From an uncultured Actinomycetota bacterium (lineage in GTDB: Bacteria; Actinomycetota; Actinomycetes; Prado026), in contig CAVYVA010000001.1 in the NCBI GenBank assembly GCA_963771835.1, positions 113,047-177,046 on the forward strand: 64,000 nt of DNA. The letters are read 5' to 3'. The notes beneath the pieces are model-generated. The model was not told the origin of the DNA. It made no database searches and was given only the letters and a program-made list of their open reading frames with translations. The position numbers and the translations under genes were made by a program. Position 1 is the stretch's first letter; each line of letters begins with the position of its first letter. Below, in pieces: positions 1-64,000 of this stretch.

Positions 1-271
<271 letters not shown>

Positions 272-290
272 CACCACCGGAGGGCCGAGG

Positions 291-953
291 ATGGAGGCCA
301 CGCCGCAGGTACGGGCGCCCCGCTCGGCGCGCCGTGGGTTGCTCGCTGCGTGGTCGGACCCGCTGGTGTGGGTGCTGGTCCTGGCCGGCTTCTTCGACGG
401 CATCTCGGACAACTGGCTGCACGCGTTCGTGCTGATCGGCGCCGCCGCGGCCGTGTGGTGGGACACGTGGTGTCGCGTCAGCGGCCGGCCGACCCGTCCG
501 GACGTTCCGCTGCTGCGGGCGGACCAGCCGGGCCGGCGCGCGATGGCGATGATCGTGCTGGCAGCGGTGGCGTTCAGCGTCGTCGCCGGCGGGTTCGAGC
601 GCTACACGTGGCCACCGACCCTGGCAGTGCTGCTGCCCACGGTGGTCGTGCTCGCGCTCGGGTGGCGTGGGCCGCTGCGACCCAGCAGGGTCCCGGCGCC
701 GATCGGCCGCAGATCGGTCCTGGCCTGGTCGTTCGTGCTGGTGGCAGCCGGCTGCTGGGAGCTCGCGGCGCTGCTCCTGCAGCCGACCCTGCAGCTGGGC
801 TCGGCCGACCACCCGACGGTCAGCTTCCTCATGGACACGGTGCTCGCCGGGCACCTGGGGCGCTCGGTCACGCTCTTGCTCTGGCTCGCGCTCGGCTGGT
901 TCCTGCTCGCCGTGGCGCCCGGTCGTGATCTCGGCGACAGGACCGGCCGATGA
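291..953 (+). CDS. hypothetical integral membrane protein
   Basis: 220-aa ORF with several hydrophobic segments (LVWVLVLAGFF, MAMIVLAAVAFSVVAGGF, LAVLLPTVVVLALGW); no recognisable family; start uncertain. Confidence 0.35.
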   Translation: MEATPQVRAPRSARRGLLAAWSDPLVWVLVLAGFFDGISDNWLHAFVLIGAAAAVWWDTWCRVSGRPTRPDVPLLRADQPGRRAMAMIVLAAVAFSVVAGGFERYTWPPTLAVLLPTVVVLALGWRGPLRPSRVPAPIGRRSVLAWSFVLVAAGCWELAALLLQPTLQLGSADHPTVSFLMDTVLAGHLGRSVTLLLWLALGWFLLAVAPGRDLGDRTGR

Positions 954-1150
954 AGCCGCACGATGTGACGCTCGTGGGGTATGCGCTGATCGTCGCCTGC
1001 GTCGTCGCGCTCGAGATCGCCGCCGCCGGGCACATGTTCGGCGTGGTCTCGATCCGGACGGTGCTGGGTCGCATCATGCGAACCCGGGCGGGGCGGATCG
1101 GCATGCTGGCGTCGTGGGCCTGGCTGGGCATGCACTTCTTCGCCCGCTGA
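950..1150 (+). CDS. small hypothetical membrane protein (66 aa)
   Basis: ORF with 4-bp overlap to preceding ORF; two hydrophobic helices; no family recognised. Confidence 0.3.
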   Translation: MKPHDVTLVGYALIVACVVALEIAAAGHMFGVVSIRTVLGRIMRTRAGRIGMLASWAWLGMHFFAR

Positions 1151-1228
1151 GCTGCTGCCAGGGAGGTTCGCGCCGCCAGGTCCGATTCCCGCTAGCGACG
1201 GTCGGGGAGACCAGGCAGGATCGCAGGC

Positions 1229-2713
1229 ATGGCCGAGCTGACCGACCGGAGCGTCGAGGAGGACACCTGGTACCGCGCCGTCCAGGCCAGGGACGGGCGC
1301 TTCGACGGCCGGGTGTTCACGGCCGTACTCACCACAGGGATCTACTGCCGCCCGACGTGCCCGTCCCGCACCCCGCTGCGGCCGAACGTCCGGTTCTACC
1401 CGAACGCGGCGGCCGCGGTCGCTGCGGGGTTCCGCGCGTGCCGCCGTTGCCGGCCGGACGCGTTGCCGGGCTCGCGGGCCTGGGACCACCGCGGCGACCT
1501 GGTCGCCCGTGCGCTGCGGCTCATCGCGGCCGGCGAGGTGGACGAGCACGGTGTGGCCGGACTGGCCGACCGCCTCTCGGTGAGCGAGCGGCACCTGCAC
1601 CGGATCCTGGTGGCGGAGGTCGGCGTCGGGCCGCTGGCGCTGGCCAGGACCCGTCGCGCGCAGACCGCGCGGCTGCTGGTCGACCAGACCGGCCTGTCGA
1701 TGACCGACATCGCGTTCGCGGCCGGGTTCGCCAGCGTCCGACAGTTCAACGACGTGATGCGGACAGAGTTCGGCTGTCCTCCGTCGCAGCTGCGGCGGGC
1801 TCCGGTGTGGACGGGCTCGGGCGACGGCGGCACCGGTGGGCTGGTGCTCCGCCTCGTGCATCGCGAGCCGTACGGTGCTCGCGAGGTCTTCGCGTTCCTG
1901 GGCACCCGGGCGGTCGCCGGGGTGGAGGAGGTCGACGGCGCGGGGCTGCGGCGCGTCGTGGGTACCCGGCACGGAGCGGCCGTCGTCTCGATGCAGCCGG
2001 GACCCGGCCACATCACGGCTCGGCTGCGTCTGCCCGACCTGTCCGACCTGGGCACGCTGGTGGCGTCGTTGCGGCGGCTTCTCGACCTGGACGCCGACCC
2101 GACCTCGGTCGACGCCGTGCTGTCGGCCGACCCGGCGATGGCGCCGCTGGTGGTGGCCCGGCCGGGACTTCGAGTACCCGGGGCGGTGGACGGCTTCGAG
2201 CTGGCGGTGCGCGCCATCGTCGGCCAGCAGGTGTCGGTCGCCGGCGCCCGCACGCTCGCCGGCCGGCTGGTCGAGGCCTTCGGTCAGCCGCTGGACGAGG
2301 CTGACGGCGCGCTGACCGCCGCCTTCCCGACCGCGCAGACGATGGCCGAGGCCGACCTCGACGGGCCGACGCTCGGCCTGACCGGTGCCCGGGTGCGCGC
2401 GCTCAGGGCGCTCGCGTTCGAGGTCGCGCACGGTCGTCTCATGCTGGATCCCGGCGGCGACCGGGACGAGGCGAGGAGCCGCCTGACGGCGCTTCCCGGC
2501 GTCGGCGAGTGGACCGCGGAGTACATCGCGATGCGGGCCCTGGCCGACCCGGACGCCTGGCCGGGCACGGACCTCGTGCTGCGGCGACGGGTGGCCGAGC
2601 GCGGCGGCGACCCGGAGCGGTGGCGACCCTGGCGTGCCTACGGCGCCGTGCACCTGTGGAACGACGACCGCGAACAGACAGCGAAGACCCCACCGATGGA
2701 GGAGTCGGCATGA
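1229..2713 (+). CDS. alkA: bifunctional Ada regulatory methyltransferase / DNA-3-methyladenine glycosylase II (Ada-AlkA fusion)
   Basis: N-terminus FTAVLTTGIYCRPTCPSR (Ada Cys4 zinc methyl-acceptor motif) followed by AraC-type HTH (LADRLSVSERHLHRIL...SMTDIAFAAGFASVRQFNDVMR); C-terminus has AlkA/HhH-GPD region (LPGVGEWTAEYIAMRALADPDAWPGTDLVL). Same fusion architecture as mycobacterial Rv1317c. Confidence 0.85.
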   Translation: MAELTDRSVEEDTWYRAVQARDGRFDGRVFTAVLTTGIYCRPTCPSRTPLRPNVRFYPNAAAAVAAGFRACRRCRPDALPGSRAWDHRGDLVARALRLIAAGEVDEHGVAGLADRLSVSERHLHRILVAEVGVGPLALARTRRAQTARLLVDQTGLSMTDIAFAAGFASVRQFNDVMRTEFGCPPSQLRRAPVWTGSGDGGTGGLVLRLVHREPYGAREVFAFLGTRAVAGVEEVDGAGLRRVVGTRHGAAVVSMQPGPGHITARLRLPDLSDLGTLVASLRRLLDLDADPTSVDAVLSADPAMAPLVVARPGLRVPGAVDGFELAVRAIVGQQVSVAGARTLAGRLVEAFGQPLDEADGALTAAFPTAQTMAEADLDGPTLGLTGARVRALRALAFEVAHGRLMLDPGGDRDEARSRLTALPGVGEWTAEYIAMRALADPDAWPGTDLVLRRRVAERGGDPERWRPWRAYGAVHLWNDDREQTAKTPPMEESA

Positions 2714-3234
2714 GCACCACGACCCCAGCACCTCTGGAGGCGACCGAGGTCGCCACCCCCGTCGGCCCGCTGGCGATCGTGGTCGACGCGGGCACCGTCG
2801 TGGCCTCGGGCTTCACCACGGTCGAGGACCAGCTGGGCCGGCTCGATCCGGCGCAACAGGCCCGCGGGGTGGTCCGGACCGACGACCTGGGCGAGGTCAC
2901 CGACGCGGTCCGCGCCTACTTCGCCGGAGACGTCGACGCGCTGGACCGCGTTCCGGTCCGCCAGCCGGGCGGCGACTTCACCCAGGAGGCGTGGCGGGTG
3001 ATGCGGACCATCCCGGCCGGTCACACCTGGTCGTACGCCGAGCTGGCGACGAAGTCGGGCCGTCCGGCCGCGGTGCGTGCCGCCGGTTCGGCGTGCGCCC
3101 GGAACATGGTGGCGCCGTTCGTCCCCTGCCACCGGGTCGTGCGCTCCGGGGGTTCGCTGGGCGGCTACTACTACGGGCTGCCCGTCAAGCAGTGGCTGCT
3201 CGACCACGAGCGCGGGGTCACGACGGCGTTCTGA
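2710..3234 (+). CDS. ogt: methylated-DNA--protein-cysteine methyltransferase (O6-methylguanine-DNA methyltransferase)
   Basis: ATGA start/stop overlap with ada-alkA; active-site PCHRVV motif and HTH (SYAELATKSGRPAAVRAAGSACARN); 174 aa. Confidence 0.9.
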   Translation: MSTTTPAPLEATEVATPVGPLAIVVDAGTVVASGFTTVEDQLGRLDPAQQARGVVRTDDLGEVTDAVRAYFAGDVDALDRVPVRQPGGDFTQEAWRVMRTIPAGHTWSYAELATKSGRPAAVRAAGSACARNMVAPFVPCHRVVRSGGSLGGYYYGLPVKQWLLDHERGVTTAF

Positions 3235-4270
3235 CGGCGTCCCCGGCCGAGCGCCGCCCGAGCAGCGGAGGCAGCTGGCGGACCGCGGTGGCCAGCGCCC
3301 GCAGGTCGCCGTTCACCAGGGCCTGCGGTCCGTCGCAGAGCGCCTCCTCGGGCCGGGGGTGGACGTCGACGATGATGCCGTCCGCTCCGACCGCGATCGC
3401 CGCCCTGGACAACGGGACGACCAGGTCGCGCCGCCCGCCGGAGTGCGACGGGTCGACCACGACCGGCAGGTGCGAGAGTCCGTGCGCGACCGGCACCGCG
3501 GAGATGTCCAGGGTGTTGCGGGTCGCGGTCTCGTACGTGCGGATGCCCCGCTCGCACAGGACGATGTCGAGGTTGCCGCGCTGCGCCACGTACTCGGCCG
3601 CCATCAGCCACTCCTCGATGGTGGCCGTCATCCCGCGCTTGAGCATGACGGGCTTGCCCGCCTCGCCGACCGCCTGCAGCAGCGCGAAGTTGGCCATGTT
3701 GCGGGTCCCGACCTGCAGCATGTCCGCGTAGGACGCGACCAGCGCGACGTCCGCCACCTCGGTCACCTCGGTCACGATCGGCATCCCGGTCGACGCGCCG
3801 ACGTCGGCGAGGATTCGCAGGCCGGCCTCGCCGAGACCCTGGAACGCGTACGGCGAGGTGCGCGGTTTGAACGCCCCGCCGCGCAGCAGCGTCGCCCCTG
3901 CGGCCTGCGCCATCTGCGCCGCCTCCAGCGTCTGCTGGGCGGTCTCCACCGCGCACGGCCCGGCGATCAGGGTGAACGTGTCCGGTCCGATCGGCACCGC
4001 GCGACCGGGCCCGCCGACCCAGACGGTGGTCATGTCGGGGTGATGCTGGCGGGAGACGAGCTTGTACGGCGCGCTGATCCGTACGACGCTGCTGACCCCC
4101 GGCAGCCCGGCGAGGTTCAGCGAGCCGAACGAGTCGACGTCGCCGACCAGACCGACGATGGTGCGGGTGACGCCACGGCTGACGAACGCCTCGCCGCCGG
4201 CACCCTCGACCTTCGTCACCACTCGGGCGACGTCCTCGCTCGTCGCCTCCGGCGACATGACCACGACCAT
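3218..4270 (-). CDS. aroF: 3-deoxy-7-phosphoheptulonate synthase, type I-beta (AroF/KDO8PS-like barrel with N-terminal ferredoxin-like/ACT regulatory domain)
   Basis: 350-aa ORF; core FTLIAGPCAVE...GATLLRGGAFKPRTSPYAFQGLGEAGL...VDPSHSGGRRD matches type I-beta DAHPS/KDO8PS (beta/alpha)8 fold; ~90-aa N-terminal extra domain as in Thermotoga-type DAHPS. Confidence 0.8.
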   Translation of the reverse strand: MVVVMSPEATSEDVARVVTKVEGAGGEAFVSRGVTRTIVGLVGDVDSFGSLNLAGLPGVSSVVRISAPYKLVSRQHHPDMTTVWVGGPGRAVPIGPDTFTLIAGPCAVETAQQTLEAAQMAQAAGATLLRGGAFKPRTSPYAFQGLGEAGLRILADVGASTGMPIVTEVTEVADVALVASYADMLQVGTRNMANFALLQAVGEAGKPVMLKRGMTATIEEWLMAAEYVAQRGNLDIVLCERGIRTYETATRNTLDISAVPVAHGLSHLPVVVDPSHSGGRRDLVVPLSRAAIAVGADGIIVDVHPRPEEALCDGPQALVNGDLRALATAVRQLPPLLGRRSAGDAVRTPS

Positions 4271-4291
4271 GACCTGCTCCAGAAATGAGAA

Positions 4292-4314
4292 GAGCCCCGG
4301 GGTCTCCGGGGCTC
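4292..4314 (-). terminator. perfect 9-bp stem / 5-nt loop hairpin (GAGCCCCGG ggtct CCGGGGCTC) followed on the minus strand by U-rich UUCUCAUUUCU, immediately 5' of aroF RBS/start
   Basis: Read directly from sequence; lies between PASTA-kinase stop (4649) and aroF start (4270) on the minus strand. Confidence 0.4.
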
Positions 4315-4495
4315 GTCGCGCGGTGGGTACGTCAGCCGCTGGACGCGGCGCCGGTCACCCACCCGGGAGCCCCGGGCGGAAAACCGTAGAAGTACCACTG
4401 GTTGCGCACGGGTCGAGGATAGGCACAGGCGGACGCCCTGTCGCCCGGTTCCACGATGTGGACAACCTGGGCGGGGCCCCCCGCTAGGGTCGCCG

Positions 4496-4630
4496 GATGA
4501 CAACTTCGGTGCAGGCCACCGCCGTCTGGATCCCTGGGCTGTTCGTCCTCGGGATCGTCCTGATCGTGGTGGTCGTCATGGTCGCCCTCAAGACCATGCG
4601 GAAGCCGGGGCGCGGTCGCTCCCGCCGCTA
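4496..4630 (+). CDS. possible small single-pass membrane protein (44 aa: MTTSVQATAVWIPGLFVLGIVLIVVVVMVALKTMRKPGRGRSRR)
   Basis: ATG-initiated ORF below the ORF-track length cutoff; strongly hydrophobic core then basic tail; intergenic location. Confidence 0.2.
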
Positions 4631-4648
4631 GACCGACCGGCCGGCCGG

Positions 4649-6644
4649 CTAGACGATCGCGAGCCTGATCGTGCTGCCGAGCGGGGCCTGGGTCCCGGCG
4701 GCGGGGCTCTGGCTGGTGACCAGGTTGAGCGGCCGGTTGTCGAGGTAGGTGAAGGTGACCTTGAACCCGGACTTCTCCAGCAGCTTGCGCGCCTTGTCCT
4801 TGTTCATCCCGTAGACGTCGGGCACGTCCACCAGCGGCGGACCCTGCGAGACCACCACCGTGACCGTGGTGCCGCGGTCCACCTGGGTCCCCGCCTTGGT
4901 GCCCTGGCTGAGCACCGAGCCCTTCGGCACGGTCGTGCTGTACTGCCCGGGCGCGGACGAGTCGAGCACGAGCTTGTTCTTGCTCGCGGACGACTGCGCG
5001 GCGGCCAGTGTCAGCCCGACGAAGTTCGGCACGGTCGCCGGCGCGACGCCCTTGCTGACCACCAGCCGCACGGCGGTGTCGCGCCGGACCGAGGTGCCGG
5101 CGGTGGGGACGGTCGAGATCACCGTGCCGGCGCCGACCGTGTCGGAGTACGCGGACGACTGGGTGCCGACCGCCAGGTGGGTCGCCCGCAGCGCCGCTGT
5201 GGCCTCCGCCACGGACTTGCCGGCCAGGGCCGGGACGGCGTACCGCTCGGGACCCCTGGACAGGATCAGTGTCACGGTGCCGTTCTTCGCGACCCGGTCG
5301 CGCGGCGCCGGGTCGGTGGTGATCACGAGACCCGGCCTTGACGGTCTCGCTGAACTGACCCGTGCCGGTGGCGGCGTGCAGGCCCTGCGCGGCCAGCGCG
5401 TCGGTGGCTGCCTTCTGGGTCATGCCGACCACCGACGGTGTGGTCGTCCACCGGCCGCTGCCGAGGTACCACCCGCCGACGCCGAGCACCGTGGCCACGA
5501 CCAGCAGGACGGCCAGCCCGATCATCGCGCCGCGCCGGCTGCCGTTGCCGCGCGCCGCGGTCGGGATCTGGCCGGGGCCGCCGACGACCGGCTGGTCGGG
5601 CCGGGTCGGGCCGCGCGGCGGCGCACCGGCCGGCGCGCTCGCCAGGGTGGAGGTCGCATGGTTGCCGGCCCTGGTGCTCGCGGCCAGCGCGCTGATCCCG
5701 AGCGCCCCGGCCGCGCCGGGCAGCGGGACGACCAGGGTCTCGGTCAGGTCGACGTCCGTGGGTGCGTAGCCGAGCTGCGCAGCGCTCAGCGAACCGCGCA
5801 CCGTCCGCAGCTGGTGCAGGTACGCCCCGGCGTCGGCCGGCCGTCCCTCGCGGGTCGCGGTCGGTGGCCGCCAGCACCAGCCCGTCCAGAGCCGGGGCCA
5901 GACCCGGGACGAACGTCGACGGCGCGGGCACGTCCGACGTCACGTGCTGGTACGCCACCGACATCGGGGTGTCGCCCGCGTACGGCGGCGCGCCGGTGAG
6001 CATCTCGAAGAGCAGGATCCCGGCCGAGTAGACGTCCGACCTGGCGTCGGCGGAGCCGCGCTCGACCTGCTCGGGGGCCAGGTACGCCACGGTGCCCATC
6101 ACCACGCCCTGGGTGGACGCCTCGGCGCCCGAGGCCAGCGAGCTGCGGGCGAGCCCGAAGTCGGCCACCTTGACCCGGCCGTCGTCGGCGAGGAGGACGT
6201 TCTCGGGCTTGACGTCACGATGGACGATGCCGGCACGGTGCGCGGCCGCCAGCGCGGACAGCACGGGGTCGAGGACGTCCAGCGCCTCCCGCGGCGTCAG
6301 CCGGCCGCGCGAGCGGATGAGGTCACGCAGGGTGCGTCCCCGTACGTGCTCCATCGCCAGGAAGACCAGGCCGGTCTGGGGATCGCTGCCCTGGTCGTAC
6401 ACCGCGACCACGCCGGGGTCGGACAGCCGGGCCGCGGACCTCGCCTCGCGGATGAACCGGGCCACGAACGCCTGGTCCTCGGCCAGCCCCGGATGCATGA
6501 CCTTGAGCGCGACCGGTCGTTCCAGGCGGGTGTCGATGGCCTCGTAGACGGTGGCCATCCCGCCGCGGGCGACCTTCGACACGATCCGGTACCGGCCGTC
6601 GACAAGACGGCCGATCAACGGGTCGGCGACAGTCGTATCCACTG
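4649..6644 (-). CDS. Ser/Thr protein kinase with transmembrane segment and four C-terminal PASTA domains (PknB/PknL-like); reading frame broken twice (~5835 and ~5330)
   Basis: The Hanks kinase domain (VALKVMHP...HRDVKPENVLL...DFGLA...GTVAYLAPE) lies at 6644..~5835 in one frame. The linker, TM helix (MIGLAVLLVVATVLGVGGW) and first PASTA domain lie in a second frame (5801..~5330). Three further PASTA domains lie in a third frame (5326..4649). The joins reconstruct contiguous motifs, for example ATDRDP|RPADAGAYLHQLRTVRG. Confidence 0.85.
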
Positions 6645-6723
6645 TTCGAGGGTACCCGGCAGGGTCCGGATCGCCCGGATCGTCCGTTCCCCCCGCGCGC
6701 CCCCGTCGTGGCAGGCTGAGCGC

Positions 6724-7101
6724 GTGCAGGAGATCCCCGCCACGGACGTGGCGCCCGACCCGTCGGCCGACGTGGTGACCGAGTGGGCCACGCTTCCGGA
6801 CGCGGCGCAGGCACTGGGCACCGACGTGCTCAGGGTGCGGCAGCTGCTGCGGGATCACCAGCTGGTGGCGTTGCGCCGCGACGGCGTGCTCGTCGTGCCC
6901 GCGCTGCTGCTGCAGGACGGCCAGGTCGTCAAGGGCCTTTCCGGCCTGCTGACACTGCTGACGGACGCCCGATACACCGACGAGGAGGCCGTGCGCTGGA
7001 TGTTCACCGACGACGCCTCGCTGCCAGGTCGTCCGGTGGACGCGCTGCGGGAGAACCGCGGCACCGAGGTGCGCCGGCGCGCCCAGGCACTCGGCTTCTA
7101 G
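6724..7101 (+). CDS. Rv2175c-like DNA-binding protein (known substrate of the adjacent kinase in mycobacteria)
   Basis: 125-aa GTG-initiated ORF divergent from the kinase; ...EWATLPDAAQALGTDVLRVRQLLRDHQLVALRRDGVLVVPALLLQDG... resembles the Rv2175c family; conserved pknL-Rv2175c synteny. Confidence 0.65.
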   Translation: MQEIPATDVAPDPSADVVTEWATLPDAAQALGTDVLRVRQLLRDHQLVALRRDGVLVVPALLLQDGQVVKGLSGLLTLLTDARYTDEEAVRWMFTDDASLPGRPVDALRENRGTEVRRRAQALGF

Positions 7102-7104
7102 CGC

Positions 7105-7467
7105 GTGGCCCATCTGGTCTACCTGACGGTGCTGGCCGGCTGCCTGCTCGGCACCGCCTGGCTCGAGCTGGCGGTACGCACCCGCGTCTACGTGCGCTGG
7201 CGCCGGCTGCTGCTGACGCTGGCTCCGGTGCTGCTCGTGTTCTTCTGCTGGGACCTGTACGCGGTCGCGCACGGGCACTGGTCGTTCGACCCGGCCCGGA
7301 CCACCGGGCTACGGGTACCGGGCCGGGTGCCGGTCGAGGAGGTCCTGTTCTTCCTGGTGGTGCCGGTCTGCTCGGTGCTGGCGTACGAGGCCGTGCGCGC
7401 CGTTCGCGGCTGGCCCGGGGGCGACGAGCCGGCAGAGCTCGCCGAGCCCGGGGTGACCCGGCGGTGA
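7105..7467 (+). CDS. crtYc: lycopene cyclase domain protein, subunit 1 (CrtYc-like heterodimeric carotenoid cyclase)
   Basis: 120-aa three-helix membrane protein (LVYLTVLAGCLLGTAWLELA...HGHWSFDP...PVEEVLFFLVVP) typical of lycopene_cyc domain proteins; immediately followed by a second such gene. Confidence 0.6.
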   Translation: MAHLVYLTVLAGCLLGTAWLELAVRTRVYVRWRRLLLTLAPVLLVFFCWDLYAVAHGHWSFDPARTTGLRVPGRVPVEEVLFFLVVPVCSVLAYEAVRAVRGWPGGDEPAELAEPGVTRR

Positions 7468-7820
7468 GCAGCGGGCTCACGTACACCGCGCTGGCCGTGG
7501 CCGCCGTCCCCGCCTCGGCCGTGCTCGACGTCGTCGTGCTGCGCACCCGGCTGCTGGCCCGGCGGACCTTCTGGGTGGCCTACGCGATCGTCCTGGCCTT
7601 CCAGCTGGTCGTGAACGGGTTGCTGACCGGGCTGGACGTGGTGCGCTACGACCCCGGCGCCGTGCTCGGGCCCCGGCTGGCCTTCGCGCCGGTCGAGGAC
7701 CTCCTGTTCGGGTTCGCGCTCGTGCTGCAGACGCTCGCCTGGTGGGTGTTCTGGGGTCGCCGAGGGCTGCAGCGCGAGCCGGTCGCCGGCCCGCCGCGGT
7801 GGGCCGGCCGCCGTGGTTGA
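7464..7820 (+). CDS. crtYd: lycopene cyclase domain protein, subunit 2 (CrtYd-like)
   Basis: GTGA overlap with preceding gene; 118-aa membrane protein (LTYTALAVAAVPASAVLDVVVL...PVEDLLFGFALVLQTLAWWVF) of the same domain family. Confidence 0.55.
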   Translation: MSSGLTYTALAVAAVPASAVLDVVVLRTRLLARRTFWVAYAIVLAFQLVVNGLLTGLDVVRYDPGAVLGPRLAFAPVEDLLFGFALVLQTLAWWVFWGRRGLQREPVAGPPRWAGRRG

Positions 7821-7866
7821 CCGCAAGCGTGAACCGAACCGGCGCGGCGTACGTTCTCATGACGTG

Positions 7867-8397
7867 AGTGTGCTCTCGGCGACTGACGAGCGGCTCATGC
7901 GCGAGCTCTATCAGGAGCACGCGGGTGTCCTGCTGGGCTACGTCCGACGGCTGGTCGGTGGCGACACCAACCGGGCGGAGGACGTCGTCCAGGAGACGTT
8001 GCTGCGAGCGTGGCAGCACCCGGAGGCGTTGCGTGCTGGTCGTTCGGACGGCTCGTCGGTACGGGCCTGGTTGCTGACCGTGGCCCGTCACCTGGTCATC
8101 GACGGCGAGCGCCGGCGCCGCTCCCGGCCGCACGAGGTCGAGCTGGTGGCCGGGCACGAGCGCGCGGTCGACGAGCCCGCGTTCGACCAGGTGCTGGCCG
8201 CGTGGGAGGTCGCCGACGCGCTCGCGTCGCTGAGCGCCGAGCACCGTGGCGTGATCGTCGAGCTGTACTACCGCGACCGTTCGGTCGCGGACGCGGCCCG
8301 GGAGCTGGGCGTGCCGGAGGGCACGGTCAAGTCCCGGGCCTACTACGCCCTGCGCGCGCTGCGCGCGGCGTGCGAGGAGCGAGGGGTGCTGCCGTGA
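7867..8397 (+). CDS. ECF (group IV) RNA polymerase sigma factor
   Basis: Sigma-70 region 2 (DVVQETLLRAWQH...WLLTVARHLVIDGER) and region 4 (GVIVELYYRDRSVADAARELGVPEGTVKSRAYYALRAL) motifs. Confidence 0.8.
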   Translation, partial: SVLSATDERLMRELYQEHAGVLLGYVRRLVGGDTNRAEDVVQETLLRAWQHPEALRAGRSDGSSVRAWLLTVARHLVIDGERRRRSRPHEVELVAGHERAVDEPAFDQVLAAWEVADALASLSAEHRGVIVELYYRDRSVADAARELGVPEGTVKSRAYYALRALRAACEERGVLP

Positions 8398-9062
8398 CCT
8401 GCGAGCAGGTACGCGAGGCGGCCGCGGTGCGGCTGCTCACCGGAGGCGCGCCCGACCCCGAGGTCGAGGCGCACCTGGTCGGCTGCGAGCTGTGCCGGGC
8501 GGACCTGGCGCGGCTGACCCCGCTGCCGGGCCTGCTGACCAGTGCGGCGAGCCAGGTCGCCCTGCTGGACGAGCCGCCACCCGGGGACGCGATGCTGGAG
8601 CGGCTGCTGGCCGCGGCAGCGACGGAGCGGCGCAGCAGGCGCAGCCGGGTCCGGCTGGTCGCGGTCGCCTCCGTCGCGGCGCTGGCCCTGGTGGCGGTCC
8701 CGGCGACCGTCGTGCTGGTGAACCGCTCGGACGGCGTGGGGACCGTCCAGGCGGACAAGATCAAAGCCAGCGCGTCCGACCCGGCGTCCGGCGTGTCCGG
8801 CCAGGTGACGCTGGCTCGGTCGTCGTGGGGGAGCGCGGTGAACCTGAAGGTCACCGGCGTGCAGGCCGGCACCAGCTGCACGGTCGTGGTGGTGACCAAG
8901 GACGGGAGCAGGCAGACGGCGGCGACGTGGTGGGCGCAGGAGTACCCCGGGCCGGCGAGCGTCGACGGCACGGTGGCCGCGGACGTCCCCGCGATCGACC
9001 ACGTCGAGCTGGTGGACACCGCGTCCGGCAAGGTCCTGCTGAAGCTGCCGACCCGGGTCTGA
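8394..9062 (+). CDS. membrane-spanning anti-sigma factor with N-terminal zf-HC2 / ZAS-type zinc motif
   Basis: GTGA overlap with sigma gene; N-terminal C-x26-H-x3-C-x2-C (VTCEQV...EAHLVGCELC) as in RsrA/RskA; central TM helix (LVAVASVAALALVAVPATVVLV); extracytoplasmic C-terminal domain. Confidence 0.7.
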   Translation: MTCEQVREAAAVRLLTGGAPDPEVEAHLVGCELCRADLARLTPLPGLLTSAASQVALLDEPPPGDAMLERLLAAAATERRSRRSRVRLVAVASVAALALVAVPATVVLVNRSDGVGTVQADKIKASASDPASGVSGQVTLARSSWGSAVNLKVTGVQAGTSCTVVVVTKDGSRQTAATWWAQEYPGPASVDGTVAADVPAIDHVELVDTASGKVLLKLPTRV

Positions 9063-9191
9063 CCGCGCGCCGCCCCGGAGGCAGCCGTGCCCGACCAGCC
9101 CGGCACCGAGCCGCCCCAGCCGTCGCGCCGGCTGGACAAGGTCGCGGTCCCGGTCACCGGCGGGAACATCGTCGAGGCCTGACCCGGTCGC

Positions 9192-10151
9192 TCAGCCCGG
9201 ACCGGCGCCGGCGCGGGCGCGCCGGGCCCGGACCCATGCCGGCCCGGCCACCGCCAGCCGGCGACGGACCGGCACGCGCGCCCGCCGCCGGAAGACCTCG
9301 TACCCGGACCGCTCCACCTCGTCCGCGATCCCGCAGTACAGGACGAGGGCGGCCTCGATGCACGGCCGGGAGGACGGCTCGAGCATCGCGACACCCGGGC
9401 GGGCCGCTTCAGCCAGCCGGCGCACCCGGGCCACCTCGAACGCGAGCAGCCGGCGTACCCGGTCGTCCACCACCCGCCGCTCGAGGTCCGCCCTGGTCAG
9501 GCCGAACCGGTCCAGGTCCTCCAGCGGCAGGTACAGCCTGCCCCGGTCGAGGTCCTCGCCCACGTCGCGGACGAAGTTGGCGAGCTGGAACGCCAGCCCG
9601 AGGTCCTGCGCCGGCTCGTAGGCGGCGTCCGAGAGCGGGCCGAGCACCGGGACCATCTGCAGCCCGATCACGGCCGCGGACCCGTACACGTACCGCTGCA
9701 GGTCCGACCACGTGGCGTACTCGGTGACGGTGAGGTCCATCGCCATCGATGCGAGGAACGCCTCGAAGTGCTCGAGCGGGATGTCCCAGCGCCGCACCGT
9801 GTCCACGACGGCCCGGCAGACCAGGTCCTGGCTGACCCCGTCCTTGACGTCCGCGAGGAAGCCGTCCCCCCAGCTGGTCAGACGCCGCGACTTCTGCTCG
9901 GCGGTCAGCGTGGACGCCAGGTCGTCGACGATCTCGTCCGCGTAGCGGGCGAACCCGTACAGGGCGTGCACGTACGGACGCTTGGCCGGCGGGAGCAGCA
10001 TCGTGGCCAGGTAGTACGTGCGGCCGTGGCGGGCGTGCAGGCGCCGGCAGGCCTCGTACGAGGCGCGCAGCTCGGGATCATCGATCCCGGCGGCGGTCAG
10101 CTCGGTTCCCCACACCTGCGCCACCCTAGGAGCGACCCCCTGCCGCCGCAT
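9192..10151 (-). CDS. crtB: phytoene synthase
   Basis: Squalene/phytoene synthase family: YYLATMLLPPAKRPYVHALYGFARYADEIVDDL (first DxxxD), ...LGLAFQLANFVRDVGEDLDRGRLYLPLEDL (second Asp-rich). Confidence 0.85.
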   Translation of the reverse strand: MRRQGVAPRVAQVWGTELTAAGIDDPELRASYEACRRLHARHGRTYYLATMLLPPAKRPYVHALYGFARYADEIVDDLASTLTAEQKSRRLTSWGDGFLADVKDGVSQDLVCRAVVDTVRRWDIPLEHFEAFLASMAMDLTVTEYATWSDLQRYVYGSAAVIGLQMVPVLGPLSDAAYEPAQDLGLAFQLANFVRDVGEDLDRGRLYLPLEDLDRFGLTRADLERRVVDDRVRRLLAFEVARVRRLAEAARPGVAMLEPSSRPCIEAALVLYCGIADEVERSGYEVFRRRARVPVRRRLAVAGPAWVRARRARAGAGPG

Positions 10152-10209
10152 GTCGGCGGCGTGCCAGGATGCGAGGCGTCCAGGCTCGAACGCCGCAGGA
10201 GGCGCGCCC

Positions 10210-10635
10210 ATGAGCAGCCCGGTGGATCGGCTCCTGACCGGCGCCAGCCACGGAGTCCTGCGTCACGACGGCCCGCTCGAGGCCGAGAAGGCCGCCGACG
10301 ACGCCGGCTGGCGCTACGTGCTGCTGGACAGCGCACTGGTCGGCGAGCGCGAGGAGTTCCTGGACCGGTGCGCGGACGCGTTCGACCTGCCCAGACGGCT
10401 GACCAGCAGCTGGGAGGGCCTGGACGCCGGGCTCCGCGGCCTGGACTGGGACGAGCCGGCCGGCGTGCTGGTGGTCTGGCAGGGCTGGGAGGAGCTCGCC
10501 GAGGGCGACCCGGACGGCTTCGACTGCGCGATCGAGGTGCTCCGCGACGCGTGCGTGGCGTGGAAGGACGACGAGATCCCCGGCGCGGTGGTGCTGGTGG
10601 GTCCAGGACCGGAGACCGACCTGCCCGAGGTGTGA
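10210..10635 (+). CDS. barstar-like (barnase-inhibitor family) protein, orphan
   Basis: 141-aa acidic protein; YVLLDSALVGEREEFLDRCADAFDLPRRLTSSWEGLDAGLRGLDWDEPAGVLVVWQGWEEL follows the barstar pattern (xLDG..i.s.eef...l..fplP.yfG.NwDAL.D.L..l); no adjacent RNase gene. Confidence 0.55.
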   Translation: MSSPVDRLLTGASHGVLRHDGPLEAEKAADDAGWRYVLLDSALVGEREEFLDRCADAFDLPRRLTSSWEGLDAGLRGLDWDEPAGVLVVWQGWEELAEGDPDGFDCAIEVLRDACVAWKDDEIPGAVVLVGPGPETDLPEV

Positions 10636-10650
10636 GCCCTGGGCCGGACC

Positions 10651-12366
10651 TCAGGTCGTCGGCAGCGGGTCTTTCGCCGGCCAGGACGGTTCCACCGGGT
10701 AGGCCGTGGACGGCTTGGCCTCCTCGAGCAGGACCGCTCGGGTGCGACGTGAGCCGAGCAGCAGGGCGACCACGACGGCCACCGAGATGAGCGTGACCGG
10801 GCCGTCCGCCAGGAAGATGTTGGTCGGGACGGTCGAGCCGGCGTTGGCCACGGCGAACACGGTGAACCCCACGCTGGCCAGGACGGCGGCCCGGGTCCCG
10901 TTGCGGGTGAGGCCGGCGCCGGCCAGCACGACGAGCCCCCAGAGCAGGTACCACGTCTGCATGACGGGCCCGAGCAGCACCAGGGTCAGCAGCGACAGGC
11001 CCAGGCCGCGAGCGGGGGAGCGCCGGTGCCCGGTCAGCACCAGCCAGGTCACCACCGCGAAGGTGAGCACGGCGCCGATGTCGCGCCAGGCGTCCACCGC
11101 GCCGTCGACGCGGTACCCGAGCCCCACCGCGTCCAGCAGGTTGCCCGTGGTCATGCCCAGCGCTGTCGTCGGGGACAGCCAGGTGCGGACCTGACCGGGG
11201 GTGCCGAGTGTCGACAGCCACCCGAAGCTCAGCCCGGTGACCAGGTCCAGGACCACGAACACGCCGAGGGCGATCGCGGCAGAGGCCACCCAGGCCCGGA
11301 CGCGTCGCCAGAACGTGGACGACGGGCCGGCCCAGGCGATCCCGACGAACGGCAGGCCGAGCAGCGCCGGCGCCTTCACCGCCCCGGCCAGTGAGACCAG
11401 CACCAGCGCGGCGATCGGCCGCTTCTCCATCGCCAGCGCGATCCCGGCGATCAGCAGCCCGACCATCAGGGCGTCGTTGTGGGCCGCGGAGACGAAGTGC
11501 AGGAAGATCAGCGGGTTGAGCAGGCCGATCCAGATGGCCTTCGCCTCGTCGACTCCGCAGGCGCGGGCCAGTCGCGGCAGGTAGATGGCGATGAGCACGA
11601 CGCCGACGATCGCCAGCAGCCGGAACAGCAGCAGCGAGGGCACCGCGGCCGCGCCGGTGAGGTGGTAGACCCCCGAGGACAGCCCCAGCCACAGCGGCCC
11701 GTACGGCGCCGGCGAGGTCTTCCAGATCCAGTCGGCGCCGTCGGTGAAGTACGTGTCGAAGACGCCGGTGCCGTAGACGTACGGGTCGAGGCCGTGCGGC
11801 AGCAGCCGGCTCTGCGCGATGTAGCTGTAGACGTCGCGGCTGAACAGCACCGGTGCCAGCGCCAGCGGCAGGCCCCACCACAGCGCGAGCCGGTTCAGCA
11901 GCCGCCCGTTGGTGACATGCCTGGTGCGGATCGTGTGGCCCAGCCGCAGCCACGCCTGCATGAGCAGGGCGACCCCGACGATCACGACGAGCTTGCCGAT
12001 CAGCGTGTAGCCCGGGTTGGAGCGGATGGTGCCCAGCACGGGCAGCGTGCCGATCCCCGACGCCAGCGACACCCACCCGGAGGCGAACGCGCCGAGCGCG
12101 ATGAGGACCGACCCGGCCAGGCCCGACCAGGCGAACTGCCGCAGCAGGTCGGAGGCGTCCTCGACCGCGATGGGCCGGTCGTCACGGGGGGTCGCGGACG
12201 CAGCGCGGTCCGGCACCACGATCACCCGGTCGTCGTCGTCGCGGGCGAGGTCCGCCCGGTCGTCCGTCCCCTTGTGCGGCTGGTCGTCGGCCCCGGTCCG
12301 GCGCCGATGGCGGCGGACGGGCAAGGTCACTGGCACAGGGTATCTGCCGGGACCGTCAGTGGGCAC
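10651..12366 (-). CDS. mptA: GT-C family polyprenol-phosphate-mannose-dependent alpha-(1->6)-mannosyltransferase (MptA/DUF2029-like)
   Basis: ~12-TM 571-aa protein; conserved DVYSYIAQSRLLPHGLDPYVYG loop; same synteny as Mtb Rv2174 (next to idsA2/metF). Start codon uncertain. Confidence 0.6.
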   Translation of the reverse strand: MPTDGPGRYPVPVTLPVRRHRRRTGADDQPHKGTDDRADLARDDDDRVIVVPDRAASATPRDDRPIAVEDASDLLRQFAWSGLAGSVLIALGAFASGWVSLASGIGTLPVLGTIRSNPGYTLIGKLVVIVGVALLMQAWLRLGHTIRTRHVTNGRLLNRLALWWGLPLALAPVLFSRDVYSYIAQSRLLPHGLDPYVYGTGVFDTYFTDGADWIWKTSPAPYGPLWLGLSSGVYHLTGAAAVPSLLLFRLLAIVGVVLIAIYLPRLARACGVDEAKAIWIGLLNPLIFLHFVSAAHNDALMVGLLIAGIALAMEKRPIAALVLVSLAGAVKAPALLGLPFVGIAWAGPSSTFWRRVRAWVASAAIALGVFVVLDLVTGLSFGWLSTLGTPGQVRTWLSPTTALGMTTGNLLDAVGLGYRVDGAVDAWRDIGAVLTFAVVTWLVLTGHRRSPARGLGLSLLTLVLLGPVMQTWYLLWGLVVLAGAGLTRNGTRAAVLASVGFTVFAVANAGSTVPTNIFLADGPVTLISVAVVVALLLGSRRTRAVLLEEAKPSTAYPVEPSWPAKDPLPTT

Positions 12367-12390
12367 CGGCGATCTCGGCCGCCGGGACGC

Positions 12391-16040
<3,650 letters not shown>

Positions 16041-16043
16041 GAC

Positions 16044-16745
16044 ATGACGACCACGCGGGCGGAGTACTTCGCGCGCTGGTCGGCCTCGCACGGCGGGTAC
16101 GACCCGACGTCGTCACCGTTCGTGTCCCGCTGGCTGGCGCTCGTGCACGCGTGCGCGCGTCCGTTGGTGGCGCTGCACGTCGCACCGGCCGCCGTCACCG
16201 TGCTGGGGCTCGCGCTCGCCGCGGGCGCGGTACCGGCCGCGGTCGCCGGCGGCGGCTGGCTGTTCCTGGCGTGCGTGCTCGTGCTCGCGTCCGGGCTGGT
16301 CGACAGCCTGGACGGCGCGGTCGCGGTGATGAGCGGCCGGGCCGGCGCCGCCGGCTACGTCCTGGACTCGGTGGTCGACCGGCTCAGCGACCTGCTGTAC
16401 CTGGTCGTGCTGTGGCAGGTCGGGGCACCCGCCGGCGTGTGCGTGCTGGCGGGTGCGCTGATGTTCGTGCACGAGTACCTGCGGGCGAGGGCCACCGCGG
16501 CCGGCATGGCGGAGATCGGCGTGGTCACGGTCTGGGAGCGCCCGACCCGCGTCGTGGTCACCACGGTGGCGCTGCTCGGCGCCGCGCTGTTCCGCGACAC
16601 GGTCCTGTGGTCGGGTCCCGGCGACCAGCGGTGGGCCACCGCCGCTGCCTGGGTGTGGGTCGTGCTCGGCACGTTCGGGCTCGTCCAGCTGTCCGTCGTG
16701 GTGGCCCGACGGCTGGCCGGTCGCGGGCCCGTGGCCCCGGGCTGA
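16044..16745 (+). CDS. CDP-alcohol phosphatidyltransferase family protein
   Basis: Membrane protein with the family signature D-x2-DG-x2-AR...G-x3-D-x3-D ([30 protein letters not shown]). Confidence 0.75.
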
Positions 16746-16763
16746 GGCGCGGACAGCGCGGCG

Positions 16764-18257
16764 ATGGGGACGAACCTGGAGCTGGCGCTCGTCGTCGGCG
16801 CCTTGGTGCTCCTGGTCGGCGCGCTCGCGGTGCGGCTGTCGGTGCGGCTCGGGATCCCCGGCCTGCTGCTGTTCCTCGGGCTTGGTCTGGCGCTCGGCGA
16901 GTCGGGCGCCGGAGTGCGCTTCGACAACGCCGCGCTGACGCGGGACCTCGGCCTGCTCGCCCTCGCGGTCATCCTGGCCGAGGGCGGCCTGACGACGCGG
17001 TTGTCCGCGGTGCGGCCGGTGCTCGGCGTGTCGGTGGTGCTCGGCACCTTCGGTGTGCTGCTGAGCATCGCGGTGGTCGCCGCGGCGGGGCACCTGCTGC
17101 TCGGCATGGACTGGCGGACCGGCGTGCTGCTCGGCGCCGTCGTCTCCTCGACCGACGCGGCCGCCGTGTTCTCGGTGCTGCGCAGGCTGCGGCTGCGACC
17201 GCGCATCGGCGCGATCCTCGAGGCCGAGTCGGGTCTGAACGACGCGCCGTCGATCGTGGTCGTGTCGGTGGTCGTGTCCGGCGCGTGGACGCAGGACCCG
17301 CTGTGGCAGGTCGCGCTTCTGGTCGGGTACGAGCTCGTCGCCGGCGCCGTCGTCGGCTATCTCGTCGGCGTGGCCGGACGGTGGCTGCTGCCACGGGTCG
17401 CGCTGCCGGCGGTGGGCCTGTACCCGCTCGCGTCGCTGGCGCTGGTGACGCTGGCGTTCGGGCTGGCCGCGCTCGCCCATGCGAGCGGCTTCCTCGCGGT
17501 GTACGTGTGCGCGGTGCTGCTGGGCTCTTCCCGGCTGCCGCACCGCAGGTCGGTGCTCGGCTTCGCCGAGGGGCTGGCCTGGCTCGCGCAGATCGGCCTG
17601 TTCACCTTGCTCGGCCTGCTGGCCTCGCCGAGCCGGCTTCCGTCGGCGGTGCTGCCGGCCCTGGCCGCCGGCGCGGTGCTCACCTTCCTCGCCCGGCCGT
17701 TGTCCGTGCTCGTGTGCACGACGCCGTTCGGCGTCCGCTGGCGCGAGCAGGGCTTCCTGTCGGTGGCGGGTCTGCGCGGGGCGGTGCCGATCGTGCTGGC
17801 CACCGTCCCGCTGGCCGCCGGCGCCCCTGGCGCGACCCGGGTCTTCGACCTGACCTTCGTGCTGGTGCTCGTGTTCACGGCGCTGCAGGCCCCGTCGTTG
17901 CCCTGGTTCGCCCGGCGGCTCGGGGTGTCGGCACCCGAGGAGATCGGCGAGCTGACCGTGGAGACCGCGCCGCTGGACGAGGTCGGCGCGATGCTGCTCG
18001 ACGTGCCGGTGCCGCCACGGTCCCGGCTGGCCGGCGAGTACGTCGTCGACCTCCGGCTGCCCGCCGGCGCGATGGTCAGCATGATCGTGCGCGACGGCGT
18101 GACCTTGGTGCCGGACGTCGCGACCCGGCTGCGCACCGGGGACCGGATCGTCGTCGTCAGCACGGCGGCGGTTCGTCGGCAGGCGGAACGTCGGCTCCGT
18201 GCGGTCAGCCGGCGCGGTGCGCTCGCCGGCTGGTTCGGGGAGAACGGAGACCCGTAG
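16764..18257 (+). CDS. nhaP: monovalent cation:proton antiporter (NhaP/CPA1 family) with C-terminal TrkA-C domain
   Basis: 497 aa, ~12 TM helices, Na+/H+ exchanger motifs (LESGLNDAPSIVV; SSTDAAAVFSVL) and C-terminal TrkA-C-like domain (MVSMIVRDGVTLVPDVATRLRTGDRIVVV). Confidence 0.85.
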   Translation: MGTNLELALVVGALVLLVGALAVRLSVRLGIPGLLLFLGLGLALGESGAGVRFDNAALTRDLGLLALAVILAEGGLTTRLSAVRPVLGVSVVLGTFGVLLSIAVVAAAGHLLLGMDWRTGVLLGAVVSSTDAAAVFSVLRRLRLRPRIGAILEAESGLNDAPSIVVVSVVVSGAWTQDPLWQVALLVGYELVAGAVVGYLVGVAGRWLLPRVALPAVGLYPLASLALVTLAFGLAALAHASGFLAVYVCAVLLGSSRLPHRRSVLGFAEGLAWLAQIGLFTLLGLLASPSRLPSAVLPALAAGAVLTFLARPLSVLVCTTPFGVRWREQGFLSVAGLRGAVPIVLATVPLAAGAPGATRVFDLTFVLVLVFTALQAPSLPWFARRLGVSAPEEIGELTVETAPLDEVGAMLLDVPVPPRSRLAGEYVVDLRLPAGAMVSMIVRDGVTLVPDVATRLRTGDRIVVVSTAAVRRQAERRLRAVSRRGALAGWFGENGDP

Positions 18258-18363
18258 CCGTACCGGTCGACGGAGCCGGGCCGATGGCCGGTGTACGCCA
18301 TGTCCGCATCTGGACCTGTGGGCGAGGGACGGGGCGGTTCGCGCCGCCCCTAGGTTCGCCGGC

Positions 18364-19212
18364 ATGTCGCTGCGAACCACTCTTGTCGTGGGCCTGGCCG
18401 GGGCGTTGTCCGCCGCCGCGCTGGTGGCCGCCGCCCCGGCCGCGTCCGGGTCGGGCTGCCCGGGGTGCGGCGTCACGACCGGTCCCGGTCAGTACGTCGG
18501 CAGCCTGCTGATCCCGCCCGGCTCGCGACCGGTGCCGGCCGGCCTGCCGGCCCTGGCCGCGAGCTGTCCGGGCTGCCAGTGGACGCTCGAACCGGCCTGC
18601 CAACGGCCGGGGGCGCAGGGCCAGAACAGCTGCCCGGGGGCCGTCCTGTCCTGCCGACCCCAGCCGCCGGCACGGCTGCGGCTCGCCCTGCTGCTGCAAC
18701 GCCCCGGTGACCCGGTGCCGCGCCGGGTCGGGACGTTCTGCTTCGACCCTGCCGTACCGCTCCAGCCGGCGGCGCTGCTCCCGGGCGTCCGCGACCGCTT
18801 CGTCCGGCTCGTGCCGGCGCTGCGACCGGCGTTCCAGCCCGACGGGTTCGGGATCGTCAACGTCCCGGTCGTGTTCGCTGCCGGCCAGGCCGCCTCCATC
18901 GGCCGGCCGGTGTTCGCGCTCGCCGGCCACCGGGTGTCCCTGCAGGCGACCGCGTCGTGGCTGTGGGACTTCGGCGACGGCAGCTCCGAGCGCTCGGCCG
19001 TGCCCGGCGGGCCGTGGCCGGACGAGGCGGTCGCGCACGCGTACGCGGCGGCGGACCGGTTCGCGGTGCGGGTGACCACCGTGTGGCAGGGGCAGTTCTG
19101 GGTCGACGGGTCCGGTCCCTTCGTCGTCGACGGCGCGCCGGTCACCCAGACCGCGGTGCTGACCGTCCCGGTCCGCGCGGCCGCGGCCGAGCTGGTGGCG
19201 CCGGACGGGTGA
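18364..19212 (+). CDS. secreted protein with Cys-rich N-terminal region and C-terminal PKD-like domain
   Basis: Signal peptide (MSLRTTLVVGLAGALSAAALVAAAPAASG); eight Cys in first 90 mature residues; WDFGDGS motif characteristic of PKD domains. Confidence 0.5.
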   Translation: MSLRTTLVVGLAGALSAAALVAAAPAASGSGCPGCGVTTGPGQYVGSLLIPPGSRPVPAGLPALAASCPGCQWTLEPACQRPGAQGQNSCPGAVLSCRPQPPARLRLALLLQRPGDPVPRRVGTFCFDPAVPLQPAALLPGVRDRFVRLVPALRPAFQPDGFGIVNVPVVFAAGQAASIGRPVFALAGHRVSLQATASWLWDFGDGSSERSAVPGGPWPDEAVAHAYAAADRFAVRVTTVWQGQFWVDGSGPFVVDGAPVTQTAVLTVPVRAAAAELVAPDG

Positions 19213-19546
19213 CCGGACGGACGAGCCATCGGCTGTGACCGATGCCACAGGGCGGGGCCGGAACCACGCTGCGCCGCCAGGAGTCGGAGCGGGCAACCCC
19301 TCACAGAAGAGCCCTCCCCGTGACCCCGCCGCACATTCCGCCCCGCCGTGACATCCGGCGCGCCTGCGACCTGCTCCGTACCGCACAGCACCAGCTGGTG
19401 GAAGCGGCCGCCCTGCTCGGCATCGGACCGGAGGACGGTTCGCTGTGGACGGCGGTCCGCACCATGGTCGAGGTGCGCGAGAGCCACGAACAGGTGCTCG
19501 CCCGGCTCTGACCGCTCCGACCAGGGAGCGGGCCCTCGGCGGACCG

Positions 19547-21062
19547 TCAGGCCGGTCCGACGAGGCCGGCGACGATCTCCGCGGACAGCCCGACCAGCGG
19601 CAGACCGCCGCCCGGATGCGCGGAGCCGCCGACCAGGAACAGTCCCGGCACCGGCCCCACGTTCGACGGCCGGCGGAACGCCGCACGCGCGCCGTTGGAC
19701 GACGAGCCGTAGATCGCCCCGCCGGGGGAGCGGGTCGCGACGGCCAGGTCGGCCGGGGTGCGGGCGACCGACCACAGCAGCCGGCTCCGTACGTCCAGGC
19801 CGCGTGCCGCCATCACGTCGAGGACCCGGCTCGCGTACTGCTCGGCGACGCCGGGTCCGGTCCAGTCGACGCCCCTGCCGTCGGCCCGGCCCGGTTCGTG
19901 CCGAGGCGCGTTCACCAGGACCGACAACGACTCGTGCCCGTCCGGACGCATCCGCGGGTCGGCCGGGGCGCAGACGTACACCGCCGGGTCGGCGACCGGG
20001 TGCGGTGCGCGACCGAAGACCGCGTCGAACTCGGCGTCGTAGTCGCCGGGGAACAGCACCGTGTGGTGGCGCAGTCCGGGGGTGCGTCCGCGCAGGGCGA
20101 GCTGCAGCGTGAAGCCGGACAGCGACGGGGCCGCCCGGTCCAGCCGTGCCAGCGGCGCCCGGCCGACCGACGGCGGCAGCAGCTCGGCGAACAGGTTCCG
20201 GGCGTCGGAGTCGGCGACGACGACCTCGGCGGCGACAGGCTCGCCGTCCGTGAGCCGTACGCCGCTGACGCGACCGGCCGTCACCTCGACCGCCTGCGAC
20301 GTCGGCGCCGAACCGGAACGCCACTCCGCGTCGCACGCAGCGGTTGTGCAACGCGTCCGCGAGCTCGCGCAGCCCGCCCTCGACGTGCCACGCACCGAAG
20401 GTCTGCTCCACGTACGGGATGACGCACAGCGCGGCCGGGGCCTGCCGCGGGTCCGAGCCGGAGTAGGTCGCGTAGCGGTCCAGCATCAGCTGCAGCCGCG
20501 GGTCGCGCAGGTACCGGCGGCCGAGCGCGCGCAGCGAGGTGAACGGGGCGACCGTGCGCAGGTCGCGCAGCCGCAGCGACTGCCGCAGCAGCACGGTCGG
20601 GGACGGCAGCGGGCTGGTCAGGAAGGGCACGCGGGTCACGTCCCAGACGCGTGCGGCGTGGTCGACGAGCGCCGTCCACTGCCCGCCGGCGCCTCGACCG
20701 AAGCGCACCGTCGAGGGCGTCGGAGATCCCGGCGCGGGACGCGTTCGGGAGCTCCACTCCGGTGCCGTCGGCGAAGGTGTAGGCGAAGGCGGGCTCGACC
20801 GGGACCAGCCCGACGTTGTCCTCCAGCGCTGCGTCCTTGCGCGACAGCGCAGTCTTCAGGAACAGGTCCCGGTAGACCGCGGGCAGCGTCAGCAGCGACG
20901 GGCCGGTGTCGAAGACGAACCCGTCCCGCTCCAGCCGGCCGACCTTGCCGCCGTGCGTCATCGCCTGCTCGAGCACGGTCACCGCATGGCCCTGCGTCGA
21001 CAGCCTGGCCGCGACGGCCATCCCGCCCATGCCCGGCGCCGATCACCACGACGCGGCTCACG
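19547..21062 (-). CDS. phytoene-desaturase-family FAD-dependent oxidoreductase (CrtD/CrtO-like carotenoid desaturase or ketolase), reading frame broken
   Basis: N-terminus VVVIGAG|MGGMAVAARLSTQGHAVTVLEQAMTHGGKVG...FVFDTGPSLLTLP and C-terminus ...FLVGGSAHPGGGLPLVGLSAEIVAGLV with middle segment (LMLDRYATYSGSDPRQAPAALCVIPYVEQTFGAWHVEGG) in a third frame. Confidence 0.7.
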
Positions 21063-22110
21063 GCAGCGTCCGCCCCTTCCAGGTGAGCGAGCCGGCACGA
21101 CGGCGTCGGACCGAGTCGACCATCAGCACGTCGAACGCCACGACGGACAACGGGTGCGCGAGCACGTCCGGCCAGACCCGGCCGCCGACGCGTCGAGCGA
21201 CGAGCAGGCGACCGACCACGCCGGCCGCGTAGCCGGTGGCACCGACCCGAGAGCCGGCGACGGCGGCGACGGCCGGCAGCACGTAGACGACGGTGGCTGC
21301 GGCTGCGACCGCCAGACCGCCGGGCGGCGAGCCGAACGCCGCCCACAACGACTTCGCGTACCCGGCGCGCAGAGCGGGCCAGCCGTCGTACATGCGGCAC
21401 CGGGCGACATCGGTGCCGTCGACGACGCCACCGCGTCCGCCGGCGCGCCGGACCGCGCGCGACAGCTCGACGTCGTCGAGCACGGCCGCGCGCACGGAAG
21501 GCGTCGCGTGACCGCCGCCGCGTCGGTAGGCGACGGCGTCGACGGCCAGCAGCTGCCCGTTCGCCGCCGGCGAGACTCGAGCGCGCTGGACCGCTCGGCG
21601 ACGCGCAGCGGCAGCGTGGTCAGCCACGACCACTGCAGCAACGGCTGCACGAGCCGTTCGGCCACCGTCACCGCGTCCTGTCTCGGGTACGGCGACACGA
21701 GGTCGAGTCCGCTGGTACGCAGCAGCTCGACGGTCGCCGCGACTCCGGTCGGCTCCACGACGACGTCGGCATCGAGGAACACCAGGACGCTGCCGGTCGC
21801 CGCCGCGGCCAGCTGCGCGCACGCCCAGGGCTTGCCGAGCCAGCCCGCCGGCGGCGACTGCCGCGCCGGCTCGGCACCGGGGTCGTCGGCGAGCAGGCGC
21901 AGCCGCGGGTCGTCGCCGGCCAGGGCCCGTACGATCCGCGCGGTGCCGTCCCGCGACCCGTCGTCGAAGACCAGCACCTCCAGGTCCGCCACCGCGCGGG
22001 ACCCGAGCACGGCGCGCAGGCAGCGCTCGACCGTGCGCGGCTTCGTCGCGCACCGGCAGCAGCACCGACACCCGCTCCGGCACGGCGGCCGGCGACCGTC
22101 CGGGGGTGCG
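21058..22110 (-). CDS. family 2 glycosyltransferase (carotenoid glycosyltransferase-like), reading frame broken
   Basis: VSVLLPVRDEA / VERCLRAVLGS...LEVLVFDDGSRDGTARIV...DPRLRLL...GKPWACAQLAAAATGSVLVFLDADVVVEP (GT2 DxD region) in one frame, C-terminal half (GQLLAVDAVAYRRGGGH...LDDVELSRAVRRAGGRGGVVDGTDVARCRMYDGWPALRAGYAKSL) in another. Confidence 0.65.
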   Translation of the reverse strand, partial: RTPGRSPAAVPERVSVLLPVRDEAAHGRALPARRARVPRGGGPGGAGLRRRVAGRHRADRTGPGRRRPAAAPARRRPRCRAGAAVAAGGLARQALGVRAAGRGGDRQRPGVPRCRRRRGADRSRGDRRAAAYQRTRPRVAVPETGRGDGGRTARAAVAAVVVADHAAAARRRAVQRARVSPAANGQLLAVDAVAYRRGGGHATPSVRAAVLDDVELSRAVRRAGGRGGVVDGTDVARCRMYDGWPALRAGYAKSLWAAFGSPPGGLAVAAAATVVYVLPAVAAVAGSRVGATGYAAGVVGRLLVARRVGGRVWPDVLAHPLSVVAFDVLMVDSVRRRRAGSLTWKGRTLP

Positions 22111-22208
22111 CAGGCGGCGCAGGTTGTACGCCGTGTGCGCAGTGCCCACGACCGCGGCGGCACTGCCCGTCGCGACCAGGGCGCGGCGCAGCACCCGCGC
22201 CGACGCGC

Positions 22209-23006
22209 TCAGTCGCGTCCGACCCACAGCGCCCACGCGTACGGCACCGCGACGACTCCCATGGCGATCCCGCCGTACAGGGCCACCCACGGCCGGTGGA
22301 AGAAGAAGGCGTTCGCGAGCACCGAGGACAGGTACGTCCAGAAGAACAGCAGCGCGGGCTGCCCGTCCGGGGCCGGCCGGTGCGGCAGCCGGTCCAGCAC
22401 CGCCATCATCACCACCGCCGTCACCAGCCACCCGAGGTAGTTGACCCCCGGGATGCCCGGCACGTGCGGGAGGGCGTACGCGGTGCTCGTGAAGTGCCAG
22501 AACCCCTCGGCCGTCATCATCGGGTCCAGGAACAGGTCCCAGCCGGCGAGGGCCAGTCCGCCCAGGAGCGGGACGAGCAGCGCGGACCGGCTCAGCCGCC
22601 GGGCCAGCACCAGGGACGGGTAGGCGACCATCGCCCACGCCAGCGGCACCAGCCACGGGACGCCGAGCACCGTCCGGGTCAACGTTCCCGAGTAGACGTA
22701 GTCGCCGAACGGGAGCCCGGTCCGCAGTCCCACCGCCTCGACCAGCAGCCCGCCGCCGACCGTCACCACGCAGAAGCCGGTCGTCCAGGCGAGGCCGCGC
22801 CACACCAGCGCGTGCGACGTGCTGGCGACGAAGAAGGTCACGACGATCGCGACGGTGAGGTCGCGCCGGGCCGTGCCGTGCGCGAGCGGGTAGCAGATCT
22901 GCAGGCCGATCGTCACGGCGGCGAGCAGCCACGGCAGTGCGAGCAGCAGCGGGCTGCGGCCCCGCCGACGGTCGGTGCGCGGACCGGTGTAGACGCGCAG
23001 GCTCAT
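22209..23006 (-). CDS. carotenoid biosynthesis membrane protein (DUF422/CruF-like, putative carotenoid 1',2'-hydratase)
   Basis: 265-aa polytopic membrane protein; resembles DUF422 proteins found next to carotenoid glycosyltransferases; intact frame. Confidence 0.55.
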   Translation of the reverse strand: MSLRVYTGPRTDRRRGRSPLLLALPWLLAAVTIGLQICYPLAHGTARRDLTVAIVVTFFVASTSHALVWRGLAWTTGFCVVTVGGGLLVEAVGLRTGLPFGDYVYSGTLTRTVLGVPWLVPLAWAMVAYPSLVLARRLSRSALLVPLLGGLALAGWDLFLDPMMTAEGFWHFTSTAYALPHVPGIPGVNYLGWLVTAVVMMAVLDRLPHRPAPDGQPALLFFWTYLSSVLANAFFFHRPWVALYGGIAMGVVAVPYAWALWVGRD

Positions 23007-23078
23007 GGGACCGGCGCTGCGATGGGCAGGGCGGCCCGCACTGGCGTCCGGCGGGGCTGGTCGGGCACGGGCGTCAGC

Positions 23079-23807
23079 CTAGGTGACGCCCGCGACCTCG
23101 ATGCCGCCGAAGGAGCCCTGCGCCTCGAGCACGGCCAGGCGGGCGAAGAGCTCTTCGCCGTACCAGCCGACGCTGGCCGTCCGCCGGATGGCCTCCAGGT
23201 GCTCGGGCGACTCGTACGCGAACGAGCGCAGGGCCGCGGGGGAGTCCCACAGCGAGAACGTGCCCTGCAGCCCGACCGGTGCCTCGCCGATCCCCAGGGC
23301 GAGCCGCAGGCCGGGCGACCCGGCCAGGCGTGCGCTCACCGGCGGCACGGCGCGCCAGAACGTGACCGCCCGGCCCGGGCGCAGTCTGGCCCTGGTCACC
23401 GCGGCGACGGGTCCCTCGTACGGCTGCGGCTGCGGGTCGCCGAACGGGGCGCGGCCGGACCAGCGGCCCTTGCTGGCCAGCGGGCGCATCAGCAGCCGCA
23501 GGCGTTCGCCGCCCCGGGCCGCGTCCGCGCGCGCGTCCCACCCGCGTGCGACCGGCGAGCGCTCGAACGCTTCGACCGCCCGCGGGTCCGACCAGCAGGC
23601 CAGCAGCGCCCAGTGCCGCGGGTCCGCGTCGCGGACGGTGAACGTGCGGCCGTCCCCGGTGCCGAGCAGCTTGAAGAAGGTGAGGTTCGCGGACCTGCTG
23701 ACGGCGCGCCGTCCGAACGCCATCGCGGTCACCGCCGACGGCACCGTGCGCGCCGGGACCCCCCACACGTGCAGCGTCACCAGCTCGGGGACGAGGTCGA
23801 CGGTCAC
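23079..23807 (-). CDS. CrtA-like (spheroidene-monooxygenase family) protein
   Basis: 242-aa soluble protein (MTVDLVPELVTLHVWGVPARTVPSAVTAMAF...FFKLLGTGDGRTF...) resembling actinobacterial proteins annotated as spheroidene monooxygenase; adjacent to carotenoid genes. Family assignment from memory, not verified. Confidence 0.4.
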   Translation of the reverse strand: MTVDLVPELVTLHVWGVPARTVPSAVTAMAFGRRAVSRSANLTFFKLLGTGDGRTFTVRDADPRHWALLACWSDPRAVEAFERSPVARGWDARADAARGGERLRLLMRPLASKGRWSGRAPFGDPQPQPYEGPVAAVTRARLRPGRAVTFWRAVPPVSARLAGSPGLRLALGIGEAPVGLQGTFSLWDSPAALRSFAYESPEHLEAIRRTASVGWYGEELFARLAVLEAQGSFGGIEVAGVT

Positions 23808-23811
23808 CGGT

Positions 23812-24285
23812 TCAGCCGACTTCGGCGGAGGTCCCGGCGGTGATGCGCAGCAGCTCGTCGTACGTCGTGGGGAAGACCGTGTGCGGGTGGCCGGCCGCGG
23901 CCCAGACGACGTCGTACCTGGCGAGCGCGACGTCGACGATCGTGCGCAGCGGTCGCAGGTGGCCGACGGGGGCGACGCCGCCGATCGCCATCCCGGTGTG
24001 CTTGCGCACGAAGTCCGCGTCGGCGCGGCCCAGCCGCTGCACGCCGAGGAGGTCGGCGACCCGGCTCGTGTCGACCCGGTGGGCGCCGGAGGTCATGACC
24101 AGCAGGGGGTGCCCGTCGGCGTCGAACACCAGCGAGTTGGCGATGGCGCCGACGTCGCAGCCGAGCTGGGCGGCGGCGGTGGCCGCGGTGGGCGCCGGGT
24201 CGGCCAGCACGACCGGCTCGCCCGTGGCGCCGGCCGCCCGCAGGGCCTGCGCGACCCTGCGGACGGTGGGGTGGTCCAGCGACAT
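23812..24285 (-). CDS. ybaK: YbaK/ProX-family aminoacyl-tRNA deacylase (Cys-tRNA(Pro) deacylase-like)
   Basis: 157 aa; central LLVMTSGAHRVDTSRVADLLG and C-terminal GHPHTVFPTTYDEL segments match the YbaK/ProX deacylase fold. Confidence 0.7.
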   Translation of the reverse strand: MSLDHPTVRRVAQALRAAGATGEPVVLADPAPTAATAAAQLGCDVGAIANSLVFDADGHPLLVMTSGAHRVDTSRVADLLGVQRLGRADADFVRKHTGMAIGGVAPVGHLRPLRTIVDVALARYDVVWAAAGHPHTVFPTTYDELLRITAGTSAEVG

Positions 24286-24365
24286 GGCGGGAGGTTAGCG
24301 CTCCGTCAACAGGTCTTCGCGAGGTCTTGACGGGCTGTCGGAGGAGGGCGGTACTGTGACGGCCT

Positions 24366-24385
24366 GTTCGAACACCTGTTCGAAC
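24366..24385 (+). promoter_or_regulatory. LexA/SOS box (TCGAAC-N4-GTTCGA)
   Basis: Sequence tTCGAACacctGTTCGAAc is a perfect match to the actinobacterial/Gram-positive LexA operator consensus (GAAC-N4-GTTC core); located in an AT-richer stretch upstream of the dnaE2 operon. Confidence 0.7.
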
Positions 24386-24635
24386 GACACAGGAAAGAAT
24401 CTAAGGAAGAGCAAGAAGATCCCGGTTCGGGTCTCGCGGCCCGGACGGGATCCCGGAGCCCCGTCCGGGGCCGTGGACCTCGACCCCCACGGTCCCGGAC
24501 GGAACCGTCGGCCCCGGGACGGGCGTGGGGAAGCGCCGGTCCCGGGGGCCGGCCCTCCGGCTGGTCGTCCGTCTTCCCCCGGCGACCTGGTGCGGGCGTC
24601 CGCCCGCACCCGGACCGAGGCAGGAGGGTGGACCA

Positions 24636-24949
24636 CGATGTCCCGGCAGTACGACCACCCGGTGCGCGACGTCGTCGACGTGCGGCGCGGACGCGACGGC
24701 ACCGGACCCAGCCAGTTCCTGTGGCGGGGGCGGCTCTATGTCGTGCGCGGGGTGCTCGCGCACTGGGTCGAGGTCGGCGCCTGGTGGCGGTCCAGGCTCC
24801 CGGACGGGCTCCCGGCCCGGGTCGACGAGCACGGCCGCGAGGTCTGGCGGGTGGAGGCGCACGCCGGCCGTACGAGCTCCGCCGGCGTCTACGACCTGGC
24901 TTACGACGAGGCGGCGGCGTCCTGGACGCTCGCCCGGGCCCATGACTGA
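24636..24949 (+). CDS. small conserved protein of unknown function (DUF6504-like) preceding dnaE2
   Basis: 104-aa ORF (MSRQYDHPVRDVVDVRRGRDG...FLWRGRLYVVRGVLAHWVEVGAWW...) in same orientation as, and 12 bp upstream of, the HEPN-like gene; start chosen downstream of the SOS box. Confidence 0.45.
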
Positions 24950-24960
24950 GAGGGGAACGA

Positions 24961-25394
24961 TGCCTGTCGAACAGGCCCGGCGCAGTCCGGGTGCACCGGT
25001 GCCTGCTGCCTGCCACGAGCTGCTCGAGGTCGCCCGGCACGGGTTGGCCGAGGCCACCACGGCCCGGACCGCCGCCGAACGCTATGCCGCCGCGCACCTG
25101 GCGGCCCTGCGCGCCGCGGCCGCGGTGCTGGCCTGCCGGGTCCGTCCGGGCAGTGGCCGGCGCGGACCGCGCAGCGTCTGGGTGGTGCTGCCGGAAGTGG
25201 CCCCGGAGCTGGGGGAGTGGGCTGCGTTCTTCGCGGCCGGCGCCGGCAAACGGGCCGCCGCCGAGGCCGGGCTGCCGAGCGCGGTGACCGTCCGCGAGGC
25301 CGACGACCTCCTGCGCGACGCCGCCTCGTTCCTGGCCCTCGTCGAGGCCACGCTGGGCCTGCCGCACCAGTCCGCCTTCCCGCTCGTCGGCTGA
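24961..25394 (+). CDS. SAV_6107-family HEPN-like domain protein
   Basis: 144-aa Ala-rich helical protein (ELLEVARHGLAEATTARTAAERYAAAHLAALRAAAAVLA...SVWVVLPEVAPELGEWAAFFAAGAGKRAAAEAG...TVREADDLLRDAASFLALVE) matching the family typically found just upstream of actinobacterial dnaE2. Assignment from memory. Confidence 0.45.
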
Positions 25395-25444
25395 TCCCGC
25401 GTCGTCCAGCGGCCGCGACCCTCACCGCCACCGGCCAGCCGACC

Positions 25445-28400
25445 GTGCCCACCGACCCCTTCGCCCATCTGCACGTCGCCTCCGGGTACTCGCTGCGCTA
25501 CGGCGCCAGCCATCCGCAGGCTCTGGTGACGCGTGCGGCCGAGCACGGTCAGGAGGTGCTCGCCCTGACCGATCGCGACGGCCTCTACGGTGCGGTGAAG
25601 TTCGCGAAGGCCTGCATCACGGCCGGGGTGCACCCCGTCTTCGGGGTCGACCTCGCCCTGGCCCCGAGCGGTGCGCTCGACGGGCTGGGTCCGTCCGGCC
25701 CGGCCTCGGCCCGGTCGGGCGGGCGCGGCGGCTCCGGGGCGGGGACCCGCCGGACACCCGTGCGCGGCGGCAGCTCGGTCGACCCCCGGCATGCCCGGGT
25801 GCTCGTCCTCGCCCGGGGGAAGGCCGGCTGGGCCGCCCTCAACCGGCTGGTCTCGGCGACCCATCTCGGGGGTGAGCGCGGCCGGCCGGTCGCGACTGTC
25901 GCCCAGGTCGCCGAGCACGCGGCCGGCGGCGACCTGACGATCCTGCTCGGTCCCTCCGGCGAGCTCGGGCGCGCGCTCGCCGTGCGTCGACCCGACATCG
26001 CCCGCACGGTGCTGGACACCTGGCGGGCGGTGGTCGACCCGCACCAGCTCGTCGTCGAGATCGTGTGCCACTACGGCGCGGCCGACGGTGACCCCGCCGC
26101 CCTGTCGAGCGCGCTCGCTGCCCGCATGCTCGGCTTCGCCCGCGACCACGGCGTGACCGCGGTGCTCTCCAACGCCGTCCGGTACGCCGACCGCGACCAG
26201 GCCGTCACCGCCGACATCCTGGACGCCTCGCGCCGGCTGGTCGCGCTCGACCTGCGCCACGTCGACCGGCCCAACGCCGAGGGGCACCTGAAGTCCGGCC
26301 CGCAGATGGCCGAGGTCGCGGCCGAGGTGAGCCGTCTCGCCGGCACCGGCGCCGGGTCCGGGACCGGGTCGGGCCGGGCGGCGTCCGACCTGCTGCTGGA
26401 AGCCACCCGGGTGCTCGCGCAGCGATGCGTCCTCGACCCGTACGCCGACCTCGGGCTCGGCTCGGTGTTCCTGCCCGAGCTGGAGGTCGTCGACCCGGCC
26501 GCCGCCACCGGTCCGGCCGGCCGGGCGCAGGCGTTGCTGCGGCAGCGCTGCGAGGACGGGCTCGGCCGCCGGTACGGTCCGGCTCCCGGTCGGCGGGTCC
26601 TGGACCGTCTCGACGAAGAGCTCGCCGTGGTCGCCCGGCTCGGCTACGCCACGTACTTCCTCACCGTCGCCGAGGTGGTCGACCTCATCCGCTCCATGCA
26701 GGTCCGGGTCGCCGCCCGTGGCTCCGGCGCTGGCAGCCTGGTCAACTACCTGCTCGGCATCAGCGGGGTCGACCCGCTCGCGCACGGGTTGCTGATGGAA
26801 CGGTTCCTGTCCCCGTTGCGGCAGGCGCTGCCGGACATCGATGTCGACGTCGAGTCCGCCCGCCGCAGCGAGGTGTACGAGCGGATCCTCCAGCGCTTCG
26901 GCGGCGACCGGTGCGCGTGCGTGTCGATGATGGACACCTACCGGGTGCGGCACGCCGTCCGCGACGTCGGCGCAGCGCTGGGCCTGCCGCCCGGCGAGGT
27001 CGACGCGCTGGCCAAGGCGTTCCCGCACATCCGGGCCCGCGACGCGCGGGCCGCGCTCGCCGACCTGCCCGAGCTGCGGGCCAGTCGCATCGGCTCGTCC
27101 GGGCTGGACCGCATGTTCGCTCTCGTGGAGCGGCTGGACGGCCTGCCCCGGCACGTCGCGCTGCACCCGTGCGGGGTGCTGCTGTCCGACCTCACCCTGC
27201 TCGACCGCACACCGGTCGAGGCGAGCTGGCTGGGGTTCCCGATGAGCCAGTTCGACAAGGACGACGTCGAAGACCTCGGTCTGCTCAAGCTCGACGTGCT
27301 GGGCATCCGCATGCAGTCGTCGATGGCCCAGGCGGTGCAGGAGGTCCAGCGGGTGGACGGCGTGCTGGTCGACCTCGACGCGATCCCGCTCGACGACGGG
27401 GCGACCTTCGAGCTGATCCGTTCGACGCACACGCTCGGTTGCTTCCAGATCGAGTCGCCCGGTCAGCGCGAGCTGGTCGGCAAGTTCGGCCCCGAGACCT
27501 TCGACGACCTGATCACCGACATCTCGTTGTTCCGGCCGGGTCCGGTCAAGTCCGACATGGTCACCCCGTTCCTGCGTGCCCGGCAGGGATGGGAACCGGC
27601 GCAGTACTTCCACCCCGACCTCGAGCCGGCACTGGCCGAGACCTACGGCGTGGTGGTGTTCCACGAGCAGGTGCTGAAGATCCTGAACGTGATGACCGGC
27701 TGCACGCTGGCCGAGGCGGACGAGGTGCGCCGCTCGCTCGGCTCGCCGGACACCCAGCCCGAGGTCCGCGAGTGGTTCTACCCGCGCGCGCTCGCGCAGG
27801 GCTATCCGCTCGGCCTGGTCGAGAAGATCTGGTCGGTGCTGCGCGAGTTCGCCTCGTTCGGGTTCTGCAAGGCGCACGCGGCCGCGTTCGCGCTCCCGAC
27901 GTACCACTCGGCCTGGCTGAAGGCGCACCACCCGGCGGCGTTCCTGGCCGGGGTGCTCACCCACGACCCGGGCATGTACCCCAAGCGGCTGATCCTCGAC
28001 GACGCCCGCCAGCTCGGGATCAGCGTGCTGCCGCTGGACGTCAACGCCTCCGACGCCCAGTACCGGGTGGAGCGGGTCGGCCGTCACGACGAGCCGCCAC
28101 CGGGCATCCTCGGCAGCCCGCCGCGCCCGGCCCCCGAGCCGGGCAGCGGGCTGCCCGACGGCCGCGCCTACGGCATCCGGCTCGCGCTGTCCGACGTCAA
28201 GGGCATGAGCTCGGCCGAGGTCGCCAGGGTGGTCGCCGGCCGGCCGTACTCCACGCTGTCGGACTTCTGGCACCGGGCCCGGGTGTCGCGGCCGGTGGTC
28301 GAGCGGCTGGTCGTGGCCGGGGCGTTCGACTCGCTGTACGGCATCGGCTCACCGGTCCCGGTCCGGCGGCGCGGCCAGGTGACCCGCCGAGACCTGCTGC

Positions 28401-29338
28401 TGCAGGTGGCGGACCTGGACCGGTGGGACCGTCCGGCCGGGCGCCGGTCCCGGATCGTCCCCGGCGCACGGGACGAGGCCGACCCGCACGCCACGCCCGG
28501 GGCCGCCGTCGTCGCGGCCGCGGCCAGGCAGTCGCAGGCCCCGGCGCGGGTGCGCGCCCCGGACGTGCAGCTCGCGCTCGACCTGGGCCCGGAGGAGACC
28601 GGGACCCGGTCCGGGCTGCCGGAGATGACCGGGGCGGAACGGGTCAGGGCCGAGCTCGACGTGCTCGGGCTGGACGCCAGCCGGCACGTCGTCGACTTCT
28701 ACGACCCGGTGCTCGAGGTCCTGGGGGTGACCCGCTCGCGTGAGCTGCTGCGCAGCCGCAGCCGGTCCGAGGTGATGGTTGCCGGGGTGAAGGTCGCCAC
28801 CCAGACCCCGCCGATCCGCTCCGGGCGGCGGGTCGTGTTCCTGACCCTCGACGACGCCACCGGCCCGGTCGACGCCACCTTCTTCGAGGACGCCCAGGGC
28901 CCTTACGCCGCAACGGTCTTCCACTCGTGGCTGCTGGTGGTCCGGGGCTACGTACGGCGGACGGGACCGCGGGGGGTCAGCGTGCGGGCCACCGGCGCGT
29001 GGGAGCTGTCCGCCCTGTTCGCCGCATGGGAGAGCGGGGGACCGGACGCCGTGTGGGCGGTCGTGACCGCACCGGTGCCTGAGCTGGACGCCGCGGGCCT
29101 GGAGCGGGCGGTCGAGGGCGCGGCCGGGTCCCGATCCACCCGTCCGGTCGTGGCGCCGGTGCCGGGGGGCGGCGACGGCACCAGGGCGGGCGGCATGGGC
29201 CAGCGACGTGTCCTGGTGCACCCGAGCGGTTTCCGGATGTCCCCGTACGCCGATGTCGGCACCCCCGGCGAGGACGTCAAGAAGGGCACCCCGCCACGCA
29301 AGCTGTGGCACTCCAGCCCGGGCAGCTCGGGGGCATGA
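25445..29338 (+). CDS. dnaE2: error-prone DNA polymerase III alpha subunit DnaE2 (ImuC)
   Basis: N-terminal PHP domain (FAHLHVASGYSLRYGASHPQALV...LALTDRDGLYGAVKF); polymerase core (GFCKAHAAAFALPTYHSAWLKAHHPAAF; FHEQVLKIL; HPCGVLLS); OB-fold; no exonuclease/tau-binding region; intact single frame of ~1298 aa. Confidence 0.9.
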   Translation: MPTDPFAHLHVASGYSLRYGASHPQALVTRAAEHGQEVLALTDRDGLYGAVKFAKACITAGVHPVFGVDLALAPSGALDGLGPSGPASARSGGRGGSGAGTRRTPVRGGSSVDPRHARVLVLARGKAGWAALNRLVSATHLGGERGRPVATVAQVAEHAAGGDLTILLGPSGELGRALAVRRPDIARTVLDTWRAVVDPHQLVVEIVCHYGAADGDPAALSSALAARMLGFARDHGVTAVLSNAVRYADRDQAVTADILDASRRLVALDLRHVDRPNAEGHLKSGPQMAEVAAEVSRLAGTGAGSGTGSGRAASDLLLEATRVLAQRCVLDPYADLGLGSVFLPELEVVDPAAATGPAGRAQALLRQRCEDGLGRRYGPAPGRRVLDRLDEELAVVARLGYATYFLTVAEVVDLIRSMQVRVAARGSGAGSLVNYLLGISGVDPLAHGLLMERFLSPLRQALPDIDVDVESARRSEVYERILQRFGGDRCACVSMMDTYRVRHAVRDVGAALGLPPGEVDALAKAFPHIRARDARAALADLPELRASRIGSSGLDRMFALVERLDGLPRHVALHPCGVLLSDLTLLDRTPVEASWLGFPMSQFDKDDVEDLGLLKLDVLGIRMQSSMAQAVQEVQRVDGVLVDLDAIPLDDGATFELIRSTHTLGCFQIESPGQRELVGKFGPETFDDLITDISLFRPGPVKSDMVTPFLRARQGWEPAQYFHPDLEPALAETYGVVVFHEQVLKILNVMTGCTLAEADEVRRSLGSPDTQPEVREWFYPRALAQGYPLGLVEKIWSVLREFASFGFCKAHAAAFALPTYHSAWLKAHHPAAFLAGVLTHDPGMYPKRLILDDARQLGISVLPLDVNASDAQYRVERVGRHDEPPPGILGSPPRPAPEPGSGLPDGRAYGIRLALSDVKGMSSAEVARVVAGRPYSTLSDFWHRARVSRPVVERLVVAGAFDSLYGIGSPVPVRRRGQVTRRDLLLQVADLDRWDRPAGRRSRIVPGARDEADPHATPGAAVVAAAARQSQAPARVRAPDVQLALDLGPEETGTRSGLPEMTGAERVRAELDVLGLDASRHVVDFYDPVLEVLGVTRSRELLRSRSRSEVMVAGVKVATQTPPIRSGRRVVFLTLDDATGPVDATFFEDAQGPYAATVFHSWLLVVRGYVRRTGPRGVSVRATGAWELSALFAAWESGGPDAVWAVVTAPVPELDAAGLERAVEGAAGSRSTRPVVAPVPGGGDGTRAGGMGQRRVLVHPSGFRMSPYADVGTPGEDVKKGTPPRKLWHSSPGSSGA

Positions 29339-29383
29339 TGACCGGCATGCCGTCGACGGGTGCCTCGAGGACGGGCGGGCCGT

Positions 29384-30641
29384 GAGCCGCAGCCAGCTGC
29401 ACCGCCCGGGCGAGCCGCAGCGCGGGCAGGGCGACGACACCGGGTGCACCGTCCTGCATGTCGACATGGACGCGTTCTACGCGTCCGTGTCGCTGCTGGA
29501 CCGGCCCGACCTGCGGGGCACGCCGGTGATCGTCGGCGGTGGTGGCAACCGCGGCGTCGTGCTGTCCGCCACCTACGAGGCGCGCCGGTTCGGCGTGCAC
29601 TCGGCGATGCCCATGACCAGGGCCAGGCGGATGTGCCCGCAGGCCACGGTGATCGAGCCCGACCACGCCCGCTACTCCCGGGTCTCCGCCGGAGTCATGG
29701 AGATCTTCCGCGACATCACCCCGATGGTCGAGCCGCTGTCGCTGGACGAGGCCTTCCTCGACGTGGCCGGATCCGTGCGCCGTCTGGGTCCGCCGGCGGC
29801 GGTCGGCGAGCTGATCCGCGCCCGGGTCCACGACGAGCAGGGGATCACCTGCTCGGTCGGGGTGGCGACGACCAAGTTCGTCGCGAAGCTCGCGTCGACC
29901 AGGGCCAAGCCGGACGGCCTGCTGGTCGTCCCGCAGCAGCACGTCGTCGAGTTCCTGCACCCGTTGCCGGTCGGGGCGCTGTGGGGGGTCGGGCAGCGGA
30001 CGGAGGAACAGCTGACCCGGCTCGGTCTGCGCACGGTGGGCGACCTCGCCCAGACCCCGGTCGCGACGCTCGAACGGGCCCTCGGGACGGCGGCCGGCCG
30101 GCACCTGGCCGACCTGGCCTGGGGGCGGGACCCGCGGTCGGTGGTCCCGCACGAGCCGGACAAGTCCGTCGGAGCCGAGGAGACCTTCGGGACCGACGTG
30201 GACGACCCGCAGGTGGTCCGCCGGGAGCTGCTGCGGCTGTCCGAGCGGGTCGGCTCCCGGTTGCGAGCCCAGGGCTACCGAGGGCGGACGGTTTCGATCA
30301 AGGTCCGCTTCGCCGACTTCACGACGATCACCCGCTCCAGGACGCTGCGCGACCCCACCGACGTGAGCCGGGAGATCTACTCGACGGCGCTGGGCCTGTA
30401 CGAGGCCCTGGGTCTGGACCGGGCCAGGCTGCGCCTCGTCGGGGTCCGGGTCGAGGGTCTCCTGGACTCCGACGTCGCCGAGGAGCAGCTGGTCCTGGGC
30501 GCCCCGGAGCACGGCTGGCGGGACGCGGACGCCGCCGTCGACCGGGCCGCCCGGCGGTTCGGCCGGGGCGCGGTGCGCCCGGCCACCCTGGTCCGGCGGG
30601 ACTCCGACGGCACTGTTCACCGGGCAGGTGCCGGACCGTGA
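29384..30641 (+). CDS. dinB: DNA polymerase IV (Y-family, DinB)
   Basis: ILHVDMDAFYASV, SLDEAFLDV, GITCSVGVATTKFVAKLAS, ALWGVG motifs; overlaps dnaE2 3' end (operon). Confidence 0.9.
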
Positions 30642-30708
30642 CCGCGACGTTTCCTTCAGTCGGGTTTCCCCGGAACCGATGCCTGCTTATGCTGGTCGGG
30701 TCGACACC

Positions 30709-30726
30709 GGTCACCGGGGGGTGACC
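30709..30726. other. inverted repeat GGTCACC-gggg-GGTGACC between dinB stop and DUF3040 RBS
   Basis: Read from sequence; 7-bp perfect arms; possible terminator or operator. Confidence 0.3.
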
Positions 30727-30743
30727 ACCCGCTAGGAGGAGTC

Positions 30744-31148
30744 GTGCCGCTCTCCGAGCACGAGCAGCGTCTGCTCGAGCAGATGGAGCGGGCGCTGTAC
30801 GCCGAGGACCCGAAGTTCGCATCCGCGCTCCGGGGCCACGACCTGCGCGGCCGCTACCGCCGTCGTGCCGTGCTGGGCGGGTTCGGTGTCATCGTCGGCC
30901 TCGCGCTGCTGCCTGTGGGCATCGCCAGCCAGGCCGTCCTGCTCAGCGTCCTCGGCTTCCTGGTGATGCTCGGCTCAGCCTTCTTCGCCGTCAGCTCGTG
31001 GCGGCGCGCGCCTGCGCCCGGCGAGGCGATCGTGGCCCAGCCGTCGGGTGGGCGCGGCCGCAAGAACAAGTCCAAGGCGCCGAAGCCGAAGATGATGGAC
31101 CGCCTCGAGGAGCGCTGGCGCCGTCGTCGCGAGGGCGACGGCCGCTGA
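30744..31148 (+). CDS. DUF3040-family membrane protein (Rv2169c-like)
   Basis: GTG start after AGGAGG; MPLSEHEQRLLEQMERALYAEDPKFASAL...two TM helices...basic tail; conserved position next to dcw cluster in actinobacteria. Confidence 0.8.
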   Translation: MPLSEHEQRLLEQMERALYAEDPKFASALRGHDLRGRYRRRAVLGGFGVIVGLALLPVGIASQAVLLSVLGFLVMLGSAFFAVSSWRRAPAPGEAIVAQPSGGRGRKNKSKAPKPKMMDRLEERWRRRREGDGR

Positions 31149-31163
31149 GCCGCCGCCGGCGGG

Positions 31164-33552
31164 TCAACCGCCGGCCGCCGCCCCGCGTCGGGCGAACGGA
31201 CGCCGCACCAGGTCGCGCAGCCGCGCACCGAGATCGTCGGTCCAGTCCAGGACGTCGGCGAACCGCTCGGACACCCCGGCGAGCACGGACACCGGGATGA
31301 ACCGCGCCCGCCACCGCTCGCGGCTCGAGGCCTGCGCCTCCATGGCCTGCGCCACGGCCCTCGCGTCCACGGCCGGGTCGCTGCCCGAGAGCACGTCGAC
31401 GTCGGTCCGCGCGTACCGCGACCGTTCGACGGCGCGGGCCAGCCGGACCGCGGCCGCCGACACCTCGTCGCCGACGCCGGACGCGATGATCGAGTCGGCG
31501 GTGCGCCGCGGGGTCCTGGCGACCGGCCACGGGTCCTCGCAGGTCGCGCGCGGTGTCGGCGAGCTCGAGCCAGGCCAGTCGCACCGTCTCCCGCGCAGTG
31601 TCCACGTCCACAGCCCGACCAGGACGCAGCCGACGCCGACGGCGCACCACCCGCGCCGTGGCCGGCAGCAGCATCACCACGATGGCGATCCCGCCGAGCA
31701 GCAGGGCCCACGGGAACGTCGCCGGCTCGACCGTGGCGCTCGGCGTCTTCGGCGCGAACGGGTTCGCCGGTACGTCACCTCCCGAGCCGCGGTTGAAGCC
31801 CTCGTGGAGCTTGTCGAAGGGGACCCCGCCGTTGTTCTGCCCGCGGTCGATGATCGGGCCGCTCCCGTTGGGTCCGGGTGCCCAGGCTGGCTGCACCACT
31901 CCTGCCGGCGCCGACGCGGTGGGTTCGAAGCGCACCCAGCCGATCCCGTAGAAGTACACCTCGGGCCAGGCGTGCGCGTTGTGGTTGGTGACCGACCTCA
32001 GCCCGTTGCTGTCCGGGGCCGAACCCGGGGTGAACCCGATCTCGACCCGCGTCGGCAGGTGGGCCTGTCGCGCCATCACGGCGAACGCGCCGGCGAACTG
32101 CTGGCAGAAGCCTGCCCGGTTCGTGAGGAACGAGACCAGCGGGTTGCCGGTGAACACCGGTGTCGTCGTGTACTTGAACTTGTTGACCGGGTCGATGAAG
32201 AACGCCTGCAGCGCCAACGCCTTGTCGTAAGCCGTGGTCTTGCCGGCGATGATCTGGTTGGTCTTCGCGAGTACCGACGACGGGATGTTGTCGGGGAGCT
32301 GGGTGTACGCGTCCTGGATGTCTGGCGACGGCGGGCCTGCGGCCCTCAGCTCGGCGGCGGTCGGTGCGAGGTGACGGCTGTGCACGGTGTACGTCTGGCC
32401 GCGTGTGGTGCTGGCACCGTTGCTGAAGACGTCAAGGGTCGTGGCGTCGTACGACCATCGTCCGGTCAGCCCGGCGATCGACCCGCCCGGATAGGTGACC
32501 GGCAACCAGTCCTGGTTCAGTCCCAGGATGCGGACGGTCGTGCTCACCTCGGTGCCCGCGATGTCGGGCGCCGAGGCAGGAAGCTGCCCGACGTCGCCCG
32601 CGATCCGCTGCGCAGCGGGCTTCCACTTGCTGCCGTCGAAGTTGTCGAGCGTGATGACGCGGAAGTAGTCGGCGTCAGGGTCGGTGGTGGTGTACTTCAT
32701 CAGCGTGACCTCGGACTTGCGGGTGAGGAAGCCACCCAGCTCGTCGACCGGGTTCAGGGCGGAGACTGGGCCGCCCAAACCGCTCCCGTTCACGCCGGTG
32801 CCGCCGCCGCTCGACTTGAACAGACTGCTGCCCGCCCAGGGCATGAGCGCGGGCACGATCAGGGCCAGCCCGACCGCGGCGGCGCCGATCCGCCGCCCGA
32901 CCACGCCGAGCGGCTCGGGCGGGGTGTGCGTGAGCGGGTCGTCGTCCTTGGTCGAGCGCCGTCCCAGGGCCCGGCCCCACCCGGCCAGCCGTTCGCGCCC
33001 TTCGGCGAGCATCAGGGCGAGCCAGCCGATGGCCGCGGCGATGAAGAGCAGCACGGGCACGCCGCCCCGGACGACCGTGAGCGGGACCGCGTACAGCAGC
33101 AGCAGCGGGACCCCGGCCATCGCGGCCGAGCGGTAGGTGACCGCCAGCGCGTCGACCACCACCGCGACCAGCCCGGCGCCGGCCGCCGCGATCAGGACCA
33201 GGCCCGGGTCGGTCGGCGCCGGGGTGGCGTACTTGCGCATGCCCTCGAACCCGGACCGGACCAGGTCGTCGAGCACGCGCAGCGCGCCGGGACCGGGGAT
33301 GAGGCCGAGCACGGCGACGTCGCGCGCGTTCAGCCAGGTCACCGTGATGGTCACGGCGGCCAGGCCGAGCAGCGGGACGACCGGCCGCGGCAGCCCGATC
33401 CGACGTCCGAGGCCGCACCCCACCGCGGCGGCGGCGATCGACGCCACGACCGGCCAGAACCAGTTGCCGTCCTGGAACGTGCTCGACAACGACAGCGCCG
33501 CGAGCAGCGTGGCCAGCGCGGCGACGAACGTCAGTCGCGGCCTGGCGCTCAC
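31164..33552 (-). CDS. transglutaminase-domain membrane protein (DUF4129/TGase family), one frame break near 31.5 kb
   Basis: N-terminal multi-TM region, TGase core (FCQQFAGAFAVMARQAHLPTRVEIGF...HNAHAWPEVYFYGIGWVRFEPT = Cys-His-Asp triad context), C-terminal segment in ORF 31164..31463 (ARAVERSRYARTDVDVLSGSDPAVDA...). Confidence 0.7.
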
Positions 33553-34874
33553 GGCGCGGCCGCCCAGGTCGGCGTGCCCGGCGCAGCGCCGCTGCCGTCG
33601 GCGCCGACGCCGAGGGTGAACGAGACCGGCGAGCTGGCGACGTACGGCCAGACGTCGGCGAGGCGCTGGCCGGCAGCCAGCGTCACGACCCGCCAGCCGG
33701 CCCCGCGCAGCACGGCGACCGGGCCGGACTGGTCGGCCTGCGGGGCGCGGTCCCGCGCGGCGGCGGACCGCCAGGTCTCCACGTCGAGCGCGACGGCGAG
33801 CACCGATCCCGCCCCGTGCCGGTAGCGCACGAGCTCGGCGGCCTCGTCGACGGTGAGCGCGCCGAGCACCGCGACGGTGAGACCCTCGCCGGCTGCGCGC
33901 AGCACCGGCCCGGCCAGCTGCAGCGAGCGGTTGGTCGACGGCTCGACGACGGCCAGCGCGTCCAGCAACGAGTCCTCCTGCTCTCCGCGCAGGTCGGTGA
34001 CCGACGCGGTGATCCGCCGTCCTCCGTCGGTGACGAGGTCGAGGGAGAACCCGGACCGTCCCAGGTGCACCCCGAGCGACGCGGCGGCCGACACGGCGAC
34101 CTCGAACGAGGAGGCCGGACCCTCGCCGCGGTGCGCCTGGGCGCGGGTGTCCAGGAGGAGCAGGCCGCGGCTCTCCCACGGCTGCTCCTCGCGACGGACC
34201 ATCAGCTCGCCCCGGTGCGCGGTCGAGCGCCAGTGGATCCGACGCAGGTCGTCCCCGCGCCGGTAGTCGCGGGTGACGACGTCGTCCTCGCCGGCCGACG
34301 CGATCGACCGTGCCTTCGACTCCCCGCTCCCGGCCCAGTCGCCCCCGAGCGGCAGGGGCGGCAGCTTCTCCACCAGCGGGGTGACGACGAACGCGTCGGT
34401 GTTCGTGAACGACCGCACCAGCTCGCACATCCCGAACGGGTCGGTCAGCCGGATCGACAACGGGCCCAGCGCGAAGCGGCCGCGGGCCTCCGAGCGCAAC
34501 GAGTACGCGACGTCGCGAGTGCCGCGCGGCTCGACACGGTCCAGCACGAACCTCGGCCGCGCCCCGAGCACGTACGGGATGCGGTCCTCCAGCAGCAGCA
34601 GCCCGGTCGGCAGCCGCGAGACGTTCTCGAGCCGCAGCACCACGCGCGCGTCGCTGCCGACCGGCGCCCTGGCCGGCTCGAGCCGCCGCGAAGACGCGAT
34701 GCGGTAGCGCGTGCGCGACACGACGACGGCACTGACGAGGGGGAGCGCGGCGACCAGCACCGCGATCCGCAGGAGGTCCCGCTGCCCGAACAGCAGCGCG
34801 CACAACGCGGACGCGCCTCCTGCCCCCAGGAAGCATCGCCCTCGAGTGGTGAGCCCGCGCAGGGCCTGCCGCAT
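33549..34874 (-). CDS. DUF58 domain protein (vWA-like, MoxR partner)
   Basis: TM-anchored protein with DUF58 core (DFREYRPGDDLRRIHWRSTAHRGELMVRREEQ-like: VTRDYRRGDDLRRIHWRSTAHRGELMVRREEQ). Confidence 0.75.
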   Translation of the reverse strand: MRQALRGLTTRGRCFLGAGGASALCALLFGQRDLLRIAVLVAALPLVSAVVVSRTRYRIASSRRLEPARAPVGSDARVVLRLENVSRLPTGLLLLEDRIPYVLGARPRFVLDRVEPRGTRDVAYSLRSEARGRFALGPLSIRLTDPFGMCELVRSFTNTDAFVVTPLVEKLPPLPLGGDWAGSGESKARSIASAGEDDVVTRDYRRGDDLRRIHWRSTAHRGELMVRREEQPWESRGLLLLDTRAQAHRGEGPASSFEVAVSAAASLGVHLGRSGFSLDLVTDGGRRITASVTDLRGEQEDSLLDALAVVEPSTNRSLQLAGPVLRAAGEGLTVAVLGALTVDEAAELVRYRHGAGSVLAVALDVETWRSAAARDRAPQADQSGPVAVLRGAGWRVVTLAAGQRLADVWPYVASSPVSFTLGVGADGSGAAPGTPTWAAAP

Positions 34875-34896
34875 ACCGCCGCCTCGCCCGGGCGCC

Positions 34897-35880
<984 letters not shown>

Positions 35881-36183
35881 GGAGAACATGAGAACACGGA
35901 CGGGCACGTCGTGGGCAGCCCACCACCGAACCGCGGTCACGGGACGTGCTCCACGCTCCTCCACCCGGGCGGCTTCCCGCCCCGGCCCGGCCGGGTTGGA
36001 CAGGAGCCCAGCTGGCGCGCACCGGCCCGGCGCCCGCGGCGTGCACCGGGGCCGCGACGCCGAGGTCCCCGACGGGGGACGCGGCTGCTCAGGACGCTCC
36101 ACCGGGCTCCACCGGGCTGACCTGCGCGAACGCGCGGGCGGCGGCCGTCGAGCCCGGAGAACGGGGGCGTTTCGGGGTTGACG

Positions 36184-36209
36184 GTGGAGTGTTGTGGAGT
36201 ACTGTGGCG
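36184..36209 (+). promoter_or_regulatory. MraZ operator: three direct repeats GTGGAG-N4-GTGGAG-N4-GTGGCG at 10-bp periodicity upstream of mraZ
   Basis: Read from sequence (ggtGGAGtgttGTGGAGtactGTGGCGcc); matches the conserved GTGG[AT]G-N4 triple direct-repeat MraZ binding array found in the mraZ promoter of many bacteria. Confidence 0.6.
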
Positions 36210-36267
36210 CCCACTGGAGCCGAGGGGTCCGACGAGGGGTCCACGTGGCGGGTCGGGAGGTGGCGGC

Positions 36268-36699
36268 GTGTTCCTTGGCACGCACCAACCCCGCCTGGAC
36301 GAGAAGGGCCGGCTGTTCCTGCCGGCGAAGTTCCGCGACGAGCTGGCCGGAGGCCTGGTGATCACGAAGGGGCAGGAGCGCTGCCTGTACGTGTTCCCCG
36401 CTGCCGAGTTCGCCGCGATGACCGAACGGATGTCCGCGGCACCGGTCACCAGCAAGGCGGGCCGCGACTACATGCGCGTGCTGTTCGCCGGGGCCAGCGA
36501 CGAGACCGCCGACAAGCAGGGCCGCGTGATGATCCCGGCCGGCCTGCGCACGTACGCCGGGCTGGACCGCGACGTCGTCGTCATCGGGGCCAACACCCGG
36601 CTCGAGATCTGGGACCGCGGCACGTGGGAGACGTACCTGGCGGCGCAGGAGCCGCAGTTCGCCGACCTGTCGGAGGAGGTGCTGCCCGGGCTGATGTGA
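36268..36699 (+). CDS. mraZ: transcriptional regulator MraZ
   Basis: [26 protein letters not shown]...two DXXXR repeats; 143 aa. Confidence 0.9.
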
Positions 36700-36901
36700 C
36701 CCATGCGTGTGGCGCGAGGTCTCCACCCGCTTCTCTCCTGGCTCACCTTCCCCGGTGCCAGGGGCTTCCCGGAGCGGTTGGGGACCTGGCGGCACACGAA
36801 CGAGAACGCAGGCACAAGACAGACGGCGAAAGCCAGACAGACAGCACGTGCAGGCCGGTCACCCGGTGGTCCGCGAGCCACCGCAGCGCGAGAGGGTCGA
36901 G

Positions 36902-37093
36902 ATGAGCGCGAGCGTCACGCATCCGAGCGCCGCAAGAGCGCCCGAGCCCGAGCCGGCCTGGTACGAGGGTCTGGCGTTCTCCGGCCCGCTCGACCCGGCC
37001 GGGACACTGTTCGCCTTCCTGCTGGCGCTGGTGGCGACCGTCGGGCTGGTCGTCGTGGTCGCTGCCGTCGTCCGCATGGTCAGCGCGGGCTGA
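36902..37093 (+). CDS. possible small membrane protein between mraZ and rsmH (63 aa)
   Basis: ATG ORF with C-terminal hydrophobic helix ([22 protein letters not shown]); could be spurious. Confidence 0.2.
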
Positions 37094-37102
37094 GCCGGTC
37101 CG

Positions 37103-38061
37103 TGTCCGCCCCGAACCCCCGGCACGTGCCGGTGCTGCTGGAGCGCTGCGTCGCGCTGCTCGCGCCCGCGGTCACCGGCCCCGGCGCCGTGCTCGTCGAC
37201 GCGACCCTCGGGCTCGGCGGGCACAGCGAGGCGTTCCTGCAGCGGTTCCCGGGGCTGCGGCTGGTGGGCCTGGACCGCGACCAGGAGGCCCTGGACCTGT
37301 CCAGGGCGCGGCTCGCCCCGTTCGCCGACCGGGTCGCGTTCGTGCACGCGGTCTACGACGAGCTGCCGACGGTGCTCGCCGGCCTGGGGCTGGCGCAGGT
37401 GCAGGGCGTGCTGTTCGACCTCGGGGTGTCGAGCCTGCAGCTGGACGAGGTCGACCGCGGCTTCGCGTACGCGCAGGACGGCCCGCTGGACATGCGGATG
37501 GACCCGAGCGGTGGGCGTACCGCGGCGGACGTCCTCAACACCTACCCGGCGGCCGAGCTGGCGAGGGTGCTGCGCGAGTACGGCGAGGAGCGGTTCGCGC
37601 GGCGCATCGCCGACCGCGTGGTCCGCGACCGCGAAGTCGCCCCGTTCGAGCGGTCCGCGCGGCTGGTGGAGCTGGTCCGCGCGGCGGTCCCGGCGGCCAC
37701 GAGGCGTACCGGCGGCAACCCGGCCAAGCGGACGTTCCAGGCCCTGCGCATCGAGGTGAACGACGAGCTCGCCGCGCTCGAGCGCGCGCTGCCGGCCGCC
37801 GTCGAGGCGCTGGCCGTGGGCGGCCGCATCGTGGTGCTGTCGTACCAGTCGCTCGAGGACCGGCTGGTCAAGCGCGTCCTCGGCTCCGGAGCCTCGACGA
37901 CCGCGCCGCCTGACCTGCCGGTCGTCCCGGAGGCCCTGCAGCCCCGGCTGCGGCTGCTGACGCGAGGGGCGGAGACCGCCGACGCCGCCGAGGTCGAGGC
38001 GAACCCGCGGGCCGCCTCGGTACGGCTGCGCGCCGCGACCCGGATCCGGGCGGCGGCATGA
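37103..38061 (+). CDS. rsmH: 16S rRNA (cytosine1402-N4)-methyltransferase RsmH (MraW)
   Basis: SAM-binding [39 protein letters not shown] motifs. Confidence 0.9.
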
Positions 38062-38640
38062 GCGCCGTCTCGGGCGCGGCCGAGACCGGCGCTCGCGCCA
38101 CCAGGGCCCAGGCGCAGCGGACGGCGGAAGCCGCGGCCCGGCTGCAGCTGGTCGCGCCGGCGGGGACGCAGGGCGTCGTCGGGCGCGTTCGTGCTGCTGC
38201 TGACCGGGCTGCTCGGGGTTGGCCTGCTCGGCCTGCTCGCGGTGAACACGGTGCTGGCGCAGGGCTCCTTCGCCACCAGCGACCTGGCCGCCAAGCAGGA
38301 CGCGCTGGCCCAGCAGGAGCAGCAGCTCCAGCAGGAGGTCGCGCTGCTGCAGTCCCCGCAGCAGCTCGCGGCGGCGGCCGCCGCGCTGGGCATGGTCGGT
38401 ACGCACAACCCGGTGTTCATCGACACGAGGACCGGGAAGATCCTCGGCGTGCCGCAGGCCGCGCCGCGTCCAGCGCCCACGGCGGCGGCCACGACCGGCC
38501 CCACCGCCGGCGTCGGCGCCCGGTGCCACGCCGGGCGCGACGCCCGGTGCGAGCAGCGGTCCGACGACGACTCCGACGGCCAGGGCGAGCAGCCCCGCCC
38601 AGGCCGTCCCCGCACCCGTCCCCGACAGGCACCCGATGAC
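38058..38640 (+). CDS. ftsL: cell division protein FtsL-like (short N-tail, single TM, coiled coil), frame break near 38.18 kb; 3' end uncertain
   Basis: ATGA overlap with rsmH; TM helix [26 protein letters not shown] then coiled coil [27 protein letters not shown] in the second frame. Confidence 0.55.
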
Positions 38641-38714
38641 CAGGCCCGGGCCGCCCCCCTCGCAGCCACGACGGCAGCCCCAGCCCGCGCGGCAGCAGCC
38701 GACCGGGCGGTCAG

Positions 38715-40628
38715 GTGGGGGCGCAGCCGCAACCAGGGCGCGCGCCGGTCAGCCGCGGCCGTCCGCCCGAACCACGACAGGCCGAACGCACGACAGGACG
38801 AACCACGACCGGCCGGACCCAGCCGGACCCGGCCCTGCGTCCTCGCCCGGCCGCCGGGCGGCGCCCGACGGCGCCCGCGCGGCGCCCACCCCAGCGCCGG
38901 GCCCCGCGCACGCTGCGGCTCACCGACCCCGCCACCCGCCTGCGCGCCGGTGGCGTGGTGCTCGCGCTGGTGGGGTCGCTGTTCATGGGTCGCCTGCTCC
39001 AGCTCCAGGCCGTCGACGCGCCGTCGTACGCCGCCAGGGCGGAGGCCGGCCGGCTGCGCACCGTCGAGCTGCCGGCCGCCCGCGGGAACATCACCGACAG
39101 CGCGGGCGTCGTGCTGGCGACCTCGGTCGCGGCCGTGGACGTCACCGTCGACCAGACCCTGGTGACCGACCCGGCCGCCGAGGCGATGGCGCTGGCACCG
39201 GTGCTCGGTCTCGAGGCCGGCGAGATCGTGCAGAAGCTGACCGGCACCAAGCGCTTCGCGTACGTCGCCCGGCAGGTGTCGCCCCAGGCGTGGGACCAGG
39301 TCCGGGCGATGCAGCTGCCCGGGATCTTCAAGCAGGACACGACCCAACGTGTGTACCCGGCCGGCGGGCTGGCCGCCGCCGTGGTCGGCTTCGTCGGACG
39401 CGACGGGTCCGGGCTCGGCGGGCTGGAGCTGTCGGACAACGGGCTGCTGGCCGGGACGAACGGTGTCGACACCTACGAGGCGGGGGCCGGCGGCCGGGAG
39501 ATCCCGAGCTCGGAGTCCAGCCAGCGCGACCCGGTGGACGGCAGCTCGATCCGGCTGACGATCAACCGCGACATCCAGTGGGCCGCCGAGCGCGCGCTCG
39601 CGGCCGAGGTCAAGTCGGCCGGCGCCGACAGCGGGACCGTCGTGGTGATGGACCCGCGCACCGGCGCGATCCTCGCGCTGGCGACGGCGCCGAGCTTCGA
39701 CCCCGGGAACCCTGGTGCGGCACCGGTCGGCGACCGCGGCAACCGGGCCCTCTCGGAGGTGTACGAGCCCGGCTCGACCAGCAAGGTCATGACCGTCGCC
39801 GCGGTGATCCAGGAGAAGACCATGACGCCGCTCACGGCGATCACGGTGCCCAACAGCCTGATGCGCGGCGGCCGTGTCTTCCACGACGACGTCAGCCACG
39901 GCACCTGGCACCTGACGCTGACCGGGGTGCTGGCGAAGTCCAGCAACCTCGGAGCGATCCAGGCGGCCGACACCCTCGGCGAGAGGAAGCTGTACTCGTA
40001 CCTCAAGGCGTTCGGGATGGGCGACCCGACCGGGATGGCGTTCCCGGGCGAGAGCCGAGGCATCCTCGCTCCGGTCTCCAGGTGGTCCAAGGCGCAGTTC
40101 GCCACGCTGGCGTTCGGCCAGGGCATGTCGCTGAACGCCGTCCAGGCCACGTCCGTGTACGCCACGATCGCGAACGACGGCGTGCGCGTCGAGCCGACGC
40201 TGGTGGCCGGCACCACCGCGCCGGACGGCACGTTCACCTCGACCCCGCCCGCGGCCCAGATCAAGGTGGTGAGCCCGCAGACCGCCGCGACGGTGCGCGC
40301 GATGCTGGAGAGCGTCGTGTCCGACGACGGCACCGCCCCGAGGGCCAAGATCGCCGGCTACCGGGTCGCCGGCAAGACCGGCACGGCCAACCGCGTCGAC
40401 CCGGAATGCGGCTGCTACCGCGGCTACACGGCGTCGTTCATCGGTTTCGCCCCCGCGGACCACCCCCGGCTGGTCGTGTCGGTGGTGCTGCAGAACCCGC
40501 GGCACGGCCACTTCGGCGGCACCCTGGCGGCGCCGGTGTTCAAGACCGTGATGTCGTTCGCCCTGCAGAGCCTGGACATCCCGCCGACCGGCTCGGTGGC
40601 TCCGCGGATGCGGCTGTGGGCGCGTTGA
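38715..40628 (+). CDS. ftsI: peptidoglycan D,D-transpeptidase FtsI (class B PBP)
   Basis: TM anchor, PBP dimerisation domain, transpeptidase motifs STSK (EPGSTSKV), SSN (KSSNLG), KTG (AGKTGTA). Confidence 0.9.
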   Translation: MGAQPQPGRAPVSRGRPPEPRQAERTTGRTTTGRTQPDPALRPRPAAGRRPTAPARRPPQRRAPRTLRLTDPATRLRAGGVVLALVGSLFMGRLLQLQAVDAPSYAARAEAGRLRTVELPAARGNITDSAGVVLATSVAAVDVTVDQTLVTDPAAEAMALAPVLGLEAGEIVQKLTGTKRFAYVARQVSPQAWDQVRAMQLPGIFKQDTTQRVYPAGGLAAAVVGFVGRDGSGLGGLELSDNGLLAGTNGVDTYEAGAGGREIPSSESSQRDPVDGSSIRLTINRDIQWAAERALAAEVKSAGADSGTVVVMDPRTGAILALATAPSFDPGNPGAAPVGDRGNRALSEVYEPGSTSKVMTVAAVIQEKTMTPLTAITVPNSLMRGGRVFHDDVSHGTWHLTLTGVLAKSSNLGAIQAADTLGERKLYSYLKAFGMGDPTGMAFPGESRGILAPVSRWSKAQFATLAFGQGMSLNAVQATSVYATIANDGVRVEPTLVAGTTAPDGTFTSTPPAAQIKVVSPQTAATVRAMLESVVSDDGTAPRAKIAGYRVAGKTGTANRVDPECGCYRGYTASFIGFAPADHPRLVVSVVLQNPRHGHFGGTLAAPVFKTVMSFALQSLDIPPTGSVAPRMRLWAR

Positions 40629-40646
40629 CCCGGGTAGCCTCGCGCC

Positions 40647-42191
40647 GTGCCCGCTGCTGACGGAGCGCGTCTCCCGCGCCCGGTCGTACCTCCGCGTCCG
40701 CTCGGCGAGCTGGCCGGGCTGCTGGGGCTGCGGACCGACCCCGAGGCGATGGGGCCCGGGCTCACCGGGGTCACGCTGGACTCCCGGTCGGTCGTCGCGG
40801 GCGACCTGTACGCCGCGGTGCCGGGCAGCCGTGCGCACGGCGCCGAGTTCTGCGTGCAGGCCGCGGCCGGCGGGGCCGTGGCCGTGCTCACCGACGACGA
40901 CGGTCGCGCCCGTGCCGTGGCGGCGGGGCTGCCGGTCCTGGTGGTGCCCGACCCGCGGGCGGTCCTCGGCGAGGTGGCGGCGTGGGTGTACGGGCACCCC
41001 GGCGATCGGCTGCTGCTGATCGGGATCACCGGGACCAACGGCAAGACGACGACCGCGTACCTCGTCGAGGCCGGGCTGCGCGCGGCCGGCCACCGCACCG
41101 GCCTGCTGGGCACGGTCCAGACTCGGGTCGGCGACGAGGTGATGGACAGCGCCCGGACCACACCCGAGGCCCCGGACGTCCAGGCGCTGATGGCGCTCAT
41201 GGTCGAGCGCGGGTGCACGGCCGCGGTGATGGAGGTCTCCAGCCACGCGCTGTCGCTGGGCCGCATCGACGGGCTCGTGTTCGACGTCGCCGTGTTCACG
41301 AACCTCAGCCAGGACCACCTCGACTTCCACGGCACGATCGAGGAGTACTTCGCGGCCAAGGCTTCACTGTTCACGTCGAAGCGCACCCGCGCGGCGCTCG
41401 TCGACGTGGACGACGCGTACGGGCGACGACTCGCGGCGCAGTCCCCGGTCCCGGTGACGACCTGCTCGAGTCGCGGCGACGCGTCGGCGGACTGGCGTGC
41501 GCAGGACGTGCGGACCGGTCCGGACGGCTCGGCGTTCACCGTGCTCGGACCTTCCGGGGAGCGCGTGTCCGTGGCGCTGCGGCTGCCGGGCGCGTTCAAC
41601 GTCGCGAACGGCCTGTGCGCAGTGGTCGCGCTGGCGCACGCCGGGGTGCCGCTGCCGGTCGCGGCCGCGGGGGTGGGCGCGCTCGAGGGCGTGCCGGGGC
41701 GGATGGAGCCGGTGCGCGCCGGGCAGCCGTACCTCGCGCTCGTCGACTACGCGCACACGCCGGACGCGGTGGCCACCCTCCTGGACGCGGTCCGCCGGCT
41801 GGTCCCGGGCCGGGTGCTGCTGGTGCTCGGGTGCGGCGGCGACCGCGACCCGTACAAGCGCCCGTTGATGGGGGCGGCCGCGGTGCGCGGCTCGGACCTC
41901 GCGGTGCTCACCTCGGACAACCCCCGCTCGGAGGACCCGGACGCGATCCTCGCGGCGATGGCCGCCGGCGCGTACGAAGTCGCCGGGGCCCGGGTCGCCG
42001 ACCGCGTCGTCGTCGAGCCCGACCGGGCCGCGGCGATCGGCCGCGCCGTACGGGCTGCGCGGGCCGGCGACGCCGTCGTGGTCGCCGGGAAGGGGCACGA
42101 GACCGGGCAGGAGGTGGCCGGCGTCGTCCGACCCTTCGATGACCGGGTGGAGCTGCGCCGCGCCATCGAGCGGACGGCGGTGGCGTCGTGA
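40647..42191 (+). CDS. murE: UDP-N-acetylmuramoyl-L-alanyl-D-glutamate--2,6-diaminopimelate ligase
   Basis: Mur ligase P-loop [14 protein letters not shown]; DAP-specificity region near the C-terminus (contains GCGGDRD); 514 aa. Confidence 0.9.
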
Positions 42192-43624
42192 CCGGCGCGG
42201 TGACCGACGCCGTGCACGGCGCGGCGACTGGGGGGTGGACCGCGGCCGACGTCGCGGCCGCCGCGGGCGGACGGCTCGATCCGGCGGACGCGGCCGCCCT
42301 CGCCGTCGCAGCCGGCGCCAGCGTCGACTCGCGCGCGGTCGTCAGCGGCGGGCTGTTCGTCGCCGTCAAGGGCGAGCATGTCGACGGGTACGACTTCGCC
42401 GCGACCGCCGTGTCGTCCGGCGCTGCGCTGGTGCTCGCCGACCGGCCGGTGGCCGGCGTCCCGACCGTGATCGTCGACGACGTGGTCGGCGCGCTCGGCC
42501 GGGTCGCGCGCGGCTGGCTGGACCGGTTGCGGTCCGCCGGTCGCATCGACGTGGTCGCGGTGACCGGCTCGTCCGGCAAGACCACGACGAAGGACCTGCT
42601 GGCCGCCGTGCTGTCCGCCGCCGGACCGACCGTCGCGACGCCGGCCTCGTACAACAACGAGATCGGTCTGCCGCTCACGGTCCTGTCGGCTGCGCCGGGT
42701 ACTCGCTTCCTGGTGCTCGAGATGGGCGCGCGAGGCGCGGGGCACCTGAGCGACCTGACCCGCATCGCTCCGCCGGACGTCGCGGTCGTCCTGAACATCG
42801 GGTCCGCGCACGTCGGCGAGTTCGGCTCCCGCGAGCGGACCGCGCAGGCCAAGGGCGAGCTGGTGGCCGCGCTGGCGGACGACGGCGTGGCGATCCTCAA
42901 CGCCGACGACGGGCTGGTCGCGGGGATGTCCGGCCGCACCGGCGCCCGCGTCGTGAAGTTCGGCACCGGTGGAGCCGCAGACGTGCGCGCGTCCGACGTC
43001 CGGCTCGACGCCGGCCGCCCTCGATTCACGCTGGTCTCGCCGTCCGGGTCGGCCCCGGTGTCGCTCGCCCTGGTGGGCGCGCACCAGGTCTCGAACGCGC
43101 TGGCCGCCGCTGCGGTCGGACTGCAGGCGGGGCTGACCGTGGTGGCGGTCGCGCATGCGCTGGCGGCGGCGCAGCCGTCCAGCCGCTGGCGGATGCAGGT
43201 CGTCGACCGGCCGGACGGCGTGACCGTCGTCAACGACGCGTACAACGCCAACCCGGACTCGATGCGGGCCGCGCTGGAGGCGCTGGTCGCGGTCGCGGGC
43301 GGGCGCCGCAGCTGGGCGGTGCTCGGCGAGATGCTCGAGCTGGGGGAGTCCGCGGCCGCCGAGCACGAGGCGGTGGGACGCCTGGTCGCCGCGCTGGGCG
43401 TGGACCGGCTGGTGGTCGTCGGGAGCGGGGCCGGGCCGATCCGGGCCGGAGCGCTGCTCGCGCCCGCCTGGTCCGGCGAGTCGGTCGCGGTCGCGGACAA
43501 CGACGCGGCCCTGGCGGTGCTGCGCGCGGGGTTGCGGCCCGGCGACGTGGTGCTGGTCAAGGCGTCCCGGGCCGCGCGCCTGGAGCAGGTGGCCCTCGCC
43601 GTGGCGGGGGAGGCGGCGACGTGA
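42188..43624 (+). CDS. murF: UDP-N-acetylmuramoyl-tripeptide--D-alanyl-D-alanine ligase
   Basis: Mur ligase P-loop [14 protein letters not shown]; 478 aa; GTGA overlap with murE. Confidence 0.9.
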
Positions 43625-44697
43625 GACTGATCCTCGTCGCGACCGGGGTGGGCCTGCTGATCGGCCTGTTCGGCACTCCGTTCCTGATCCGGCTGCTGCG
43701 CCGGCACGGCTACGCGCAGGCGATCCGCGACGGTGCGGACGGCTACCCGGTCCCCGCGCACGAAGGCAAGCGTGGCACCCCGTCGATGGGCGGCGTGGTG
43801 CTGGTCGTCGGGTCGGTGCTGGGCTACACCGCCGGTCACGTGTACACCTGGCACGGGCCGACGGCGAGCGGGCTGTGCGTCATCTTCCTGATGACCGGCC
43901 TGGCCCTGGTCGGTTTCGCCGACGACTACATCAAGATCTTCAAGCAACGTGCCACCGGGCTGCGGGCCAGGACCAAGCTCATCGGGCAGGCGGTGGTGTC
44001 GCTCGCGTTCGCGGCGCTGGCGCTGCACTTCCCGGACGACGACGGTCGGACGCCCGCGTCGCACGCGATCTCGTTCGTGCGGGACACGCCCCTCGTGCTG
44101 CCCATGGCCCTGTTCCTGCTGTGGGCGTACGTCATGGTCGCCGCGTCGTCGAACGGCGTGAACCTCACCGACGGGCTGGACGGTCTGGCCACCGGGACGT
44201 CGGTGATGGTCTTCGGCGCGTACGTCGTCATCGGCGTCTGGCAGTTCCGCAACGCGTGCGCCGGCGGCGCCGCCCCGCACTGCTACGAAGCCAGGGACCC
44301 GCTGGACCTGGCGGTGTTCGCCGCCGCGATGGTCGGCGCGTGCTTCGGCTTCCTGTGGTGGAACGCCTCGCCCGCGCAGATCTTCATGGGGGACACCGGC
44401 TCGCTCGCGCTCGGCGGGGCGATGGCCGGGCTGGCCATCACCACCCGCACCGAGCTGCTGCTGCTCCTGCTCGGCGGGCTGTTCGTCGTCATCACCTTGT
44501 CGGTGGTGCTGCAGGTCGCGTCGTACAAGATGACCGGCCGGCGGATCTTCCTCATGGCGCCGCTGCAGCACCACTTCGAGCTGCGCGGCTGGGGCGAGGT
44601 GACGATCGTGATCCGGTTCTGGATCATCGCCGGACTCTGCGTCGGGCTGGGGCTCGGCATCTTCTACGCCGAGTGGGTCTCGGGTGGGAACCTGTGA
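43621..44697 (+). CDS. mraY: phospho-N-acetylmuramoyl-pentapeptide transferase
   Basis: 10-TM protein with conserved [13 protein letters not shown] and [12 protein letters not shown] motifs. Confidence 0.92.
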
Positions 44698-46170
44698 GTC
44701 CGGACGCGCCGTCGTGGCTGGACGGCGCCGATCGCTCCTCGCCGTGGAGCGAGCTGCAGGTCTGCGTCGCCGGGCTCGGCGTCAGCGGGTTCGCCGCTGC
44801 GGACGCCCTGCTGCAGCTGGGCGCGCACGTGACGGCGGTCGACGCCAGGCCCGAGGACGTGCTCGGCGGCAAGGTGCAGGTCCTGGACACCCTCGGTGCG
44901 GACGTCCGGCTCGGCGAGGAGGAGGCCCGCGAGCTGCCCGGGACCGCGCAGCTGGTGGTGACCTCGCCGGGCTGGCGGCCCGACGCCCCGCTGCTCGCCG
45001 CCGCTGCCGCGGCCGGCGTCCCGGTCTGGGGCGAGGTCGAGCTGGCCTGGCGGCTGCGCCGCCTGGAGCGACCCGGCGCCGTGGCTGGTGGTCACGGGGA
45101 CGAACGGCAAGACCACGACGGTGAGGATGCTGGCGGCGATGCTGCAGGCCGACGGCCGGCACGCCGCGGCCGCGGGCAACGTCGGCACCCCGCTCGTGCA
45201 CACCGTGCTCGACGACGGCAGCGGCGAGGGCTACGACGTGCTCGCCGTGGAGCTGTCCAGCTTCCAGCTGCATTGGGCCACCTCGCCGGAGCCGCTGGCC
45301 TCGGCGGTCCTGAACGTCGCGCCGGACCACGTGGACTGGCACGGGACGCTGGCGGACTACGCCGCCGACAAGGGCCGTGCGTACGAGCACACGAAGGTCG
45401 CGTGCGTGTACAACGTCGCCGACCCGCAGACCGAACGGCTGGTGCGCGCCGCGGACGTGCAGGACGGATGCCGCGCGGTCGGCTTCACGCTCGGCGTCCC
45501 ATCGGTGGGGATGGTCGGGATCGTCGACGACCTGATCGTCGACCGTGCCTTCGTCGAGCAGCGCCGGGACTCGGCGGCGGAGCTCGCGTCGGTCTCCGAC
45601 GTCGTCCCGTTCGCCCCGCACAACGTCGCGAACGCCCTGGCGGCGGCCGCGCTGGCCCGGGCGTACGGGGTGCGGCCGGGTGCGGTCCGCGACGGGCTGC
45701 GCGCGTTCCGGCCCGACCCGCACCGGATCGCGCTCGTGGCGAACGTCGACGGCGTGGACTACGTCGACGACTCGAAGGCGACGAACCCGCACGCCGCGGC
45801 GGCGTCGATCGCGACCTACGACCGCGTGGTGTGGGTGGCCGGCGGCCTGGCCAAGGGGGCGTCGTTCGACGACCTCGTCGCCCGGGCGGCGCCGAGACTG
45901 CGCGGCGCGGTGCTGCTGGGCCGCGACCGGGCCGACATCGCGACCGCGCTGGCGCGACACGCGCCCGAGGTCCCCGTGGTCGAGGTGGCCAGCACCGACA
46001 CTGGGGTCATGGACGAGGTGGTGCACGCTGCCGCGCGCCTGGCCGTGGTCGGCGACACCGTCCTGCTCGCCCCCGCGTGCGCCTCGATGGACCTGTTCCG
46101 CGACTACGGCGCCAGGGGCGAGGCGTTCGCCGCCGCCGTCCGGGCGCTGGCCACGGGCAGCGGCCGGTGA
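44694..46170 (+). CDS. murD: UDP-N-acetylmuramoylalanine--D-glutamate ligase, frame break near 45.07 kb
   Basis: N-terminal Rossmann [28 protein letters not shown] in one frame; from the P-loop [14 protein letters not shown] to the C-terminus in another (ORF 45088..46170). Confidence 0.85.
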
Positions 46171-47465
46171 GCAGCACGACCAGCGCGGGCGGCCCGGCCG
46201 CACCGGACGCCGCGACCGCCGACGACCGGCCGGTCGTCCAGCGCCGCGGGACGGGCTCCCCGGTGACGCTCGGCGCGACCCTGCGGGTGCTGGACCGGCC
46301 GCTGACCTCGTACCACCTGCTGGTGGGCTGCACGTCGCTGCTGCTCGGGCTCGGGCTGGTGATGGTGCTGTCGGCGTCCAGCGTGGAGGCCTACCAGACC
46401 TCCGGCGACGCGCTGTCGATCTTCCAGAAGCAGCTGCTGTGGGCGTGCATCGGGGTGCCGGCGGCATGGGTGGCGTCGCGCACGTCGGTGCGCTGGTACC
46501 GGCGGGCCGCGATCCCGATGCTCGTCGTGGCGTTCGCGCTGCTGTGCCTCGTGCTCGTCCCGGGCGTGGGGGTGAGCGTCAACGGCAACCAGAACTGGAT
46601 CAGCTTCGGCGGGCCGTTCCGGGTGCAGCCCTCCGAGGCCGCCAAGCTCGCGCTGGTGCTGTGGTCCGCGGACCTGCTGACCCGCAAGTACAAGCTGCTG
46701 GTCGAGTGGCGGCACCTACTGGTCCCGCTGCTGCCGGTGGCCGGCGCGATGATGGGGCTGGTCCTGCTGGGCAACGACCTCGGCACCGACATGGTGCTGG
46801 TCGCGATCCTGCTCGCGGTGCTGTTCGTCGTCGGCGCCCCGGCCCGGCTGTTCGCGATGCTCGGCGGTGGGATGGTCGTGGCGGTCGCGCTGCTGTCGGC
46901 CACGGCGCCGCACCGCCTGGACCGGTTCCGGTCCTGGCTCAACCCGGACGCGGACTACCTGGGTGCCGGCTGGCAGGCCGTGCACGCGCGGTTCGCTCTC
47001 GGCAGCGGCGGCTGGTGGGGGCTCGGGCTCGGCGCCGGCCGGGAGAAGTGGGGCGGGCTGCCCGAGGCGCACACCGACTTCATCTTCGCGGTGATCGGCG
47101 AGGAGCTGGGCCTGATCGGCACCGGTGCCGTGCTCGTCCTGTTCGCGCTGCTGGTCTTCGCCGGGCTGCGGACGGCGATGCGGTCGCAGGACCTGTTCAG
47201 CCGGCTCGCCGCCGCCGGCGCCACCGCGTGGGTCGCCAGCCAGGCGCTGGTGAACATCGGCGCGGTGCTCGGGCTGCTGCCGATCGCCGGGCTGCCGCTC
47301 CCGCTGGTGTCGTACGGAGGCTCGGCGCTGCTGCCCACGCTGGTCGCGCTGGGGATGCTCGTCGCGTTCGCGCGCGACGAACCGGGTGCCAGAGCCGCGC
47401 TTGCCGCGCGCGGTCCCGGTCCGGTGCGCCGCGCCGTGGCCCGGGTCCGGCGCCGGCGAGCATGA
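46167..47465 (+). CDS. ftsW: peptidoglycan glycosyltransferase FtsW (SEDS family)
   Basis: 10-TM SEDS protein; conserved FQPSEAAKLALVLW, HTDFIFAVIGEELGLIG, PLPLVSYGGSAL. Confidence 0.9.
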   Translation: MSSTTSAGGPAAPDAATADDRPVVQRRGTGSPVTLGATLRVLDRPLTSYHLLVGCTSLLLGLGLVMVLSASSVEAYQTSGDALSIFQKQLLWACIGVPAAWVASRTSVRWYRRAAIPMLVVAFALLCLVLVPGVGVSVNGNQNWISFGGPFRVQPSEAAKLALVLWSADLLTRKYKLLVEWRHLLVPLLPVAGAMMGLVLLGNDLGTDMVLVAILLAVLFVVGAPARLFAMLGGGMVVAVALLSATAPHRLDRFRSWLNPDADYLGAGWQAVHARFALGSGGWWGLGLGAGREKWGGLPEAHTDFIFAVIGEELGLIGTGAVLVLFALLVFAGLRTAMRSQDLFSRLAAAGATAWVASQALVNIGAVLGLLPIAGLPLPLVSYGGSALLPTLVALGMLVAFARDEPGARAALAARGPGPVRRAVARVRRRRA

Positions 47466-48586
47466 CGGCGCAGCCGTTGCGCGTGGTGCTCGCCGGCGGC
47501 GGAACGGCGGGCCACATCGAGCCGGCGCTGGCGCTCGCCGACGCGCTCCGGCGCCGCGACCCGGACACGGAGGTGACGGTGCTGGGCACCGAGCGCGGGT
47601 TGGAGTCGCGGCTGGTCCCCGAGCGCGGCTACCCGCTGGAGCTCATCGGCTCGGTGCCGGTGCCGCGCCGCCCCTCCAAGGACCTGCTGACGCTGCCGTC
47701 CCGGTTGCGCGCCGCGCGCCGCGGCGCCGACCGGGTGCTGGCGAGGACCCGCGCCGACGTGCTGGTCGGCTTCGGCGGATACGCGTCGGCGCCGGCGTAC
47801 CTGGCCGCGCGGCACCGGCACCTGCCGTACGTCGTGCACGAGGCGAACGTCCGCCCGGGTCTGGCCAACCGCCTCGGTGCGCGCTCGACCCCGTGGGTCG
47901 CGGTGGCTGTCCGCGGCACGCGGCTGCCGCACGCCCGGTACGTGGGCATGCCGTTGCGCCGGTCGATCACGACGCTGGACCGGCCCGCCCGGCGGGCGTC
48001 CGCGCGGACCGGCTTCGGGCTCGACGAGGACCGGCCGACCCTGCTCGTCTTCGGTGGCTCCCAGGGTGCCCGCCGCGTCAACGACGCGGTCGCCGGTGCC
48101 CGCGCCGGTCTGGCCGGCGCAGGTGTCCAGGTGCTGCACATCGTCGGACCGAAGAACGCGGCGCCCGCCGACGCTGCGGGCGGGCCGGGCCCGGGACCGG
48201 CCGCGCCGCCGTACGTGCGCCTGGACTACTGCGACCGGATGGACCTCGCGTACGCGGCCGCCGACCTCGCGCTGTGCCGCGCCGGCATGACCACCTGCGC
48301 CGAGCTGACCGTGGTCGGCCTGCCGGCGGCGTACGTCCCGCTGCCCATCGGGAACGGTGAGCAGCGGATGAACGCCGAGCCGATCGTCGCCGCCGGCGGG
48401 GGCATCCTCGTCGCCGACGAGGACTGCACGCCCGGCTGGGTGCTGTCGACGGTCCTGCCGCTGCTGCTGGACGGCGGACGGCTGGCGGCCATGGGCCGGG
48501 CCGCCGCCGCGCTGGGGCGGCCGGATGCCGACGAGCTGCTCGCTGACCTGGTGCTGCAGGCGGCCGGACGGGAGGGCCGGTCGTGA
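47462..48586 (+). CDS. murG: UDP-N-acetylglucosamine--N-acetylmuramyl-(pentapeptide) pyrophosphoryl-undecaprenol N-acetylglucosamine transferase
   Basis: GT28: VVLAGGGTAGHIEPALALA, FGGSQGA, CRAGMTTCAEL. Confidence 0.9.
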   Translation: MTAQPLRVVLAGGGTAGHIEPALALADALRRRDPDTEVTVLGTERGLESRLVPERGYPLELIGSVPVPRRPSKDLLTLPSRLRAARRGADRVLARTRADVLVGFGGYASAPAYLAARHRHLPYVVHEANVRPGLANRLGARSTPWVAVAVRGTRLPHARYVGMPLRRSITTLDRPARRASARTGFGLDEDRPTLLVFGGSQGARRVNDAVAGARAGLAGAGVQVLHIVGPKNAAPADAAGGPGPGPAAPPYVRLDYCDRMDLAYAAADLALCRAGMTTCAELTVVGLPAAYVPLPIGNGEQRMNAEPIVAAGGGILVADEDCTPGWVLSTVLPLLLDGGRLAAMGRAAAALGRPDADELLADLVLQAAGREGRS

Positions 48587-49995
48587 CCGAGGTCGCGGGG
48601 GTTCCCCCGCTCGCCGGGCTCGGTCGCGTGCACTTCGTGGGGGTTGGCGGCACCGGGATGTCCGGGATCGCGCGGATCCTCATCGCGCGCGGGCTCACCG
48701 TCGGCGGCAGCGACGCGAAAGACTCCCGCGACCTTGCGGCGCTCAAGGTCCTCGGTGCGGACGTGCACGTGGGGCACCGCGCCGAACAGGTGCACGGCGC
48801 CGACACCGTGGTGGTGTCCACGGCGATCCGTCCCGACAACCCCGAGGTGCTCGAGGCGCACCGGCTGGGGCTGCGGGTGCTGCGCCGCGCCGAGGCGCTG
48901 GCGGCCGTGATGGCCGAACGCCGCTCGGTCGCGGTGGCCGGGACGCACGGCAAGACCACGACGACGTCGTTGCTCACCGTGGCGCTGCAGCACTGCGGCG
49001 CCGACCCCTCGTTCGCGATCGGCGGCAACCTCAGCGACTCCGGGGTGAACGCGCACAGCGGCACCGGCGAGCTGTTCGTCGCGGAGGCGGACGAGTCGGA
49101 CGGGTCGTTCCTGCTGCTCGCGCCGTTCGCCGCGGTGGTGACCAACGTCGAGGCCGACCACCTCGACTACTACGTGACGGCCACGGCGGTGCAGGAGGCG
49201 TTCGACGCGTTCGCCGGCACGGTGGACCGCTCCGGCTTCATGGTGACCTGCGTGGACGACCCGGGCGCCGCGCGGCTCGCCGGCACTGCCGCGGCGGACG
49301 GCTTGGCCGTCGTCACGTACGGGGAGACGGCCGGTGCCGACATCCGGGTGGAGCGGCTGCGGATGGAGGGCACCGGCTCGGCGTTCGAGGTCGTGCACCG
49401 CGGCCGGCGGCTGGGCCCGGTGCGGCTGCGCATCCCCGGACGGCACAACGCGCTGAACGCCGCCGCCGCGCTGGCTGCGGGCATGGAGCTGGGACTGCCC
49501 GAGGGCGTGCTCCGGGAGGGACTGGCCGGCTTCACCGGGACGCGGCGCCGGTTCGAGCTGAAGGGCGAGGCCGGCGGCGTCCGGGTCTTCGACGACTATG
49601 CGCACCACCCGACCGAGATCACCGCGGTGCTGCGGGCCGCCCGCTCGGTGGCCGGCCCGGGCCGCCTGGTCGTGGCCTTCCAGCCGCACCGCTACTCGCG
49701 CACCGCGGCGTTCCGGGAGGAGTTCGGCACTGCGCTCGGCCTGGCCGACGAGGTCGTCGTGCTCGAGGTGTACCCGGCCGGCGAGGACCCGCTGCCCGGC
49801 GCGTCCGGAGCCGGCGTGGCCGCCGCCGTCCCGCTGGCCGGGCACGTGGCGTTCGAGCCGTCCTGGTCTGCCGTCGCCGGCCGGCTGGCGACGCTGGCCG
49901 GTCCGGGCGACCTCGTGCTCACGCTGGGGGCCGGCGACGTGACGATGATCGGACCCGAGGTCCTCGCCCTGCTGTCGGCCCGGGAGGCGTCGTGA
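48583..49995 (+). CDS. murC: UDP-N-acetylmuramate--L-alanine ligase
   Basis: VHFVGVGGTGMSGIA, AGTHGKTTTTSLL; 470 aa. Confidence 0.92.
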   Translation: MTEVAGVPPLAGLGRVHFVGVGGTGMSGIARILIARGLTVGGSDAKDSRDLAALKVLGADVHVGHRAEQVHGADTVVVSTAIRPDNPEVLEAHRLGLRVLRRAEALAAVMAERRSVAVAGTHGKTTTTSLLTVALQHCGADPSFAIGGNLSDSGVNAHSGTGELFVAEADESDGSFLLLAPFAAVVTNVEADHLDYYVTATAVQEAFDAFAGTVDRSGFMVTCVDDPGAARLAGTAAADGLAVVTYGETAGADIRVERLRMEGTGSAFEVVHRGRRLGPVRLRIPGRHNALNAAAALAAGMELGLPEGVLREGLAGFTGTRRRFELKGEAGGVRVFDDYAHHPTEITAVLRAARSVAGPGRLVVAFQPHRYSRTAAFREEFGTALGLADEVVVLEVYPAGEDPLPGASGAGVAAAVPLAGHVAFEPSWSAVAGRLATLAGPGDLVLTLGAGDVTMIGPEVLALLSAREAS

Positions 49996-50768
49996 GCGCC
50001 GGGCCGACGCGACTGCGGCCGCGGCCACCGGCGGGTGCCGCCGCCGAGCCGGGACCGGCCGCGGACCTCAGGTTCCGCTCCCGGAGACGCTCGTTGCGGC
50101 TGCGGCGCCTGGTCAAGATCGGGGTCCCGTTGCTGGTGGTCGCGCTGGTCGCGGCGGCGGCCTGGGTGGTGCTCGCCTCCCCGTTCCTGGCGGTGACGAC
50201 CGTCCGCGTGGTCGGCACGCACCGGCTGACCACGGCCCAGGTCGAGCAGGCCGCCGGCGTCGCGAACGGCCGGCCGCTCGTCCGCGTCGACGTGACCGAA
50301 GCCCAGCGGCGCGTCGAGCAGCTGCGGGTCGTCCGCTCCGCCGCGGTCACCCGGAGCTGGCCGCACACCGTGGTCATCACCGTCGTCGAGCGCGTCCCGG
50401 TGGCGACCGCCCGGACGGCCACCGGGAGCTGGCTCCTGCTGGACGTCGACGGCGTGGCGGTCACCCAGGCGGCCAGCCGCCCCCAGGGTCTGGTCCTGCT
50501 GAAGGTGGACCCGGGTACGACATCGCCGGACGCGCTCGCGGCCGCAGCCTCGGTGGCGGCCGCCCTGCCGCCCGCCCTGCGGTCCAACGTCGACGACATC
50601 ACCGCCGCCACCGCGGACTCGGTGCGGCTGGACCTCACCGGTGGCTCAGTGGTCAGGTGGGGCGACGCCCAGGACAACGCCAGCAAGGCGAAGGTCCTGA
50701 CCGTCCTGCTGACCCATCACGCGCACGTCTACGACGTCACCGCGCCGGGGTTCGCGACGACGTCCTGA
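49992..50768 (+). CDS. ftsQ: cell division protein FtsQ (POTRA domain)
   Basis: GTGA overlap with murC; N-terminal Arg-rich tail, single TM (IGVPLLVVALVAAAAWVVLA), POTRA (FLAVTTVRVVGTHRLT), beta domain. Confidence 0.85.
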   Translation: MSAGPTRLRPRPPAGAAAEPGPAADLRFRSRRRSLRLRRLVKIGVPLLVVALVAAAAWVVLASPFLAVTTVRVVGTHRLTTAQVEQAAGVANGRPLVRVDVTEAQRRVEQLRVVRSAAVTRSWPHTVVITVVERVPVATARTATGSWLLLDVDGVAVTQAASRPQGLVLLKVDPGTTSPDALAAAASVAAALPPALRSNVDDITAATADSVRLDLTGGSVVRWGDAQDNASKAKVLTVLLTHHAHVYDVTAPGFATTS

Positions 50769-50789
50769 GCCTGCGCCGAGGAGGACGCG

Positions 50790-51318
50790 ATGGAACCGCA
50801 GCTCGTGCACCGGAACGACCCGGCCACGGAGTCGGACGAACGCACCATGCTCGAGGCCTGGCTGGAGTACCACCGAGCCACCCTGGCGCTGAAGTGTGCC
50901 GGGCTGGACGACGAACAGCTCCGGTTGCGCGCGGTACCGCCGTCGAACCTGTCCCTGGTTGGCCTGGTCCGGCACATGGCCGAGGTGGAGCGATGGTGGT
51001 TCCGGACCGTGCTCGCGGGGGAGCAGGTCGGCGACGTGTACTGCACCCCGGACAGCCCGGACGCCGACTTCGACGAGGTCGACGAGGCGAGCGGGGTCGA
51101 GGCGTTCGCCACCTGGCGGTCCGAGTGCGACCAGGCGCGGGCTCGCGCGGCCGAGCACACCGACCTGGCGGATGTCGGCATCCGGCCCCGTGGCGCCGAC
51201 GTGGGCGCAGCGTGTCTCGTTGCGCTGGATCTACGTGCACATGGTCGAGGAGTACGCCCGGCACAACGGCCACGCGGATCTCCTGCGTGAGCGCATCGAC
51301 GGCGTCGTGGGGGAATGA
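50790..51318 (+). CDS. DinB_2/DUF664 (mycothiol-dependent maleylpyruvate-isomerase N-terminal-like, metal-dependent four-helix bundle) protein; frame break near 51.18 kb
   Basis: N-terminal half in ORF 50790..51290 ([26 protein letters not shown]...[14 protein letters not shown]) and C-terminal half in ORF 50896..51318 ([26 protein letters not shown]) together form the DUF664 fold; inserted between ftsQ and ftsZ. Confidence 0.55.
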
Positions 51319-51385
51319 CTCTCTTTCGGGTGGATTTCGGCGTTCGAGTTGACCGTGGGCGCGAGGTGCGCCTAACGTCCTCCAC

Positions 51386-51421
51386 TACCTCAGGTTGACA
51401 TAACTGTAACCCTGTACCTGA
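51386..51421. promoter_or_regulatory. AT-rich ftsZ upstream region containing an 8-bp inverted repeat (CCTCAGGT-N20-ACCTGAGG) that encloses a TTGACA hexamer
   Basis: Read from sequence; local GC ~50% versus ~72% flanks; lies ~45-75 bp upstream of ftsZ start. Confidence 0.35.
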
Positions 51422-51461
51422 GGCTAAGGGTCGAGGAGTTCGAGGCACCGAGGGGTTCACC

Positions 51462-52625
51462 GTGGCTGCACCGCAGAACTACATCGCCGTGATCAAGGTG
51501 GTCGGCATCGGCGGCGGCGGCGTCAACGCCGTCAACCGCATGATCGACGTCGGGCTCAAGGGCGTTGAGTTCATCGCCATCAACACCGACGCGCAGGCGC
51601 TGTTAATGAGCGACGCCGACGTGAAGCTCGACATCGGTCGCGAGCTCACCCGTGGGCTCGGCGCCGGCGCCGACCCCGAGGTCGGCGAGCACGCCGCCCG
51701 GGACCACGCCGAGGAGATCGAAGAGGTCCTCAAGGGCGCCGACATGGTCTTCGTGACCGCCGGCGAAGGCGGCGGCACCGGGACCGGCGGCGCCCCCGTC
51801 GTCGCCAAGATCGCGCGATCGATCGGTGCGCTGACCGTCGGTGTCGTGACCCGTCCGTTCAGCTTCGAAGGTCGCCGCCGGGCCCAGCAGGCCGAGGCCG
51901 GCATCGAGTCGCTGCGGGCCGAGGTCGACACTCTCATCGTCATCCCGAACGACCGGCTGCTGTCCATCTCGGACCGCAACGTGTCGGCCCTCGACGCCTT
52001 CCGCTCCGCCGACCAGGTGCTGCTCTCGGGTGTCCAGGGGATCACCGACCTCATCACCACGGCCGGGCTGATCAACCTCGACTTCGCCGACGTCAAGTCC
52101 GTCATGTCGGGCGCGGGCTCGGCCCTCATGGGCATCGGCTCCGCGCGCGGCGAGGAGCGCGCCGTCCAGGCCGCCCGGGCGGCCATCTCGAGCCCGCTCC
52201 TGGAGGCGTCCATCGACGGCGCCCGCGGGGTCCTGCTCTCGGTGTCCGGAGGTTCGGACCTCGGCCTGTTCGAGATCAACGAGGCCGCCCGACTCGTCTC
52301 CGAGTCGGCGCACCCCGAGGCGAACATCATCTTCGGCGCGGTCATCGACGATGCCTTGGGCGATGAGGTGCGGGTCACGGTCATCGCCGCCGGCTTCGAC
52401 GGAGGCCAGCCCAAGACCCTGTCCTCCATGCCCCCGGTCGCAGCGGCGGTGCCGCACGTGTCCGAGCGACCGGCGCCAACCGCTGACGAGACCGCCGTCC
52501 CGTCCGGGCCGGCCGAACCGCCCGAGCGCGAGATCACGCTGCCCGAGCCGAAGAAGCCGCGCACGATCCTCTTCGACGACTCCACGACCGACGACGACCT
52601 CGACGTCCCCGACTTCCTGAAGTAG
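51462..52625 (+). CDS. ftsZ: cell division GTPase FtsZ
   Basis: [17 protein letters not shown], tubulin signature GGGTGTG(G)AP, NTDAQAL, T7 loop NLDFADV; acidic C-terminal peptide [10 protein letters not shown]. Confidence 0.95.
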
Positions 52626-52646
52626 GCCGACCGAGGTTCCAGGCGC

Positions 52647-53042
52647 TCAGCCGGGACCAGGCAACGCGCCCGCTGCCAGGAGAACCTCATGCGCCGCCCG
52701 GAACGCCTGACGCCCGGCTGGCGTGCCGCAGTACACGGTGGCGTGAATCAGTACCTCCTTGATCTCGTCGACCGATACGCCGGTAGTCAGCGCGCCCTTC
52801 ACGTAGATGCCCAGCTCGTCGGGCCGCCCCAGCGCCGTCAGGATCGCAAGATTCAGCATGCTCCGTGTCTTGCGATCCAGACCTGGCCTGCTCCAGGCGT
52901 ATCCCCACGCCCACTCGGTCACGACACGCTGAAATGCCATCATGAACTCGTCGGTGTCAGCCAGGTTCGCGTCGACGTACTCAGCACCCAGCACGTCTCG
53001 ACGCGCCTGAAGGCCCCTCTCGAACAGTTCGCTTTCTGCCAT
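52647..53042 (-). CDS. carboxymuconolactone decarboxylase (CMD/AhpD-like) family protein
   Basis: 131 aa; MMAFQRVVTEWAWGYAWSRPGLDRKTRSMLNLAILTALGRPDEL...LIHATVYCGTPAG is the CMD-family core. Confidence 0.8.
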   Translation of the reverse strand: MAESELFERGLQARRDVLGAEYVDANLADTDEFMMAFQRVVTEWAWGYAWSRPGLDRKTRSMLNLAILTALGRPDELGIYVKGALTTGVSVDEIKEVLIHATVYCGTPAGRQAFRAAHEVLLAAGALPGPG

Positions 53043-53128
53043 GGCGGGCGAGTCCTTCCTCAGTGGAGACCAACGCCGCAGGTGGGGTACCTCGGCGCTT
53101 ACGGCGCGCCAGACAATTGCAGTCCGGA

Positions 53129-53365
53129 CTATCGGACATCGCTCCTAGCGTTGTCCATATCCATCCCCCGAGCTGGCGCTGGCGGTTCGACAGACGCTGG
53201 GCTCTGCTCGGACGTGGCGTCGGCCGGATGGGTAGGGCCGGGTCGAGGTTGCACGACCAAGGCGACGGTAGCGACGGCGGTGATCACGATTCCCGAGACC
53301 GCGATCGTCAGGTTTGCGCCGATGTGGTTGATGAGGATGGCGACCAGCGGGAGCCCGACGCTCAA
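53129..53365 (-). CDS. small hydrophobic protein or transporter remnant (78 aa)
   Basis: N-terminal 35 residues strongly hydrophobic (LPLVAILINHIGANLTIAVSGIVITAVATVALVV), Pro-rich tail; may be a gene fragment. Confidence 0.2.
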   Translation of the reverse strand: MSVGLPLVAILINHIGANLTIAVSGIVITAVATVALVVQPRPGPTHPADATSEQSPASVEPPAPARGMDMDNARSDVR

Positions 53366-53432
53366 CAGTGAGGGAGGTGCTGCCCGGTCGCAGGGCCTCG
53401 CATGACGAGCGCGGATTGGGCAATCTGTACAC

Positions 53433-54206
53433 GTGGCGAAGGCAGGTGGGCGGCGCGGTGGGCCGGACGAAGGTGCGCTGCTGGCGCTCTTCCGTGCGAT
53501 CGATTCACGCGACGACCTCGAGATTGCGCGACGGCTGGACTCATCGCGCGATCTCGCAAACTGTCCGATTCACGTCGGGGCTAGCCGCCATGATGCCGAG
53601 ACGTACTTCCTTGCTGCGATCCGTCACTACGTGTACGGCGGCGACACGGCGCTGCACATCGCTGCCGCCGCGCATCAACGAGAACTCGCCGAGTCGCTCG
53701 TCACAAGAGGCGCCGACGTTCGCGCTCGTAACCGAAGAGGAGCGGAACCGCTCCACTACGCCGCCGACGGGAGTCCCGGCGGGGAGCACTGGGATCCGGT
53801 GGCACAAGGTGACGTGATCACGTATCTCATCGAAGCGGGCGCTGATCCGAACGCGCTCGACAACAGCGGTGTGGCGCCGCTGCATCGAGCCGTTCGGACT
53901 CGTTGCTCAGCGGCGGTCAGCGCCCTCATCGAGAACGGTGGGACTCCGCAGCTGATGAACAAGAACGGTTCGACACCGCTGCACCTCGCCGTTCAGAGCA
54001 CAGGCCGGAGCGATTCTGGCTCGGCAGCGGCGAAAGGCGAACAGGGTCGGATCATCGCCGTGCTTCTCGAACACGGCGCGAGTCCAACCGATGTCGATGC
54101 GAACGGCAAGACCGTCGCGGCCGCAGCATCCAGTGACTGGATCCGTGAACTGCTCGGCATCCCTGACCGCGCTGGTTGGCACCGGAGATTCGACAGGGGA
54201 GGCTGA
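53433..54206 (+). CDS. ankyrin-repeat protein
   Basis: GTG start; 4-5 ANK repeats recognisable (GDTALHIAAAAHQRELAESLVTRGADVRARNRRGAEPLHYAA; GADPNALDNSGVAPLHRAV; GGTPQLMNKNGSTPLHLAV; GASPTDVDANGKT). Confidence 0.75.
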   Translation: MAKAGGRRGGPDEGALLALFRAIDSRDDLEIARRLDSSRDLANCPIHVGASRHDAETYFLAAIRHYVYGGDTALHIAAAAHQRELAESLVTRGADVRARNRRGAEPLHYAADGSPGGEHWDPVAQGDVITYLIEAGADPNALDNSGVAPLHRAVRTRCSAAVSALIENGGTPQLMNKNGSTPLHLAVQSTGRSDSGSAAAKGEQGRIIAVLLEHGASPTDVDANGKTVAAAASSDWIRELLGIPDRAGWHRRFDRGG

Positions 54207-54349
54207 AAGGCACGGGGTCGATGCTCTCCGAAGTGTGGATCTTGAGGTACCTGTGCCAGCGGAGCCGGCACAGTGGTTCTCCGCCGCCGAGACGCGTTCA
54301 GCGCTTCATGACCGCGCCTCGCACATGAGCGCCTCGGAACTCAGCGAAG

Positions 54350-55090
54350 ATGTGGCCCATGGGATGGGAGGCACTCGAGCAGTGGGGTGACGACGTCGCT
54401 CGCATCGAACCCCTCGCTGGCGGAGTCGCCAACCAGGTGTGGAGCGTGCGGGTCAACGGGCAGCTCGCGGTCGGTCGTCTTGGCGCCCGCAGCGACGCTG
54501 ATCTCGCGTGGGAGACCGACCTGCTGCGACATCTCGACCGTGAAGGGCTGACGGTGCCGGTACCGATCTCGACGACGGACGGCCGGCTGTTCGCCGACGG
54601 TCTGGTGGTGATGACCTACGTGGTGGGCGGACGGCCCGAGACGGAGGCCGACTGGCGTCGCGTCGCCGACACGCTCCGCCAGCTGCATCGGTTGACGCAG
54701 GGCTGGCCGCAGCGCCCGGGCTGGCGATCGTCCACCGACCTCTTGCACGCCGAGACCGGGACGAAGATCGACCTCGGCGCAATGCCGCCTGAGGGCGTTG
54801 CTCGATGCCGAGCAGCGTGGGCGCGGCTCACCGGACGTCAGACATGCGTCGTCCACGGCGACACCAACCCGGGCAACATCCGCATGACCGCCGATCGGGT
54901 CGCGATGATCGACTGGGACGAGTCGCACGTAGACGTCCCCGACCTCGACCTGGTGCTACCCCACAACGCCGCCTGTCTCGACGACGGCGCGCACGACATC
55001 GCCGCGCAAGCGTCGGCCGCATGGGAGGCCGCCGTCTGCTGGGACGACGAGTACGCGGTCAGGCGGCTCGCCGAGGTTCGAGCGGTCTGA
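54350..55090 (+). CDS. aminoglycoside-phosphotransferase (APH)/choline-kinase-like phosphotransferase family protein
   Basis: Brenner motif VVHGDTNPGNI and D-x-D/E Mg-binding (IDWDES); N-terminal nucleotide-binding lobe (QVWSVRVNGQLAVGRLG). Confidence 0.7.
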   Translation: MWPMGWEALEQWGDDVARIEPLAGGVANQVWSVRVNGQLAVGRLGARSDADLAWETDLLRHLDREGLTVPVPISTTDGRLFADGLVVMTYVVGGRPETEADWRRVADTLRQLHRLTQGWPQRPGWRSSTDLLHAETGTKIDLGAMPPEGVARCRAAWARLTGRQTCVVHGDTNPGNIRMTADRVAMIDWDESHVDVPDLDLVLPHNAACLDDGAHDIAAQASAAWEAAVCWDDEYAVRRLAEVRAV

Positions 55091-55176
55091 GCAGAAGAGT
55101 GGAGACCAGGGCTCCACTGAGCCGTTGCCGGGTCACGCACGAAACCGACGGAGGTGGACGCCTGGGCGCGGCCCCG

Positions 55177-55581
55177 CTAGTTCGGCTCTTCGATGGTGAT
55201 GTCACTGCCGTGAACCGTCAGCGCCCAGACAACGAAGACAGACGACGTGATGAAGATAACCCCCCAGATCGGGTACATCGGCAGCCAGGCGAACCCGATC
55301 AGTCCGCTGGCCACCGCCAGAATCACACCGACGATCCTGGCCCACAGCGCTCCCACGAAGAGCGCGCCGCTCGCCACCACGACGAGGATCCCGAGCAACA
55401 GGTGGATCCAGCCCCACGTGGTGATGTCGAACTTGAAGACGTACTTGGGAGTCTTCACGAAGATGTCGTCCTTGAGGATCCCGGTAAGTCCGGCGAAGAA
55501 CCACCACCAGCCCAGCATGAACATCATGAATGCCGCAAAGAAGGTCCATCCCAGGGCCGCGCCACTTCGGTTTCGCGCCAT
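55177..55581 (-). CDS. small integral membrane protein (Trp-rich, 4 TM)
   Basis: MARNRSGAALGWTFFAAFMMFMLGWWWFFAGLTGIL...; hydrophobic throughout; local GC ~57%. Confidence 0.45.
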   Translation of the reverse strand: MARNRSGAALGWTFFAAFMMFMLGWWWFFAGLTGILKDDIFVKTPKYVFKFDITTWGWIHLLLGILVVVASGALFVGALWARIVGVILAVASGLIGFAWLPMYPIWGVIFITSSVFVVWALTVHGSDITIEEPN

Positions 55582-55857
55582 GCCATCCTCCCTTGACGAT
55601 CCGGCGAAACAGGGACCATGAGCCGCCGCCGCTGGTGCAGCAGATCGACTCTCAGGGACGAGAATAGGGCCAGCACTCGCAAGCAATGCCAGTTCGACGC
55701 GCCCTGGAACGGCACCTACGGGCTGCGGAACCGCACCGAATGCCGGATGTGGTCAGCCCGCAACCGGCACCTATGTTCGGTCCGGGCAACGCGCAAGATC
55801 GTCAGCCACCTCGGCGCCGAGACCCATACGGGCAGCCAGAACTTCCACAACAGGTCA

Positions 55858-55874
55858 GAGCAGACAGTCTGCTC
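55858..55874. other. perfect palindrome GAGCAGAC-a-GTCTGCTC in 330-bp intergenic region
   Basis: Read from sequence; 8-bp arms, 1-nt centre; downstream of acyltransferase fragment stop, upstream of membrane-protein gene. Confidence 0.3.
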
Positions 55875-55911
55875 AGTCGTGTCCGCTTGCAGTGGCATCC
55901 GGCGCGACCGT

Positions 55912-56712
55912 TCACATCATTCGCGGTAGTCCCAGACCAGCTGGATCGAAGATGTGACGGCCGGACATACCAGGTCTACGCGAAAGTTGAGCCCGCATCG
56001 GACGCTCGACGAACCGGAAGCTCGCCTCGGCCAGCACGACGAACATGGCAATCCAGGCGATATCACCGACTACCGTATGTCCGAGCGTAGCGAGTATCGC
56101 GATTCGCGCGAGGACATTCCAGAGATAGATCGAGTACGACCGCTCGCCCAGCCACCGCATTGGGCCGCTTGCCAACAGCGATCCAACTGCAGATCGTGGC
56201 CAAGTCACGACGCCGATCAATGTCACGAGCGTCAGTCCGGTTCCTGCGACGATCACCAGAGAGCTACGATCGGTGTCGTTTCGATATGCCAGGACGGGCA
56301 GGAGGGCAACGGTTATCAGCGCACAGGGCGCAAGATACTGAACTGTCCGGGGCAGCCAACCGTTGTGAACGACTATCGCCAGCAATGAGCCGACCAGGAT
56401 GGGCAGCGCATTTGTGTCGCTCCCGAAATACTCGTGCTGATCGAAGACCACCTCTCGACTCAGGCCGAGGTAGAGGTCAAGCGCCAGGGTGATCCCGATG
56501 AACGACACGGTGAGTGCGGCGAACAGCCGAGGATTGCGGCGATAGCCCCAGAGCAGCACGAACGGCCACAACAAGTAGAACTGCTCCTCGACCGAGAGCG
56601 TCCATGTGTAGTTGAAGTAGTCCTTGGTGGCGAAGGAGTGGCCAGTCCAGTCAAAGAGGTTTGTTCCATATGCAACGGCTGCGCCGGCGGGTGCGAAGAT
56701 CTGCTCCAGCAT
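55912..56712 (-). pseudogene. acyltransferase family 3 (O-acyltransferase, OafA/OpgC-like) gene lacking its N-terminal ~100-130 residues
   Basis: Begins inside the conserved TWTLSVEEQFYLLWPFVLL (HTWSLxVEEQFY) motif region, with no upstream in-frame sequence resembling the first two TM helices or the conserved LDGLRAIA start. Upstream in-frame translation (to 57084) is non-homologous and Arg/Pro-rich. GC ~56%. Confidence 0.5.
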
Positions 56713-57114
56713 CACGCCCGTCGGGTCCCGCGGTGAGTGTCCGGCGGGGACATCAACCAGGTCCCCGGGCAGCGGGCTGGAGGCCGACGCGCAGTCGCTC
56801 ACCGGGGCGCCACCGTCCTGCCGTGAGCCATAGCCCCTCCGCCGTCTGCGCAGGCCACGCACTATTCTCGTCCGAGAGGGGTCGCGACGATGACATCGTC
56901 GGCAGAGTGGTTTCACCCGGGGCGCATGGCCCCGGCATGTCGAGCTGCGAAACGCACCCAATGCGCATGGCGATGGTGGCGAGCTGGTCGACGGAGGACG
57001 CATGAGGACGCCCCCCACCTTCCCGGCTTCCTGAAGTAGGCCGCCCGAGCGCTGGTCGGGCCCGCAGGCTCCTGCTGGCACCACGGCCGTCTGGCGTCGT
57101 GGGCGACTCCGGTC

Positions 57115-57933
57115 TCAGGGCAGCTGCCGCACCAGCACCCGGGCGAGCTCGGCCGCGTGCGTGAGCGGCATCATGTGGCCGGCCCCCTCGATGACGCTGT
57201 GACGGGCGTGCTGGACACCCCTGAGGACCGCCGCGCAGATGGCCCGGTCCACGACCGACGCCGCGGATCCCTCGATGACGTGCACCGGCAGGGCCACCGA
57301 CGCCAGCGAGCCTGCGGTGACGGGCGCGTCGAAGAGCACGTCCCAGAGGTCTCCTCGCGCGCGTTGCTCCTCGAGGAACGCGTCACGCCGGGCGGCGGGC
57401 CACGCTGCAAAGGACCCCCGCCCGTTGTAGAAGTCGATGAATCCCTCGAACGCCGCGTACCAGTCACCCACCCGGACACGCCCGCGCCACTGTTCGCGCA
57501 GGTTCCGGATCGTCGTGTACGCCGGCCCGTCCTCGGCCGTGAGCAACGAGTACGCCTCCGGCTCGACCACGGCCACGGAGACCAGCGCCGCCGGCTTGGT
57601 GGCGGCCACGTGCAGTGCGGTCGCCCCACCCCACGAGAATCCAACGAGGTGAATGGGCTCGCCGACGTGGCTCACGACCGAGTGGACCTGGTCGGCATAG
57701 TCGTCGAGGGTGCGATGTCCCGGAAGGCCAGGGCCACTGCCGCCCCGGAAGGCATCCATGGCGATCAGGCGGTAACCCGTCGGCCAGACCGAGAAGACAT
57801 CCCACCACTCGCCGGCGCTGCCCACCCCGCTGTGCAGGAACACCACCGGCGTGCCGGCGCCCCGCTCGACGATCTTGACGGTGCCGTCGCGTCGTGTGCG
57901 CAGCACGGCCTTCAGAGAGTCGGCCACCGGCAC
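57115..57933 (-). CDS. alpha/beta-fold hydrolase
   Basis: VVFLHSGVGSAGEW; nucleophile elbow GFSWGG; C-terminal GAGHMMPLTHAAEL (His of triad). Confidence 0.8.
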   Translation of the reverse strand: MPVADSLKAVLRTRRDGTVKIVERGAGTPVVFLHSGVGSAGEWWDVFSVWPTGYRLIAMDAFRGGSGPGLPGHRTLDDYADQVHSVVSHVGEPIHLVGFSWGGATALHVAATKPAALVSVAVVEPEAYSLLTAEDGPAYTTIRNLREQWRGRVRVGDWYAAFEGFIDFYNGRGSFAAWPAARRDAFLEEQRARGDLWDVLFDAPVTAGSLASVALPVHVIEGSAASVVDRAICAAVLRGVQHARHSVIEGAGHMMPLTHAAELARVLVRQLP

Positions 57934-57942
57934 ATCCTGCTG

Positions 57943-58396
57943 CTACTCCCGCTCGATCGTCCGCAGACCCCGGGACGGCGTCCACCACTCGACCACGAGG
58001 AGGGTGGCCGTGTCGTTGAGGTGGGTGTGCACGACCTCGGCGATGTCGGCGCGGAACAGCTCACCCTCGGCATCGGCCGCCGGACCGTCGAGGATCGCTC
58101 GGCCGGCGATCTTCGCCTCGCCGGGCCACCGCGCCCGGGCCTCCTCGACCGGGTCGACCGTGGCGCTATGAAGGGCGAATCGCGGGTCGCGACGCAGGTC
58201 CGCGCCCTTGCGGGCGTTCGGCATCGAGCCGAAGATCAGCTCGCCGTTCTCGAATCGTGTCTCGATCCCCGAGATCCGCGGCGAGCCGTCGGCTCGCAGG
58301 GTGGCAATCGTCTTGTGCGGATGTGCGTCGAACAGTGCACGTACTCGATGAGCGAAGGCGGGCTCCGAGCGCTCGACCGCTTGCCATGTCACCACC
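57943..58396 (-). CDS. pyridoxamine 5'-phosphate oxidase-family (PPOX class, possibly F420-dependent) protein
   Basis: ~150-aa split-barrel: ATLRADGSPRISGIETRFENGELIFGSMPNARKGADLRRDPRFALH. Confidence 0.6.
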
Positions 58397-58578
58397 CTGT
58401 CATCATCCCGCAGTCCTGGTGACGCTCTGTGCAGGCGCCTCGGCGAACGGCGACGGACGGCGTCACGCTGGGTGAGCGGAATGCTGCGTTGCGGGATTAG
58501 GCCGTTCGGCCCATTCACGTCGACCGTGGCGGTTCGCCACGGTTGGGCCTTCGTCGTCGGTGCGGGAAGCAGGCTGTC

Positions 58579-59304
58579 ATGATCCGTCGTGGTCTGGTCG
58601 CTGTGGTCGTGACGTCGGTGTGCGCCGTCGTGCTCGGGCCGGTCGGATCCGCTCGCGCGGCCACCGTCGTCGCGCTGTGGAACATGAATGAACCACCCGG
58701 GGCGAAGGTGCTGGTGGACAGCTCGGCCAACCACATCAACGGCACGATCGGAACCTCGATCACCCTGAACGGTGCCGTCCACTCGTTCCCGCAGGTCCAG
58801 CGCGGCTTCAACAACGCGACGTTCGACCCGCAGCACCTGGATGTCGTCAACGACCCGCGCACGAACCCGGGCACGTCGGACTTCACCGTGACGGCCAGGA
58901 TCAAGATCGCCAAGCCTTCCGACGCGTTCGGCAACGTCATGCAGAAGGGCCAGTCCGGATCGCTCACCGGCTTCTGGAAGATCGAGCTCGACGGGCCCAC
59001 GCGCGGGCTGGTGTTCTGCGGCTTCACGTCCATCGTCAACGGAGTCACCACCGCGGGCGGGATCCGCAGCCCGATCAACGTCGCGGACAACCAGTGGCAC
59101 GTGGTGACCTGCGAGCGCGGGCCGGGCTTCGTGTCCACCACGGTTGACGGACACACGACCAAGCAGATGCACGCGGTCGGCAACGTCGTCAACAACGTGC
59201 CGCTCACCATCGGCGGCAAGGGCAACTGCACCGCGGCGACTCTGCACCACGACTGCGACTACTTCGAGGGTCAGATCGACTACGTCCAGATCCAGACCGG
59301 ATGA
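58579..59304 (+). CDS. secreted concanavalin-A-like lectin/LamG-domain protein
   Basis: Signal peptide MIRRGLVAVVVTSVCAVVLGPVGSARAA; LamG-like features (DFTVTARIKI...GNVMQKG...WHVVTCER...VDG) and terminal Cys pair. Confidence 0.5.
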   Translation: MIRRGLVAVVVTSVCAVVLGPVGSARAATVVALWNMNEPPGAKVLVDSSANHINGTIGTSITLNGAVHSFPQVQRGFNNATFDPQHLDVVNDPRTNPGTSDFTVTARIKIAKPSDAFGNVMQKGQSGSLTGFWKIELDGPTRGLVFCGFTSIVNGVTTAGGIRSPINVADNQWHVVTCERGPGFVSTTVDGHTTKQMHAVGNVVNNVPLTIGGKGNCTAATLHHDCDYFEGQIDYVQIQTG

Positions 59305-59310
59305 TCCCGG

Positions 59311-60120
59311 TCAGCGTTGCTGGAACAGTGCATCGGGGTTCGGCAGATCGTTGAAGTGGGTGAAGGTCCCAGCGTCTGCGATCTCCTGGGCAGCCTGCCG
59401 GAAGCTGGACCAGGCCACGCGGGCGAGCGTGCCCCCCACGCTGATCCGGCGCACTCCCAGCGCTGCAGCCTCGGCGACGGTGATGAACGGGGTGTGGACC
59501 AGCAGGTTCACCGGCTTGGGTGCCACCGCGGCCACGATGGCCGAGACCTGTTCAACGGTGTCGATCCGCGGGGCGTAGAGGCAGTCCGCGCCGGCCTCTG
59601 CGTAGGCACGCAGCCGTAGGATCGTGTCGTCGATGTCAGGGTGGCCGATAACGAACCCTTCTGAGCGGCCGGTGAGCAGGACGCCGCGGCCGGTCTCGTC
59701 GATCGCTGCACGCGCCGCGCGCACCCGTTCGACCGCCAGCTCGAGCGAGAGCAGTGGGTCAGCCTCGTCGTCGGTGGAGTCCTCGATCGACAGTCCCGCG
59801 ATGCCGGTCGCCGCAGCACGCTTCACGTTTGCGCCGACCTGCTCCGGGTCGACCGCGTAACCGCCCTCGAAGTCGGCGCTCACCGGCAGCGAGACTGCGT
59901 CGACCACGCTGCTCAGATGCTCCAGCATCTCTTCCAGCCCGACGCCCTTGTCGGCCCGACCCAGCGTCCAGGCGAAGCCGGCGCTCGTTGTCGCCAGCGC
60001 CCGGAAACCCATCTGCTCCAGGGCCAGCGCACTGCCGACGTCCCACGGGTTCGGCATGACGAAGCAACCCGAGGAGTGCAGACGGTGGAACTCAGCGACC
60101 CGCTCGTCCTGCACGCTCAT
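59311..60120 (-). CDS. isocitrate lyase/PEP mutase family protein (2-methylisocitrate lyase / carboxyvinyl-carboxyphosphonate phosphorylmutase-like)
   Basis: FHRLHSSGCFVMPNPWDVGSALALEQMGFRALATTSAG...GLSIEDS...GADCLYAP (ICL/PEPM family signature regions). Confidence 0.8.
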   Translation of the reverse strand: MSVQDERVAEFHRLHSSGCFVMPNPWDVGSALALEQMGFRALATTSAGFAWTLGRADKGVGLEEMLEHLSSVVDAVSLPVSADFEGGYAVDPEQVGANVKRAAATGIAGLSIEDSTDDEADPLLSLELAVERVRAARAAIDETGRGVLLTGRSEGFVIGHPDIDDTILRLRAYAEAGADCLYAPRIDTVEQVSAIVAAVAPKPVNLLVHTPFITVAEAAALGVRRISVGGTLARVAWSSFRQAAQEIADAGTFTHFNDLPNPDALFQQR

Positions 60121-60187
60121 GGCGTACCTCCTCGGTGGTGGCTCAGGCGGCGAAGATGACGTGCCACATACTGACGGATCGGGGGCG

Positions 60188-60661
60188 CTAGTCCGTGTGC
60201 AGGATGGTCTCCTCGATTTGGCTTCTCCGGCCGGGTGCAAACGAGATCTCGGTTCCGACGATCGTGAAACCCGCCTTCTGGAGGACCCTGAGCGAGGCGA
60301 TGTTGTCGCTGGCCGCGCGGGCGTGCAGCGGCCGGGTGGGGACCAGGTCCATGAGCAGCTCAAGCGCTCGGCTCGCGATGCCGCGTCCCCATGCTGCGCG
60401 GTCGATCCAGTAGGTGACCTCGGTTTCGCCATCGACGACGAAGGAGCCAACGCTGCCGACGAGCTGGCCGTCGCAAACGACCGCGCGCAGTGTGGTGTCG
60501 GGCGAGGATCTCACCTTGGCCATGTGCGCCTCGAATGCGCTCTTGTCGTCGGGGTCGTCGGGGGTGAACGCGGCCATCCAGACCGACTCGGGGTCGCGCA
60601 TCTGGTCGAACAGCGCGTCGAGGTCAGCGTCGGCGACCGGCCTTAGCGCGATGTCTGGCAT
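60188..60661 (-). CDS. GNAT family N-acetyltransferase
   Basis: Motif A region VGSVGSF...WIDRAAWGRGIASRALELL; 157 aa. Confidence 0.8.
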   Translation of the reverse strand: MPDIALRPVADADLDALFDQMRDPESVWMAAFTPDDPDDKSAFEAHMAKVRSSPDTTLRAVVCDGQLVGSVGSFVVDGETEVTYWIDRAAWGRGIASRALELLMDLVPTRPLHARAASDNIASLRVLQKAGFTIVGTEISFAPGRRSQIEETILHTD

Positions 60662-60799
60662 GTCTCTTCCCTGCTTCCCGTGGGCCGCGAAACAATAGTG
60701 CAGGCAGGTCGGTGCGCGCGCGACAGAGTCTCGTGGCCGATCCTGAGCTCCGTCATCGTGTGTGCCCTGGCCGGGGCGGCCGTGGGTATCGTCGTCAGC

Positions 60800-61168
60800 A
60801 TGGAACGAGTCCTTGGGATCGGGGGCTACTTCTTCCGGGCCGAAGACCCCGAGGCCCTTGCCGCCTGGTACGAGGTCAACCTCGGCATCGCGAGCATGAG
60901 CACTGGTTGGTCATGGGAGCAGGAAGCGGGGCCGACCGTTTTCGCCCCCTTCCCCGCCGACACCGACTACTTCGGGCGCAGAGACCAACAGGTCATGCTC
61001 AACTTCCGAGTGGCCAACCTCGACGCCATGCTCACCCAGCTACGAGCGGCTGGAGCCTCGGTCGAGGACGAGACCTCCGAGGCGAGCTACGGGCGGTTCG
61101 GTCACGCCGTTGATCCTGAAGGCAACCGTTTCGAGCTCTGGGAACCCTCGCAGACCCCCGGAACCTAG
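60800..61168 (+). CDS. VOC (glyoxalase/bleomycin-resistance/dioxygenase) family protein
   Basis: LGIGGYFFRAEDPEALAAWY...GHAVDPEGNRFELWE typical paired beta-alpha-beta-beta-beta module ends. Confidence 0.65.
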   Translation: MERVLGIGGYFFRAEDPEALAAWYEVNLGIASMSTGWSWEQEAGPTVFAPFPADTDYFGRRDQQVMLNFRVANLDAMLTQLRAAGASVEDETSEASYGRFGHAVDPEGNRFELWEPSQTPGT

Positions 61169-61170
61169 TG

Positions 61171-62529
61171 TCAGCCGGTCACGGCGTACAGGTGCCAGCG
61201 GTCAGGCACGCCCTTGAGCTCGTGCTCGCCGGCCTCCCTGAAGGTCAGTCCGGAGCCGGCGACCAGGTCTTTGACCGTCTGCGAAGTCAGCACCTGGGAG
61301 GGCGCCGCCAGCGCCGAGATCCGCGCACCGGTCGCAACGGCGATCCCGCCGATCTTGCCGTCGATCACCTCGCACTCTCCGGTGTGCACCCCGGCGCGGA
61401 TCTCGATGCCCAGATCGCGAACCCGCGCGATGATCTCCAGGGCGCAGCGGATCGCTCGGGCCGGCCCGTCGAAGGTCACGTAGAAGCCGTCGCCGGCGGT
61501 GTCCTGCTCGACCCCTCGCCATTGCGCCACAGCTCCACGGACCAGCGCGTGGTGTTGCTCGACCAGCTCTTTCCACCCTTGGTCACCGAGAGCCGCCTGC
61601 CGTTGGGTGGAACCGACGATGTCGGTGAACAGCACCGAAGCCAGCGTCGAGTCGAGCCCGGGGCGCGCTGAGTGCGTCCCCTCGACGAATCGTTGGACCG
61701 CTTCCAGCCGCGGCCGGATGTATGACTCCATGGTCTCGCTGGTTGGCCACTCGTCACCTGGGACGACGACCACCTCCGCCGCCGGCATCGAGGCGGCGAC
61801 GTAGCTCGCCGTGTCCAGGGCCCAGCGTTCGGACGAGTCGACCATCAGCAGGGTCGGTGTCCGGACCGAGGGAAGCACTGCGCGGAGATCCGTGTCCCAC
61901 CACACCTTGGTGAAAGCGTGGACCACTTCGGGGGTGCAGGTGTTCCTGCTGGCCTTGGCCACTGCAAGGATCTCGACCTCGGGCGGCCGAAGCCCGTCCT
62001 CGCCCGCGAATTGGTCGGCCCAAGCCTGCCCATACTCGGCAGTGCCCCAGTGCTCCAGCCCGCGCAGCTCCTCCTCGATTTGTGCTGGACCCCACCCCCA
62101 CGGGTAGTCCGGCGCCCAGGTCGTACGCGGAGTCGGGTTCCACCAGACCAGGCCGCGCACCCGGTCCGGGTGGGTCGCGGCGAGAAGCACACCCGGAGCC
62201 AGTCCGCCGAACTGTCCGGCGATCACGGTGCTCCGCGACCCGACGTGGTCGAGCACGACGCGCAGATCGGCGGTCTGCGTCTCCAGGTTGGGCGGGTTGG
62301 TGTTGCGAGTCGACAGACCGGTCCCACGACGGTCGTGCAAGATCACCCGACCTAAGGAGGCCAGAGCGTCGTACCACGCGGCGCCCATCGGACTGTCCCA
62401 GGCGCAGTCCAAGTTCCCGAAGAAGTCGAACTGCCAGGCAATGTCGACCGGGCCGGCGCCGACCACCGCGTAGGCGATGTAGGTCCCGTCCGGGGTCCGC
62501 ACGTATCGCGGGTCGGGAGTCGTCACGGC
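61171..62529 (-). CDS. alpha/beta-hydrolase domain fused to class III adenylate/guanylate cyclase domain
   Basis: N-terminal hydrolase fold (RTPDGTYIAYAVVGAGPVDIAW...VIAGQFGG). The C-terminal domain (SVLFTDIVGSTQRQAALGDQGWKELVEQHHALV...GDGFYVTFDGPARAIRCALEIIARVRDLGIEIRAGVHTGE) carries the conserved class III cyclase metal-binding Asp. Same architecture as mycobacterial LipJ/Rv1900c. Confidence 0.8.
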   Translation of the reverse strand, partial: AVTTPDPRYVRTPDGTYIAYAVVGAGPVDIAWQFDFFGNLDCAWDSPMGAAWYDALASLGRVILHDRRGTGLSTRNTNPPNLETQTADLRVVLDHVGSRSTVIAGQFGGLAPGVLLAATHPDRVRGLVWWNPTPRTTWAPDYPWGWGPAQIEEELRGLEHWGTAEYGQAWADQFAGEDGLRPPEVEILAVAKASRNTCTPEVVHAFTKVWWDTDLRAVLPSVRTPTLLMVDSSERWALDTASYVAASMPAAEVVVVPGDEWPTSETMESYIRPRLEAVQRFVEGTHSARPGLDSTLASVLFTDIVGSTQRQAALGDQGWKELVEQHHALVRGAVAQWRGVEQDTAGDGFYVTFDGPARAIRCALEIIARVRDLGIEIRAGVHTGECEVIDGKIGGIAVATGARISALAAPSQVLTSQTVKDLVAGSGLTFREAGEHELKGVPDRWHLYAVTG

Positions 62530-62707
62530 CACATGCTCTGCCCCCGGCCACGGCGCCGACAACACAAATCGCAATCTGCACGCTCGGACCACCCGCCCGG
62601 CCGAGGACCTTCTCCTCTTACCGCCGCCGGTGCGGCTGCGGAGACTGGGGTGGTCCCACCGCTCGACCGGCTCATCGAACCGGTCCATCGAGGACTGGAG
62701 GCGCATC

Positions 62708-63193
62708 ATGACCACGACTGCGACCGCGTCGACCACCCGCCCTGTTCATGCGGATGAACGAGGGCAGGGGCATCGAAGCTTCGGCATGAGAAACCCAGGA
62801 GTCACACTCTCGACTCTTTGGGTCTTCGTCATGTTCAACTACCTCTACTGTGACCTGTTGGGATTGATGGACAGCAGGTTCCTGAAGGAGTACCTGACCG
62901 GACATGTGAACGGAATGGACGTCACGCAAGGGTTTCTGCTTGGTGCCGCCGTTCTGATGGAGATCCCCATCGCCATGATCGTCCTGTCCAGGGTGTTGAA
63001 GCCCAGGACGAGCCGCCGCGCCAACATCGCCGCCGGTTCGGTCATGACCGTCGTCCAGATCGCGTCGCTGTTCGTCGGCGGCCTGACCATGTACTACGCA
63101 TTCTTCAGTGTCGTTGAGATCGCGTGCACGTCATTCATCGTCTGGTATGCATGGAGATGGCGTGTCCCCGAGGTTCGTGCGGCGACCGATTGA
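62708..63193 (+). CDS. integral membrane protein (DUF-type, 4 TM)
   Basis: LSTLWVFVMFNYLYCDLLGLMD...MEIPIAMIVLSRVL...VMTVVQIASLFVGGLTMYYAFFSVVEIACTSFIVWYAW; start codon uncertain. Confidence 0.45.
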   Translation: MTTTATASTTRPVHADERGQGHRSFGMRNPGVTLSTLWVFVMFNYLYCDLLGLMDSRFLKEYLTGHVNGMDVTQGFLLGAAVLMEIPIAMIVLSRVLKPRTSRRANIAAGSVMTVVQIASLFVGGLTMYYAFFSVVEIACTSFIVWYAWRWRVPEVRAATD

Positions 63194-63249
63194 GGGCCAC
63201 CGCGGCCAACCGCACTCATAGTCAGGATGCCGCTCGTAGAGACTGGTCG

Positions 63250-64000
63250 CATGCGGGTAACCCCGGTCGCGGTGGTGCTGCTGGTCGCCGCGCTCGCCTC
63301 CTGCTCGATCGAGCCTGCCTCGCCGTCGGCGACAGCGCGGGCTCGCGCCACCGGCTCCGCCGCGACCAGCACCGCCGGTACGCCGTCCGCGCCCGACTGG
63401 CCGACCTATCACGGTGACGCGGCCAGGACCGGGGTGTCGACCACGATGCCGGCCGCGAGCGGCCATCTCTCGGTCAGGGCCGCGCTCGACCTGGACGGGG
63501 CCGTATACGCGTCCCCGATCGTGGTCGGTGAGGTCACGATCGCTGTCACCGAGCACGACACGGTGTACGGGCTGGACGGCACTGGGCTGCAGCTGTGGCG
63601 GGTGAGCCTCGGCTCGCCGGCGCCGGGCCGGCAGCTGCCCTGCGGCAACATCGATCCGCTCGGCATCACCGGAACACCGGTGTACGACCCGTCGACCAGG
63701 CTGGTCTACCTGGTTGCCGAGCTGGGTGGCCCACCCCGGCACGAGCTGGTGGCCCTGAGCCCTGTCGACGGCACCGTCGCCTGGCGGACCGGGGTGGATC
63801 TGCCCGGCGTCGACCCCGCGGCGATGCAGCAGCGCGGCGCGCTGACTGTCGCCGCCGGCTCGGTCTGGGTGCCGTTCGGAGGCTTGGCCGGCGACTGCGG
63901 CGCGTACAAGGGGCGGGTTGTCGGCGTCGCGCTCGATGGCGCGCACACGCGGACGGCGTTCACCGTGCCGACCGGCCGTGAGGGCGGCATCTGGGCTCCA
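63250..64000 (+). CDS. lipoprotein with PQQ-like beta-propeller repeats (BamB/PQQ-enzyme-repeat family), 5' part only (runs off window)
   Basis: Manual translation (not in ORF track because no stop in window): MRVTPVAVVLLVAALASC (lipobox LAS|C) ...AVYASPIVVGEVTIAVTEHDTVYGLDGTGLQLWRV...TPVYDPSTRLVYLVAEL...ALSPVDGTVAWRT: repeated A-x-D-x-x-tG-x-x-lW propeller blades. Confidence 0.5.

Follow-up and report, generated by a model that had tools for sequence, protein, structure and literature searches.

Horizontally Acquired Accessory DNA Probably Splits the dcw Cluster at the 3′ End of ftsZ in an Uncultured Soil Actinomycetes Lineage

1. Introduction

Few gene orders in Gram-positive bacteria are as stable as ftsZ-pgeF-ylmE-sepF-ylmG-divIVA. 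In Streptomyces, the genes after ftsZ are transcribed together with it, and actinomycetes outside the lineage studied here often have a translationally coupled ftsZ-pgeF junction. The extended dcw cluster of Streptomyces runs mraZ ... ftsQ-ftsZ-ylmD/pgeF-ylmE-sepF-ylmG/sepG-divIVA, with ftsZ and ylmD forming one operon in which start and stop codons overlap (PMC5943314). The stretch of 64,000 nucleotides analyzed here (the window) keeps the Streptomyces order from mraZ to ftsZ and then departs from it: the next gene after ftsZ is convergent and foreign, and at least 11.4 kb separate ftsZ from pgeF. What became of the block that should follow ftsZ? An earlier note on this DNA read the block as lost, through either a rearrangement or a horizontally acquired insertion. 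We conclude that the dcw cluster was probably split by inserted accessory DNA of horizontal origin, not truncated through loss.

2. ftsZ and the Upstream dcw Cluster

Within the 64-kb window, mraZ, mraW, ftsI, murE, murF, mraY, murD, ftsW, murG, murC, ftsQ, and ftsZ are collinear, and this stretch retains 94% nucleotide collinearity with the annotated genes of a close relative, L081. ftsZ is the last dcw gene syntenic with relatives, and its product is 100% identical to protein P0001 of this genome. No terminator-like site was found between ftsZ and the convergent gene that follows it.

A gene of the MST/DinB family, absent from the earlier note, lies between ftsQ (which ends at 50768) and ftsZ, so that the two are split here, unlike in Streptomyces. 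A 1-nt insertion near 51225, visible as an extra base in the alignment, puts the window's copy out of frame, and intact 175-aa orthologues occupy the same position in the relatives L081, L082, L083, and L171.

3. Breakpoints Relative to Close Relatives

The closest comparison is provided by L081 (98% FtsZ identity; 94.3% nucleotide identity over 11.2 kb), whose blastn alignment to the window stops at 52627 and restarts at 63239. L082 aligns up to 52632 and L083 up to 52624. Aligning relatives, as had been suggested, places the synteny break 2 bp past the ftsZ stop codon in every comparison and the resumption 13 nt before a PQQ_2 lipoprotein gene, where homology begins at 63238–63239 in the boundary alignment. 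The PQQ_2 region is 88.5% identical by blastn to positions 14526–15302 of L081 and 77.7% identical to L083. Between these two flanks, the relatives differ entirely: L083 has 61 bp from ftsZ to PQQ_2, L081 has 3.36 kb filled with unrelated genes, and the window has 10.6 kb, with no genes in common, and L082 carries yet another gene set after ftsZ. Conserved flanks thus stay constant while the content between them varies among related genomes, as in a flexible island.

Nucleotide identity of ftsZ to L081 remains at 95–96% along the whole gene up to the stop codon, and we therefore rejected import of a distant donor ftsZ together with the island.

4. Position of the pgeF–divIVA Block

The absence of pgeF, ylmE, sepF, ylmG, and divIVA after ftsZ, as the earlier note had it, is real: tblastn with Streptomyces queries found no homologue of PgeF, YlmE, SepF, YlmG, or DivIVA anywhere in the 64-kb window. 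By comparison, sepF lies 0.9–2.2 kb 3′ of ftsZ in 69 of 69 other actinobacterial loci, namely those with at least 4 kb of sequence 3′ of ftsZ. A scan of GTDB genomes with FtsZ, in which the relatives all had 77% identity or less over the full length, served as a background set but supplied no close relatives.

The block is displaced in both of the nearest relatives that have long contigs. pgeF-ylmE-sepF-yggT-divIVA are collinear and on the same strand as ftsZ, 26.2 kb away in L081 (ftsZ end, 195431; pgeF start, 221582) and 30.8 kb away in L082 (ftsZ end, 443816; pgeF start, 474615). The block adjoins ftsZ in L171 (91% FtsZ identity) and in L083, where the order is ftsZ, the PQQ_2 lipoprotein gene, pgeF, ylmE, sepF, yggT, divIVA, and ileS; the series from pgeF to ileS is intact in relatives, a point of agreement with the Streptomyces cluster (PMC5943314). 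The genome studied here encodes SepF (P0125) and PgeF (P0243) orthologues that are 93% identical to the relatives' copies, and both, like FtsZ (P0001), are each recorded on a contig of 1,352,473 bp. The pgeF-sepF-divIVA block is thus most likely displaced downstream here too, not lost. By analogy with the relatives, and given the shared contig size, its position in this genome is probably similar, and the window covers only the first 11.4 kb of the wedge between ftsZ and pgeF.

5. Anatomy of the Strain-Specific Interval

The 10.6 kb from 52628 to 63238 are strain-specific and have a GC content of 0.665 versus 0.747. Two parts can be told apart, island A and segment B (Table 1). Island A is found in none of L081, L082, and L083, and its limits nearly coincide with the 52626–57100 stretch singled out earlier. 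The convergent CMD-family gene directly after ftsZ and the ankyrin-repeat protein, APH-family phosphotransferase, Trp-rich membrane protein, N-truncated acyltransferase-3, and spacers reported there were all recovered by Pfam searches and a check of reading frames. The CMD gene scores 134 bits against NCBIfam decarb_PcaC, under the cut-off of 155.7. The acyltransferase-3 fragment lacks about the first 105–115 profile positions, and no frame of 56670–57114 encodes the missing part or a hydrophobic N-terminus. Island A also includes a spacer with a possible gene remnant.

Table 1. Coordinates of features in the window, from the gene preceding ftsZ to the window end.
Feature	Position	Strand	Description
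MST/DinB-family gene	50790–51318	+	Pfam MST 5.4e-31; between ftsQ and ftsZ
ftsZ	51462–52625	+	Intact; Pfam Tubulin and FtsZ_C; C-terminal peptide kept
Left repeat copy	52590–52635	+	Covers the ftsZ stop codon with 33 nt before it and 10 nt after it
Island A	52636–57049	.	Discrete 4,414-bp insertion bracketed by the ftsZ-end direct repeat
CMD-family (PcaC-like) gene	52647–53042	-	Pfam CMD 1.8e-20; convergent with ftsZ, 21 bp past its stop
Ankyrin-repeat (Ank) gene	53433–54206	+	Pfam Ank_2 and Ank; GC3 0.69, the regional minimum
APH-family phosphotransferase gene	54350/54359–55090	+	Pfam APH 4e-22
DUF7144 Trp-rich membrane protein gene	55177–55686	-	Pfam DUF7144 1.3e-36; likely start ATG at 55581
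Acyltransferase-3 fragment	55912–56670	-	Pfam Acyl_transf_3, positions 106/116–312 of 326 only
Non-coding spacers	53043–53432, 55687–55911, 56671–57114		
Right repeat copy	57004–57049	+	Non-functional; relic of the 3′ end of ftsZ, or a mimic (EDAPHLPGFLK*)
Segment B	57050–63238	.	6.2 kb, strain-specific accessory, GC 0.676; no counterpart in L081–L083
Alpha/beta hydrolase	57115–57933	-	Pfam/NCBIfam
F420/PNPOx-like	57943–58410	-	Pfam/NCBIfam
Secreted LamG	58543–59304	+	Pfam/NCBIfam
PEP-mutase/isocitrate-lyase family	59311–60087	-	Pfam/NCBIfam
GNAT	60188–60661	-	Pfam/NCBIfam
Glyoxalase_6	60680–61168	+	Pfam/NCBIfam
LipJ-like hydrolase-cyclase	61171–about 62520	-	Pfam/NCBIfam
DUF6326	about 62786–63193	+	Pfam/NCBIfam
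PQQ_2 (BamB-like beta-propeller) lipoprotein gene	63251–64000	+	Pfam PQQ_2; cut by window end

The compositional anomaly is genuine, yet broader and milder than the ~4 kb at 56–62% GC between ~72% flanks described earlier. Island A has a GC content of 0.650, with a 500-nt minimum of 0.60, lying below the left flank (0.747). On the right, only 56.75–58.25 kb reaches 0.70–0.73, and all of 57050–63238 averages 0.676. Because this segment is also low in GC, the anomaly spans 10.6 kb and is deepest in the 4.4 kb of island A. Third-position GC (GC3) follows the same trend, at 0.69–0.86 in island A, 0.69–0.90 across island A and segment B, and 0.91–0.96 in core genes.

The Pfam scan of about 45 ORFs, including all those of 52.6–63.2 kb, agreed with the earlier note in finding no integrase or transposase, and found no recombinase either. 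No coding remnant was detected next to the right repeat (56670–57114), no tRNA was found near the insertion, and no terminal inverted repeats at 52636 and 57049 appear among the listed pairs. A transposon or IS was rejected (no transposase, no listed terminal inverted repeats, and an imperfect duplication of 46 nt), as were a prophage (no phage similarity) and a plasmid-derived segment, the APH ORF alone being covered among the plasmid matches listed. The perfect palindrome that the earlier note placed in a non-coding spacer is the 12-mer ACGTGATCACGT at 53812–53823, inside the Ank ORF; we regard it as noise because the window contains 64 such 12-mers.

6. A Direct Repeat of the ftsZ 3′ End

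A direct repeat, absent from the earlier note, has its second copy at 57004–57049. The two copies agree at 38 of 46 positions (eight mismatches) and share a perfect 17-nt core, CTTCCTGAAGTAGGCCG, that spans the ftsZ stop codon at 52613–52629. Their local alignment score is 52, compared to a mean of 23.8 and a maximum of 33 in shuffled sequences (0/200 reach it), and a 23-mer pattern matches the window only at the two copies, with 0.00 matches expected. Agreement is 16/23 left of the core and 22/23 from the core rightwards. In the right copy, all seven coding mismatches fall in six codons, each of which codes for a different amino acid than in ftsZ. The sequence after the right copy has no similarity to what follows ftsZ or precedes PQQ_2 in relatives.

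No second ftsZ-end repeat occurs in L081, L082, or L083, and an att-like 22-mer had no match in a scan of JGI metagenomes. The 17-mer core matched two viral contigs, phage contigs of 34% and 51% GC, which we judged to be chance.

7. Origin of the Cargo

The cargo of island A is a mosaic of singly acquired genes. The APH gene is 88.7% identical at the nucleotide level to a Gemmatirosa plasmid and 84–85% to Rhizobium plasmids, over the ORF only, with 83–86% amino acid identity. Its dS is 0.27 versus Gemmatirosa and 0.42–0.45 versus Rhizobium, lower than the ftsZ dS between sibling species (0.45–0.57), from which we conclude that APH moved between phyla. The Ank gene shows 75–94% nucleotide identity (dS 0.13–0.28), again over the ORF only, to genes on about 27 contigs from soil metagenomes, where the surroundings are unrelated. 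Together with the repeat-bounded unit and its absence from a 94%-identical relative, the cross-phylum APH bears out the proposal of a horizontally acquired insertion at the ftsZ 3′ end.

8. How the Cluster May Have Been Split

We infer the following type of recombination and order of events. The ftsZ-pgeF junction would have become a site of accessory DNA build-up and turnover in this soil Actinomycetes lineage. The ancestral-like state may be the L083 arrangement, with the PQQ_2 gene between ftsZ and pgeF. In the subclade with the window, a 26–31 kb wedge parts ftsZ from pgeF in the relatives and probably here; toward pgeF, it consists of a native-GC polysaccharide and cell-envelope cluster common to relatives, and toward ftsZ, of lower-GC DNA different in every genome. 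Island A may have entered by recombination that used and duplicated the last roughly 35–46 bp of ftsZ. This event would explain why the direct repeats resemble attL/attR, sharing 17 identical bp at the stop codon, and why the FtsZ C-terminal peptide is intact; no recombinase gene is left in the island.

A plausible route for the entry of island A, to which we give somewhat less than an even chance, is homology-facilitated illegitimate recombination or a Campbell-type single crossover with DNA of a related strain that brought its own ftsZ end and other downstream genes. The copy at 57004–57049 would then be the displaced ftsZ terminus in neutral decay, and the interval a flexible genomic island swapped via its conserved flanks, ftsZ and PQQ_2/pgeF. 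Such a route needs no recombinase, and it is consistent with a variable segment that extends from 2 bp after ftsZ to 13 nt before PQQ_2 in every comparison, with gene content unlike in each genome, and with a relic in which every coding substitution alters an amino acid, as expected without selection. However, identity to L081 shows no local divergence jump near the ftsZ 3′ end (95–96% throughout), and the mismatches are uneven, with seven in the first 23 nt and one in the last 23.

That unevenness, with similarity weaker left of the core than rightwards, fits better with site-specific integration, in which a circular element would have carried an attP that mimics the 3′ end of ftsZ and would have recombined with an attB that includes part of the stop codon region. 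The integrase would have been deleted later along with the acyltransferase 5′ end, or have acted in trans. The stop codon falls precisely within the perfect 17-nt core, FtsZ keeps its reading frame, and next to the right repeat there are a truncated gene and 350 non-coding bp. Moreover, the divergence of the repeats (8/46) exceeds the roughly 0.08 neutral changes per site expected since the L081 split (ftsZ dS 0.159), a hint that the copies already differed when joined. Nevertheless, we consider this route possible but doubtful: there is no recombinase gene, the site was not found again in relatives, metagenomes, or viral contigs, and the cargo genes have separate histories instead of that of one travelling element. 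A stronger version is improbable, namely that in soil Actinomycetes the last roughly 20 bp of ftsZ and the stop codon are an attachment site for an undescribed integrative element or a recombinase in trans, and that repeated integration and decay there split the dcw cluster; since no further example of the repeat turned up beyond chance matches, a dedicated att site is only a candidate.

True loss of the block, or its relocation within the genome by rearrangement, as the earlier note read the locus, is very unlikely. The block is indeed missing from the 51 kb on the near side of ftsZ and the 11.4 kb on its far side, but SepF and PgeF orthologues exist on a contig of the same size as that of FtsZ, relatives with the same break keep the block collinear downstream, and the window ends within the PQQ_2 gene; in L081, the remainder of the wedge comes after this gene. 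Finally, it is scarcely credible that the long-read metagenome assembly is chimeric, with a false join at the ftsZ stop codon, despite likely indel errors (the MST frameshift here and many fragmented genes in the sister assembly L081): 10.6 kb on, the window is again syntenic with L081 and L083 in unchanged orientation, the break falls at one and the same nucleotide in three independent assemblies, and the ftsZ-end repeat sits inside the contig, 4.4 kb from the join.

9. Comparison with Known Systems and Significance

Comparative genomics has the concept of flexible genomic islands, or insertion hot spots, which lie between core genes that are conserved. The insertion of accessory DNA after ftsZ resembles them in its two constant core flanks, strain contents that are wholly different, breakpoints at gene ends, and mosaics of single genes. 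It differs in lying within one of the most conserved bacterial gene orders and in including one insertion with a target duplication. Genomic islands are also known at the 3′ end of housekeeping or tRNA genes, bounded by attL/attR direct repeats (reviewed in PMC2704930). Island A shares with these a repeat of the target 3′ end, a kept reading frame, lower GC, absence from close relatives, and foreign cargo; unlike them, it has no integrase, measures only 4.4 kb, and has an imperfect repeat. In sum, the inserted DNA is a genomic islet of an ordinary sort whose location is unusual, not a new kind of system. To our knowledge, ftsZ is not a described target of genomic islands, and our literature search found no report of an island at ftsZ.

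The locus provides a clean case of single genes (APH and Ank) crossing phyla among soil bacteria, and a warning that a gene should not be scored as absent from one window. In this lineage, the ftsZ-pgeF linkage proves breakable by 26–31 kb of accessory DNA and the ftsQ-ftsZ linkage by one gene, apparently with no division gene lost; therefore, expression of SepF and DivIVA need not be coupled to ftsZ.

Gene order 3' of ftsZ

In all 69 comparison loci, i.e., those with at least 4 kb of sequence past ftsZ, sepF lies 0.9–2.2 kb 3' of ftsZ (median 1.75 kb), and in Streptomyces, ftsZ, ylmD, and ylmE belong to one operon in which stop and start codons overlap (PMC5943314). Absence of the pgeF-ylmE-sepF-yggT-divIVA block directly after ftsZ is unusual. 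Using PgeF, YlmE, SepF, YlmG, and DivIVA from one Streptomyces locus as tblastn queries, each checked with Pfam, we found no homologue across the whole window, in agreement with an earlier note that had reported the block missing at this site. That note offered both loss of the block and an insertion where ftsZ ends; the observation is real, though narrower than stated, and the first reading is very probably wrong while the second is right. Orthologues of SepF (P0125, 93% identical to its counterpart in the relative L083) and PgeF (P0243, 93% identical to that of the relative L085) are each recorded on a 1,352,473-bp contig, equal in size to the contig of an FtsZ identical to that of the window, which argues that the block is present in the window's own genome.

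The block was located in close relatives. A protein search returned FtsZ matches 100%, 98%, 95%, 94%, and 91% identical to that of the window, all from metagenome assemblies of unclassified “Actinomycetes bacterium”. L083 (95%) has the order ftsQ-MST-ftsZ-PQQ_2-pgeF-ylmE-sepF-yggT-divIVA-ileS, and pgeF lies 1.1 kb past ftsZ in L171 (91%). In L081 (98%; dcw genes 94.3% identical in nucleotides over 11.2 kb) and L082 (94%), the block was not found within 10 kb of ftsZ, where unrelated genes occupy the space. It is collinear further along the same contig, on the same strand, in the same internal order, and followed by ileS, after a gap of 26.2 kb in L081 (ftsZ end 195431, pgeF start 221582) and 30.8 kb in L082 (443816 and 474615). 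The pgeF-proximal part of this intervening wedge encodes an epimerase, a GT4 glycosyltransferase, a 367-aa APH, a flippase, PIG-L, Bac_transf, and Acetyltransf_6; L084, L085, and L086 share it, and its GC is native (0.746–0.748). The older part of the wedge (L081 15945–21164; L084, L085, and L086 1–8400), which includes these polysaccharide-synthesis genes, also holds a Pel9A-like β-helix protein and a two-component system.

Genes and composition of the DNA 3' of ftsZ

The genes that the earlier note had named after ftsZ were all confirmed by Pfam. Only part of the acyltransferase profile is matched, and the missing N-terminus is not encoded upstream of the fragment in any of the three frames, which shows a real truncation rather than a frameshift.

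Features of the window discussed in the text
Feature	Position	Remarks	Basis
Carotenoid-related genes (lycopene cyclase, phytoene synthase, polyprenyl synthase, Caroten_synth)	7102-7467, 9192-10211, 13920-14726, 22209-23006	dispersed 5' of dcw cluster	
DUF6504, DnaE2-like Pol III alpha (1373 aa), Y-family (IMS) polymerase	24356-30641	in a row	
MST/DinB-family gene	50790-51318	between ftsQ and ftsZ	
MST-ftsZ intergenic	51319-51461		
ftsZ	51462-52625		Pfam
Direct repeat, left copy	52590-52635	last 33 nt of ftsZ, stop codon, 10 nt beyond	
Island A	52636-57049	4,414 bp, GC 0.650	
CMD gene	52647-53042	convergent with ftsZ; lies 21 bp past its stop	Pfam
Open frame in CMD-Ank spacer	53130-53400 (-)	spacer 390 bp; no start codon	
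Ankyrin-repeat (Ank) gene	53433-54206		Pfam
APH-family gene	54350/54359-55090		Pfam
DUF7144, Trp-rich membrane protein	55177-55686		Pfam
Acyl_transf_3 ORF		fragment, profile positions 106-312 of 326 only	Pfam
Direct repeat, right copy	57004-57049		
Segment B	57050-63238	GC 0.676; hydrolase, PNPOx/F420-like, LamG, PEP-mutase-family, GNAT, Glyoxalase_6, LipJ-like hydrolase-cyclase, DUF6326	Pfam/NCBIfam
LipJ-like alpha/beta hydrolase + adenylate cyclase fusion	61171-62736 (-)	in strain-specific segment; 2.2e-87, under family cut-off	NCBIfam

The GC content of the whole window is 73.2%, with a mean of 0.747 over the first 50.8 kb and ~0.67 for all DNA 3' of ftsZ. GC3 is 0.91–0.96 in dcw genes, 0.79–0.90 in segment B, and 0.69–0.86 in island A. 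The low-GC stretch of the earlier note is lower in GC as claimed, but at 0.650 (500-nt minimum 0.60) and not at the proposed 56–62%, and the ~72% given for the flanks did not hold on the right, where only the 56.75–58.25 kb stretch has a GC above 0.70. The perfect palindrome assigned to a non-coding spacer lies within the Ank ORF; it is 12 nt long, and the window has 64 such 12-mers. The open frame in the CMD-Ank spacer, a possible gene remnant, includes a stretch that resembles a transmembrane segment, LLSVGLPLVAILINHIGANLTIAVSGIVITAVATVALVV.

Breakpoints and direct repeat

By blastn, homology to L081 ends at 52627, 2 bp past the ftsZ stop (at 52632 for L082 and 52624 for L083), and returns at 63239, 12–13 nt ahead of the start codon (ATG) of a PQQ_2 lipoprotein gene, which continues beyond the window end. 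L083 has 61 bp between ftsZ and PQQ_2, against 3.36 kb in L081 and 10.6 kb in the window; these intervals have no gene in common. A chimeric contig is very unlikely, because synteny returns in the same orientation and independent assemblies share identical breakpoints.

The end of ftsZ is repeated at the far end of island A. Of the 46 positions, 38 agree between the copies, which share a 17-nt perfect core, CTTCCTGAAGTAGGCCG, over the stop codon; the local alignment score is 52, compared with a mean of 23.8 and a maximum of 33 when the downstream sequence was shuffled 200 times. A 23-mer repeat pattern allowing up to three mismatches occurs in the window at these two places only (0.00 expected). 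The right copy would encode EDAPHLPGFLK*, and each of the seven substitutions in its coding part lies in a codon with an altered amino acid, so this copy is not under selection. The repeat-bounded unit matches the low-GC stretch previously proposed as an insertion almost to the base, and a GC rise at 56.75–57.0 kb coincides with the right copy. The predicted empty-site junction is ...GACTTCCTGAAGTAGGCCGCCCGAGCGCTGGTCGG, and the predicted circular junction is ...CCTTCCCGGCTTCCTGAAGTAGGCCGACCGAGGTTCCAGG. Segment B has no counterpart in the relatives and no detectable repeat.

No integrase, transposase, or tRNA gene was found in or beside the region, and the ~30 further window ORFs scanned held no integrase or transposase, as the earlier note had stated. 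Two routes fit the repeat. In homology-facilitated illegitimate or Campbell-type recombination with related-strain DNA, a flexible island would be exchanged via conserved flanks, consistent with breakpoints that coincide with gene ends in each of the genomes, island content that differs everywhere, and no visible recombinase. Alternatively, circular DNA whose attP mimicked the ftsZ end may have integrated site-specifically, as suggested by the perfect match across the stop codon, an uneven spread of mismatches (seven in the first 23 nt versus one in the last 23), and a truncated acyltransferase gene beside the right end; the missing recombinase gene speaks against this route unless it was later deleted or acted in trans. 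Searches for the att-like sequence gave no further copy in relatives or JGI metagenomes and nothing meaningful in viral contigs, and no phage similarity was found. A distant donor ftsZ is excluded, as L081 identity holds at 95–96% up to the last codon.

Origin of the APH and Ank genes

Nucleotide similarity of the APH gene is confined to the ORF, which is 88.7% identical to a plasmid of Gemmatirosa kalamazoonensis (Gemmatimonadota) and 84–85% identical to many Rhizobium plasmids; tblastn also located it on Ensifer plasmids. The protein is 83–86% identical to the Gemmatirosa and best Rhizobium copies. Transfer between phyla is the only compatible reading, because APH dS (0.27 against Gemmatirosa, 0.42–0.45 against Rhizobium) is no higher than that of ftsZ between the window and the sibling species L082 and L083 (0.45–0.57). 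Among the actinomycete, the Gemmatirosa plasmid, and dozens of Rhizobium/Ensifer plasmids (L088–L090), the 243-aa APH (54359–55090) retains 77–86% protein and 84–89% DNA identity, and no NCBIfam model matched this “phosphotransferase”.

The Ank ORF is 75–94% identical in nucleotides to ~27 soil metagenome contigs of 65–71% GC (dS 0.13–0.28), and similarity is again restricted to the ORF (window 53418–54206; L091–L118). It is always a lone ORF, and its core-genome contexts are unrelated: for instance, it lies between polA and rpsA/uvrB on one contig and near aceE on another, and it follows polA in L094; no other island A gene was found at these loci. Since similarity is confined to single ORFs and no Ank locus carries another island gene, the cargo is a mosaic of single-gene acquisitions and not one travelling element.

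Other features of the window

The MST/DinB-family gene occupies the same position in L081, L082, L083, and L171. In other loci, ftsQ and ftsZ are a median of 287 bp apart, and the gap exceeds 900 bp in only 3 of 57. One extra nucleotide near 51225 shifts the frame of the window copy; this may be an error of long-read assembly. Between MST and ftsZ, the intergenic region shows 99% identity to L081 and 90–95% to L082 and L083, where the background is ~83%, and probably holds the ftsZ promoter and leader. Further upstream, the DUF6504 and polymerase genes look like a damage-inducible mutasome-type cluster.

Relation to known genomic islands

As in integrated genomic islands, a direct repeat derives from the target, the composition is deviant, and relatives lack the region; the fourth hallmark, an integrase, is missing. 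It is a genomic islet at an insertion hot spot. Our literature searches found no published report of an island at ftsZ. The kind of feature is already known, and this instance is new; what is unusual is its location, directly 3' of ftsZ, in a gene order invariant across 69/69 comparison loci.
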